Virus record (IMG/VR): IMGVR_UViG_2671181019_000008
DNA length: 13,647 bases
DNA from: a virus
Lineage: Duplodnaviria; Heunggongvirae; Uroviricota; Caudoviricetes
Reading direction: 5' to 3' (one strand)
Shown: positions 1 through 13,647 of the stretch, in pieces
Numbering within the stretch: the first letter of the stretch is position 1
Layout of the letters: each line of letters starts with the position of its first letter
Notes under the pieces: model-generated
Seen by the model: the letters and a program-made list of their open reading frames with translations, nothing else
Database searches by the model: none
What the model was told of the DNA's origin: nothing
Translations under genes and position numbers: made by a program

Positions 1-104
1 AGAGCGGGAAAAAATTAAAGGGCAGGCTCTTGAACTCGTACGCCAGAGTGGGCGCGAGACGTTACGACAACTGGAGGCTAAAACTGGGGCAACAAGATAT
101 CTGA
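1..104 (+). CDS. 3' end of an upstream early-region gene (partial; function not determined)
   Basis: Open frame from the window edge (codons from nt 3) ending ...RYDNWRLKLGQQDI with TGA at 102-104, overlapping the ATG at 104 of the next gene (TGATG coupling). Confidence 0.35.
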   Translation, partial: SGKKLKGRLLNSYARVGARRYDNWRLKLGQQDI

Positions 105-400
105 TGAGCGTTCTGGCCAGAGAGCTGGTTGCCAGTGGCGATGTATACAACTCTGGTTACGGGTTATTCCCGTCTGAACAGGCGCGTAAGGACTGGCAAA
201 ATGCCCGTAAAAAGCTCTCAAGGGCAAAGCTGAAGAAACCATCTGCGGTTGATCCGGACCTTATCTGGTCATTACCTGACGGAGAAATACGTCGCTACGA
301 CAGGCGCCTGAATATAATCTGTCGCGAGTGCCGGAAGAGTGAAGCTATGCAGCGTGTACTGGCGTTTTATCAGGGGAATTTTGAGGAGGTGGTGCGGTGA
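104..400 (+). CDS. ren: Ren-like protein (lambda Ren family)
   Basis: 98-aa ORF. C-terminal segment CRECRKSEAMQRVLAFY matches the lambda Ren C-terminus as I recall it (KECRQSAAMKRVLAVY); position after the replication module fits. Not verified by search. Confidence 0.6.
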   Translation: MSVLARELVASGDVYNSGYGLFPSEQARKDWQNARKKLSRAKLKKPSAVDPDLIWSLPDGEIRRYDRRLNIICRECRKSEAMQRVLAFYQGNFEEVVR

Positions 401-651
401 GTGAATCAAAATGCCAGGTTAATGGCAACAAGATAGAACCATGTGCAGCACTGGCAAAGTCCCTTGAGCGTGATGCTGAATACACGATGCGAAAAGGTCT
501 GCTGATATACAAAATCTGGAATGAGAGTTTAACTCGCGGTCCTGATTTTGTGATGTTGCGTTCCGGTGAATTTTCTAAATTACCAGTTCGGGTTTCATTT
601 TGTCCGTTCTGTGGTGAAAGTCTGAAAACGTGGGAGAACAGAAATGAATGA
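397..651 (+). CDS. Hypothetical small protein with C-terminal CPFC motif (possible zinc ribbon)
   Basis: 84-aa ORF. GTG start at 397 overlaps the ren stop (GTGA) and has a strong SD GAGGAGG 6 nt upstream. Confidence 0.5.
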   Translation: MSESKCQVNGNKIEPCAALAKSLERDAEYTMRKGLLIYKIWNESLTRGPDFVMLRSGEFSKLPVRVSFCPFCGESLKTWENRNE

Positions 652-955
652 AATTAAAGAAATACCAGTAGTACGTGATGAATATGGCTACTGGACGCAT
701 CCTGAATATGAAAAATTCTGTGACGGTCGGGAATATATTTCAACGGAAGAGTTTAACGCCTGGATGGAGGAAAATAATCTTCAATACGTCCTCTGCTTCA
801 GAGATGAAGGATGTGCTGACCTTGATGCGTGTGATGCTGATATTTCTGCATGGGAACCGGAACGACCAGAGGGCAATGGATGGTTTATTGGTTCAATACA
901 TGACACCGAAGATGGCCCGGTTTGTGTATGGCTGAGAAATAAGGCCGAAGCATAA
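644..955 (+). CDS. Hypothetical phage protein (103 aa, acidic)
   Basis: ATG at 644 overlaps the previous stop (649-651); SD GGGAG 7 nt upstream. Confidence 0.55.
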   Translation: MNEIKEIPVVRDEYGYWTHPEYEKFCDGREYISTEEFNAWMEENNLQYVLCFRDEGCADLDACDADISAWEPERPEGNGWFIGSIHDTEDGPVCVWLRNKAEA

Positions 956-1083
956 AGGCTATAAACCGACTAACAACTAAATACTGAAGATTTAAATCAG
1001 AAACGATTTTTATTAAATCCTTAACCGGAGGGATTCCTGCACCCTCAGAACATCAGGAGGCCGTCCGAAAGGGCGGTAGTGAA

Positions 1084-1266
1084 ATGCGAAAATTCAAAAT
1101 AATTATTGAAACGGGAATAGCCGGTGGAGATTTCGAGGATGAATTCGAAGTGGATGATGATGCAACACCAGATGAAATACAGGATGAAGCTAAAGATATT
1201 TTCTTTAACTACTGCAATTACTCATACCACGAAATAAAAGACGAAGAGGAAGAACAAAATGGCTGA
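1084..1266 (+). CDS. Hypothetical highly acidic small protein (60 aa)
   Basis: ORF in the supplied track; D/E-rich; first gene after the 956-1083 intergenic gap. SD weak. Confidence 0.4.
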   Translation: MRKFKIIIETGIAGGDFEDEFEVDDDATPDEIQDEAKDIFFNYCNYSYHEIKDEEEEQNG

Positions 1267-1435
1267 TTTTGGTTCAACTAAATATAACGCCAGTTTTGAA
1301 GAATGGCATGAACTGTTAATGGATTATGCAGAGTTACGCGGTGGAAGTGCCGCTGATGCTGAAGCATGGCGTGATGATTATGAAGCAGGGAAAACACCGG
1401 TCGAAGCATATTGTGATGAGTGGGGCGATGAATGA
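1259..1435 (+). CDS. Hypothetical small protein (58 aa; below the ORF-track cutoff)
   Basis: ATG 1259 overlaps the stop of the 1084-1266 gene; SD GAGGAAG 6 nt upstream; stop 1433-1435 overlaps the next ATG (ATGA). Manual translation MADFGSTKYNASFEEWHELLMDYAELRGGSAADAEAWRDDYEAGKTPVEAYCDEWGDE. Confidence 0.4.
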   Translation: MADFGSTKYNASFEEWHELLMDYAELRGGSAADAEAWRDDYEAGKTPVEAYCDEWGDE

Positions 1436-1791
1436 GCGAGATTAATTATCAGGAAGGGCATGAAAAGGCAGGGCAGGCAAAACCAGTGGCATGGCGATAT
1501 CGCTACGTGAAAAAAGGCGTTACAGACTTTCAGGGGAAGCAGTGGGTTGGTGACTGGAAATATGTCCCGACAAAAGAGGATTGTAACGACAGACCAAACT
1601 ATGAAATTCAGGCGTTATTCACGGCCCCGCCAGCTTCGGTGACATCAGAAGGACTGGTTAAAGCTGTGCGCTTTTATGAACAGGTACGGCGTGAGGATCC
1701 GCCAGTTGAAACCGGAGCATGGAAAGACGCTATTGACTGGGTACTCAAGGAGGCCTGCCTGGTTGTAAACACGGGCATCAAAGGAGGCTGA
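1432..1791 (+). CDS. Hypothetical phage protein (119 aa)
   Basis: ATG overlaps the upstream stop; uninterrupted ORF in the coupled chain. Confidence 0.55.
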   Translation: MSEINYQEGHEKAGQAKPVAWRYRYVKKGVTDFQGKQWVGDWKYVPTKEDCNDRPNYEIQALFTAPPASVTSEGLVKAVRFYEQVRREDPPVETGAWKDAIDWVLKEACLVVNTGIKGG

Positions 1792-2007
1792 ATGGGTATT
1801 GCCGCAAGTTATACCATGCATCTCTATTGTGATTGCCGCCAGTGTACGGATGGCAAATATCAGTCGCCAGATTTTGGTGAGTATATCGGTACGTCATGGG
1901 CTGGCTGTGCAAAAGAGGCACGTAAAGATGGGTGGCGAATAAGTGCCGACAAAACGCGTGCTTTTGCGCCAGGGCATAAAATTTTGAGGAGCAACAAAGG
2001 AGAGTGA
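1792..2007 (+). CDS. Hypothetical Cys-rich small protein (71 aa)
   Basis: ATG immediately follows the upstream stop; SD AAGGAGG 4-5 nt upstream; CxC...C...C pattern. Confidence 0.5.
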   Translation: MGIAASYTMHLYCDCRQCTDGKYQSPDFGEYIGTSWAGCAKEARKDGWRISADKTRAFAPGHKILRSNKGE

Positions 2008-2008
2008 T

Positions 2009-2227
2009 GTGCCTACATTATTCAGAAAAGAATATCCGCGAAAAAGTAGAGCGACAGAATTTTTGTTTCTCATTCTGTTTATCGTGTTGATGATACCGAT
2101 ATCCCCGTTAATTCTGGTATGGGGAATCGGAAAAATAATTGAGCCAGTTATTGAATTGTATAACGACGTGGTATGGGCTCCGTTCAACACACTGCACAAT
2201 AAAATTAATCCGTATAAGGAAAACTGA
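2009..2227 (+). CDS. Hypothetical small membrane protein (72 aa, one predicted TM helix)
   Basis: GTG start 2 nt after the upstream stop; SD AAAGGAGAG; hydrophobic stretch FLFLILFIVLMIPISPLILVWGIG. Confidence 0.45.
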   Translation: MPTLFRKEYPRKSRATEFLFLILFIVLMIPISPLILVWGIGKIIEPVIELYNDVVWAPFNTLHNKINPYKEN

Positions 2228-2228
2228 T

Positions 2229-2492
2229 ATGGCAACTTTGACAAAAAAAGAACAGGCATGGTTGAACGAATTACAGGACGTTCTTGATCGCTGTCCATCA
2301 CCGAAAAAAATTGGTTTTTACACCATTGGCGATAAAAGCATTTACCTGTATGACCTGCGCCGCATGGATGAAATCATGGAGGCTCTTGATAATCGTTCGT
2401 CGATGGATTGGTGTGTTGCTGTTCATGATATGAATGCAGGGTTTGATGAAAAGATTTTGTTCCCCTCATCAGTTGAAAGCACTGCGGGTTAA
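2229..2492 (+). CDS. Hypothetical protein (87 aa)
   Basis: Internal ATG of track ORF 2139-2492 preferred: SD AAGGAAA 5 nt upstream and it begins 2 nt after the previous stop. Confidence 0.5.
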   Translation: MATLTKKEQAWLNELQDVLDRCPSPKKIGFYTIGDKSIYLYDLRRMDEIMEALDNRSSMDWCVAVHDMNAGFDEKILFPSSVESTAG

Positions 2493-2502
2493 GGAGTAAC
2501 AC

Positions 2503-2670
2503 ATGACCACTATTACCAAAGAACGTATTGAATTGTTCATTAAAAACCCGCTTGAAAACGGGCTTACCCGTGGTGAACAAATGGAACTGGCACGGATTGC
2601 GCTGGCATCGCTGGAAGCAGAGCCGGTTGTGTTCTGGTTTGAAAAATATCAAGAAGGGGCTACGGCATGA
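2503..2670 (+). CDS. Hypothetical small protein (55 aa; below the ORF-track cutoff)
   Basis: SD AAGGAG 6 nt upstream of ATG 2503; stop overlaps the next ATG (ATGA). Carries an [10 protein letters not shown] motif that recurs in the next gene. Confidence 0.4.
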
Positions 2671-3011
2671 CGACTTTTACCAGAGAGCAGTTAATAGCTC
2701 ACGCAGAGGAGACTATTGAAGCACAGAGACTGTGCATACCGGGCACAATCGACCATGACATCATCCGCACATATAAGATGGATATTGCTGTTCTGGAAAT
2801 CGCACTGGTATCGCTGGCAGCAGAGCCAGCCGGTAAATTGCATGAATACAAACCAGTGGGATATCAGCGTCTGGTCGATGAGTTAACCATGCTGGTAAAG
2901 CAGTTAACCTGGCAACTGAGGAAAGCGAAGCCAGACTGCAAATTACCGGATAAGGCGATGAGTTATCTGGAGCGGAACGGACTGATAAGCGTGGAGGATA
3001 TTTTACGATGA
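2667..3011 (+). CDS. Hypothetical protein (114 aa)
   Basis: ORF in the supplied track, coupled to the upstream gene; contains [10 protein letters not shown]. Confidence 0.5.
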
Positions 3012-3091
3012 CCTGGCCTGAAGCATTAACAACGGTAGGAATTGCGATGGCGGTGGCGCTGGTGGTGTATTCGATTTGCCGCTGGGGATAA
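3008..3091 (+). CDS. Possible 27-aa hydrophobic micro-protein
   Basis: ATG 3008 overlaps the upstream stop (ATGA); translation [27 protein letters not shown] has one TM-like segment. Very short, so speculative. Confidence 0.25.
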
Positions 3092-3302
3092 AAACGGTTT
3101 GCGGGAAAAGGAGAGTTAAGTAGAATTGCAGCGGGTGCTTGAGGCTATCTGTCTCAGGCATGAACACCAAAAGGCAGATAGAGAAAAGCCCCAGTTAACA
3201 TTACGCGTCCGGCAAGACGCTTAACATTAATCTGAGGCCATATCTATGCTCTACACACGTAGGTTAGCCTCTTACGTGCCGAAAGGCAAGGAGAAGCAGG
3301 CT

Positions 3303-3458
3303 ATGAAGCAGCAAAAGGCGATGCTAATCGCCCTGATCGTCATCTGTTTAACCGTCATTGTGACGGCACTGGTAACGAGGAAAGACCTCTGCGAGGTACG
3401 AATCCGAACCGGCCAGACGGAGGTCGCTGTCTTCACAGCTTACGAACCTGAGGAGTAA
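3303..3458 (+). CDS. hokD: Hok/Gef-family type I toxin (51 aa), HokD/RelF-like
   Basis: MKQQKAMLIALIVICLTVIVTALVTRKDLCEVRIRTGQTEVAVFTAYEPEE has the Hok/Gef signature (TM helix, LTRK.LCE.R, TEVA.F.AYE) and matches E. coli HokD/RelF as I recall it. SD AAGGAGAAG upstream. Track ORF 3246-3458 is an in-frame upstream extension. Confidence 0.85.
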   Translation: MKQQKAMLIALIVICLTVIVTALVTRKDLCEVRIRTGQTEVAVFTAYEPEE

Positions 3459-3526
3459 GAGACCAGGCGAGGGAGAAATCCCTCGCCACCTCTGATGTGT
3501 CAGGCATCCTCAACGCACCCGCACTT

Positions 3527-3548
3527 AACCCGCTTCGGCGGGTTTTTT
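3527..3548 (+). terminator. Rho-independent terminator after hok; first copy of an exact 23-bp repeat
   Basis: CCCGC-TTCG-GCGGG stem-loop followed by T6. It is preceded by a perfect 9-bp stem GGCGAGGGA-gaaa-TCCCTCGCC at 3466-3487. The 23 bp TAACCCGCTTCGGCGGGTTTTTT (3526-3548) recur exactly at 5361-5383. Confidence 0.75.
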
Positions 3549-3549
3549 A

Positions 3550-3600
3550 TTGGTTGACAAAATTATGAATATGCACCAATATCTTGGTTGACAAAAGTCG
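3550..3600 (+). promoter_or_regulatory. Candidate promoter/operator of the cargo operon with tandem 13-bp direct repeats
   Basis: TTGGTTGACAAAA at 3550-3562 and again at 3584-3596 (34 bp apart); each contains a consensus -35 hexamer TTGACA. The region sits directly upstream of gene A. Confidence 0.5.
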
Positions 3601-3631
3601 TTTTTTGCACGGATTAGGCGGAGAAGTGTCT

Positions 3632-4225
3632 ATGCAGAACCATCCATTCCCTTGGGAGTTCTTTCCTGAGTTAACAGAGGAGCGTTTAACCATTATAGCT
3701 GAGGAGTTGCTCAGGATACAGGATATTACTCATGAGTTATTGTCATCGCCCTATGATGATAATTACACTCGTGGTGGTTGTACATTTGGGCGTCAGCGGC
3801 AGGCGTTGCTACAAATGTGCGTACGAAAGACATATGACTGGTTAAGACTACTTAATCCTGGCATGGATCTTACGTTTTCAATTGGGAATGTCCCTATTCG
3901 TTTCTTTACTGATGACGCAGATAACCCCAAGAAACGCGGTTTTTTCAAAAGAAATGATGCTGATCGACTCTTTGAGTCAGAGGAGACTACTCCAACTATG
4001 CATCGCTTTGTGGTTGAAAAGCCTGAATTTGAAGGCGAGGGTGGTAGAGTCATTTTTAATGGCTATAACGTGTTTGGTGAGATCGTGTCAACTTGGACAT
4101 ATGGTGCGGACCGTGTTGTTATGCTGAACTCTGTCGATGATGTACCTCCAGCACCGGTACCTATCGAACTAGAACCTATCAGTGCGTCTAAGACTGAGAA
4201 GGAAAAGAAACAAAATAGCAAATAG
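3632..4225 (+). CDS. Hypothetical protein, first gene of the cargo operon (197 aa from ATG 3632; no recognisable motif)
   Basis: Track ORF 3584-4225 begins with TTG inside the promoter repeat; ATG 3632 has SD GGAG 8 nt upstream. Appears less G+C-rich than the backbone (by eye). Confidence 0.6.
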   Translation: MQNHPFPWEFFPELTEERLTIIAEELLRIQDITHELLSSPYDDNYTRGGCTFGRQRQALLQMCVRKTYDWLRLLNPGMDLTFSIGNVPIRFFTDDADNPKKRGFFKRNDADRLFESEETTPTMHRFVVEKPEFEGEGGRVIFNGYNVFGEIVSTWTYGADRVVMLNSVDDVPPAPVPIELEPISASKTEKEKKQNSK

Positions 4226-4235
4226 TGGGTGAAAT

Positions 4236-5357
4236 GTGTTTAACGGTACTAATTTAAGACTTGCTCGTCTGTATCACGAGCTATCTCTGGAGCAGGTTGC
4301 TGAGAAGGTTGAAAAAACACGCCAGTATGTACAGCGACTGGAGTCTGGTTCAGCTACTCCATCCCCAGAGCTTATAAATAAATTAGCCGAGGTTTTGCGC
4401 GTGAAGCCCGCCTTTTTCGAAGGGCAGGAACATTCTCCTGTTAATGAAGAGATTGTACATTTTCGTAAACGCGCCTCGACAAGGATGTCAACGAAGCTAT
4501 CAACACTCGCTAAGGCTGAGTTTTATCGTCGTTTTATTGATGTATTTGAAGATAACCTTAATTTGTCACCTGTTCGATTTCCTGAATTTCGTGTCCATAC
4601 ACAAGAAGATATCGAGCGAGCGGCAGAAAAATGTCGTATTGAGTGGGGCTTAGGCTTTGGCCCAATTGAAAATATGACTCGCCTTGCCGAGAAACTTGGG
4701 GCGTTTGTTACTTCATTTGACTCCGTTTCGGATGAAGTAGATGCACTGTCTGTTCCTCTGCGAAGGCCTTTTATTGTTCGAAATACAGCTAAAAATTCAC
4801 CTTGTAGGCAACGCTTTGATATTGCTCATGAGGTTGCCCATTTGATTCTTCATGAAGGAATTTCTACTGGGGATAGATTAACTGAATCCCAGGCAAACCG
4901 TTTTGCCTCTGCTCTGTTGCTTCCCAGAACGTCGATGGCGAAATATTTTCCAAGACCTGTGGGGGGGAGGATAAATTGGCAGGGACTAAGCCAATTTAAG
5001 TTGACATGGAAAGTAAGTAAGGCTGCCATTGTTTACAGGGCTCATCAATTAGGACTTTTGACTGATGAGCAGTACAGAACTGCATTTATGGGGTTGAAAC
5101 GGAAAGGGGAAGCTATTGATGAAAAAGAAGATTATCTAATCCCTCATGAGCGTCCTGAGTTATTCCGTCGGGCTTTATCGTTTTTATTTGAAGAGTTAGG
5201 ATACGACCCACAGCGTATAGCTGATGAAATGGATATAGAAGTGGACATTTTTTATGAGTTAGTAGGAGATGATCTTCCTGCGGTTCATGAACTGCCAGGA
5301 AGTGGTGATGTTGTTTCACTACAATCTTACCGAACTCTTAGAGGCAAAATTCACTAG
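4236..5357 (+). CDS. Fusion protein: N-terminal XRE-family HTH plus C-terminal ImmA/IrrE-type (M78-like) HExxH metallopeptidase domain
   Basis: N-terminus LRLARLYHELSLEQVAEKVEKTRQYVQRLESG fits an XRE helix-turn-helix. HEVAH at nt 4827-4841, within FDIAHEVAHLILHEG, is a zinc-peptidase HExxH motif. Starts 10 nt after gene A. Confidence 0.75.
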   Translation: MFNGTNLRLARLYHELSLEQVAEKVEKTRQYVQRLESGSATPSPELINKLAEVLRVKPAFFEGQEHSPVNEEIVHFRKRASTRMSTKLSTLAKAEFYRRFIDVFEDNLNLSPVRFPEFRVHTQEDIERAAEKCRIEWGLGFGPIENMTRLAEKLGAFVTSFDSVSDEVDALSVPLRRPFIVRNTAKNSPCRQRFDIAHEVAHLILHEGISTGDRLTESQANRFASALLLPRTSMAKYFPRPVGGRINWQGLSQFKLTWKVSKAAIVYRAHQLGLLTDEQYRTAFMGLKRKGEAIDEKEDYLIPHERPELFRRALSFLFEELGYDPQRIADEMDIEVDIFYELVGDDLPAVHELPGSGDVVSLQSYRTLRGKIH

Positions 5358-5361
5358 GCAT

Positions 5362-5383
5362 AACCCGCTTCGGCGGGTTTTTT
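5362..5383 (+). terminator. Rho-independent terminator after the cargo operon; second exact copy of the 23-bp repeat
   Basis: TAACCCGCTTCGGCGGGTTTTTT at 5361-5383, 4 nt after the stop at 5357; identical to 3526-3548. Confidence 0.75.
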
Positions 5384-5458
5384 GTTTTACGTATTCTGGT
5401 TTACAATCTACAGGCCAGCCTGAACAACTGGCACCTGCTGCGCCAGCAGAGAAAGACG

Positions 5459-5737
5459 ATGGCGCACAATACCAAATCACACAATTCTGATAATTCAGCT
5501 GTCTTTGCCAGCAGGCACGGGCGGCGTTCCCGCACATTCAAATCTGATTGGTACCAGCATCCCCCATGTACTGAAGAACAAGCTGAATGGCTAATTCAGT
5601 GCTACCGCAGACACGGATACGAGATTAAGAAAGCCCTCAGCCTCGATTATCGTCACTGGATAATCTCCGTCAGGCTTCCTTACTCTGAACGCCCACCGCG
5701 TCCGTCCCGCACATTCCAGCAACGCATCTGGAGGTAA
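5459..5737 (+). CDS. Hypothetical protein (92 aa), possibly Rem-like by position
   Basis: ORF in the supplied track, immediately upstream of the DUF968 gene; the Rem assignment is by gene order only. Confidence 0.4.
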   Translation: MAHNTKSHNSDNSAVFASRHGRRSRTFKSDWYQHPPCTEEQAEWLIQCYRRHGYEIKKALSLDYRHWIISVRLPYSERPPRPSRTFQQRIWR

Positions 5738-5738
5738 C

Positions 5739-6785
5739 GTGCGGGTATTACTTCGACCTGTTCTGGTACCGGAACTCGGGCTGGTGATCGTTAAGCCGGG
5801 CCGTGAATCCATGCCGGTATTCCACAATACCCGGGTACTGGTGGAGCCGGAACCGAAAAGCATGCGTAATCTGTCGTCCGGGGTCGTTCCTGCCGTTCGC
5901 CAGCCGCTGGCGGAGGATAAATCATTACTGCCATTTTTCAGCGACGAACGAGTGAATCGTGCTGCTGGTGGCGCTGGCGCATTGTCTGACTGGTTACTGC
6001 GCCATGTTAAATCCTGCCAGTGGCCACACGGCGATTATCACCACAGTGAAACCGTCATTCACCGTTATGGTACCGGCGCAATGGTGTTGTGCTGGCACTG
6101 CGACAACCAGCTGCGCGACCAGACCTCCGAATCACTCGGGCAACTTGCTCACCAAAACCTGTCTGCATGGATGATTGACGTCATACGCCATGCAATGAAT
6201 GGCTCGCAGGAACGGGAATTATCGCTGGCTGAATTATCCTGGTGGGCGGTCCGCAATCAGGTGGCGGACGCGCTACCGGAAGCGGTATTACGTCGTTCGC
6301 TGGGGTTGCGTGCGGAAAAAATCCGCTCAATGTACCGTGAAAGCGACATCGTACCGGGAGAGCAGACCGCCACCAGCATACTGAAGCAGCGCACAAAAAA
6401 TCTTGCGCCGCTGCCTCACGCCCACCAGCAAAACCCGCCACAGGAAGAGACGGTGGTCAGCATTGCCGTTGATCCTGAGTCTCCGGAATCTTTCATGAAA
6501 CGACCTAAACGTCGCCGCTGGGTTAACGAGAAATACACACGCTGGGTGAAGACACAGCCGTGTGCGTGTTGTGGTAAGCCAGCCGACGATCCCCATCACC
6601 TGATTGGTCATGGTCAGGGCGGAATGGGGACAAAATCTCACGATATTTTCACGCTACCGCTGTGTCGGGAGCATCACAACGAGCTTCATGCGGATCCGCT
6701 GGCGTTCGAAGAAAAGCATGGTTCTCAGGTTGATTTAATTTTTCGTTTTCTTGATCACGCCTTTGCAACTGGCGTGCTTGGGTAA
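5739..6785 (+). CDS. DUF968-family protein (YdfU-like) with C-terminal Cys/His HNH-like cluster
   Basis: 348-aa ORF; GTG 5739 has SD GGAGG 4 nt upstream (alternative ATG at 5811). C-terminus CACCGKPADDPHHLIGHG...LCREHHNELH. Position upstream of rusA and Q. Confidence 0.65.
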   Translation: MRVLLRPVLVPELGLVIVKPGRESMPVFHNTRVLVEPEPKSMRNLSSGVVPAVRQPLAEDKSLLPFFSDERVNRAAGGAGALSDWLLRHVKSCQWPHGDYHHSETVIHRYGTGAMVLCWHCDNQLRDQTSESLGQLAHQNLSAWMIDVIRHAMNGSQERELSLAELSWWAVRNQVADALPEAVLRRSLGLRAEKIRSMYRESDIVPGEQTATSILKQRTKNLAPLPHAHQQNPPQEETVVSIAVDPESPESFMKRPKRRRWVNEKYTRWVKTQPCACCGKPADDPHHLIGHGQGGMGTKSHDIFTLPLCREHHNELHADPLAFEEKHGSQVDLIFRFLDHAFATGVLG

Positions 6786-6797
6786 AAGAGGTGACTG

Positions 6798-7172
6798 ATG
6801 CTCATAGATTTGGTTTTACCTTACCCGCCGACGGTGAACACTTACTGGCGACGCCGTGGCAGCACATATTTTATCTCGGAGGAGGGAAAGCGTTATCGCC
6901 GGGCTGTGGCGCTTATTGTTCGCCAGCAGCGGCTGAAATTAAGCCTGTCCGGAAGGCTGGCGATAAAGGTGATTGCAGAGCCACCGGATAAGCGTCGTCG
7001 CGACCTGGACAATATTCTGAAAGCACCACTGGATGCGCTGACGCATGCCGGACTTCTCATAGACGACGAGCAGTTTGATGAAATCAATATTGTGCGCGGT
7101 CAGCGCGTTCCTGGGGGGCGACTGGGCGTGAAGATTTACCCCATAATGCTTGAAGGGCAGGTCAAAAAATGA
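6798..7172 (+). CDS. rusA: RusA-type Holliday junction resolvase
   Basis: 124 aa; motifs TYWRRRG, RRRDLDNILKA, DAL, GGRL match the RusA family as recalled; SD AAGAGGTGA upstream. Confidence 0.85.
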   Translation: MLIDLVLPYPPTVNTYWRRRGSTYFISEEGKRYRRAVALIVRQQRLKLSLSGRLAIKVIAEPPDKRRRDLDNILKAPLDALTHAGLLIDDEQFDEINIVRGQRVPGGRLGVKIYPIMLEGQVKK

Positions 7173-7990
7173 AACTGGAAGATTTACCGAAATACTACTC
7201 CCCAAAATCCCCCGGCCTGACTGATGCATCGGCCTCAACGTCGAAAGATGCGCTGAGTATCACTGATGTGATGGCCGCGCAGGGCATGACACAGAATCGG
7301 GCTGAGATGGGGTTTTCTGCGTTCCTTGGGAAAATGGGCATCAGTATGAATGACAGGGCGCGGGCAACAGAATTACTGGCAGATTATGCACTCAGTCGGT
7401 GCGATCGTGTGGCGGCGTTGAGAAAACTTCCGGCAGAAATAAAACCGGTAGTGATGCGCATTATGGCTACGTATGCGTTTGAAGATTATGCCCGCAGTGC
7501 AGCGAGTAAAAAGCAGTGTCCTTGTTGCCGTGGGGAAAAATTTATTGAAAGCGAAGTTTTTACAAACAAGGTTCAGTATCCGGATGGTAAGCCGCCAGTA
7601 TGGGCAAAGTGCACAAAAGGCGTGTATCCGTCTTATTGGGAAGAATGGAAAAAAATCCGGGAGGTGGTGAAAGTTTCCTGTCCTGAATGTAAAGGGAAGG
7701 GAGAGATTTCCACTGCCTGTAAAGACTGCCGTGGGCGTGGTGTTGCCATTCATCGTGAAGAGTCAGAAAAACGGGGTATGCCTGTTATCAGGGACTGCCG
7801 GCGTTGTGGCGGTCGTGGCTATGAAAGACTGCCATCAACGGAGGCATTTAATGCCATACGCAAAGTGACGAGTGCTATCACGCTTGATACGTGGAAAAAA
7901 TCAGTGAAACGCTTTTACGATACGTTGGTGGTTCGGTTTGACATTGAAGAGGCATGGGCGGAGCGGCAGTTAAAGAGGGTAACGCGATAG
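7169..7990 (+). CDS. Q: Late-gene antiterminator Q-like protein (long, Cys-rich type)
   Basis: 273 aa; ATG overlaps the rusA stop (ATGA). Several CxxC pairs (CPCC, CPEC, CKDC, CRRC). Lies between rusA and the late promoter. Confidence 0.7.
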   Translation: MKLEDLPKYYSPKSPGLTDASASTSKDALSITDVMAAQGMTQNRAEMGFSAFLGKMGISMNDRARATELLADYALSRCDRVAALRKLPAEIKPVVMRIMATYAFEDYARSAASKKQCPCCRGEKFIESEVFTNKVQYPDGKPPVWAKCTKGVYPSYWEEWKKIREVVKVSCPECKGKGEISTACKDCRGRGVAIHREESEKRGMPVIRDCRRCGGRGYERLPSTEAFNAIRKVTSAITLDTWKKSVKRFYDTLVVRFDIEEAWAERQLKRVTR

Positions 7991-7995
7991 TATCG

Positions 7996-8035
7996 TTGAT
8001 TTTTCCCGAATCTGTGTTAAATTCGCCCTAACGAT
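7996..8035 (+). promoter_or_regulatory. Late promoter PR' with putative sigma-dependent pause element (qut region)
   Basis: -35 TTGATT (7996-8001), 16-bp spacer, -10 TAAATT (8018-8023), then 6 nt and AACGATGGG (8030-8038). Lambda PR' has TAAATT, 6 nt, AACGATGGG as I recall it. Confidence 0.5.
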
Positions 8036-8070
8036 GGGCGTTTTATGCCTGACGTTAGAGGAATTTTTAC

Positions 8071-8097
8071 AGCCCGCCTCCGAGTGGGCTTTTGTTG
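8071..8097 (+). terminator. tR'-like terminator ending a short PR' leader transcript
   Basis: AGCCCGC-ctccga-GTGGGCT stem (one G-U pair) followed by TTTTGTT, about 40-65 nt downstream of the inferred start. Confidence 0.45.
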
Positions 8098-8270
8098 ATC
8101 GTAAAAACAGTATGTATGGTATCTAACAATAGGTGATTCCTGCTTTGATGCAGGATGTGGATATGATACTGTATGTTTGTACACTATCAATATGATCAAA
8201 TAACCAGTAACCACTTTAAATGAATTGGTATTAAATTAGACTCTTCCCTACTTCATTTGGATAAGAGTTT

Positions 8271-9311
8271 ATGGTTTCTGAAACTGTAACGATTACGTTC
8301 TATAAAATTCAAAAATGTGGTTACTACCGTTACGGTGTTGTAAGCCCTGCATTTGGTGGTTGTGACGAGTTGCTCACAGATCTTGCTTTATGGGCAGAAG
8401 GGAAAAAACTCAAACAGACAAAGACATATGAAGCAAATGATGAGGTTTTACCTGCTTATCTTCTGGATATGAAACGTGCTGGTGACAATGTGGTTTTGTT
8501 GCTCTGGAATGAGGTTCCTTCTACAGATCAAAGTGTTCCATCGGTTCAGGAAGATACAGAATTTGGTACGGACCCAACAGTAATACTTAATTCAATCCAG
8601 AAGGGAAGTATTCCTGGTTTTGCTACTTACTTTTGGTTTATTCCATCCATGGATTTAGTGGCTAGCATCAAGTTTAACCATGCTTTGACGGGACAGAAGG
8701 CGATGCAATGCTATCTCTATCATTTTTTAAAACAGTCATCAAGCCACGTTGTGGCGGAAAGTGTGGAGAAGGAAGATGGCACGCATGAGGTGGTTATCAA
8801 GGGCTATAAAATTAACCCAACAGATGATGTGCTGCCAAAGAAAAAACACTATCCACAGTTCGTAGCTGGTTTAGTAAGAAATCCTGGTAAACATGAAGTT
8901 ATTAGGCAGAATGCTAATATTGTTTCTAAAATTGAAAAGGTTGTTGAACTTGATGTGTCAAAACCTGACGAGTTTAGCCTGTGGCAAAAACTATTGATTA
9001 ATATGAATATTAGCCATCCACAAACTGCAAATACCTCAACAAAAATTAGATATGAACTTTCTCCGAATGTTGATATTGATGACATCGAGGGGATGATTGA
9101 TGATTGGAATAAACATAGCGATACAAACTCTTGTGATTATGGTTTTGTATTTAAAGGAGATCCAACGACATATTGGCTCAGTCGTTCATTAGCACGAACC
9201 AAATTCCACTTGAATTTGGAGCGACAGGACGCCGAGTTTGTGTCCTCGGAATCTCTTCTTTCTGAACTTGTAGGCAAAAGGGAGCTCATATTACGCGAGG
9301 CGGGAATGTAG
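8271..9311 (+). CDS. Hypothetical soluble protein (346 aa), first gene of the AT-rich cargo pair
   Basis: Long ORF, clearly AT-rich by eye (first 60 nt about one-third G+C). No motif I can assign. Sits where Stx phages carry stx, between tR' and the holin. Confidence 0.65.
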   Translation: MVSETVTITFYKIQKCGYYRYGVVSPAFGGCDELLTDLALWAEGKKLKQTKTYEANDEVLPAYLLDMKRAGDNVVLLLWNEVPSTDQSVPSVQEDTEFGTDPTVILNSIQKGSIPGFATYFWFIPSMDLVASIKFNHALTGQKAMQCYLYHFLKQSSSHVVAESVEKEDGTHEVVIKGYKINPTDDVLPKKKHYPQFVAGLVRNPGKHEVIRQNANIVSKIEKVVELDVSKPDEFSLWQKLLINMNISHPQTANTSTKIRYELSPNVDIDDIEGMIDDWNKHSDTNSCDYGFVFKGDPTTYWLSRSLARTKFHLNLERQDAEFVSSESLLSELVGKRELILREAGM

Positions 9312-9821
9312 ATGAAAATCTTAGGTGGAATTTTTCTTATGGTCGTTCTGATTTTTTCTGCCTATTTTGGGAAGAATGTTCCCTTCTCATCCCAGTGGCC
9401 TCTTTATGAGGCCCTGCGAACTACAGCATCCATTATCTTTGCAGTTGTGGGAGCTTGGTTTGCGATAATCTATCCTGAACGATTAAAAAAATCATTTAGA
9501 GGTGGCAGTTCAGCGAGTGAATCTAATGGCAGTGGGATTACAAGGTTATTTACACCAATTGTACATTCTACTGCTATTTTAGCATCAGTTTTAATTATTG
9601 GCGTTGTTGCGCCATTAGTAAAACAGATACCGTTTTTTATAGATCACAAGGACATTTTTAGGGGCGCGTCATATGCCATTTTGGTTTTTTTAACTTTATG
9701 GCAACTGTTGACAGTAATTTATAGTCTCATTGGTCCTGATATGGTTAAAAGACATAACTCGTTCCAAGAGAGAGAGAAAGATGCTGCTAATTCTATATTA
9801 CCTGTCAATAAACGCAAATAA
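9312..9821 (+). CDS. Hypothetical polytopic membrane protein (169 aa, about four TM helices)
   Basis: ATG 9312 abuts the TAG of the preceding gene. Four hydrophobic segments: ILGGIFLMVVLIFSAYF, ASIIFAVVGAWFAIIY, AILASVLIIGVVAPL, ASYAILVFLTLWQLLTVIYSLI. Confidence 0.65.
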   Translation: MKILGGIFLMVVLIFSAYFGKNVPFSSQWPLYEALRTTASIIFAVVGAWFAIIYPERLKKSFRGGSSASESNGSGITRLFTPIVHSTAILASVLIIGVVAPLVKQIPFFIDHKDIFRGASYAILVFLTLWQLLTVIYSLIGPDMVKRHNSFQEREKDAANSILPVNKRK

Positions 9822-9916
9822 CATTTAAGTTAGTAAATTCGTTTCTTGAGTCGAGTCGCCATGTTGATGGTTTTTTATTTATTATAACGAATAACGGGTT
9901 CTTTTGATCATTTTAT

Positions 9917-9939
9917 CCGCCGTACTAGGCGGTTTTTTT
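9917..9939 (+). terminator. Rho-independent terminator downstream of the AT-rich pair
   Basis: CCGCC-gtacta-GGCGG followed by T7. Confidence 0.6.
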
Positions 9940-10133
9940 ATTCAGAATTTTGTTTCTTTATGGCTCGCTACGGCGGGCCTTTTTCATATCCGCGCCACGT
10001 CCGGCGTACATCGCATCAGATAACACCACACAAAAGGCATCTGCGGGTGTCTTTGACGGGGTGTTTTTTACGGGCCGCTGGTGGCCATTTTTTGTTTCCA
10101 TTACACAGCGCCCGCATCTGCGAGGTGGGGGTT

Positions 10134-10349
10134 ATGAAATCCATGGATAAGTTAACAACAGGTGTCGCCTATGGCACCTCCGCAGGCAGTGCTGGCTACT
10201 GGTTTTTACAGTTGCTCGATAGAGTCACGCCCTCACAGTGGGCAGCAATAGGTGTGCTGGGTAGTCTGGTGTTTGGCCTGTTGACGTATCTGACAAATCT
10301 TTATTTCAAGATTAAAGAAGATAAGCGTAAGGCTGCACGGGGAGAGTAA
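10134..10349 (+). CDS. S: Class II holin (pinholin), S21/EssQ-like, with dual-start motif
   Basis: [29 protein letters not shown]...[11 protein letters not shown] closely matches phage 21 S21 as recalled. M-K-S-M gives the antiholin/holin dual start. SD GAGGTGGGGG. The track ORF 9960-10349 N-terminal extension is rejected. Confidence 0.85.
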
Positions 10350-10353
10350 TTCA

Positions 10354-10698
10354 ATGACTCAAAACTATGAACTGATTGTGAAAGGGATCCGCAATTTTGA
10401 GAATAAAGTTACGGTAACTTTAGCGTTACGGGACAAAAAACGCTTTGACGGTGAAATTTTAGACCTGGACATCTCGCTGGACCGTGTTGAAGGTGCCGCG
10501 CTGGAGTTTTATGAGGCAGCAGCCAGAAGGAGCATCAGACAGGTCTTCCTGGATGTTGCTGCCGGGTTATGTGAAGGGGATGAGCAGTCGCCGGAAAAGC
10601 GCCCCGTAATTTTAGAGGCGCAGGATGTGTTGATAACCTACAGAGGAAAACTACCGGGAATAATTACGGGTTCTCTGAAGAGTCCGCCGAAATGGTAA
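10354..10698 (+). CDS. Hypothetical protein between holin and endolysin (YdfR/DUF1327-like by position)
   Basis: 114-aa ORF occupying the holin-endolysin gap, where Qin carries ydfR as I recall the gene order; family assignment is by position, not sequence. Confidence 0.5.
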   Translation: MTQNYELIVKGIRNFENKVTVTLALRDKKRFDGEILDLDISLDRVEGAALEFYEAAARRSIRQVFLDVAAGLCEGDEQSPEKRPVILEAQDVLITYRGKLPGIITGSLKSPPKW

Positions 10699-10936
10699 TT
10701 TTACCAGCATATTTTTCATCCAGTAATACAGCAAGCCGCCTGAAAGAGTCTTGTTGTTCCTGAGACCATTTGGGATTGCATGATTCAAACTGGATTGATG
10801 CCAGCGTTGATTGCATCTGTTCCCTTGGAATTGAGAATGCCAGATATGAGAAGGCGACGGTAAGGGTATTCACGTCTTCCCGAAGCCTGGAAATGCTGTC
10901 GAGCAACTCCTGTAGAGAAATGGTGTTATTGTCCAT
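10664..10936 (-). CDS. Hypothetical protein (90 aa) antisense within the lysis cassette
   Basis: Minus-strand ORF with SD GAGGA about 8 nt upstream of its ATG; its 3' end overlaps the 3' end of the + strand gene by 35 nt. Competes with + strand track ORF 10770-10976. Confidence 0.35.
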   Translation of the reverse strand: MDNNTISLQELLDSISRLREDVNTLTVAFSYLAFSIPREQMQSTLASIQFESCNPKWSQEQQDSFRRLAVLLDEKYAGKITISADSSENP

Positions 10937-11041
10937 AAATAATCCTCATGATTGTATTGACCTGTTAGCAGCCTGAGGCAACAGGCTGGAACTGATAAAC
11001 ATATCCAGGGCTCAGAAACCGATAAATCCTGATAAATATCC

Positions 11042-11575
11042 ATGAACGCAAAAATCAGATACGGCCTGTCGGCTGCCGTTCTGGCGCTGATTGCCGCTGG
11101 TGCGCCTGCGCCTGACATTCTCGACCAGTTTCTGGATGAAAAGGAAGGTAACCACACCACGGCATACCGTGATGGCGCGGGTATCTGGACCATCTGCCGC
11201 GGTGCCATCCTGGTGGATGGCAAACCTGTCGTTCCGGGCATGAAGTTGTCGAAGGAAAAATGCGACCGGGTTAACGCCATTGAGCGTGATAAGGCGCTGG
11301 CATGGGTGGAGAAAAACATCAAAGTGCCATTGAGCGAACCCCAGAAAGCGGGGATCGCGTCATTCTGTCCGTACAACATTGGTCCCGGTAAGTGTTTCCC
11401 GTCGACGTTTTACAGACGAATTAATGCAGGTGATCGCAGGGGAGCGTGTGAGGCGATTCGCTGGTGGATTAAGGACGGTGGCAGAGACTGCCGTATTCGT
11501 TCAAACAACTGCTACGGTCAGGTATCCCGTCGTGACCAGGAGAGCGCGCTGGCGTGCTGGGGTATCGACAGATAA
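11042..11575 (+). CDS. R: SAR endolysin (phage lysozyme, R21/RrrQ-like)
   Basis: N-terminal Gly/Ala-rich weakly hydrophobic segment GLSAAVLALIAAGA (signal-arrest-release type); catalytic region EKEGNHTTAYRDGAGIWTICRG with an E..D..T triad; matches E. coli RrrQ as recalled. Confidence 0.85.
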   Translation: MNAKIRYGLSAAVLALIAAGAPAPDILDQFLDEKEGNHTTAYRDGAGIWTICRGAILVDGKPVVPGMKLSKEKCDRVNAIERDKALAWVEKNIKVPLSEPQKAGIASFCPYNIGPGKCFPSTFYRRINAGDRRGACEAIRWWIKDGGRDCRIRSNNCYGQVSRRDQESALACWGIDR

Positions 11576-11665
11576 GCAGAATATTTTGCTGAAAAATGCG
11601 GTTTGCTTACACGGACGGATAACACGAAATCCTGCGAACTGACAAAAACTAAGTGAATAAAAGTA

Positions 11666-11700
11666 AAAACCCCGTTTGTTGGCTGCAAGCGGGGTTTTGT
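11666..11700. terminator. Terminator-like hairpin between endolysin and the small ORF/Rz
   Basis: ACCCCG (11669-11674) pairs with CGGGGT (11690-11695) around a 15-nt loop, flanked by an A-tract upstream and TTTTGTGTTT downstream (bidirectional-looking). Confidence 0.4.
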
Positions 11701-11734
11701 GTTTCCTGACTCTGGAAAAGTCAAAGGAGAAAGT

Positions 11735-11872
11735 GTGTTTGATTTTAGCAAACTGATTCGGGAGATTCGAGTGATGGCTGAAAAATTATCCACCTGGAAG
11801 TTCATTCTTATCTGGCTGGTGTTTGTGATTATGGCCTCCGGTTATTTCATCGGTCAGATACGCTGGTGGTGA
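11735..11872 (+). CDS. Possible 45-aa small membrane protein between endolysin and Rz (not in ORF track)
   Basis: GTG 11735 preceded by SD AAGGAG at 6-nt spacing (or ATG 11774 for 32 aa). Translation MFDFSKLIREIRVMAEKLSTWKFILIWLVFVIMASGYFIGQIRWW has a C-terminal TM helix. Stop TGA 11870-11872 lies 1 nt before the Rz ATG. Confidence 0.3.
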   Translation: MFDFSKLIREIRVMAEKLSTWKFILIWLVFVIMASGYFIGQIRWW

Positions 11873-11873
11873 A

Positions 11874-12341
11874 ATGAACCGCGTACTGTGCGTGGTCATC
11901 ATTGCCCTGCTGGTGGCCTGTGGTGCGCTTAGTCTGGGGCTGAATCATTACCGTGATAACGCCATAACCTACAAAGAGCAGCGCGATAAAAAAGTCAGTG
12001 AGCTGGAGCAGGCAAATGCAACCATTACTGATATGCAGCAGCGCCAGCGTGATGTTGCTGCACTTGATGCCAGATACTCGAGGGAATTAGCCGATGCGAG
12101 AGCTGAAAATGAAACTCTGCGCGCTGACGTTGCCGCTGGTCGTAAGCGCCTGCGGATCAACGCCACCTGCCCCGGTACCGTGCGTGAAGCCCCCACCACC
12201 TCCGGCGTGGATAATGCAACCGGCCCCCGACTGGCAGACACCGCTGAACGGGATTATTTCACTCTCAGAGAGCGGTTGATGCTGATGCAGAAGCAGCTGG
12301 AAGTGGCGCAGGAATATATCCGCACTCAGTGCCTGAAATAA
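11874..12341 (+). CDS. Rz: Rz inner-membrane spanin (i-spanin)
   Basis: 155 aa; N-terminal TM helix VLCVVIIALLVACGALSL followed by a coiled-coil-like charged region; follows the endolysin; contains an embedded +1-frame lipoprotein gene. Confidence 0.8.
   Translation: MNRVLCVVIIALLVACGALSLGLNHYRDNAITYKEQRDKKVSELEQANATITDMQQRQRDVAALDARYSRELADARAENETLRADVAAGRKRLRINATCPGTVREAPTTSGVDNATGPRLADTAERDYFTLRERLMLMQKQLEVAQEYIRTQCLK
12109..12279 (+). CDS. Rz1: Rz1 outer-membrane lipoprotein spanin (o-spanin), embedded in Rz
   Basis: MKLCALTLPLVVSAC has a lipobox (VSAC) followed by a Pro-rich mature region (PPAPVPCVKPPPPPAW); lies wholly inside Rz in another frame. Start taken at the second ATG of track ORF 12094-12279. 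Confidence 0.7.
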   Translation: MKLCALTLPLVVSACGSTPPAPVPCVKPPPPPAWIMQPAPDWQTPLNGIISLSESG

Positions 12342-12593
12342 GTTTTGCTGATGCGCGGTATTGTCGCCGTATCCCCGCATTAACAGAGACCGCAGCCCGA
12401 CCGGGAGACTCCTCTGCGCGAGTGTGCGGGGATAATCAAAAACGATACACACCGGGGTTTACCGCGTTAACGGAGCGCGGCGTTGTCCCCTCATAGTCGC
12501 CTGTCCGGTGCGATGGTGGAAGAAACTGGACTACATTAAAAATGATAACCATTATCATTTTGCGGGTCCTTTCCGGCGATCCGGGCCGTTACG

Positions 12594-12605
12594 GGGCGGC
12601 GACCT
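12594..12605. other. cosN cohesive-end site, GGGCGGCGACCT (lambda type)
   Basis: GGGTCCTTTCCGGCGATCCGGGCCGTTACG followed by GGGCGGCGACCTCGCGCGTTTTCACTATTTATGA matches the lambda right-end/left-end junction as recalled. Confidence 0.8.
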
Positions 12606-12643
12606 CGCGCGTTTTCACTATTTATGAGATTTTTTGAGGGGGT

Positions 12644-12791
12644 GGTTGTTGTTTAATTGTTTGGTATATCTAATTGATAAGTAAGGTGAAAATAAAATAA
12701 ATACAACAACCTTACGATGTGTTTTGATGTCGTCAATGCGAAAAATGTCAATGATATCAAATGGTTTTGCAAAAACACATGGTTGTTGTTT
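12644..12791. repeat. cosB-like region with three copies of a GGTTGTTGT element (candidate Nu1 R sites)
   Basis: GGTTGTTGTTT at 12644-12654 and 12781-12791 (direct); inverted copy ACAACAACC at 12703-12711. Lies between cosN and the Nu1 start. Confidence 0.5.
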
Positions 12792-12821
12792 CGCTTTTTA
12801 TCGATGACTTATGGAGAGGAG

Positions 12822-13328
12822 ATGGCCTTTTTATTGAATAAAAGTGATATGGCCTCCTCCATCGGTATCTCTGTTCAGGCATTTGATAAATGGGGCGTTC
12901 CTCCTGTTGAACGTCGGGGGAGGGAAGTTTTATATGACGTTAAAACTGTACTGGAGATAGATCGCGAGCGGCGACAACACAATCAGAGAACACCTGATGA
13001 CGGGGGAGAACTGGAGGAAAGGCTGCTTCGGGCCAGAGCTGAACTGACAGAAGAACAGGCTGTAGCTCAAAAACTTAAAAATCAGGTAACCGAAGGTAAG
13101 CTCATCGATTCAGACTTCTGCGTTTTCGCCCTCAGCAAACTGGCGATGGCATTGTCCAGTACGCTTGATTCCATTCCGTTATCCATGCAGCGACAGTTCC
13201 CGGATTTAACGCCACGTCATATTGACCATCTGAAAACCCTTATTGCAAAGGGCGCAAATCAGTGTGCGCGGGCAGGGGATAAATTACCGGATTTGCTGGA
13301 TGAATATATCAGAGCAACAACTGAATAA
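12822..13328 (+). CDS. nu1: Terminase small subunit Nu1
   Basis: Aligns with lambda Nu1 as recalled (EVLYD..., FCVFALSKLA..., LPLSMQRQFPDLTPRHIDHLK..., LLDEYI). ATG 12822 with SD GGAGAGGAG; the track ORF start at 12717 would run through cosB and is rejected. Confidence 0.85.
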   Translation: MAFLLNKSDMASSIGISVQAFDKWGVPPVERRGREVLYDVKTVLEIDRERRQHNQRTPDDGGELEERLLRARAELTEEQAVAQKLKNQVTEGKLIDSDFCVFALSKLAMALSSTLDSIPLSMQRQFPDLTPRHIDHLKTLIAKGANQCARAGDKLPDLLDEYIRATTE

Positions 13329-13647
13329 TATGATGGCCGCCGTTTCGGTTGCGCTGCAGCCTCTGGTCAGGGTTGTACCGATGACGGCAGTTGAATGGGC
13401 TGACCAGTATTATTATCTGCCGAAAGAATCCTCATACGGTGACGGCGAATGGAAAACGCTGCCGTTCCAGATCGCCATCATGAACAGTATGGGGAATGAT
13501 CAGATCCGCACTGTTAATCTGATTAAATCTGCCCGTGTTGGCTATACAAAGATGTTGCTGGGAGTCGCCGGGTATTTTATTGAGCATAAATCCCGAAACA
13601 GTCTGCTTTTTCAGCCCACGGATTCTGCCGCTGAAGATTTTATGAAG
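13300..13647 (+). CDS. A: Terminase large subunit A (5' part; continues beyond the window)
   Basis: Manual translation from ATG 13300 gives MNISEQQLNNMMAAVSVALQPLVRVVPMTAVEWADQYYYLPKESSYGDGEWKTLPFQIAIMNSMGNDQIRTVNLIKSARVGYTKMLLGV..., matching the lambda gpA N-terminus (MNIS..., TAVEWAD..YYLPKES, KSARVGYSKMLLGV). It overlaps the Nu1 3' end as in lambda. Confidence 0.85.
   Translation, partial: MNISEQQLNNMMAAVSVALQPLVRVVPMTAVEWADQYYYLPKESSYGDGEWKTLPFQIAIMNSMGNDQIRTVNLIKSARVGYTKMLLGVAGYFIEHKSRNSLLFQPTDSAAEDFMK

What the first reader, a model, noticed from the sequence alone, without database searches (positions are those of the whole stretch)
3092..3548. Hok-family type I toxin locus with structured leader and 3' fold-back hairpins; antisense Sok-like RNA expected but not located
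The 51-aa product of 3303-3458 is a clear Hok/Gef toxin. Hok mRNAs are normally controlled by an overlapping upstream reading frame (mok), a cis-antisense Sok RNA and 5'/3' fold-back pairing. Here there is an in-frame upstream extension (ATG 3246), a 150-bp structured leader and a 3' perfect 9-bp stem at 3466-3487 before the terminator. I could not confidently place a Sok promoter on the minus strand. In Qin, hokD follows relBE as I recall, but no RelB/RelE-like ORFs precede it here.
Basis: partly seen in the sequence, partly recalled or inferred. Interest (0 to 1): 0.5.

Follow-up and report, generated by a model that had tools for sequence, protein, structure and literature searches.

The report
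Complete prophage hok/mok/sok toxin-antitoxin module

Summary
ORF 3303-3458 is a Hok/Gef toxin (Pfam 1.2e-23), identical in sequence to E. coli HokD. The leader 3133-3308 matches Rfam RF01794 (117 bits, E 1e-26). ATG 3246 starts the in-frame mok reading frame. The 9-bp stem at 3466-3487 is perfect and conserved.

All parts of a canonical hok/mok/sok type I module are present:
- hok promoter, with -10 TAGAAT at 3121-3126
- 5' tac element (3133-3144), which pairs with fbi (3508-3520)
- a metastable 5' hairpin
- anti-SD/ucb and the mok SD
- Sok promoter on the minus strand: -35 TTGCCT (3289-3284), -10 TAACCT (3266-3261)
- Sok RNA, about 3254→3184
- the stem-loop that protects the 3' end of the processed mRNA
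- an intrinsic terminator (3527-3548)

Covariation in 53 diverse hok loci supports these helices.

The locus is 93.6% identical to hokW-sokW of phage 933W/Sp5. That system has been shown to be a functional type I TA, and the same Sok -10 was mutated there. Sequences like it occur in 4939 of 5426 complete E. coli genomes. The K-12 Qin relBE-hokD copy is a truncated derivative.

Verdict: already known, low interest. One side observation is worth follow-up: the Sok 5' recognition tail is hypervariable among loci that encode an identical toxin.

The parts
3099..3126 (+). Putative hok/mok mRNA promoter: -35 TTGCGG (3099-3104), 16-nt spacer, -10 TAGAAT (3121-3126)
   Evidence: Read directly from the sequence. 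The -10 aligns with TACAAT, TATAAT and TATGAT at the same distance from the tac element in the IncY, hokC and R1-type loci. The region differs at one base from 933W, where hokW mRNA is detected in uninduced lysogens (PMC8621323). The start site is inferred, not mapped.
3133..3548 (+). Full-length hok (mok-hok) mRNA, about 416 nt
   Evidence: The 5' end is inferred from the start of the Rfam model and from the conserved GGGUGCUUGAGG found in 69 loci. The 3' end is inferred from the intrinsic terminator. MFE -170 kcal/mol, z -7.6.
3133..3144 (+). tac (translational activator) element, GGGUGCUUGAGG
   Evidence: It pairs with 3508-3520 in the MFE structure. The pairing recurs 45-58 nt after the stop codon in most of 67 unique loci. 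Column 4 covaries: U-A in 27 sequences, C-G in 23.
3151..3161 (+). Partner of tac in the co-transcriptional metastable 5' hairpin (3135-3145 pairs with 3151-3161)
   Evidence: Predicted once fbi is removed. Across 53 sequences 92.5% of cells are paired, against 25-48% when the partner is slid, and 4 pairs show changes on both sides.
3145..3181 (+). 5' hairpin of the closed full-length form (3145-3154 pairs with 3172-3181)
   Evidence: MFE structure. 92.6% paired, with 3 pairs showing compensatory changes (helix 3).
3186..3192 (+). ucb / anti-SD (AAGCCCC). It sequesters the mok SD in the closed form and is an alternative partner of tac in the open form.
   Evidence: 3188-3190 pairs with 3236-3238, and 3192-3194 with 3232-3234, in the MFE. 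The tac/ucb pairing is 98.7% conserved with one compensatory change. The functional role is taken from work on R1 (PMC9841398).
3234..3237 (+). mok Shine-Dalgarno sequence GAGG
   Evidence: It lies 8 nt upstream of ATG 3246. GAGG is the mok SD in R1 (PMC9841398). GAGG is present there in most of the rows of alignment A4 that were printed.
3246..3458 (+). mok reading frame (70 codons, in frame with hok and sharing its stop codon)
   Evidence: ORF list. Same start as the annotated mokW of 933W. The ATG is invariant across five divergent loci.
3184..3254 (-). Sok antisense RNA, about 71 nt: a 5' single-stranded tail (3254-3240) and a long terminator-like stem-loop (3239-3189) followed by UUUUCUCU
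   Evidence: Coordinates transferred from the sokW misc_RNA of 933W. The fold is -29.7 kcal/mol, z -5.3. The stem covaries (helices 4-6). Both ends are inferred.
3261..3289 (-). Sok promoter: -35 TTGCCT (3289-3284), 17-nt spacer, -10 TAACCT (3266-3261)
   Evidence: Read from the sequence. The homologous -10 in Sp5 was changed from TAGGTTAG to CCGGCTCG (primers YO-421/422), and HokW then became toxic (PMC8621323). The -10 and -35 align with TATCCT/TTGCGC of the R1-type locus and TAATCT/TTGACC of the IncY locus.
3288..3293 (+). hok Shine-Dalgarno sequence AAGGAG
   Evidence: It lies 9 nt upstream of ATG 3303. CAAGGAG is conserved in all but a few of the 53 rows of alignment A4.
3303..3458 (+). 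hok toxin gene (51 aa, identical to HokD/RelF)
   Evidence: Pfam PF01848, E 1.2e-23. Identical to the annotated HokD protein. 92% identical to HokW and 43% to R1 Hok.
3441..3444 (+). TACG motif at Tyr47, a candidate TadA A-to-I editing site (A3442) that would recode Tyr to Cys
   Evidence: UACGAA is invariant in all 53 sequences. Editing of K-12 hokD at the aligned Tyr has been reported (PMC5630033). Not tested for this element.
3466..3487 (+). 3' stem-loop (9 bp, GAAA loop). It corresponds to the terminal stem-loop that protects 3'-processed hok mRNA from exonucleases.
   Evidence: Sequence and MFE. 98.4% paired, with 8 of 9 pairs changed on both sides, across 53 sequences (helix 12). In R1, substitutions in the corresponding stem-loop abolish toxicity (PMC9841398).
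3488..3507 (+). dcb-like region, which pairs with the mok start region (3246-3264) in the closed full-length fold
   Evidence: MFE helices 3246-3250/3503-3507, 3253-3257/3496-3500 and 3261-3264/3488-3491. Support across the family is weaker, at 54-71% paired (helices 7-9).
3508..3520 (+). fbi (fold-back inhibition) element, CCUCAA-C-GCACCC
   Evidence: It forms 12 bp with tac, with C3514 bulged. Duplex energy is -21.5 kcal/mol, and 1 of 200 shuffled 3' UTRs did as well. Covariation was seen.
3527..3548 (+). Intrinsic terminator of the hok mRNA
   Evidence: Terminator scan: 7 pairs, TTCG loop, T-run. It is absent from the 933W copy, which diverges from window 3531 onward.

Best explanation
Window 3099-3548 is an intact hok/mok/sok type I toxin-antitoxin module of the hokW-sokW (full-length hokD) subgroup. 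It sits in the early-right (nin-like) region of a lambdoid E. coli prophage.

Proposed mechanism, by analogy with plasmid R1 and Sp5:
1. A weak constitutive promoter makes a stable mRNA of about 416 nt.
2. While the mRNA is being made, its 5' tac element is held in a metastable hairpin.
3. In the finished mRNA, tac pairs with fbi near the 3' end. This locks a closed fold in which the mok SD is paired with the ucb/anti-SD, so neither ribosomes nor Sok can bind.
4. Slow 3' exonucleolytic trimming removes fbi and stops at the 9-bp stem-loop.
5. The 5' end refolds and the mok translation start opens.
6. The short-lived antisense Sok RNA, made from the minus strand, binds through its 5' tail over the mok start. 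This blocks mok and, through translational coupling, hok, and marks the duplex for RNase III.
7. If Sok synthesis stops, for example on prophage induction or loss, the stored mRNA is translated and the 51-aa Hok peptide damages the inner membrane.
For: Shown here:
- Toxin family and identity to HokD.
- Full-length Rfam match to the leader.
- 93.6% nucleotide identity to the 933W locus, which has mokW, hokW and sokW annotated.
- A 12-bp tac-fbi pairing in the MFE structure, z -7.6.
- The same end-pairing at a constant distance in most of 67 unique loci, with compensatory changes.
- On 53 sequences, 83% of cells are paired against about 44% when partners are slid. 26 pairs show changes on both sides.
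- The two alternative partners of tac are also conserved.
- The Sok promoter hexamers and stem-loop are conserved.

From the literature:
- HokW is toxic, sokW neutralises it, and mutating the homologous -10 abolishes protection. sokW disappears and HokW appears on RecA-dependent induction (PMC8621323).
- The tac/fbi/ucb/dcb model and the protective 3' stem-loop were established for R1 (PMC9841398).
- HokD is toxic when expressed (bioRxiv 10.1101/2025.08.07.668861).
Against: - There are no expression data for this particular element. Transcript ends, 3' processing, mok-hok coupling and Sok turnover are inferred by homology.
- The Sok -10 (TAACCT) and the hok -35 are poor consensus matches, and the generic scan does not report them.
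- Thermodynamic folding of 3'-truncated RNA gave the metastable 5' hairpin rather than the published open tac/ucb form. Predicted accessibility of the mok SD and AUG did not rise on truncation.
- The mok-start/dcb helices are only 54-71% paired across the family.
- According to the literature summarised, chromosomal hok loci of E. coli did not mediate post-segregational killing. An intact sequence therefore does not prove activity.
Confidence: 0.9

Rival explanations
1. The module is a decayed, non-functional chromosomal relic, like the K-12 hokA/C/D/E loci: transcribed at most, but unable to kill.
For: Chromosomal hok loci tested in E. coli did not mediate post-segregational killing and were considered inactive (summarised in bioRxiv 10.1101/2025.08.07.668861, and PMC5630033). 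The K-12 Qin copy is truncated at window 3289.
Against: Every regulatory element is intact here, with no IS element and no truncation. The closely related Sp5 copy is functional. Among 78 phage-contig copies the hok coding sequence is almost invariant, with a pairwise difference of 0.007, which argues for purifying selection.
Confidence: 0.08
2. Biological role A, a lysis helper. In the lysogen Sok holds Hok off. On induction, rightward early transcription runs through the locus against the Sok promoter, or Sok synthesis otherwise stops. Hok is then made and permeabilises the membrane ahead of holin and endolysin, raising phage release.
For: For Sp5, deleting hokW-sokW delayed growth arrest by about 40 min and halved phage release. 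sokW vanished and HokW appeared after mitomycin C in a RecA-dependent way, about 1 h before endolysin (PMC8621323). In the window the module lies between the early-region genes and DUF968-RusA-Q, on the same strand as all of them, so early read-through is plausible. That last step is inference.
Against: In 933W the locus sits elsewhere, next to attR, so a position-dependent trigger is unproven. The effect size reported was two-fold. Nothing was tested for this phage.
Confidence: 0.45
3. Biological role B, an addiction or exclusion module. It stabilises the prophage by killing cells that lose it, or aborts infection by other phages that shut off host transcription. This is how R1 hok/sok stabilises plasmids and reduces T4 plating.
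For: hok genes are about four-fold enriched in prophages. R1 hok/sok mediates post-segregational killing and inhibits T4 (cited in PMC8621323). The unstable-antisense, stable-mRNA design fits any trigger that stops transcription.
Against: There is no direct test for prophage copies. Chromosomal loci failed post-segregational killing assays. The survey found no enrichment of hok near defence systems.
Confidence: 0.35

Closest known systems
hokW-mokW-sokW of Stx2 phage 933W / Sakai prophage Sp5
   Same: 93.6% nucleotide identity over window 3092-3530. Same promoter region, tac, mok start, Sok promoter hexamers, Sok stem-loop with its extra GCGUC/GACGC hairpin, 3' stem-loop and fbi. It has been shown experimentally to be a type I TA.
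   Different: - The toxin C-terminus differs (FTAYEPEE here, FVDYESEK in HokW; 92% identity).
- 6 of 15 bases differ in the Sok 5' tail.
- The 933W copy diverges straight after fbi and lacks the window's terminator.
- It lies near attR rather than in the early-right operon.
hokD (relF) of the Qin cryptic prophage, E. coli K-12
   Same: Identical 51-aa protein. The same 3' UTR, fbi and terminator, at about 98% identity over window 3289-3547. A similar downstream neighbourhood, with DUF968 and Q antiterminator genes.
   Different: In K-12, relB-relE replaces everything upstream of window 3289. That copy therefore has no hok promoter, tac, ucb, mok start, Sok -10 or Sok RNA. The window carries the complete ancestral-type module and has no relBE.
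hok/sok (parB) of plasmid R1
   Same: Same architecture and regulatory logic: tac, fbi, ucb, dcb, mok, Sok promoter position and protective 3' stem-loop all align. Compensatory U-A to C-G changes link the two subgroups.
   Different: Only 43% protein identity. R1 has a longer insertion in the 5' hairpin loop and lacks the roughly 18-nt extra hairpin in the Sok/target stem. It is plasmid-borne, with a demonstrated post-segregational killing role.
hokC/mokC/sokC (gef) of the E. coli chromosome
   Same: 82% protein identity and the same leader layout.
   Different: It lacks the extra hairpin in the Sok stem. It has a -10 variant with a 1-nt deletion and a -35 of TTGACC. In the example fetched, an IS4-family transposase follows the gene. 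It lies in the core chromosome rather than a prophage.

Membership tests
[quoted passage not shown] | Small (about 50 aa) Hok/Gef membrane toxin | tested here: met
   PF01848, E 1.2e-23, 82.9 bits against a cutoff of 22, covering the whole 42-position profile. The invariant residues shared with R1 Hok include T25, R26, K27, L29, C30 and E31.
[quoted passage not shown] | Overlapping upstream mok reading frame with its own SD | tested here: met
   ATG 3246 is in frame with hok, with GAGG 8 nt upstream. Same start as the annotated mokW. The ATG is invariant in five divergent loci. Translational coupling itself is not testable with these tools.
[quoted passage not shown] | Cis-encoded antisense Sok RNA with its own promoter, complementary to the mok translation initiation region | tested here: met
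   The promoter hexamers, a 5' tail covering AUG 3246 and a terminator-like stem-loop are all present. They are homologous to the annotated sokW, whose -10 has been validated by mutation. Actual transcription in this element is not testable here.
[quoted passage not shown] | 5'-3' end pairing (tac-fbi) that closes the full-length mRNA | tested here: met
   12 bp in the MFE structure. Conserved in position and compensated in sequence across loci.
[quoted passage not shown] | Mutually exclusive alternative partners of tac (metastable hairpin; tac/ucb stem) that allow refolding | tested here: met
   92.5% and 98.7% of cells are paired, against 24-66% when partners are slid, with compensatory changes. 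The thermodynamic fold of the truncated RNA gives the metastable hairpin, not the open form, so the switch itself remains inferred.
[quoted passage not shown] | Stem-loop downstream of hok that forms the 3' end of the processed mRNA | tested here: met
   The 9-bp stem 3466-3487 has 8 of 9 pairs with changes on both sides and is 98.4% paired. Its role is taken from R1 mutagenesis.
[quoted passage not shown] | Match to the curated RNA family model of the locus | tested here: met
   RF01794, 117.1 bits against a gathering score of 59, model positions 1-157 of 157. The match is on the hok-sense strand.
[quoted passage not shown] | Toxicity of Hok, neutralisation by Sok, and 3' processing of the mRNA | not testable with these tools
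   Toxicity is reported for the identical HokD protein. Toxicity and neutralisation are reported for the 92%-identical HokW/sokW pair. Neither was measured for this element.
relBE-hokD operon of Qin (K-12 arrangement) | hokD immediately downstream of relB-relE, with no mok start and no sok | tested here: not met
   No RelB/RelE ORFs precede hok. The upstream ORFs are phage proteins of unknown function (phrog_660). The complete leader is present, whereas the K-12 type shares only 3289-3547.

The most novel reading that the evidence does not exclude
Among lambdoid prophage hok/sok modules that encode exactly the same toxin, the roughly 15-nt Sok 5' tail and its target over the mok start (3240-3254) exist as ten or more discrete alleles, while the flanking sequence is nearly identical. 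The most novel reading not excluded is this: the alleles are maintained specificity types, like immunity types. They would keep the several hok/sok copies in one genome from cross-silencing each other, or stop a resident prophage's Sok from disarming an incoming phage's Hok.
Probability: 0.3. Interest if true: 0.45.

Novelty: already known. Interest (0 to 1): 0.12.

Why it matters
As a finding it mainly matters for annotation. NCBI-style annotation labels only 'hokD' here. The mok frame, the Sok RNA and the regulatory RNA elements go unannotated even though the module is complete.

It also shows that the K-12 textbook hokD is a truncated remnant of a cassette that is intact and extremely common in E. 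coli prophages. Matches occur in 4939 of 5426 complete genomes, with a median of 2 and up to 9 places per genome.

The only part with research value is the hypervariable Sok recognition tail. It makes the question of cross-talk or orthogonality between co-resident type I antitoxins directly testable.

Tried and rejected
1. Generic sigma-70 scan. It found neither Phok nor Psok. Its only hit, at 3221-3250 on the plus strand, lies inside the Sok stem and is not conserved as a promoter, so I rejected it. I used homology-based placement instead.

2. Folding of 3'-truncated transcripts ending at 3507, 3500 and 3490, with pair-probability accessibility. This reproduces release of tac into a 5' hairpin. 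It does not reproduce the published open tac/ucb conformation or increased mok SD accessibility. I therefore treat the open state as inferred from R1 and from conservation, not from energy.

3. Whether Sok-tail alleles are compensated in the dcb partner. They are not: dcb is nearly constant. The variable bases lie between conserved pairing anchors, so covariation cannot distinguish selection from relaxed constraint.

4. Whether co-resident copies always differ in the tail. Three genomes have distinct tails and one has identical tails. The sample is too small and the result is undecided.

5. Pfam on the neighbouring ORFs (2667-3011, 3008-3091, 3632-4225) gave nothing. PHROGs gave only families of unknown function.

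6. A relBE-linked reading was rejected.

7. I considered treating the plus-strand Rfam 'sok' hit as evidence for Sok's strand and rejected it. The model ends at the hok AUG and describes the sense leader.

Full report
**Observation**

- ORF 3303-3458 encodes a 51-aa peptide. It matches Pfam HOK_GEF over the whole profile, at E 1.2e-23 and 82.9 bits against a cutoff of 22.
- Its sequence is identical to the protein annotated HokD (WP_000813254.1) in E. coli genomes.
- An in-frame ATG at 3246 opens a 70-codon frame that ends at the same stop.
- The stem GGCGAGGGA / GAAA / TCCCTCGCC at 3466-3487 is perfect.
- A canonical intrinsic terminator follows at 3527-3548.
- Rfam RF01794 matches 3133-3308 end to end, at 117 bits against a gathering score of 59, E 1.2e-26.
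- The inferred transcript 3133-3548 folds at -170 kcal/mol against -126 +/- 5.8 for shuffles, z = -7.6.

None of this can be chance.

**What it is**

The 457-base stretch is 93.6% identical to the region of phage 933W, and of VT2-Sakai/Sp5, that is annotated mokW, hokW and 'SokW antisense RNA'. It is 95-99% identical to copies in many lambdoid phages and prophages. It matches 4939 of 5426 complete E. coli genomes, with a median of two and up to nine places per genome.

The rest of the window is a lambdoid early-right region. Small ORFs of unknown function come first, then a DUF968/HNH-like gene, RusA and the Q antiterminator. The lysis genes annotated downstream in matching phages and prophages follow.

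**Anatomy on the plus strand**

- *Promoter.* A -10 TAGAAT (3121-3126) sits six bases before GGGUGCUUGAGG. In the IncY, hokC and R1-type loci, TACAAT, TATAAT and TATGAT occupy the same position. TTGCGG (3099-3104) is a plausible -35.
- *End pairing.* The 5'-terminal 12 nt (tac, 3133-3144) pair in the MFE structure with CCUCAA-C-GCACCC (fbi, 3508-3520).
- *Closed fold.* In the same fold, 3145-3154 pairs with 3172-3181. The mok SD GAGG (3234-3237) is held by GCCCC of 3188-3192 (ucb/anti-SD). The mok start region 3246-3264 pairs with 3488-3507 (dcb-like).
- *Coding and 3' elements.* The hok SD AAGGAG is at 3288-3293, and hok is 3303-3458. The 9-bp stem-loop lies between the stop codon and the dcb/fbi block.

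**Locating Sok**

Transferring the 933W sokW coordinates through the alignment gives window 3254→3184 on the minus strand.

Upstream on that strand lie TTGCCT (3289-3284), a 17-nt spacer and TAACCT (3266-3261). In Sp5, primers YO-421/422 changed the homologous TAGGTTAG to CCGGCTCG. The resulting 'pro-less' construct became toxic and was partly rescued by sokW supplied in trans (PMC8621323).

The -10 matches the consensus at only 3 of 6 positions.

The predicted Sok RNA has an unpaired 5' tail of about 15 nt, complementary to the mok AUG. A long stem-loop and UUUUCUCU follow, at -29.7 kcal/mol, z -5.3. The promoter hexamers align with TATCCT/TTGCGC of the R1-type locus and TAATCT/TTGACC of the IncY locus.

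**Independent test of the RNA structure**

I collected 79 hok loci from species-representative genomes.
- The tac motif lies about 145-200 nt upstream of hok in 69 of the loci held.
- In most of 67 unique loci, the best duplex between the 5' 13-mer and the 3' UTR falls 45-58 nt after the stop codon.
- Compensatory changes are evident: GGGUGC/GCACCC against GGGCGC/GCGCCC, GAGG/CCUC against GAGA/UCUC, and CUUG/CAAG against CCUG/CAGG.

On an alignment of 53 unique full-length mRNAs, the window's helices behave as follows:

| Structure tested | Cells paired | Paired when partner slid | Compensatory evidence |
|---|---|---|---|
| All window helices | 83% | about 44% | 26 pairs changed on both sides; 0 of 500 shuffles reach the observed values on four of the five measures (20 of 500 on the count of further pair types) |
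| 9-bp stem 3466-3487 | 98.4% | – | 8 of 9 pairs compensatory |
| tac column 4 with fbi | – | – | U-A in 27 sequences, C-G in 23 |
| Metastable 5' hairpin | 92.5% | 25-48% | 4 pairs changed on both sides |
| tac/ucb stem | 98.7% | 24-66% | 1 compensatory change |

Three mutually exclusive partners for one element is the signature described for the hok mRNA family (PMC9841398).

**Mechanism**

Steps shown here at sequence or structure level:
- all elements are present and conserved
- the closed end-paired fold forms
- alternative tac partners exist
- Sok is complementary to the mok start

Steps taken from experiments on relatives:
- The full-length mRNA is inert. 3' trimming yields a translatable, Sok-sensitive form. 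The last stem-loop protects that form from 3'-5' exonucleases. mok translation is needed for hok (R1).
- HokW is toxic and localises to the inner membrane. sokW neutralises it, partly through RNase III and Hfq. sokW vanishes and HokW appears on RecA-dependent induction (Sp5).

Steps inferred for this element: the transcript ends, the processing, the coupling and the trigger.

**Relation to K-12 hokD**

K-12-type genomes carry relB-relE-hokD. Their similarity to the window begins only at 3289. They therefore lack the hok promoter, tac, ucb, the mok start, the Sok -10 and Sok itself, although fbi and the terminator remain (rows L003 and L015). The window has the complete module and no relBE.

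**Biological role**

The best-supported role for a prophage copy is the one shown for Sp5, where Hok production on induction advances growth arrest and doubles phage release. Here the module lies in the rightward early operon, on the same strand as the flanking genes. Read-through that opposes the Sok promoter is therefore a plausible trigger, but this is my inference. Addiction and exclusion roles, as for R1, are not excluded. Hok genes are about four-fold enriched in prophages.

**Novelty**

This is a known system in a known context, and I score it low.

One observation may deserve follow-up. Among 77 full-length IMG/VR loci that encode a 100% identical Hok, mean pairwise nucleotide difference varies sharply by region:
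- hok coding sequence: 0.007
- Psok / hok-SD block: 0.029
- Sok 5' tail and target (3240-3254): 0.326, with ten or more discrete alleles

The dcb partner is nearly constant. This could be relaxed constraint, or selection for distinct Sok specificities. Co-resident copies had distinct tails in three genomes and identical tails in one, so the question is undecided.

**Limits**

- No expression data exist for this element.
- Energy-based folding of truncated RNA did not reproduce the open conformation.
- The mok-start/dcb helices are only moderately conserved.
- The Rfam 'sok' model matches the sense strand and says nothing about Sok's own strand.

Noticed in passing
window 3238-3260: The Sok 5' tail and mok-start segment is a sharp hot spot of variation. 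Among 63 unique sequences from loci that encode an identical Hok protein, mean pairwise difference is 0.326 here against 0.007 in the hok coding sequence, with ten or more discrete alleles. The pairing partner at 3486-3507 is nearly constant. Co-resident copies were distinct in 3 genomes and identical in 1.
   Followed up: partly
window 3440-3446 (TACG at 3441-3444): UUACGAA around Tyr47 is invariant in all 53 hok mRNAs aligned and carries the TadA motif TACG. TadA-dependent A-to-I editing that recodes the aligned Tyr to Cys is reported for K-12 hokC, hokD and hokE (PMC5630033). A3442 is therefore a likely editing site that would add a second cysteine partner.
   Followed up: partly
window 3008-3091: A 27-aa hydrophobic ORF ([27 protein letters not shown]). 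Its ATG overlaps the stop of the upstream ORF 2667-3011 (ATGA). The frame and stop are kept in three nucleotide variants. One variant has 4 synonymous and 1 non-synonymous change, all at third codon positions. The 933W variant has 2 synonymous and 10 non-synonymous changes. It is not annotated in the records examined and has no Pfam hit.
   Followed up: partly
window 3550-3562 and 3584-3596: A perfect 13-bp direct repeat TTGGTTGACAAAA, 34 bp apart start to start, immediately after the hok terminator and upstream of ORF 3632-4225 (phrog_5786, unknown function). Each copy contains TTGACA, so these may be tandem promoters or operator sites.
   Followed up: no
window 3133-3308 (+): Rfam RF01794, named 'sok antitoxin', matches the hok-sense strand and ends at the hok start codon. 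As built, the model describes the hok/mok leader rather than the antisense Sok RNA. Strand calls taken from this family would be misleading.
   Followed up: partly
window 3204-3221: An extra hairpin of about 18 nt (GCGUC-CGGCAAG-GACGC) is inserted at the tip of the Sok/target stem relative to the Rfam consensus. It is present in only 15 of 53 aligned loci, all hokD/hokW-type. It lengthens the Sok terminator stem.
   Followed up: partly
window 3531 onward; L001 3283 onward: The 933W/Sp5 copy loses similarity to the window a few bases after fbi and lacks the window's terminator. It also sits near attR rather than in the early-right operon. The module seems to move as a cassette, with a recombination breakpoint right after fbi.
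   Followed up: partly
window 8271-9821: Two ORFs just downstream of the Q antiterminator gene (346 aa, phrog_24371; 169 aa, phrog_37654), both of unknown function. They occupy the post-Q position where Stx phages carry stx (my own knowledge), so they may be cargo (moron) genes.
   Followed up: no
hits H1; loci L016, L026, L033, L080: Near-identical E. coli-type hok loci appear in records labelled Actinobacillus phage, Veillonella, Acinetobacter, Xanthomonas and Streptomyces. Most are very short contigs or metagenome bins. Contamination or mislabelling is more likely than true hosts.
   Followed up: no

Follow-up and report, generated by a model that had tools for sequence, protein, structure and literature searches.

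A probable RosmerTA toxin-antitoxin cassette bracketed by a repeated terminator hairpin after hok in a lambda-like prophage

The nin region of the lambda-like prophage analyzed here carries, between hok and the DUF968/RusA/Q genes, a two-gene cassette with a copy of the same short repeat on either side, which raises the question of what this cassette encodes and how it came to lie between the two copies. The window (the whole stretch of viral DNA that was analyzed, 13,647 nucleotides) was searched in full for the 23-mer TAACCCGCTTCGGCGGGTTTTTT, which occurs as two exact copies on the + strand (3526-3548 and 5361-5383), and no further match was found in the window with up to three mismatches allowed (0 expected from 200 shuffles). 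In a repeat search the pair grows to 26 nt (96% identity, spacing 1835). Each copy folds into a hairpin of 7 bp that is capped by a UUCG loop and followed by a U6 tail, and 3 nt separate the end of the rmrA stop codon (5357) from the second copy. An earlier note on this DNA had described an exact 23-bp terminator duplication; it is confirmed at both places, and the coordinates given in that note were all correct. The coordinates of the locus are collected in Table 1. The hok gene upstream is annotated as hokD by RefSeq in a near-identical locus.

Table 1 Features of the hok-rmrTA locus, with positions in the window.
Feature	Position	Strand	Basis and remarks
hok/mok/sok type I toxin-antitoxin locus	3133-3458	+	Pfam HOK_GEF 2.9e-23, Rfam sok; intact
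sok (RF01794)	3133-3308		Rfam, 117 bits
mok ORF	3246-3458	+	Within hok/mok/sok locus
hok CDS	3303-3458	+	Within hok/mok/sok locus
Terminator copy 1 (hok 3' end)	3526-3548	+	Predicted; stem AACCCGC/GCGGGTT, UUCG loop, T6
rmrTA promoter/operator region	3550-3613	+	Two tandem units GGTTGACAAA-N11-TGCAC; putative operator
Proposed promoter P1	-35 TTGACA 3555-3560; -10 CAATAT 3578-3583	+	17-nt spacer; conservation
rmrT, toxin/effector, 197 aa	3632-4225	+	PADLOC RmrT PDLC03929; = WP_001179381.1
rmrA, antitoxin/regulator, 373 aa, GTG start	4236-5357	+	PADLOC RmrA PDLC03943; = WP_000481765.1
Terminator copy 2 (cassette 3' end)	5361-5383	+	Predicted; precedes DUF968-RusA-Q genes

Comparison with related phages, which the earlier note had proposed, revealed a presence/absence indel located exactly at the terminator. 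In phage Evi and in about 56 of 128 hok loci, one terminator copy is joined straight to the same downstream sequence; copy 1 is the sole copy in such empty-site phages, and GTTTTACGTATTCTGGTTTACAAT, which lies directly 3' of copy 2 in the window, is the same sequence that follows their single terminator. About 41 of the 128 hok loci have rem instead, and the rmrTA cassette itself is carried by 23 of 5,426 E. coli genomes. The lambdoid moron of Juhala and Hendrix is an autonomous promoter-gene(s)-terminator unit inserted between two genes that related phages have side by side. The cassette agrees with the classical moron in being a promoter-genes-terminator unit, with a putative promoter and a predicted terminator, that is present or absent between its neighbors, but it differs from the classical description, as far as found, in that one terminator hairpin recurrently brackets five cassettes at this site. 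Of the earlier proposal that a moron had been dropped into a terminator with duplication of the target, the indel and the moron stand, while target duplication is only one way in which the repeat could have arisen.

The product of the downstream gene of the cassette matches the PADLOC RmrA model PDLC03943 (4.3e-201) with residues 1-368 on a 370-position model, and it combines an XRE HTH (Pfam HTH_3, 1.5e-12, aa 7-61) with a Zn-peptidase domain (Pfam Peptidase_M78, 8.4e-17, aa 151-269), which upholds the HTH-metallopeptidase fusion that had been recognized from the letters of the sequence. The peptidase motifs of RmrA are intact, both HEVAH (H198-E199-x-x-H202, nt 4827-4841) and ESQANRFA at aa 217 (E217-x-x-A-N-x-F-A). 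The C-terminal ~70 aa are variable, and in strain 2011EL-1370-2 a natural G7 to G6 frameshift splits rmrA while rmrT is intact; unless this is a sequencing error, either RmrA can do without its C-terminus or that strain tolerates the toxin. The product of the upstream gene aligns with residues 1-197 on the 198-position PADLOC RmrT model PDLC03929 (5.5e-93) and also matches phrog_5786. The cassette thus holds the arrangement by which RosmerTA is recognized, namely an RmrT-family gene that is adjacent to and co-oriented with its partner (rmrT-rmrA gap of 10 nt), and an XRE HTH fused to an M78 peptidase with an intact HExxH. The rmrT-to-rmrA order, a gap of 4-13 nt and a repeat-bearing promoter are kept in Phytobacter, Serratia and Aeromonas.

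Pairs of an M78 (ImmA/IrrE) metallopeptidase and an XRE HTH regulator are also found in ICEBs1 (ImmR/ImmA) and in CBASS (CapH/CapP), where the ImmA or CapP protease cleaves the repressor and switches on the element or the defence operon. The likeness of the two RmrA domains to these proteins suggests another reading, in which the downstream gene would encode a damage- or signal-activated protease-regulator of the ImmR/ImmA or IrrE type that governs the expression of prophage or host genes, as in induction, and the upstream gene would be an accessory rather than a toxin; a split HTH and ImmA-like pair does occur at the same site in other prophages. We consider this reading highly improbable. 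HTH and protease are separate proteins in ICEBs1 and CBASS, whereas in the window they are fused and have a toxin partner, and the full-length best matches of the fusion are to RmrA models, which far exceed those to PADLOC capP (2.8e-17) and capH (5e-10). Moreover, the nin region in which the cassette sits is distant from the immunity/integrase region, and the cassette is missing from most otherwise similar prophages and therefore dispensable for the phage's own regulation. An induction switch was rejected on these grounds of location and dispensability, and the genetics of a closely related module, described next, also argue against it.

Rousset et al. reported that a prophage module of E. 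coli E101, E101_02645/E101_02644, makes clpP essential, and that this lethality is suppressed by knockdown of the toxin, by the toxin substitution T46S or by excision of the prophage (bioRxiv 10.1101/2020.05.25.114553). The antidote E101_02644 corresponds to WP_000481765.1 and the toxin to WP_001179380.1 (bioRxiv 10.1101/2020.05.25.114553). RmrA of the window is 100% identical to this antidote (373 of 373 residues match the UMNF18 protein annotated under the same accession), and both modules are prophage-borne. The toxins were compared by neighboring accessions: RmrT of the window (WP_001179381.1) has Thr46, which lies inside DDNYTRG, the most conserved motif; WP_001179382.1 differs from it by E17V alone; and a search for WP_001179380.1 in eight module-bearing genomes returned only WP_001179381.1, WP_001179382.1 and WP_053272765.1. 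Judged by these sequences, RmrT of the window is probably an allele of the E101 toxin family. Since knockdown or T46S relieves the lethality, the product of the upstream gene in E101 is toxic, which is at odds with an accessory role. Later papers name the E101 module a Rosmer system, and a Tn-seq study in Pectobacteriaceae cites it as RmrT. Dependence on ClpXP is a Rosmer trait seen in E. coli E101, in S. pneumoniae RipAB (PMC12795458) and in the Pectobacteriaceae Tn-seq study. The RipAB antitoxin likewise has an XRE HTH and an ImmA-like peptidase, and its toxin makes ClpX essential, but the host is Gram-positive and the target of the RipA toxin is the DnaN sliding clamp (PMC12795458).

Evidence for phage defence comes from Rosmer systems whose toxins are unrelated to RmrT of the window. 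Millman et al. showed that RosmerTA of E. coli OLC-716 protects against phages and that an rmrA deletion was unobtainable, possibly because of toxicity (bioRxiv 10.1101/2022.05.11.491447). That system is also a two-gene, toxin-first operon with a ~370-aa antitoxin that carries an XRE HTH and an M78 Zn-peptidase; its verified RmrA (Millman Table S2/S11) shares 31% identity with RmrA of the window over 311 aa (E 2e-38), while no sequence similarity could be detected between its verified RmrT (239 aa) and the 197-aa RmrT of the window. A Rosmer system of Gordonia phage Kita, with a homologous RmrA and a toxin unrelated to RmrT of the window, gives anti-phage protection as well. In PD-lambda-2 it is the Xre-peptidase fusion that is the toxic component, and roles may therefore differ between relatives.

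The cassette could also be a pure addiction or stabilization module, that is, a toxin-antitoxin pair that penalizes loss of the prophage, as the adjoining hok/sok does, and has no role in defence. Experiments on the module are limited to its toxicity when clpP is knocked down and to suppressors in which the prophage is excised or the toxin mutated; the cassette adjoins hok/sok, itself a post-segregational killer, at a site that also hosts a Fic/Doc-type pair; and our literature search found no report of phage protection or challenge for the RmrT subtype of the window. However, the OLC-716 and Kita systems, both with a homologous RmrA, protect against phages, a homologous cassette of Serratia occupies the P2 gpA-portal defence hotspot, and the prophage studied here encodes another candidate defence pair, PDC-M18. 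Addiction and defence can coexist, and addiction alone seems to us unlikely. We consider it very probable that 3549-5360, together with one terminator copy, is a RosmerTA toxin-antitoxin/anti-phage cassette, a moron after hok/sok and the same module as that of E101. The idea in the earlier note that the prophage may carry a defence, abortive-infection or toxin-like system, its effector being the upstream gene, fits both the RosmerTA class and the genetics on the identical antidote. The system is already known, in that it is catalogued in PADLOC/DefenseFinder and partly tested experimentally.

A Pfam search with RmrT plus 41 diverse family members gave no match, and searches of PDB sequences with family profiles returned nothing at E<=1 from alignment A2 and interleukin-1 beta at chance level only, with E of at least 0.06, from alignment A5. 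When 1.84 billion representatives were searched exhaustively with an HMM, 415 RmrT relatives emerged, nearly all of them stand-alone proteins of ~200 aa with no informative fusions; one match of 5,046 aa, made up of 12 short stretches, seems to be a repeat artefact. An AF2 model (pLDDT 82.3, pTM 0.74) predicts two long helices and a six-stranded beta sheet, with a disordered, Lys-rich tail at the C-terminus. This predicted fold hints weakly at a PD-(D/E)xK restriction-endonuclease-like core, and on that account DNA cleavage may be offered as a low-confidence guess at how RmrT acts.

Upstream of rmrT, TTGGTTGACAAAA forms an exact 13-nt direct repeat (3550-3562 and 3584-3596, spacing 34). The two-unit repeat layout is kept 5' of rmrT in Phytobacter, Serratia and Aeromonas, and also in the two other RmrTA cassettes found at the hok site. 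A consensus promoter scan of the TTGACA repeats called no promoter because the -10 matches at 3/6 positions only; we infer from the conservation that TTGACA-17-CAATAT is the putative rmrTA promoter. The operon would be transcribed in the lysogen from this sigma-70 promoter of its own, and the N-terminal XRE HTH of RmrA probably binds the two repeat units that overlap it, which would make the operon autoregulated. Genetics on the E101 module and on other Rosmer systems has shown a toxic RmrT that is checked by RmrA together with host ClpXP, so that loss of ClpP/ClpX or of RmrA frees the toxin, and RmrT of the window would behave likewise. By analogy with the family, phage infection may disturb this check by way of RmrA, ClpXP or expression, and free RmrT would then halt the cell and abort the infection. 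The second terminator copy may serve to block constitutive cassette transcription from entering the Q antiterminator region, and the hairpin may act as a junction for exchange of rmrTA and other cassettes among lambdoid phages.

How the repeat arose is best considered alongside the other cassettes at this site. Four of these were found, namely two further RmrTA types, a Fic/Doc pair and a split HTH plus ImmA-like set, each followed by a second hairpin copy, so that a copy of the ~20-23-bp hairpin and T-run closes each of five different hok-site cassettes. With five cassettes at one site, the post-hok terminator is therefore a cassette hotspot; no relevant description of a defence hotspot beside hok turned up in a search of the literature. 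Were the 23-bp repeat a true target-site duplication, a dedicated hairpin-recognizing insertion mechanism would have acted here and the cassettes would have arrived independently. The use of exactly the same point by all five would be in keeping with this, as would the finding that the Fic/Doc cassette is joined to four different downstream backgrounds, the breakpoints falling at the T-run, and that the hairpin core is lacking elsewhere in 1.31 Mb of DNA from hok-bearing phages. However, genes for a transposase, integrase or recombinase are absent both within and beside the hok-site cassettes, no multi-cassette arrays were seen at the hok loci examined, and 23 bp is atypical for transposase duplications. 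Furthermore, the Phytobacter cassette, the closest relative away from hok, already has a near-identical terminator of its own, likewise with a UUCG loop and at the corresponding 3' position, in which the stem shows a compensatory change. We therefore regard target-site duplication as doubtful. The Phytobacter example indicates that cassettes may move together with such a 3' terminator, in which case recombination inside the short hairpin that they share could bring about the exchange. Phage recombinases of the Red/RecT/Erf type could serve such recombination. Short-homology recombination, rather than transposition, is the most likely route of cassette exchange.

Two kinds of mobile element were also considered and rejected as the source of the cassette. 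A transposon or IS origin was set aside because there is no transposase, the cassette consists of rmrT and rmrA only and the 23-26-nt repeat is the whole hairpin plus T-run; the ends of the rmrTA cassette also showed no terminal inverted repeats. For an integron cassette, arrays and a nearby integrase are absent, and the element at issue is an 18-nt terminator stem-loop. The resemblance to integrons is limited to the same hairpin after each cassette.

As to the system itself, the window adds little that is new, being one more well-delimited instance of RosmerTA. It does link the RmrT/RmrA subtype of PADLOC/DefenseFinder with the ClpP-dependent E101 module and with a precise prophage site that includes the native promoter and terminator, and 3526-5383 is a clean construct for testing both defence and the restraint of the toxin by RmrA, its peptidase and ClpXP. 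The post-hok hairpin site, with at least five toxin-antitoxin/defence cassettes, could aid the mining of cargo in lambdoid prophages and could help explain how such cargo moves. More speculatively, the hok hairpin (AACCCGCTTCGGCGGGTT plus T-run) might be a dedicated exchange site for toxin-antitoxin/defence cassettes, attC- or 'linker'-like, an idea we hold to be rather improbable; if true, it would constitute a previously undescribed defence hotspot with a sequence-directed mechanism.

The two genes between the terminator copies are, by sequence, a RosmerTA toxin–antitoxin system. Gene A contains no Pfam match, yet aligns over its full length with the PADLOC RmrT model PDLC03929 (5.5e-93, residues 1-197 of 198 positions). 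Gene B matches the RmrA model PDLC03943 at full length (4.3e-201), with the second-best RmrA model far weaker, and carries HTH_3 (residues 7-61) and Peptidase_M78 (residues 151-269), the fusion that the earlier note had proposed. RosmerTA consists of two proteins, RmrT and RmrA, with a verified example in E. coli OLC-716 (Millman et al., bioRxiv 10.1101/2022.05.11.491447). The OLC-716 RmrA is similar to gene B (31% identity over 311 residues, E 2e-38), whereas no similarity of its RmrT (239 aa) to gene A was detectable, which fits the description of Rosmer as a single antitoxin family combined with many unrelated toxins. On all sequence-level criteria the rmrT–rmrA module classifies as RosmerTA, and the system is already present in the literature and in standard defence-annotation tools.

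Rousset et al. (bioRxiv 10.1101/2020.05.25.114553) traced the essentiality of clpP in E. coli E101 to a prophage toxin–antitoxin pair, in which E101_02645 (WP_001179380.1, for which no domain is given) is the toxin and E101_02644 (WP_000481765.1) the antidote. Suppressors had excised the prophage or carried toxin T46S, and transfer of the pair made clpP essential in K-12 too. The gene B homolog of E. coli UMNF18 is annotated in RefSeq as WP_000481765.1 and is identical to gene B (373/373). Gene A is identical to WP_001179381.1, and because WP_001179382.1 differs from it only by E17V, the E101 toxin, judged from these neighbouring accession numbers, is very probably a further near-identical allele. 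Residue 46 of gene A is Thr and lies within DDNYTRG, the most conserved motif of the toxin family. In a 2025 Tn-seq preprint the E101 module is named explicitly as an RmrT, and in Pectobacteriaceae rmrA and clpX are reported to be essential in Rosmer-carrying strains only; with respect to ClpX, the Rosmer-type pair RipAB of S. pneumoniae behaves alike, its toxin acting on the DnaN clamp (PMC12795458). Toxicity and ClpP dependence of the present module would follow from the literature on the identical antidote. The PADLOC assignments and the E101 genetics bear out the proposal of a toxin-like or defence module in which gene A is the effector. An ImmR/ImmA-type induction switch was considered for this module and rejected.

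The order rmrT–rmrA, with the toxin always first and a gap of 4-13 nt, is kept in Phytobacter (lambdoid prophage), Serratia (P2-like prophages) and Aeromonas (an element), as is the GTG start of rmrA with GGTGAAA upstream. Two tandem GGTTGACAAA-N11-TGCAC units precede rmrT in all three settings and in two diverged hok-site Rosmer cassettes; the first unit provides a perfect -35 element, followed by a 17-nt spacer and a -10 element (CAATAT/CAACAT). We infer that the repeat region is a promoter with two operators bound by the RmrA HTH. The metal and catalytic positions of the RmrA peptidase are intact (H198, E199, H202; motif E217-x-x-A-N-x-F-A). The last ~70 residues of RmrA, unalignable between subtypes, may be the part specific to each toxin. 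Exhaustive profile searching yielded 415 RmrT relatives, nearly all of them stand-alone proteins of ~200 aa, and no Pfam or PDB sequence match came up for the family; that RmrT is a nuclease is a low-confidence guess. The G7 tract inside rmrA is G6 in E. coli O6:H16 2011EL-1370-2 (locus L136, 1805-1810), which splits RmrA into ORFs of 245 and 118 aa and leaves rmrT intact. Records of 3-4 contigs contain the split forms (WP_249540602.1 / WP_249540601.1), which reflect either a sequencing error or a tolerated natural antitoxin truncation.

Features of the cassette and its prophage (window positions)
Feature	Position	Strand	Details
sok	3133-3308		Rfam, 117 bits
hok/mok ORF	3246-3458		Pfam HOK_GEF 2.9e-23
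Terminator copy 1	3526-3548		hok 3' end
13-nt exact direct repeat TTGGTTGACAAAA	3550-3562 and 3584-3596		between terminator copies
-35 element	3555-3560		TTGACA, proposed
ORF A (rmrT)	3632-4225		197 aa
ORF B (rmrA)	4236-5357		373 aa, GTG start
HEVAH motif	4827-4841		in rmrA
G7 homopolymer	4961-4967		in rmrA
Terminator copy 2	5361-5383		
PDC-M18A-like ORF	8271-9311	+	4.6e-197
PDC-M18B-like ORF	9312-9821	+	3.4e-75
phrog_22558 ORF	10870-11379	-	4.3e-66
Lysozyme gene	11042-11575	+	Pfam Phage_lysozyme 5.9e-24

Across the whole window, the 23-mer TAACCCGCTTCGGCGGGTTTTTT occurs as two exact copies, with no third site at up to 3 mismatches and no match in 200 dinucleotide-preserving shuffles; a repeat search extended it to 26 nt (96% identity, spacing 1835). 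Each copy was called intrinsic-terminator-like by a terminator scan and folds into a 7-bp stem with a UUCG tetraloop, then six U, and the first ends an intact hok/mok/sok locus. Repeat, ORF and motif checks reproduced every coordinate of the earlier note.

In phage Evi, hok is followed by a single terminator copy, beyond which the sequence is the one found downstream of the cassette, so that the window has exactly the cassette and one hairpin copy (1,835 bp) in addition. Among the hok loci listed (at least 128, of which at least 120 are IMG/VR contigs), ~56 are empty like Evi and ~41 have rem instead; alignment thus establishes the segment as a presence/absence indel bounded by the terminator, as had been anticipated. 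The cassette is found in 23 of 5,426 complete E. coli genomes, always at the hok-terminator site, the flanks being found in 4,751. In 14 of these 23 the match starts at window position 3357 (query position 158) with the hok N-terminus truncated, which places a mosaic breakpoint inside hok and leaves terminator–cassette–terminator intact. A ParA-family gene lies upstream in five loci examined (L006 and L134-L137, from E. coli UMNF18 and ETEC strains).

Four further cassettes occupy the same post-hok position among the hok loci listed, each followed by a second hairpin copy: a diverged RmrTA before rem (RmrT 24% and RmrA 43% identical to those of the window; also 1,835 bp), a third RmrTA in the window's own background with another toxin family and one loop change in its hairpin copy, a small ORF plus Fic/Doc pair that recurs against four different backgrounds downstream, and a split HTH, ImmA-like and Cys-rich set. 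The position is therefore a hotspot of five cassettes, three of them RosmerTA types (window 3526-5383; loci L002, L012, L030, L033, L073, L089, L109 and others), and a literature search found no published description of it. Away from this position, the hairpin core was absent from the 1.31 Mb of hok-bearing phage DNA examined.

Five cassettes at one point, with a hairpin copy after each, is what a true target-site duplication would leave, as in the earlier note's moron inserted into a terminator. However, the Phytobacter cassette, away from hok, already has its own near-identical terminator at the homologous 3' position (CCTGCTTCGGCAGG versus CCCGCTTCGGCGGG; loop unchanged, compensatory stem change), and none of the hok-site cassettes encodes a transposase or integrase, making such a duplication the less likely origin. 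Since, in addition, no tandem cassettes were found at any hok locus listed and window–Phytobacter homology starts directly after the hok T-run, we tentatively favour an exchange of promoter–genes–terminator units through recombination in the short hairpin that they share; the indel at the terminator stands, and its origin by target duplication is less favoured. A transposon or integron cassette was rejected for want of transposase, integrase or tandem cassettes.

Cargo also differs elsewhere in the prophage. Two ORFs flanked by the Q antiterminator and the holin, where Stx phages have stx, show no Pfam match and match both components of a PADLOC candidate system; a second candidate defence pair, PDC-M18-like, is thus probable in this prophage. 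Downstream of Q, at the place that the PDC-M18-like pair takes in the window, a near-identical prophage of E. coli Ec-U5 carries a DNA methyltransferase and three tRNAs, and no tRNA genes occur within window 1-13647; by sequence comparison, cargo has thus been swapped at the Q-to-lysis junction as well. The phrog_22558 ORF overlaps the lysozyme gene on the opposite strand, and antisense ORF calls may be the source of this PHROG family.

The strong terminator at the cassette 3' end would shield DUF968-RusA-Q from constitutive cassette transcription. In Serratia (L130/L131, 4001-5729), a 58%-identical RmrT and its RmrA lie between the P2-type gpA and portal genes of a P2-like prophage, where a P2 defence hotspot has been described, which places the same cassette family in hotspots of two unrelated phage types. 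A role of the hok terminator hairpin as a dedicated site of cassette exchange, defining a lambdoid defence and toxin–antitoxin hotspot, is possible but not probable.

Follow-up and report, generated by a model that had tools for sequence, protein, structure and literature searches.

A putative autoregulated promoter–operator of two tandem units upstream of the Rosmerta cassette rmrT–rmrA in an Escherichia coli prophage

In this work, we analysed a pair of short direct repeats upstream of a cargo operon in a 13,647-nucleotide stretch of Caudoviricetes DNA (IMG/VR record IMGVR_UViG_2671181019_000008), hereafter the window, which belongs to a lambdoid prophage of Escherichia coli. We find that the repeats are the cores of two tandem 34-bp units, which together probably provide a sigma-70 promoter and two operators for the antitoxin RmrA in front of the Rosmerta cassette rmrT–rmrA (rmrTA). 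The units recur with nearly constant spacing in distant relatives, lie almost solely upstream of rmrT and, in the window, are followed by a −10 hexamer at unit 1 alone.

Rosmerta is a validated anti-phage system. For its regulation, our literature search returned surveys in which no promoter or operator is described, and nothing relevant in Rousset et al. 2022. Here, we provide a cis-element, a predicted start site and a protein–DNA specificity table for a fused helix-turn-helix (HTH)–protease antitoxin.

A Rosmerta cassette

The two genes downstream of the repeats match the PADLOC models of the Rosmerta pair, with RmrT directly upstream of RmrA, on the same strand and separated by 10 nt:

3632–4225, + strand: rmrT, Rosmerta toxin, 197 aa (PADLOC RmrT PDLC03929, E = 5.5e-93, residues 1–197 of 198)
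4236–5357, + strand: rmrA, Rosmerta antitoxin, 373 aa (PADLOC RmrA PDLC03943, E = 4.3e-201)

RmrA joins an N-terminal XRE-type HTH domain at residues 7–61 (Pfam HTH_3, 1.5e-12) to an M78 Zn-peptidase domain (Peptidase_M78, 8.4e-17) with an intact HExxH motif (HEVAH, residues 198–202), of which H198, E199 and H202 are invariant in 11 relatives. It also matches the PADLOC models capP (2.8e-17) and capH (5e-10), more weakly. It is the sole protein of the cassette in which a DNA-binding domain was recognised; the profile matches of RmrT point to no known fold or function, and a search against solved structures gave weak matches to the HTH alone. Judged by these profile matches, the cassette is a Rosmerta (RmrT/RmrA) defence system. 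Evidence for toxicity, neutralisation and phage protection comes from the literature on other members; a deletion of rmrA was reported to be unobtainable, a result compatible with a model in which RmrA acts as a repressor.

Two units of two boxes each

As given in the preliminary description of this DNA, TTGGTTGACAAAA occurs twice, exactly and on the + strand, at 3550–3562 and 3584–3596 (34 bp start to start), and each copy holds a perfect TTGACA (3554–3559 and 3588–3593). The copies are direct repeats, but they are tandem in a loose sense only, as 21 bp intervene and they do not stand head to tail. No further copy with up to two mismatches lies elsewhere in the window. An exact 13-mer direct repeat no more than 100 bp apart arose in 42 of 2,000 dinucleotide-preserving shuffles of the window (about 2%), so that the pair taken alone is modestly unlikely by chance; it is the comparative data below that make its non-randomness clear.

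What is conserved of the 13-mer is a 9-mer, GTTGACAAA, which we call the A box; the remainder is particular to the window. Each unit contains a second conserved box, TGCAC (the B box), which had been overlooked and which begins 18 bp after TTGACA in both:

3553–3576, + strand: unit 1, proposed operator O1 (A box GTTGACAAA at 3553–3561, B box TGCAC at 3572–3576)
3587–3610, + strand: unit 2, proposed operator O2 (A box GTTGACAAA at 3587–3595, B box TGCAC at 3606–3610)

Unit 1 spans the −35 hexamer and the spacer of the predicted promoter. The repeats had been proposed to be operator half-sites for autoregulation; the operator part of this proposal is supported by comparison, given that the units are kept across distant hosts, their B boxes match and the RmrA recognition helix co-varies with them, whereas "half-sites" is a misnomer because each copy of TTGGTTGACAAAA belongs to a complete unit of about 24 bp. 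Taken together, the sequence comparisons delimit a compact cis-element of rmrTA at 3553–3610.

The A and B boxes do not mirror each other and form no clear palindrome, unlike most targets of XRE dimers, and their 18-bp A-to-B spacing is unusual. The dyad symmetry that we could identify is a 4-bp one in unit 2 (CAAA at 3592–3595 and TTTG at 3604–3607, that is, CAAA-N8-TTTG), which is weaker in unit 1 and whose columns are conserved.

Other candidate elements in the region were considered and rejected. The inverted repeat TATTGGT (3548–3554)/ACCAATA (3575–3581) and the sequence ACCAA-N4-TTGGT at 3575–3588, which overlaps the units, are probably incidental, since neither is conserved in a divergent E. 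coli locus (L002, described below) or in many other relatives. By eye, the boxes match no LexA, CRP, FNR or PhoB site, and such sites would also leave the clade-specific B boxes unexplained.

The units are conserved and specific to rmrT

We gathered 40 loci from viral contigs, with RmrA 100–51% identical to that of the window, and 80 loci from species-representative genomes, and took from each the DNA that precedes rmrT. When 24 distinct sequences, whose RmrT is as little as 45% identical, are aligned without gaps, the consensus is GTTGACAAA-N10-TGCACCAnnAT-N5-(g)TTGACAAA-N8-ttTTTGCAC. Its A and B boxes vary little or not at all, and the 10-nt spacer and the flanks are unconserved. In total, 37 distinct sequences have the two-unit layout ahead of rmrT; they include loci of Escherichia, Pseudomonas, Acinetobacter, Halomonas, Lysobacterales and Photobacterium and one Photorhabdus locus recognised by eye. 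The A-to-A spacing is 34 bp, though some clades have 33 bp and one locus has 32 bp, and gammaproteobacterial loci whose RmrA is 43–54% identical retain the layout at 32–34 bp. The units and their exact spacing thus persist while the spacers, flanks and proteins of the relatives (45–60% identity) have diverged. Variants of the unit-2 A box (TTTACA and ATTGACA) remain −35-like.

The layout is also highly specific. A four-box pattern with 24 specified bases has 37 matches in 2.9 million viral contigs, 34 of which are followed by an intact rmrT starting 16–40 nt downstream and one by a degenerate rmrT; the other two are orphans. These two (L127 and L153) are identical in sequence and keep both units, but their −10 has decayed and rmrTA is absent downstream, so they are, by this comparison, orphan relics. 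In another locus (L032), precisely one 34-bp unit is missing by comparison with the closely related locus L036; it was apparently lost by recombination between the repeats.

Among more distant loci with RmrA at most 37% identical, mostly from Actinobacteria, an unbiased but crude search for paired direct repeats, in which the longest open reading frame set the start codon, scored 7.9 of 10 matches, compared with 7.8 in shuffles. This limits the architecture, as established here, to the gammaproteobacterial clade.

B boxes vary with the RmrA recognition helix

The A box is nearly constant, and the B box comes in types that follow clades. The TGCAC type belongs to the E. coli clade and to Pseudomonas syringae-type loci; a second clade has TGCC[AC]G or TGCAAG, Acinetobacter has AGCAATA, two loci have GGAAC and a divergent E. 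coli variant has GCGAA. Within a locus, the B boxes of units 1 and 2 agree at 52 of 72 positions, where 37.2 are expected, a value reached in 6 of 20,000 permutations; in the adjacent spacer, used as a control, agreement is not significant. This rules out simple homogenisation of the repeats and indicates recognition by a locus-specific DNA-binding protein.

The B-box types also track helix 3 of the RmrA HTH domain, in the following pairs (helix 3, then B box):

K-TRQY[IV]-QR: TGCACC
K-TRQYL-HK: TGCCAG or TGCAAG
Y-TRQYL-HK: AGCAATA
TRQYV-SQ: GGAAC
TKQFV-SK: GCGAA

In addition, the RmrA V27 clade has an A box without the AAA tail. Aligned with the 434 repressor, the invariant RmrA residues R29 and Q30 correspond to the base-contacting Q28 and Q29, and the variable residues 33 and 34 to E32 and Q33; this alignment fits a model of constant plus variable contacts. 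The covariation spans about six to nine clades and is confounded by shared ancestry, and we therefore regard the mapping as supporting evidence, not proof, that RmrA binds the units. On this basis, we infer RmrA to be the binder, and with it the stoichiometry of binding.

An unlikely alternative is that something other than RmrA occupies the units: RmrT, as a DNA binder or co-repressor, a regulator of the host or prophage, or region 4 of the RNA polymerase sigma factor, for which the second TTGACA would be a decoy or roadblock. In both units the A box coincides with the −35 consensus of sigma-70, and the unit-2 variants remain close to it, so that part of the conservation could reflect RNA polymerase rather than RmrA; furthermore, the boxes lack the clear palindrome of a typical XRE site, and RmrT, having no recognised fold or function, could be such a binder. 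Against this, the B boxes differ from one RmrA clade to the next and agree within each locus, and no cassette protein other than RmrA has a recognised DNA-binding domain. A host or phage regulator is further disfavoured because the units accompany rmrTA in unrelated hosts, whether the setting is a phage or a chromosome.

One predicted promoter, at unit 1

The TTGACA of unit 1 is the −35 element of a predicted promoter that would serve the whole operon:

3554–3582, + strand: predicted sigma-70 promoter of rmrTA (−35 TTGACA at 3554–3559, 17-bp spacer, −10 CAATAT at 3577–3582)
3589–3591, + strand: predicted transcription start, from promoter geometry, 7–9 nt past the −10 and inside the unit-2 A box
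3620–3623, + strand: Shine–Dalgarno sequence GGAG of rmrT, 8 nt before ATG 3632

A generic promoter scan did not call this promoter because its −10 agrees with the consensus at three of six positions. Across the 37 distinct loci, we scored as a −10 any hexamer whose second base is A and whose sixth is T (A2/T6), provided that it lies 16–18 bp after an A box. Such a hexamer follows unit 1 in all 37 loci and unit 2 in 6, the window not being one of them, and in the main clade the −10 region is conserved as CAnnAT. A −10 that accompanies unit 1 but rarely unit 2 points to a single promoter, not two. Unit 2, although both its boxes are conserved, cannot be explained by promoter function, to judge from these alignments.

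With transcription starting at about 3589–3591, as predicted, O1 would extend from about −36 to −13 and O2 from about −2 to +22, which would place repeated sites over the core promoter and start of their own operon. Unit 2 is followed by the ribosome-binding site and the start codon, and the leader would be about 42 nt long, with GGAG ahead of ATG 3632; relatives carry purine-rich motifs in the place of GGAG upstream of rmrT.

These data bear directly on the suggestion, made in the preliminary description, that the repeats are tandem promoters. Two sigma-70 promoters, P1 and P2, with each repeat as a −35 and two start sites, would account for the perfect TTGACA in both copies, and in two Acinetobacter loci (L051 and L053) both units are indeed promoter-like, with TAAATT 17 bp after unit 2 (L059 is similar by eye). 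In the window, the hexamers 16–18 bp after the second TTGACA (CGGATT, GGATTA and GATTAG) lack A2/T6, which leaves unit 2 without a −10, as it is in all but those six loci, and the suggestion is not supported here. A second start would moreover fall at about 3623, within the Shine–Dalgarno sequence, and so leave no usable leader, and the conserved, clade-specific B boxes of both units would go unexplained. We therefore consider a pair of promoters improbable.

Still less probable is that unit 2 is an RNA element of the 5′ leader, controlling stability or translation, of which unit 1 is a duplicated DNA copy. A start at about 3589–3591 would place unit 2 in the transcript, and its CAAA and UUUG could pair at the 5′ end, but the predicted fold of the leader does not surpass that of shuffled sequence (z = −0.5), and its consensus fold has −0.03 kcal/mol and no compensatory pairs. 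Unit 1, upstream of the start, keeps the same boxes, and the matching of B boxes between a transcribed and an untranscribed copy indicates recognition at the level of DNA. Finally, a functionless duplication or chance repeat, for which the roughly 2% of shuffled windows with such a 13-mer pair could be cited, has next to no probability left and is effectively already refuted by the comparative data, since the units and their spacing persist across diverged relatives and the four-box pattern stands almost solely upstream of rmrT.

The same data settle the start codon of rmrT. The longest open reading frame (3584–4225) opens at TTG 3584, inside the second repeat; the preference for ATG 3632 expressed earlier is borne out by PGAP, the PADLOC RmrT model and all homologues, which start at ATG 3632. 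TTG 3584 is not the start of rmrT because the RefSeq start, the RmrT model from residue 1 and GGAG all fit ATG 3632. Annotation should accordingly not call the rmrT start codon at TTG 3584, and constructs meant to carry the native promoter need about 85 bp upstream of rmrT.

The repeats form the 5′ end of a mobile cassette

Along the prophage, the gene order is sok RNA, hokD, terminator, repeats, rmrT, rmrA, a phrog_1212 protein, a DUF968 protein, RusA and the antiterminator Q. The features that bound the cassette are:

3133–3308: sok RNA (Rfam, 117 bits)
ending at 3458: hokD (Hok/Gef)
3527–3549, + strand: intrinsic terminator of hokD/sok, from a terminator scan; 5′ boundary of the cassette
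5361–5383, + strand: terminator 3′ of rmrA, with a hairpin at 5362–5379 identical to that of the hokD terminator (TAACCCGCTTCGGCGGGTTTTTT)

Matches to 3460–3640 in E. coli comprise 4,519 records and stop at about 3547. The repeats leading into rmrTA continue in just 22–23 of the roughly 4,500 E. coli genomes that match the hokD 3′ region, and in other prophages the same slot holds other cargo or none. In a comparison with E. coli 504239 (L162), 3549–5383 differs at 2 positions and the hokD and DUF968 flanks differ at about 136; a near-identical cassette between diverged flanks indicates recent horizontal exchange of the cassette alone. With its predicted own promoter, its terminator, the break in the backbone at 3547 and its mosaic boundaries, the cassette has the attributes of a prophage "moron", and the boundary evidence makes the repeats the 5′ end of a mobile, self-contained unit. 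The cassette is thereby delimited as an exchangeable cargo unit of the hokD-to-DUF968 slot of lambdoid prophages. It was absent from a collection of deposited phages and from a plasmid collection.

The 23-bp hokD terminator hairpin TAACCCGCTTCGGCGGGTTTTTT, at 3526–3548, is duplicated exactly right after rmrA, so that the cassette is bracketed by direct repeats of the terminator; one locus (L015) has no hok upstream, yet carries the same hairpin after rmrA. Judging by its sequence and position, the hairpin may serve as a recombination joint for cargo exchange. In E. coli HH97, the same slot between hokD and DUF968 holds a second type of Rosmerta (L002, 2598–2650), with RmrA 43% and RmrT 24% identical, which keeps the two-unit layout with different boxes (GTTGACAAA in one unit, GTTTACGAA in the other, and GCGAA as the B box).

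Several further observations concern the surrounding prophage. A 346-aa open reading frame at 8271–9311, downstream of the antiterminator Q, matches the PADLOC candidate PDC-M18A (4.6e-197) and no Pfam family, and may, on the strength of this match, be a second defence cargo of the prophage. The segment 3467–3548, comprising the 3′ end of the hokD mRNA and the terminator, has a sub-threshold Rfam match to isrK, a Salmonella prophage sRNA (31 bits against a gathering threshold of 50, E = 8.7e-5). In the closest RefSeq relative, E. coli Ec-U5 (99.5% identical), rusA is annotated as a frameshifted pseudogene (L001, 7599–7974); in the window, RusA is an intact 124-aa open reading frame (6798–7172).

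Discussion

The autoregulated promoter–operator that we favour would work as follows. Unit 1 would carry the sole promoter of rmrTA, and the N-terminal XRE HTH of RmrA would bind both units, with occupancy of O1 occluding the −35 and the spacer, and occupancy of O2 covering the start site. The operon would thus repress itself and keep toxin expression low, until a phage or DNA-damage signal led the fused M78 peptidase domain to relieve repression, a step proposed by analogy with CapH/CapP, ImmR/ImmA and DdrO/IrrE.

A more far-reaching version, which we put forward tentatively and hold to be rather doubtful, would make RmrA a single-chain CapH–CapP-like sensor-repressor with a two-part operator code, in which an unchanging A box would serve as the −35 as well, the B box would differ by clade and be set by helix-3 residues 27, 33 and 34, and the four boxes would form a strict lattice of A-18 bp-B-16 bp-A-18 bp-B. 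If such a code exists, RmrA would show a non-palindromic, array-type mode of binding that is unusual for XRE domains, different Rosmerta cassettes could share a cell without cross-repression, and transcription of the toxin would be tied directly to infection sensing by the protease.

Several known systems share parts of this design. The closest in domain content are the CapH/CapP pairs of CBASS and other immune operons, in which, as here, a toxic immune operon comes together with an XRE-type HTH repressor and an M78 Zn-peptidase. CapH binds a conserved site in the promoter region and represses until it is cleaved by CapP, and 15 CapH–CapP fusions have been reported (Lau et al., bioRxiv 10.1101/2022.04.27.489752); CapH/CapP regulators of immune operons are also treated in Calloji et al. 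(10.64898/2026.05.16.725639). Whereas CapH and CapP are separate polypeptides from a divergent gene pair, RmrA is a single 373-aa open reading frame that holds HTH and peptidase together and lies downstream of the toxin in the same operon. Further, CapH has one 22-bp site, located upstream of the −35, whereas two 24-bp units lie over the −35 and spacer and over +1 here. By analogy with these pairs, RmrA may cleave itself, with derepression depending on a signal, and Ernits et al. have speculated that in Rosmer-like toxin–antitoxin systems the M78/COG2856 protease inactivates the XRE repressor.

The logic of an M78 protease acting on an XRE repressor is also shared by ImmR/ImmA of ICEBs1 and DdrO/IrrE of Deinococcus (see PMC6868357 and PMC12828697). 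Each consists of two separate proteins that control mobile-element or DNA-repair genes, and neither is known to involve a toxin gene. The targets of DdrO are palindromic.

Classical toxin–antitoxin operons offer a second line of comparison. In HipBA, MqsRA and HigBA, the toxin is likewise accompanied by an HTH antitoxin, and the operon promoter has a pair of operator copies placed over its −35, −10 or +1; higBA and mqsRA also share with rmrTA the toxin-first gene order. The HipB operator, TATCC-N8-GGATA, has an N8 geometry that resembles the weak dyad CAAA-N8-TTTG. In contrast to these systems, the units of rmrTA repeat, in direct orientation, a site that is bipartite and for the most part not palindromic, and RmrA is large (373 aa) and carries a protease domain.

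Similarly, the controller (C) proteins of restriction-modification systems are small XRE-type HTH proteins that assemble as a dimer of dimers on two adjacent sites, about 35 bp in total, over their own −35; their C boxes come in palindromic pairs, of which the proximal site is an activating one. The structure of C.Esp1396I on DNA (PDB 3CLC) served as the modelling template in the CapH/CapP work. Here, by comparison, 34 bp separate the sites, which are not palindromic and are predicted to act in repression only.

The nearest counterpart of the cassette as a whole is Vmi480/Vmi470 of the Vibrio mimicus element MGIVmi1, in which a 198-aa toxin comes first, followed by a 362-aa antidote with an HTH and a Zn-peptidase, under a predicted promoter of their own; deletion of the antidote gene by itself was not possible (Luo et al. 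2015, PMC4671572), and the pair was cited by Millman et al. as a precedent for Rosmerta. The antidote is effective even with both genes under PBAD (PMC4671572), which implies more than transcriptional repression; repression is therefore not the whole antitoxin mechanism. No operator was described in that work for the Vmi pair, which resembles RmrT/RmrA in organisation, as compared by description. Set against all of these systems, the putative control region of rmrTA is of an ordinary kind not yet described for Rosmerta, and the design suggested here is what an operon with an HTH antitoxin leads one to expect, so that it refines rather than overturns the existing picture of how such operons are controlled.

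What the first reader, a model, noticed from the sequence alone, without database searches (positions are those of the whole stretch)
8271..9821. AT-rich two-gene cargo pair in the Q-to-holin moron site with RexA/RexB-like architecture
A 346-aa soluble protein is followed, with the stop abutting the next ATG, by a 169-aa four-helix membrane protein. The pair is visibly less G+C-rich than the flanking Q and lysis genes and sits between the late terminator tR' (8071-8097) and a strong terminator (9917-9939) just before the holin. That is the slot where Stx phages carry stx and where, as I recall, Qin carries cspB/cspF. A cytoplasmic protein coupled to a small polytopic membrane protein is the layout of lambda RexAB and other sensor plus membrane-effector abortive-infection pairs. 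I cannot place either protein in a known family from sequence alone.
Basis: partly seen in the sequence, partly recalled or inferred. Interest (0 to 1): 0.8.

Follow-up and report, generated by a model that had tools for sequence, protein, structure and literature searches.

The report
Rex-like two-gene prophage defence candidate
An E. coli prophage carries, between its late-gene activator and its lysis genes, a foreign two-gene cassette (a soluble protein with the fold of phage lambda's RexA plus a small four-helix membrane protein) that belongs to an already catalogued but still unproven family of candidate anti-phage systems.

Summary
ORFs 8271-9311 (346 aa) and 9312-9821 (169 aa, four TM segments) abut (TAG then ATG). 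They are low in G+C (0.38 against 0.48) and fill a variable slot (8094-10121) between the Q/tR' module and a P21-type holin of a Qin-like E. coli prophage.

Both match PADLOC's candidate system PDC-M18 (E = 5e-197 and 3e-75). PDC-M18 is 'system 4' of the P4-satellite hotspot of Rousset et al. 2022, who already noted it 'might be a distant homolog of RexAB'. They tested a P4 copy, and it is not among their validated systems.

New here: a LexA (SOS) box lies about 100 nt upstream of A in Enterobacterales and some Betaproteobacteria, and it is degenerate in this E. coli copy.

Verdict: a new member of a known kind. Defence function is plausible but unproven.

The parts
7169..7990 (+). Q-type late antiterminator gene (backbone, left flank of the cargo slot)
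   Evidence: PF03589 Antitermination protein Q, E = 2.7e-50. RefSeq 'antitermination protein' in the identical E. coli locus.
7996..8023 (+). Possible late promoter (PR'-like): TTGATT - 16 nt - TAAATT preceded by TGn
   Evidence: Read directly from the sequence. It matches 8 of 12 consensus positions, below the scan's threshold, so one search does not report it. Inferred, low confidence.
8071..8097 (+). tR'-like intrinsic terminator that closes the conserved Q module
   Evidence: 7-bp stem (5 G-C) with a T run. Backbone homology with four other E. coli prophages ends at 8093.
8094..10121 (.). Variable cargo slot between the Q/tR' module and the holin
   Evidence: blastn borders against L050-L053. 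Alternative cargo in the same slot: three tRNAs (L051), or a small ORF plus a DNA methyltransferase plus tRNAs (L050, L052, L053). G+C is 0.377.
8167..8186 (.). LexA (SOS) box-like palindrome TACTGTATGTTTGTACACTA, with one core mismatch (CAG to CAC)
   Evidence: It is the only site in the window within 5 mismatches of TACTGTATATATATACAGTA, and none occurred in simulated sequence. It aligns with perfect-core boxes in other genera.
8193..8208 (.). Second, weaker CTG-N10-CAG-like element (aTGATCAAATAACCAG)
   Evidence: Conserved columns in the seven-genus alignment, consensus CTGTTTAAATnATCAG. Function inferred.
8228..8238 (+). Conserved GTATTAAATTA, a candidate -10 element of the cassette's own promoter
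   Evidence: Near-invariant in seven genera, about 35 nt before the ATG. Cross-genus DNA homology starts at about 8164, 107 nt upstream of A. No -35 element was identified, and the simple scan found no consensus promoter here.
8271..9311 (+). Gene A: 346-aa soluble protein, PDC-M18A family, RexA/RdgC-like fold
9312..9821 (+). Gene B: 169-aa four-TM inner-membrane protein, PDC-M18B family
   Evidence: PADLOC PDLC04500 E = 3.4e-75. Four hydrophobic segments, with K and R concentrated in loop 55-82 and the C-tail. Four long helices in the model, pLDDT 67. Invariant core QWPLxEALRTTAxIIFAVxGAWxAIxYPxRL.
9917..9939 (+). Intrinsic terminator downstream of B (CCGCC-loop-GGCGG followed by T7)
   Evidence: It lies inside the variable slot, 96 nt after B's stop.
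9962..9985 (+). Second terminator-like hairpin followed by T5
   Evidence: 7-bp stem with 6 G-C pairs.
10134..10349 (+). P21-type holin (essD), first gene of the lysis cassette (right flank)
   Evidence: PF04971 E = 4.8e-35. RefSeq essD. Backbone homology resumes at 10122.

Best explanation
The pair is a self-contained, horizontally mobile two-gene cassette of the PDC-M18 family. It most likely works like lambda RexAB and the other Rex-type exclusion systems. A would be a cytoplasmic RexA/RdgC-fold protein that senses an infection-associated DNA or nucleoprotein state. B would be the four-TM inner-membrane effector that A switches on. Activated B would compromise the membrane, stop growth and abort the infection. 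Abutting or overlapping reading frames would fix the A:B ratio, which is critical in lambda and in P. putida. In this E. coli prophage the cassette sits as a moron in the Q-to-holin slot. It would be transcribed from its own conserved upstream region in the lysogen, with terminators at 9917 and 9962 shielding the lysis genes. Q-modified polymerase would also read through it late in lytic growth. In relatives the upstream region carries a LexA box, which implies SOS control. The E. coli copy has a mutated half-site, so it may have escaped that control. Shown here: family membership, fold, pair conservation, slot borders and box conservation. Inferred: sensing, A-to-B activation, membrane damage, promoter use, LexA binding and any anti-phage phenotype.
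Confidence: 0.55

Rival explanations
1. An induction-coupled module that serves the prophage's own lytic cycle rather than standing guard in the lysogen. It would be switched on by SOS (LexA cleavage) and by Q-dependent late transcription. It would then exclude superinfecting phages from an induced cell, or tune membrane energisation and lysis timing together with the adjacent holin.
For: LexA boxes lie 94-107 nt upstream of A in all Enterobacterales relatives examined, in Cupriavidus and in a Burkholderia phage. The cassette sits immediately upstream of the holin, on the late-operon strand, in E. coli, Hafnia and Pseudomonas phage Ps59. From general knowledge, not tested here: lambda rexB is also transcribed on its own late in infection, and SOS-induced small membrane toxins such as TisB and DinQ exist.
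Against: Most loci (39 of 46) lack a LexA box. Most are not next to lysis genes: only two holins occur among 150 nearest neighbours. Some lie among housekeeping genes. The E. coli copy has a damaged box. B matches no holin family.
Confidence: 0.2
2. A reversed-polarity Rex-like system, as in mycobacteriophage Butters gp30/gp31. The soluble protein A would be the toxic or antiviral effector, and the membrane protein B would only sequester or restrain it.
For: This polarity has been described for one Rex-like pair (summarised in PMC12894663). Tight translational coupling also suits a toxin-restraint pair.
Against: B is the better conserved partner in 44 of 44 loci, with an invariant intramembrane motif. 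That is more typical of an effector than of a tether. A has no recognisable catalytic or toxin domain.
Confidence: 0.1
3. Not a defence system: an RdgC-like DNA-binding protein that modulates recombination or replication of the mobile element, tethered to or partnered with a membrane protein.
Against: The cassette hops between unrelated prophages, satellites and islands as an isolated low-G+C pair. It populates the P4 defence hotspot. This is moron or defence behaviour, not that of a core replication function. The obligate 4-TM partner is unexplained.
Confidence: 0.07

Closest known systems
PADLOC candidate system PDC-M18, which is system 4 of the P4-satellite hotspot ('RexA + 4TM', plasmid pFR81) of Rousset et al. 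2022 (PMC9122126)
   Same: Both proteins match the PDC-M18A and PDC-M18B HMMs over their full length. Gene order, sizes (about 346-365 aa plus 169-175 aa) and the four TM segments in protein 2 are the same. Shared motifs include YFWFIPS..ASIKF.
   Different: The window's proteins are only 21% (A) and 25% (B) identical to the P4 representative, so this is a different subfamily: best models PDLC04496/04494 and PDLC04500. It sits in the Q-holin slot of a lambdoid prophage, not in the psu-int hotspot of a P4 satellite.
Bacteriophage lambda RexA/RexB exclusion system (Pfam PF15969 and PF15968; RexA structure 8TWQ)
   Same: A soluble protein is followed directly by a small 4-TM protein. A's model has RexA as its best structural match and RdgC next. 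B is of similar size and TM spacing to RexB. Both are carried by temperate phages. In Pseudomonas phage Ps59 a family member lies downstream of the repressor, as rexAB does.
   Different: No detectable sequence similarity. A is 67 residues longer, and only 158 residues superpose. B has no significant fold match to RexB. In the window the pair lies in the late region, not in the immunity operon. The reading frames abut, whereas lambda has a 15-nt gap.
Sucellos (SclA/SclB) of the Vibrio cholerae chromosomal integron (bioRxiv 10.1101/2024.07.02.601686)
   Same: As described by its authors: two genes, structurally like RexAB but not matched by the Pfam models, both genes required, its own promoter, a predicted pore-forming membrane partner, cell death on infection, and homologues mostly in prophages. 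This matches what is seen or inferred here.
   Different: Whether it is the same protein family could not be tested, because its sequences are not in the held text or supplements. The Vibrio and Enterovibrio members of the A family are not in integron arrays.
RexABpp (PP_5643/PP_5644) of Pseudomonas putida prophage P1 (PMC12894663)
   Different: The N- and C-termini deduced from the published primers occur in none of the 427 collected proteins or the fetched loci. The reported mutant positions do not fit a Pseudomonas B-family member. HHpred links PP_5643 to RexA at 98%, whereas this family shows no such signal. It is probably a separate lineage.
Kiwa (KwaA 4-TM plus KwaB DUF4868)
   Same: A small 4-TM protein paired with a soluble protein of about 300-350 aa, also found in the P4 hotspot.

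Membership tests
PADLOC PDC-M18 (candidate defence system) | Protein 1 matches a PDC-M18A HMM | tested here: met
   PDLC04496 E = 4.6e-197. PDLC04494 E = 1.3e-138 covering residues 1-343 of 346.
PADLOC PDC-M18 (candidate defence system) | Protein 2 matches a PDC-M18B HMM and is encoded next to protein 1 | tested here: met
   PDLC04500 E = 3.4e-75. The genes abut. The A-B adjacency holds in 46 of 47 loci.
PADLOC PDC-M18 (candidate defence system) | Anti-phage activity | not testable with these tools
   It is a candidate only. The P4 representative pFR81 is listed among the additional tested systems, not the validated ones.
Lambda RexAB (Pfam RexA PF15969 / RexB PF15968) | Soluble protein matches the RexA sequence family | tested here: not met
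   No Pfam hit at E up to 10 for A or for any of 44 family members. hhalign against RexA alone and against a 28-sequence RexA profile gives probability 0.3-0.4%. The controls behave: lambda RexA scores 1e-97 and the E. marmotae RexAB-like protein 5e-11.
Lambda RexAB (Pfam RexA PF15969 / RexB PF15968) | Soluble protein has the RexA (RdgC-like) fold | tested here: met
Lambda RexAB (Pfam RexA PF15969 / RexB PF15968) | Membrane partner matches the RexB family | tested here: not met
   No PF15968 hit. hhalign probability 0.07%. No significant BFVD match, with RexB absent from the top 50. Only the 4-TM layout and the size agree.
Lambda RexAB (Pfam RexA PF15969 / RexB PF15968) | Located in the immunity region, co-transcribed with the repressor | tested here: not met
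   In the window the pair lies between Q and the holin. A family member in phage Ps59 does lie downstream of the repressor.
Lambda RexAB (Pfam RexA PF15969 / RexB PF15968) | RexA-type DNA binding and dimerisation; RexB-dependent membrane depolarisation; exclusion of T4 rII | not testable with these tools
   Requires EMSA, SEC-MALS, membrane-potential dyes and plaque assays.
Sucellos (SclA/SclB) | Sequence or fold similarity to SclA and SclB | not testable with these tools
   The sequences could not be retrieved from the paper or its supplement.
Kiwa | KwaB DUF4868 protein downstream of the 4-TM KwaA | tested here: not met
   No DUF4868 or Kiwa HMM hit. The order is soluble gene then membrane gene.
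Holin / antiholin | B matches a holin family or always accompanies an endolysin | tested here: not met
   No holin Pfam hit for B. Only 2 of 150 nearest neighbours across 40 loci are holins.
LexA (SOS) regulon | CTGT-N8-ACAG operator in the promoter region | tested here: inconclusive
   Relatives have perfect-core boxes at a fixed distance: 7 of 46 loci against 10 of 2,403 control windows, plus Hafnia, Pectobacterium and a Burkholderia phage. The window's copy reads CTGT-N8-ACAC. Binding was not tested.

The most novel reading that the evidence does not exclude
The cassette is an SOS-gated Rex-type switch. In its ancestral form LexA keeps the sensor and membrane-effector pair silent until DNA damage, phage-induced RecA activation or prophage induction. 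Membrane shutdown would then be coupled to the SOS signal rather than to constitutive surveillance. The E. coli copy, placed behind tR' and carrying a mutated LexA half-site, would be a rewired version that is expressed differently. This would be a regulatory logic not described for Rex-like systems. It could also explain why the P4 homologue showed no protection under standard plaque-assay conditions.
Probability: 0.2. Interest if true: 0.6.

Novelty: new member of a known kind. Interest (0 to 1): 0.38.

Why it matters
Rex is the oldest known abortive-infection system, yet how RexA senses infection and opens RexB is still unresolved. Only a handful of Rex-like pairs have been studied. This family is large: 751 clusters at 50% identity for A, across Gamma- and Betaproteobacteria, temperate phages and P4 satellites. 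It has a confident RexA-like model and a very strongly conserved membrane partner, and it is still unvalidated. A positive phenotype would add a broad, tractable E. coli-borne lineage for working out Rex-type mechanisms. The conserved LexA box gives a concrete and cheap hypothesis about when such systems are expressed. For genome annotation, the two genes are currently 'hypothetical protein' in RefSeq and can be labelled PDC-M18 / Rex-like.

Tried and rejected
1. Pfam, NCBIfam and PHROGs gave no functional name.
2. A PDB sequence search with A and with the A profile found nothing.
4. hhalign of the A profile against RexA, alone and as a 28-sequence family, and of the B profile against RexB, gave no signal.
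5. I looked for a bridge to Pfam RexA through family members or the P4 system 4 protein. None hits PF15969, whereas a different P4 system (pFR86, E. marmotae) does. BLASTP of A against that pFR86 protein is not significant.
6. The exhaustive representative search returned only close relatives in its listed top 150, so it could not be used to reach RexA.
7. The B model (pLDDT 67) against BFVD gave no significant match. A 165-aa Mycobacterium phage Sbash protein is at rank 8 (E = 1.8), which is only a hint. afdb50 was not available.
8. I tested whether the validated P. putida RexABpp is the same family, using cluster names, primer-derived termini and the reported mutant positions. No match.
9. 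I tried to obtain the Sucellos sequences from the paper and its supplement. They are not held.
10. The 'Hydrolase + 3TM' system validated by Rousset et al. was considered and rejected, because its proteins are different.
11. Kiwa and holin/antiholin readings were rejected (see the membership tests).
12. The simple promoter scan found no sigma-70 consensus on the + strand between 8097 and 8271. The cassette's promoter remains undefined.
13. The Rfam scan found nothing in or near the cassette.

Full report
**1. What is there**

The window is part of a Qin-like lambdoid prophage of Escherichia coli. The 2-kb stretch 8000-10000 is 100% identical to the chromosome of E. coli O25:H16 F5505-C1 and about 30 other complete genomes. 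The gene order is hok/sok, a DUF968 gene, rusA, Q, the two genes in question, holin (essD), ydfR, lysozyme, Rz, then the small terminase subunit.

- A is 8271-9311 (346 aa) and B is 9312-9821 (169 aa), both on the + strand. A's TAG stop is followed directly by B's ATG.
- A has no hydrophobic segment.
- B has four, centred at residues 10-18, 42-50, 85-103 and 124-136. Lysine and arginine are concentrated in the loop 55-82 and in the C-terminal tail, which fits an N-in/C-in topology. The AlphaFold model of B has four long helices but only moderate confidence (pLDDT 67).

G+C is 0.396 for A and 0.373 for B. It is 0.495 for Q, 0.477 for the holin and 0.556 for the lysozyme. The insert as a whole is 0.377, against 0.481 for the rest of the window.

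**2. The slot**

Q is a PF03589 antiterminator. The true holin is 10134-10349 (PF04971, the P21 holin S family).

Four other E. coli prophages with the same Q lose homology to the window at position 8093. One of them (L051) has the same essD-ydfR-lysozyme cassette. Its homology resumes at 10122, 12 nt before the holin ATG, and it carries three tRNA genes in the gap. The other three carry a small ORF, a DNA methyltransferase and tRNAs.

The variable cargo slot is therefore 8094-10121. This Q type is present in about 2,480 of 5,426 complete E. coli genomes, and the pair is present in 33. Terminator-like hairpins with T runs follow B at 9917-9932 and 9962-9979.

**3. The proteins can be placed in a family**

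Pfam, NCBIfam and PHROGs give no function. PADLOC, however, matches both proteins to its candidate system PDC-M18:
- A: E = 4.6e-197 and 1.3e-138
- B: E = 3.4e-75

The Domainator paper equates PDC-M18 with system 4 of the P4-satellite defence hotspot of Rousset et al. 2022 (PMC11754643). [quoted passage not shown] A representative was cloned with its native promoter as pFR81, 'RexA + 4TM'. It appears in Table S2B, 'additional tested systems'. It is not in Table S2A, which holds the systems that gave robust protection against at least one of eight coliphages. I infer that it showed no robust protection in that assay.

The window's proteins are distant relatives of that representative: 21% identity over about 340 residues for A (E = 3e-13) and 25% for B (E = 3e-8).

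**4. Testing the Rex-like claim**

By sequence the claim fails:
- No member of a 44-sequence alignment of the A family touches Pfam RexA, even at E = 10.
- hhalign of the A profile against lambda RexA gives 0.3% probability. Against a 28-sequence RexA family profile it gives 0.4%.
- The B profile against RexB gives 0.07%.
- The controls behave as expected.

The match has limits. Fewer than half of A's residues superpose, and Foldseek does not recover RexA at all. For B, nothing beyond size and four-TM layout links it to RexB, and the BFVD fold search found no significant match.

**5. The family**

A has 70 clusters at 90% identity and 751 representatives at 50% identity. B has at least 355 clusters. 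Members occur in Enterobacterales, Vibrionaceae, Pasteurellaceae, Pseudomonas, Halomonas, Burkholderiales, Chromobacterium and other groups.

In 47 species-representative loci found with the B profile:
- An A-family gene lies immediately upstream on the same strand in 46. The exception is cut by a contig end.
- The frames overlap by 4 nt in 26 loci, and abut or nearly abut in most of the others.
- B is better conserved than A in 44 of 44 comparable loci, with median identity to the window of 49.7% against 34.3%.
- B carries an almost invariant core, QWPLxEALRTTAxIIFAVxGAWxAIxYPxRL.

A fast-evolving soluble partner with a constrained membrane partner is what a sensor-effector pair would show.

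The neighbours have nothing in common except mobility and defence. They include integrases, S24 repressors, holins, tail proteins, type I R-M, Septu, BstA and other PADLOC candidates, but also housekeeping genes. Specific cases:
- An Enterovibrio copy lies beside AAA_15/AAA_21 ATPases, Arc and Bro/ANT genes.
- In Hafnia paralvei the pair occupies the same Q-to-holin slot of a prophage with a different Q family (PF06323).
- In Pectobacterium it follows a primase/DUF927 gene.
- In Pseudomonas phage Ps59 the order is repressor, two small genes, A, B, holin, endolysin. This recalls lambda's cI-rexA-rexB and the published layout of P. putida RexABpp.
- Burkholderia phage phiBt-TXDOH carries the pair next to attP.

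**6. A regulatory feature that emerged: LexA boxes**

DNA homology between the window and the Edwardsiella and Citrobacter cassettes starts at about 8164, 107 nt upstream of A's ATG. It ends at B's stop codon. The cassette therefore travels with its own leader.

Aligning this leader from seven genera shows a conserved palindrome, TACTGTATATTTATACAGT. This is the CTGT-N8-ACAG LexA operator of Gamma- and Betaproteobacteria. A second CTG-N10-CAG-like element and a near-invariant GTATTAAATTA about 35 nt before the ATG follow it.

- A perfect-core box lies 94-107 nt upstream of A in 7 of 46 loci: all six Enterobacterales and one Cupriavidus. The background is 10 of 2,403 control windows in the same loci.
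- Hafnia, Pectobacterium and Burkholderia phage phiBt-TXDOH also have one.
- Pseudomonas and most other lineages do not.
- The window's copy (8167-8186, TACTGTATGTTTGTACACTA) is the only site in the window within five mismatches of the 20-nt consensus, and none were seen in simulated sequence. Its second half-site reads CAC instead of CAG.

Whether LexA still binds it is untested. No -35 element could be assigned, and the simple promoter scan reports nothing on the + strand upstream of A.

**7. How it most likely works**

Putting this together, the best-supported reading (confidence about 0.55) is a Rex-type two-component exclusion cassette.
- A is a cytoplasmic RexA/RdgC-fold protein that senses an infection-linked DNA or nucleoprotein state.
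- B is the membrane effector, whose activation arrests growth.
- Translational coupling fixes the A:B ratio, which is critical in lambda and in P. putida.
- In this prophage the pair would be expressed from its own leader in the lysogen. The terminators at 9917 and 9962 would keep that transcription out of the lysis genes. Q-modified polymerase would read through the cassette late in lytic growth.

What is shown here is family membership, fold, pair conservation, the conservation asymmetry, slot borders and the conserved box. All biochemical steps are inferred from lambda RexAB, RexABpp (B-dependent toxicity of excess A, dye uptake) and Sucellos (both genes needed, cell death on infection).

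The main rival (about 0.2) is that the cassette serves the prophage's own induction, with SOS and Q control next to the holin. A Butters-type reversed polarity (about 0.1) and a non-defence RdgC-like role (about 0.07) are less likely.

**8. Relation to validated Rex-like systems**

Sucellos from the Vibrio cholerae chromosomal integron is described in terms that fit this family closely. It is RexAB-like by structure and not matched by Pfam. It has two genes and its own promoter, and its homologues are mostly in prophages. I could not obtain its sequences, so membership is untested.

For RexABpp, the termini deduced from the published primers occur in none of the collected family members. The reported mutant positions also do not fit a Pseudomonas B-family protein. 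It is probably a separate lineage.

**9. Verdict**

Defence is unproven, no sequence link to Rex exists, and the idea is not new.

The pair is a new, divergent member of a catalogued candidate family, sitting in a slot not reported for it in the papers I found. I did not find the LexA-box association described in those papers either, and it is directly testable. I score interest at about 0.4.

Noticed in passing
window 3584-5357 (+): A second low-G+C two-gene cargo between hok/sok and the DUF968 gene is a RosmerTA defence system: RmrT (3584-4225, PADLOC E = 7e-93) and RmrA (4236-5357, E = 4e-201; HTH_3 plus Peptidase_M78/IrrE domains). It is absent from the otherwise identical F5505-C1 prophage, where hokD and DUF968 are only about 0.44 kb apart. 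The window's prophage is therefore a different mosaic upstream.
   Followed up: partly
window 3133-3458 (+): A hok/sok type I toxin-antitoxin locus. Rfam sok matches at 3133-3308 (117 bits). The 70-aa ORF at 3246-3458 contains the Hok-like hydrophobic peptide; RefSeq calls hokD in related prophages.
   Followed up: partly
window 8167-8186; L003, L004, L005, L006, L007, L010, L034, L054, L055, L056, L059 upstream of gene A: A LexA (SOS) box with a perfect CTGT-N8-ACAG core lies 94-107 nt upstream of gene A in Enterobacterales, a Cupriavidus and a Burkholderia phage. It is absent from Pseudomonas and most other lineages. The E. coli copy has a CAG-to-CAC change. I did not find this reported for PDC-M18 or Rex-like systems in the papers I read.
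   Followed up: yes
L058 (Pseudomonas phage Ps59) 3401-7770: In this transposable Pseudomonas phage the A-B homologues (gp20, gp21) lie on the repressor strand, two genes downstream of the repressor and directly upstream of the holin and endolysin. The layout combines the lambda cI-rexAB position with the pre-holin position seen in E. coli. This variant is common in P. aeruginosa: cluster members are seen on 593 and 426 contigs.
   Followed up: partly
L061 (Enterovibrio baiacu) 3032-10958: A distant A-B pair (388 aa plus 171 aa) lies between two AAA_15/AAA_21 ATPase genes and next to Arc and Bro-N/ANT genes. This looks like a defence island or prophage remnant.
   Followed up: no
BFVD hit A0A0A7RXT6 (Mycobacterium phage Sbash, 165 aa): The B model's eighth-ranked, non-significant BFVD match (E = 1.8, TM 0.42) is an uncharacterised Sbash protein. 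Sbash encodes a published Rex-like pair (gp30/gp31). I could not check whether this protein is gp31.
   Followed up: no
window 7996-8023 (+): TTGATT - 16 nt - TAAATT preceded by TGn, just after the Q stop codon and before the 8024-8040 and 8071-8090 hairpins, looks like a PR'-type late promoter with a short terminated leader. It is below the scan's threshold (8 of 12).
   Followed up: no
PADLOC model PDLC04496: The best-scoring PDC-M18A model is only 271 positions long and matches residues 76-346 of A. It was probably built from N-terminally truncated gene calls. The full-length model PDLC04494 covers 1-343.
   Followed up: no

Follow-up and report, generated by a model that had tools for sequence, protein, structure and literature searches.

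Organization of the lysis region

The window (the whole 13,647-nucleotide stretch of DNA analysed here) carries holin, endolysin and spanin genes on its plus strand, together with a small minus-strand gene, termed ORF90, that lies between the holin and the endolysin. The features of the region are as follows.

10134-10349, plus strand: S21-type class II holin of 71 aa, starting MKSM (Phage_holin_2_1, PF04971, E 4.8e-35; PHROG holin)
10354-10698, plus strand: ydfR, 114 aa, late-strand partner of the convergent pair (DUF1327/YdfR, PF07041, E 3.3e-42)
10621 to 10595, minus strand: terminator-like hairpin GCGCCUC-N9-GGGGCGC followed by UUUU, inside ydfR (MFE and centroid folds)
10630-10695, plus strand: C-terminal tail of the partner, LITYRGKLPGIITGSLKSPPKW, within ydfR; a motif common to other partners
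10664-10936, minus strand: ORF90 (Ybl58/phrog_2411), 90 aa, putative cargo of a reverse-oriented moron (phrog_2411, E 1.1e-58)
10947 to 10943, minus strand: Shine-Dalgarno GAGGA, 6 nt before the ORF90 ATG (10936), read from the sequence
10934-11012, minus strand: degenerate reverse-moron leader with two alternative hairpins (covariance model R1)
10998-11045, minus strand: promoter-proximal cassette block CCCTGGATATGTT (alignment to the canonical cassette), overlapping the start codon of R, which is read from the opposite strand
11042-11575, plus strand: endolysin R, a phage lysozyme (Phage_lysozyme, PF00959, E 5.9e-24)
11874-12341, plus strand: Rz spanin (PF03245, E 8e-49)
12094-12279, plus strand: Rz1, embedded in Rz (ORF list)

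Both open reading frames, their shared stretch of 35 nt (10664-10698) and the Shine-Dalgarno sequence were found where the preliminary description had placed them, and its YdfR-like label for the plus-strand gene was borne out by Pfam (143 bits against a gathering cut-off of 25). Endolysin R appears to possess a hydrophobic N-terminus of the R21 kind. The arrangement itself is already known, RefSeq listing a "YdfR family protein" and a "hypothetical protein" (for example WP_000369850.1).

Comparison with relatives agreed with the proposal that extra DNA interrupts the lysis cassette. War-type prophages contain ydfR without ORF90, only 50 nt from R, and in the Qin prophage of K-12 ydfR overlaps rrrQ. 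The window differs from a War-type prophage by an indel of ~295 bp (10691-10985). Extra DNA between genes that are adjacent in relatives is one of the criteria for a moron (Juhala et al. 2000, as summarised in PMC3594210), and such DNA is present at the ydfR-R junction. Further criteria are an own promoter, an own terminator, deviant base composition and expression from the repressed prophage (PMC3594210). The GC content is 44.5% in ORF90 and 41% in the spacer, compared with 47.8% in holin plus ydfR and 55.6% in R plus Rz. The terminator-like hairpin lies ~45 nt beyond the ORF90 stop codon. It is conserved in the E. coli set and is kept, with one G.U to A-U change, in two loci in which ydfR has decayed (L087 and L090); its four U's are too short for the scan rule. 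The canonical cargo of HK022 has a clear terminator.

ORF90 has the hallmarks of a selected protein-coding gene

The length of ORF90 is by itself no evidence for a gene, because a 169-aa antisense ORF also occurs inside R (ORF list of the window). The pattern of substitution among its homologues identifies ORF90 as a genuine gene under purifying selection at the protein level. Pairwise dN/dS values were 0.09-0.33 (codons 1-79, seven homologues), and 47 of the 91 differences between the window and Citrobacter fell at third codon positions. The sense frame contained no stops in seven diverged homologues, remaining open down to 62% nucleotide identity, and its Shine-Dalgarno sequence was conserved in the alignment. 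The mirror frame is closed by stops both in the window and in Citrobacter.

Homology searches with both frames, as the preliminary description had advised, returned PF07041 for YdfR and phrog_2411 for ORF90, the latter profile covering residues 1-90 of 90. The 90-aa frame is conserved in related prophages: the exact sequence occurs on at least 1000 contigs (UniRef name Ybl58), a homologue in another genus is full length at 60% identity, and further relatives that are ~30-40% identical maintain the same helix pattern. A profile search of 1.84 billion representatives gave 19 matches, those examined being ~80-97 aa long. A second IMG/VR protein scan for relatives yielded nothing beyond the E. coli loci already found, and all 120 matches of a metagenome pattern scan were judged to be chance. 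Frameshifted copies exist (P0037, P0049, P0051, P0060 and P0061), and some lineages therefore seem to be losing the gene.

The product, of 10.2 kDa, has a pI of 4.5 and no transmembrane segment. Its AF2 model (pLDDT 81) places helices at residues 8-35, 38-52 and 59-77, so that an acidic, soluble three-helix protein is predicted. Searches of Pfam, NCBIfam and PADLOC gave no match of note, an NCBIfam Mip hit being rejected as noise (E 0.037), and fold and profile searches gave no match of known function. A literature search on ybl58, DUF1327, HK022 srb or the leader sequence found nothing relevant.

The convergent pair recurs at several insertion points

The four-gene arrangement is present in 1104-1131 of 5426 complete E. 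coli genomes (~21%), BL21 included; in BL21(DE3) the locus is ECBD_RS11710. All 84 Escherichia loci examined had ydfR on the plus strand followed by ORF90 on the minus strand, flanked by the holin and R where the contig reaches. In Citrobacter the convergent pair precedes another holin and endolysin, of types unrelated to those of the window. One homologue sits between tail genes M and L, another on the terminase side, upstream of terminase, and a family member was found in the chromosomal dinI-bssS locus. Across the loci compared, ORF90 relatives in phage late operons always lie antisense, at several insertion points. The convergent 3′ overlap pointed out in the preliminary description proved to be a conserved feature, measuring 35, 14, 20, 7, 20 and 17 nt in six contexts.

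The partner also shows a conserved element. A C-terminal tail with the motif ITGSLKxPP ends the ORF90 partners in four lineages, closing the convergent partner in Citrobacter (L085), in L086, in a tail operon (L093) and on the terminase side (L096). It is retained through synonymous codons and was present in 0 of 8918 background ORFs. The C-terminal tail of the partner, here YdfR, is conserved together with ORF90. The 238-aa partner in Citrobacter was rejected as a YdfR homologue, since both BLASTP and Pfam were negative and the tail alone is in common.

Residues 1-74 of YdfR are 80% identical to K-12 YdfR, the equivalent part of which is reported to bind the N-terminal domain of RNase E (PMC13232886). 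The K-12 homologue is also reported to co-purify with RNA.

Each member of the pair can occur alone. ORF90 is missing from the War-type prophages, whereas it is intact beside a decayed ydfR in L087 and, in 60 genomes, in a decayed island in which it lies beside iha and both ydfR and R have decayed. This weakens a strict dependence of one partner on the other.

A worn copy of a shared, putative promoter and leader cassette precedes ORF90

Comparison with other phages identifies the 80-110 nt upstream of ORF90 as a worn copy of a cassette that comprises a putative promoter and a structured 5′ leader. In lambdoid phages the cassette can also be recognized ahead of numerous small reverse-oriented genes that are unrelated to one another, and we define this class here as the reverse-moron promoter and leader cassette (HK022 gp23 type). 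Leader matches were found on more than 120 IMG/VR contigs, 71 of them with a spacing of 57-58 nt, and the genes that the cassette precedes include HK022 gp23, which carries the annotation 'moron gene product', and HK633 gp65. Long ORFs on the opposite strand flanked 47 of 49 leader loci. The cassette is not in Rfam and is not annotated in RefSeq; an Rfam search of the window and of the HK022 leader returned no family at the locus. Some of the supposed partners at such loci, for example HK022 gp22, may not be real genes.

The leader hairpins are supported by covariation, with 92.6% of cells paired and a score of 0.180 compared with 0.116 for shuffled alignments, none of 500 shuffles reaching the observed value, and no more than 0.078 for slid ones. 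Where G.U pairs are present, they are on the minus strand. When applied to the window, covariance model R1 gave 15.2 bits (E 0.18) exactly at 10934-11012 on the minus strand, and it matched the same place in L001, L078 and L091. Distant ORF90 homologues have the full leader.

In the canonical leader, the P2 hairpin has 8 bp and the loop GUGGGA, and the P3 hairpin, which immediately precedes the Shine-Dalgarno sequence, encloses the loop GGCUGAU(U/A)A. P2 is absent from the window copy, which therefore counts as a shortened derivative and not as a complete member of the class. The window leader can form either hairpin 1, CAGCCTG/CAGGCTG (10988 to 10969), or hairpin 2, CCTGTT/AACAGG (10985 to 10961), inside which lies the loop remnant GGCTGCTAAC. 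As RNA, the second appears as a candidate P3-like element, CCUGUU-GCCUCAGGCUGCU-AACAGG with the loop remnant GGCUGCUAAC, at the P3 site. The fold of the spacer was no better than that of shuffled sequence (z -0.3 to -0.8). As the leader is degenerate, any regulation that it once provided may be lost.

The inverted repeat that had been noted in the spacer (CCTGTT at 10961-10966, AACAGG at 10980-10985) is present and meaningful, but it belongs to the minus strand, within the ORF90 leader. The hexamer TTGACC noted beside it is likewise present, at 10957-10962, but no matching -10 accompanies it and the scan calls no promoter there. We rejected it as a plus-strand promoter for R, there being no -10 partner hexamer.

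The promoter-proximal block CCCTGG-TA..GT followed by TCAGCC was found in the window, in which TCAGCC reads TTCCAGCC. The window block is close to a canonical one (L437) from ATGGATATTT through CCCTGGATATGTT, and it is also kept in the War-type remnant. Candidate promoter elements for ORF90 are a -10 TATGTT (11003 to 10998) and a -35 TTTATC (11026 to 11021) at a spacing of 17, a weak sigma-70 match. A strict scan called no consensus sigma-70 promoter in either the window copy or the canonical HK022 cassette, so that the proposal of an own promoter draws on conservation and on analogy. TACAAT (10955 to 10950) was dropped as a -10 because the conserved leader hairpin, which is expected in the transcript, lies upstream of it. 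By inspection, a LexA box was rejected both for the window inverted repeat (CTG-N17-CAG, not N10) and for the cassette palindrome ACTGT..ATCAGG (CTG-N9-CAG, not N10), and a sigma-54 site was rejected for CTGG..GC, in which the -12 GC is not conserved.

ORF90 as a probable reverse-oriented moron

With a probability of roughly 0.6, we consider ORF90 to be a moron that faces backwards within the late (lysis) operon of a lambdoid prophage, functions through its protein and is one member of a cognate convergent pair. In the lysogen, where the late operon is silent, ORF90 would be transcribed separately from the leader cassette, and its transcript would end at the weak hairpin inside ydfR. Following induction, Q-antiterminated late transcription arriving head-on would shut ORF90 off. 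The active agent would be the protein, soluble and cytoplasmic, and not an antisense RNA; the protein would probably work with or against the conserved tail of its partner, here the late protein YdfR. There is precedent for such expression in STMMW_20121, which is antisense to lytic genes and transcribed independently in lysogens (PMC7067206). Being a moron behind a worn leader cassette, ORF90 would probably not be a lysis-timing device.

More tentatively, lambdoid phages of Enterobacteriaceae may possess modular accessory-gene cassettes built as switchable pairs, of which YdfR/Ybl58 would be one worn example. Each would combine a conserved, unannotated promoter and pseudoknotted 5′ leader (P1 UCAGCC/GGCUGA, P2 and P3) with a small cargo gene, drawn from dozens and always set against the late operon, and with a cognate late-strand partner that overlaps the 3′ end of the cargo and co-varies with it. 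The cargo, made in the lysogen, would be an effector of exclusion, defence or host modulation; the partner, produced together with the late genes, would be its antidote, and head-on late transcription would be the off-switch. The repeated leader would then serve as a recombination handle that shifts cargo between sites.

Alternative explanations

It is conceivable, if rather doubtful, that ORF90 and its partner are specifically an effector and its antidote: ORF90 made in the lysogen would hit incoming phages or a host process, the partner tail would neutralize it at lytic growth, and the convergent layout would add a transcriptional off-switch. Cargo type and partner C-terminus do co-vary across the cassette family, the specific tail is common to the ORF90 partners of four lineages, and such a pair would avoid the self-interference that has been pointed out as a difficulty for antisense exclusion factors (PMC7067206). 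Against this, either gene can occur alone, ORF90 and ten other cargo proteins had no PADLOC match, and some partners, such as HK022 gp22, may be spurious ORFs. The pair does not fall into the type II toxin-antitoxin class, as its genes converge instead of forming a co-transcribed operon and either can stand alone.

The preliminary description had suggested that antisense transcription modulates lysis timing. In this unlikely scenario the minus-strand transcript would function mainly as a cis-antisense RNA or by transcriptional interference, pairing with late mRNA where ydfR ends and at its junction with R to set the amount of R (or of S versus R) and hence lysis time. The convergent 3′ overlap is indeed kept in every phage context, and the late-strand terminator of HK022 lies beyond the cassette, so that late-strand RNA would be fully antisense to cargo and leader. 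Lambda OOP-cII and BTP1 STnc6030, which lies inside late genes (PMC7067206), provide precedents. As the purpose of the element the suggestion was not supported, although an antisense side effect on the late mRNA may still arise. Purifying selection acts on the ORF90 amino-acid sequence; the family occupies tail, terminase, island and chromosomal sites without lysis genes to regulate; ORF90 persists where ydfR and R have decayed; and lysis cassettes without it are common and presumably functional. The class of cis-antisense RNAs, for which no protein is needed, does not describe a transcript that encodes a selected protein.

We regard as very improbable that ORF90 is a cytoplasmic lysis regulator, for instance one that assists an antiholin, as T4 RIII does, or that inhibits the endolysin or YdfR; such a protein would be produced alongside the neighbouring lysis proteins and target them. 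Its position between holin and endolysin in ~1100 genomes and its predicted small, soluble, helical product would suit such a role, but it lies on the strand opposite the late operon, its homologues are found at non-lysis positions, and its Citrobacter neighbours are a holin and an endolysin of unrelated types. The idea of a chance, unexpressed open frame whose conservation merely reflects flanking genes, which could appeal to the long antisense ORFs that arise by chance in the window and to a similarly low (artefactual) dN/dS in the mirror frame, is already contradicted by sequence comparison, as 238 of the 273 nt of ORF90 lie outside any other gene, only the sense frame is free of stops across the diverged homologues, and both the full-length homologue in another genus and the helix pattern of the distant relatives have been preserved.

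Significance and comparison with known systems

In one sense the locus is ordinary, a common, annotated prophage arrangement that is best filed as a moron. What the annotation calls a hypothetical protein in about one-fifth of E. coli genomes is nevertheless a real, selected gene that obeys a strict orientation and pairing rule. As K-12 YdfR is reported to bind RNase E and to co-purify with RNA, the YdfR-ORF90 pair is testable. Beyond annotation, a promoter and leader cassette supported by covariation appears ahead of many unrelated reverse-oriented lambdoid genes. If it governs the expression or movement of morons, it bears on the old question of how prophage accessory genes are regulated and shuffled.

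Among the closest known counterparts is the HK022 moron pair gp22/gp23 ('srb protein; moron gene product' in the NC_002166 annotation; Juhala et al. 2000, cited in PMC3594210). Like ORF90, HK022 gp23 is a small gene set against the late operon that converges on a small late-strand ORF with a 3′ overlap, and the shared promoter and leader cassette stands in front of it; in HK022 its own terminator then follows. The HK022 pair lies between tail genes I and J rather than among lysis genes, its leader is complete whereas that of the window lacks P2, and its partner does not have the ITGSL..PP tail of the window YdfR. The two cargo proteins show a weak profile resemblance (hhalign probability 33%, E 4e-4) that does not establish homology.

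The K-12 Qin genes essQ(essD)-ydfR-rrrQ-rzpQ have the same order of holin, YdfR and lysozyme as the window. In contrast, Qin has no minus-strand gene, and the C-terminus of K-12 YdfR differs. The bor gene of lambda is likewise an accessory gene that lies by the late genes on the opposite strand, and its expression is expected in the repressed prophage. The Bor protein is a lipoprotein whose role is known; unlike it, ORF90 has no signal sequence. Lambda OOP-cII and BTP1 STnc6030 share with ORF90 convergent transcription over the 3′ end of a phage gene, but OOP and STnc6030 act as RNAs, whereas the ORF90 transcript encodes a selected protein. The ST64B gene STMMW_20121 is, like ORF90, an accessory gene antisense to lytic genes (Owen et al. 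2020, PMC7067206), and its independent promoter was shown by RNA-seq (PMC7067206).

The cassette also resembles the PeSL units of T4-type phages in that a repeated promoter and stem-loop unit fronts many different small genes, which suggests that cargo is shuffled by recombination at the unit. Arbiol et al. reportedly described PeSLs in 2010 as 'mobile regulatory cassettes' in which a repeated promoter and stem-loop stand before varied small genes. PeSLs belong to another phage group, differ in sequence and use same-strand early promoters, whereas the cassette described here runs against the late genes and its leader is pseudoknot-like.

A conserved gene between ydfR and the lysozyme gene

The late region of the window is of the lambdoid type. 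The ORF coordinates, Shine-Dalgarno sequence, 35-nt overlap, inverted repeat and TTGACC hexamer of the preliminary description were all recovered.

Features of the lysis region
10134-10349 (+): S21-type class II holin (profile matches)
10354-10698 (+): ydfR, DUF1327/YdfR gene, 114 aa (profile match)
10664-10936 (-): ORF90, 90 aa; 3' end overlaps ydfR by 35 nt
6 nt upstream of the ORF90 ATG (-): Shine-Dalgarno GAGGA (read from the sequence)
10621->10595 (-): weak terminator of ORF90 (predicted)
10961-10966, CCTGTT, and 10980-10985, AACAGG: inverted repeat (read from the sequence)
10957-10962: TTGACC (read from the sequence)
11042-11575 (+): phage lysozyme gene R (profile match)
11874-12341 (+): Rz
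12094-12279 (+): Rz1

An antisense ORF of 169 aa also lies inside R, so ORF length by itself is unremarkable. The same holds for the hairpin, as the spacer folded no better than shuffled sequence (z -0.3 to -0.8). At a query coverage of at least 80%, 1104 of the 5426 complete E. coli genomes had the order holin-YdfR-ORF90-lysozyme, and the ORF90 module taken by itself was present in 1131. Phages with this order include vB_EcoS-783R2 and Chlobot, and BL21 has it within its Rac remnant. RefSeq labels the pair 'YdfR family protein' and a convergent, overlapping 'hypothetical protein' (WP_000369850.1); UniRef names the ORF90 product Ybl58. This is a genuine, widespread locus that databases already annotate, though it is uncharacterised. 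Related lysis cassettes without ORF90 are found in War-type prophages (ydfR, 50 nt, R) and in K-12 Qin, where a 103-aa ydfR overlaps rrrQ.

The coding test covered seven diverged homologues, including the window, L078 (same type as BL21), L087, the iha-linked L090, L086 and Citrobacter L085. Across 79 codons free of any overlap, pairwise dN/dS was 0.09-0.33 and differences concentrated at third codon positions (23, 21 and 47 at positions 1, 2 and 3 for window versus Citrobacter). A frame-by-frame check of four homologues showed no stop in the sense frame, and translation gave an intact ORF in all seven. The mirror antisense frame, which contains stops in the window and Citrobacter, had a similarly low dN/dS; this is the usual artefact. 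Judged by its substitution pattern, ORF90 is a real gene, and it is conserved in related prophages.

With a pI of 4.5 the ORF90 product is an acidic protein; it is predicted to be soluble and to have three helices (pLDDT 81, 23-sequence alignment). Its last 8-10 residues, read from the antisense of the last ydfR codons, are poorly conserved and of low confidence. Pfam, NCBIfam, PADLOC and fold searches returned no informative match to a function. The family is small: clustering at 90% identity gives 62 groups, and a full HMMER scan found 19 representatives at 50%. Five database entries (P0037, P0049, P0051, P0060 and P0061) are frameshifted versions of 94 aa with alternative C-termini, reflecting either loss of ORF90 in some lineages or assembly indel errors.

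Other features of the window were recorded. The R-Rz gap (11576-11873, ~300 bp) contains a strong terminator-like hairpin, apparently bidirectional, at 11666-11698; the 57-aa ORF at 11699-11872 in the gap includes a hydrophobic segment. The same gap in relatives holds an antirepressor, ParDE or several tiny ORFs, and by this content looks like another hotspot for morons (add-on prophage genes); in the P0032-type prophage (L087-L089, 1589-2123) the corresponding gap has a ParE/ParD toxin-antitoxin pair, located after R and before the antirepressor. Just upstream of the holin, 8271-9311 (+) and 9312-9821 (+) encode proteins of 346 and 169 aa, the second a membrane protein, matching proteins A and B of the PADLOC candidate defence system PDC-M18 (E 5e-197 and 3e-75). 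Also just upstream of the holin, 9856-10086 (+) contains a promoter-like TCGCCA-18-TATTAT and then three terminator-like hairpins, an arrangement compatible with a late promoter and terminator region of the pR'/tR' type. On that reading, the late promoter is downstream of the PDC-M18 genes. The two genes matching PDC-M18 occupy the position at which Stx phages carry stx. A hok/sok-type locus lies at 3133-3308 (+) (Rfam sok antitoxin RNA, 117 bits, E 1e-26).

Genomic contexts of ORF90 relatives

In Escherichia, ydfR (+) was followed by ORF90 (-) in 84 of 84 loci examined, with holin and R flanking the pair where the contig reaches. The Citrobacter homologue (83 aa, 60% identical) is convergent with a 238-aa gene, with a lambda-type holin and a CHAP endolysin downstream of the pair. 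In L093-L095 an 88-aa antisense homologue lies between tail genes M and L, convergent with a 71-aa ORF, and in L096 a homologue upstream of the terminase genes is convergent with a 62-aa ORF. L087 has its homologue between holin and R, with ydfR only a broken remnant, and L090 is an intact 90-aa copy beside iha in 60 complete genomes, among decayed ydfR and R remnants. Two family copies are chromosomal, one of them between dinI and bssS. Phage-borne relatives are always oriented against the late operon. The tail, terminase, island and chromosomal contexts show that ORF90 is not tied to lysis genes.

The L090 copy (3446-3718; E. coli PK8275, SMS-3-5, F11 and others) is divergent from iha, an adhesin and siderophore-receptor gene, and lies 324 bp upstream of it, the copy itself being inside a decayed lysis-cassette piece. 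The dinI-adjacent member (92 aa; L100, 3001-3279, and L101) occupies a non-prophage locus, rne-pyrC-dinI-ORF-bssS-solA, immediately downstream of dinI, and may be co-transcribed with this SOS gene.

These contexts bear on the proposal of the preliminary description that antisense transcription modulates lysis timing. Such tuning may arise as a side-effect, in view of the conservation of the 3' overlap and of precedents such as OOP and STnc6030. The conservation can be explained without it, and the non-lysis settings of the relatives suit it poorly.

A shared C-terminal tail on the convergent partner

The same C-terminal peptide is present on the convergent late-strand partner of ORF90 in four independent lineages.

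C-terminal tails of partner genes
Window: LITYRGKLPGIITGSLKSPPKW
L087 (remnant): QITFSGKLPGRITGSLTVPPEC
Citrobacter: TKIEGKIRNEKITGSLRVPMKL
L086: TKINEEMRSNRIIGSLITPPEL
L093: FSIKGNIFSDQIFGDLKKPPSY
L096: VIKGGQLRYKRLTGDILIPLES

The window and L093 tails have zero identical codons, six residues being retained via synonymous codons, and the motif occurred within the last 14 residues of 0 of 8918 background ORFs. In Citrobacter and L093 the minus-strand ORF covers only a minor part of the tail, so the constraint is on the partner protein. In the War type, YdfR retains the tail without ORF90. K-12 YdfR has another C-terminus. Residues 1-74 are 80% identical between the YdfR of the window and that of K-12. 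The part of K-12 YdfR matching these residues is reported to bind the RNase E catalytic half, and K-12 YdfR to co-purify with RNA (2026 study, PMC13232886).

A shared leader cassette with a putative promoter

The most interesting find falls mostly outside the earlier interpretation. Distant ORF90 homologues have an upstream hairpin with covarying arms, a conserved loop GGCTGAT(T/A)A, and TCAGCC before the hairpin. Searching IMG/VR with the pattern TCAGCYC-N15-45-GGCTGATWAMC gave at least 120 matches, with a 57-58 nt spacing in 71 among the matches listed. Their alignment defined an unannotated cassette of ~150 nt, found in IMG/VR (L336-L455), HK022 (L456, 1440-1596) and HK633 (L457, 1326-1415).

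Parts of the cassette
1: GC hairpin, a terminator on the late strand
2: palindrome ACTGT-N7-ATCAGG
3: CCCTGG-TA..GT
4: TCAGCC (P1, UCAGCC/GGCUGA)
5: P2, 8-bp hairpin
6: P3, 6-bp hairpin around GAUGGCUGAUUA
7: Shine-Dalgarno, then ATG

Among 31 leader sequences 92.6% of cells were paired and six pairs had changed on both sides. The covariation score was 0.180, versus 0.116 for shuffled alignments (none of 500 reached 0.180); with slid partners it did not exceed 0.078. The alignment is of related sequences (effective number 2.9), its P1 and loop were preset by the search pattern, and row L330 is misaligned. U-G and G-U pairs on the strand of the cargo, the small reverse-oriented gene behind the cassette, become mismatches if read on the late strand.

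At least 25 different small ORFs lie behind the cassette, all of them pointing against the late operon, with a Pfam match for DUF1883 only. Flanking long ORFs are on the opposite strand in 47 of 49 cassette loci (146 kb versus 8 kb). Most cargos converge on a partner that overlaps their 3' end and has a C-terminus varying with cargo type (for example at L386/L402, L356/L437/L395 and L363/L372/L443), which suggests that cargo and co-varying partner form a cognate two-gene module. MTYRFEEL-related cargos pair with partners ending ...VRLL(R/K)F, and DUF1883 cargos with partners containing ...QAKG(E/Q).... Of 5426 E. coli genomes, 224 carry the cassette, and none of the matches listed has a feature annotated there; Rfam holds no family for it, and its sequence strings do not occur in the searchable literature. 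Neither the window copy nor the canonical HK022 cassette has a consensus sigma-70 promoter, so the promoter may need an activator or another sigma factor.

A covariance model of the cassette located window 10934-11012 (-), ending at the ORF90 start codon, with a weak score (15.2 bits, E 0.18), and the same site in three other E. coli loci. Direct alignment gave a clearer match: 10998-11045 (-) is near-identical to the promoter-proximal block of the canonical copy L437, and the degenerate window copy spans 10934-11045 (-). After TTCAGCC the P2 hairpin is absent. The remainder, CCAGCCUGUUGCCUCAGGCUGCUAACAGG, can be paired as CAGCCUG/CAGGCUG, a counterpart of P1, or as CCUGUU/AACAGG, which encloses the loop remnant GGCUGCUAAC and corresponds to P3. 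The inverted repeat of the preliminary description is the second of these pairings, in a degenerate minus-strand leader. The far side is cut into by the R start codon. In the War-type prophage only the first 27 cassette positions are left, fused to the last ydfR codons, suggesting that this type arose by cargo loss.

ORF90 as a probable reverse-oriented moron

On the best-supported interpretation, ORF90 is a reverse-oriented moron. It would have a promoter and leader of its own, since degenerated, and end at a weak terminator; its product would be a small cytoplasmic protein, and ORF90 and the late gene ydfR would make up a cognate convergent pair. ORF90 would be transcribed on its own in the lysogen, head-on late transcription would silence it after induction, and its product would act with or against the partner's tail. 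What sets ORF90 apart is its strict antisense, convergent pairing with a partner that bears the tail, together with an upstream region derived from the shared structured leader cassette. In HK022 the cassette lies upstream of gp23 ('srb protein; moron gene product'). Here, between tail genes I and J, gp23 is convergent with gp22, likewise annotated as a moron. In HK633 it lies upstream of gp65, near Rz.
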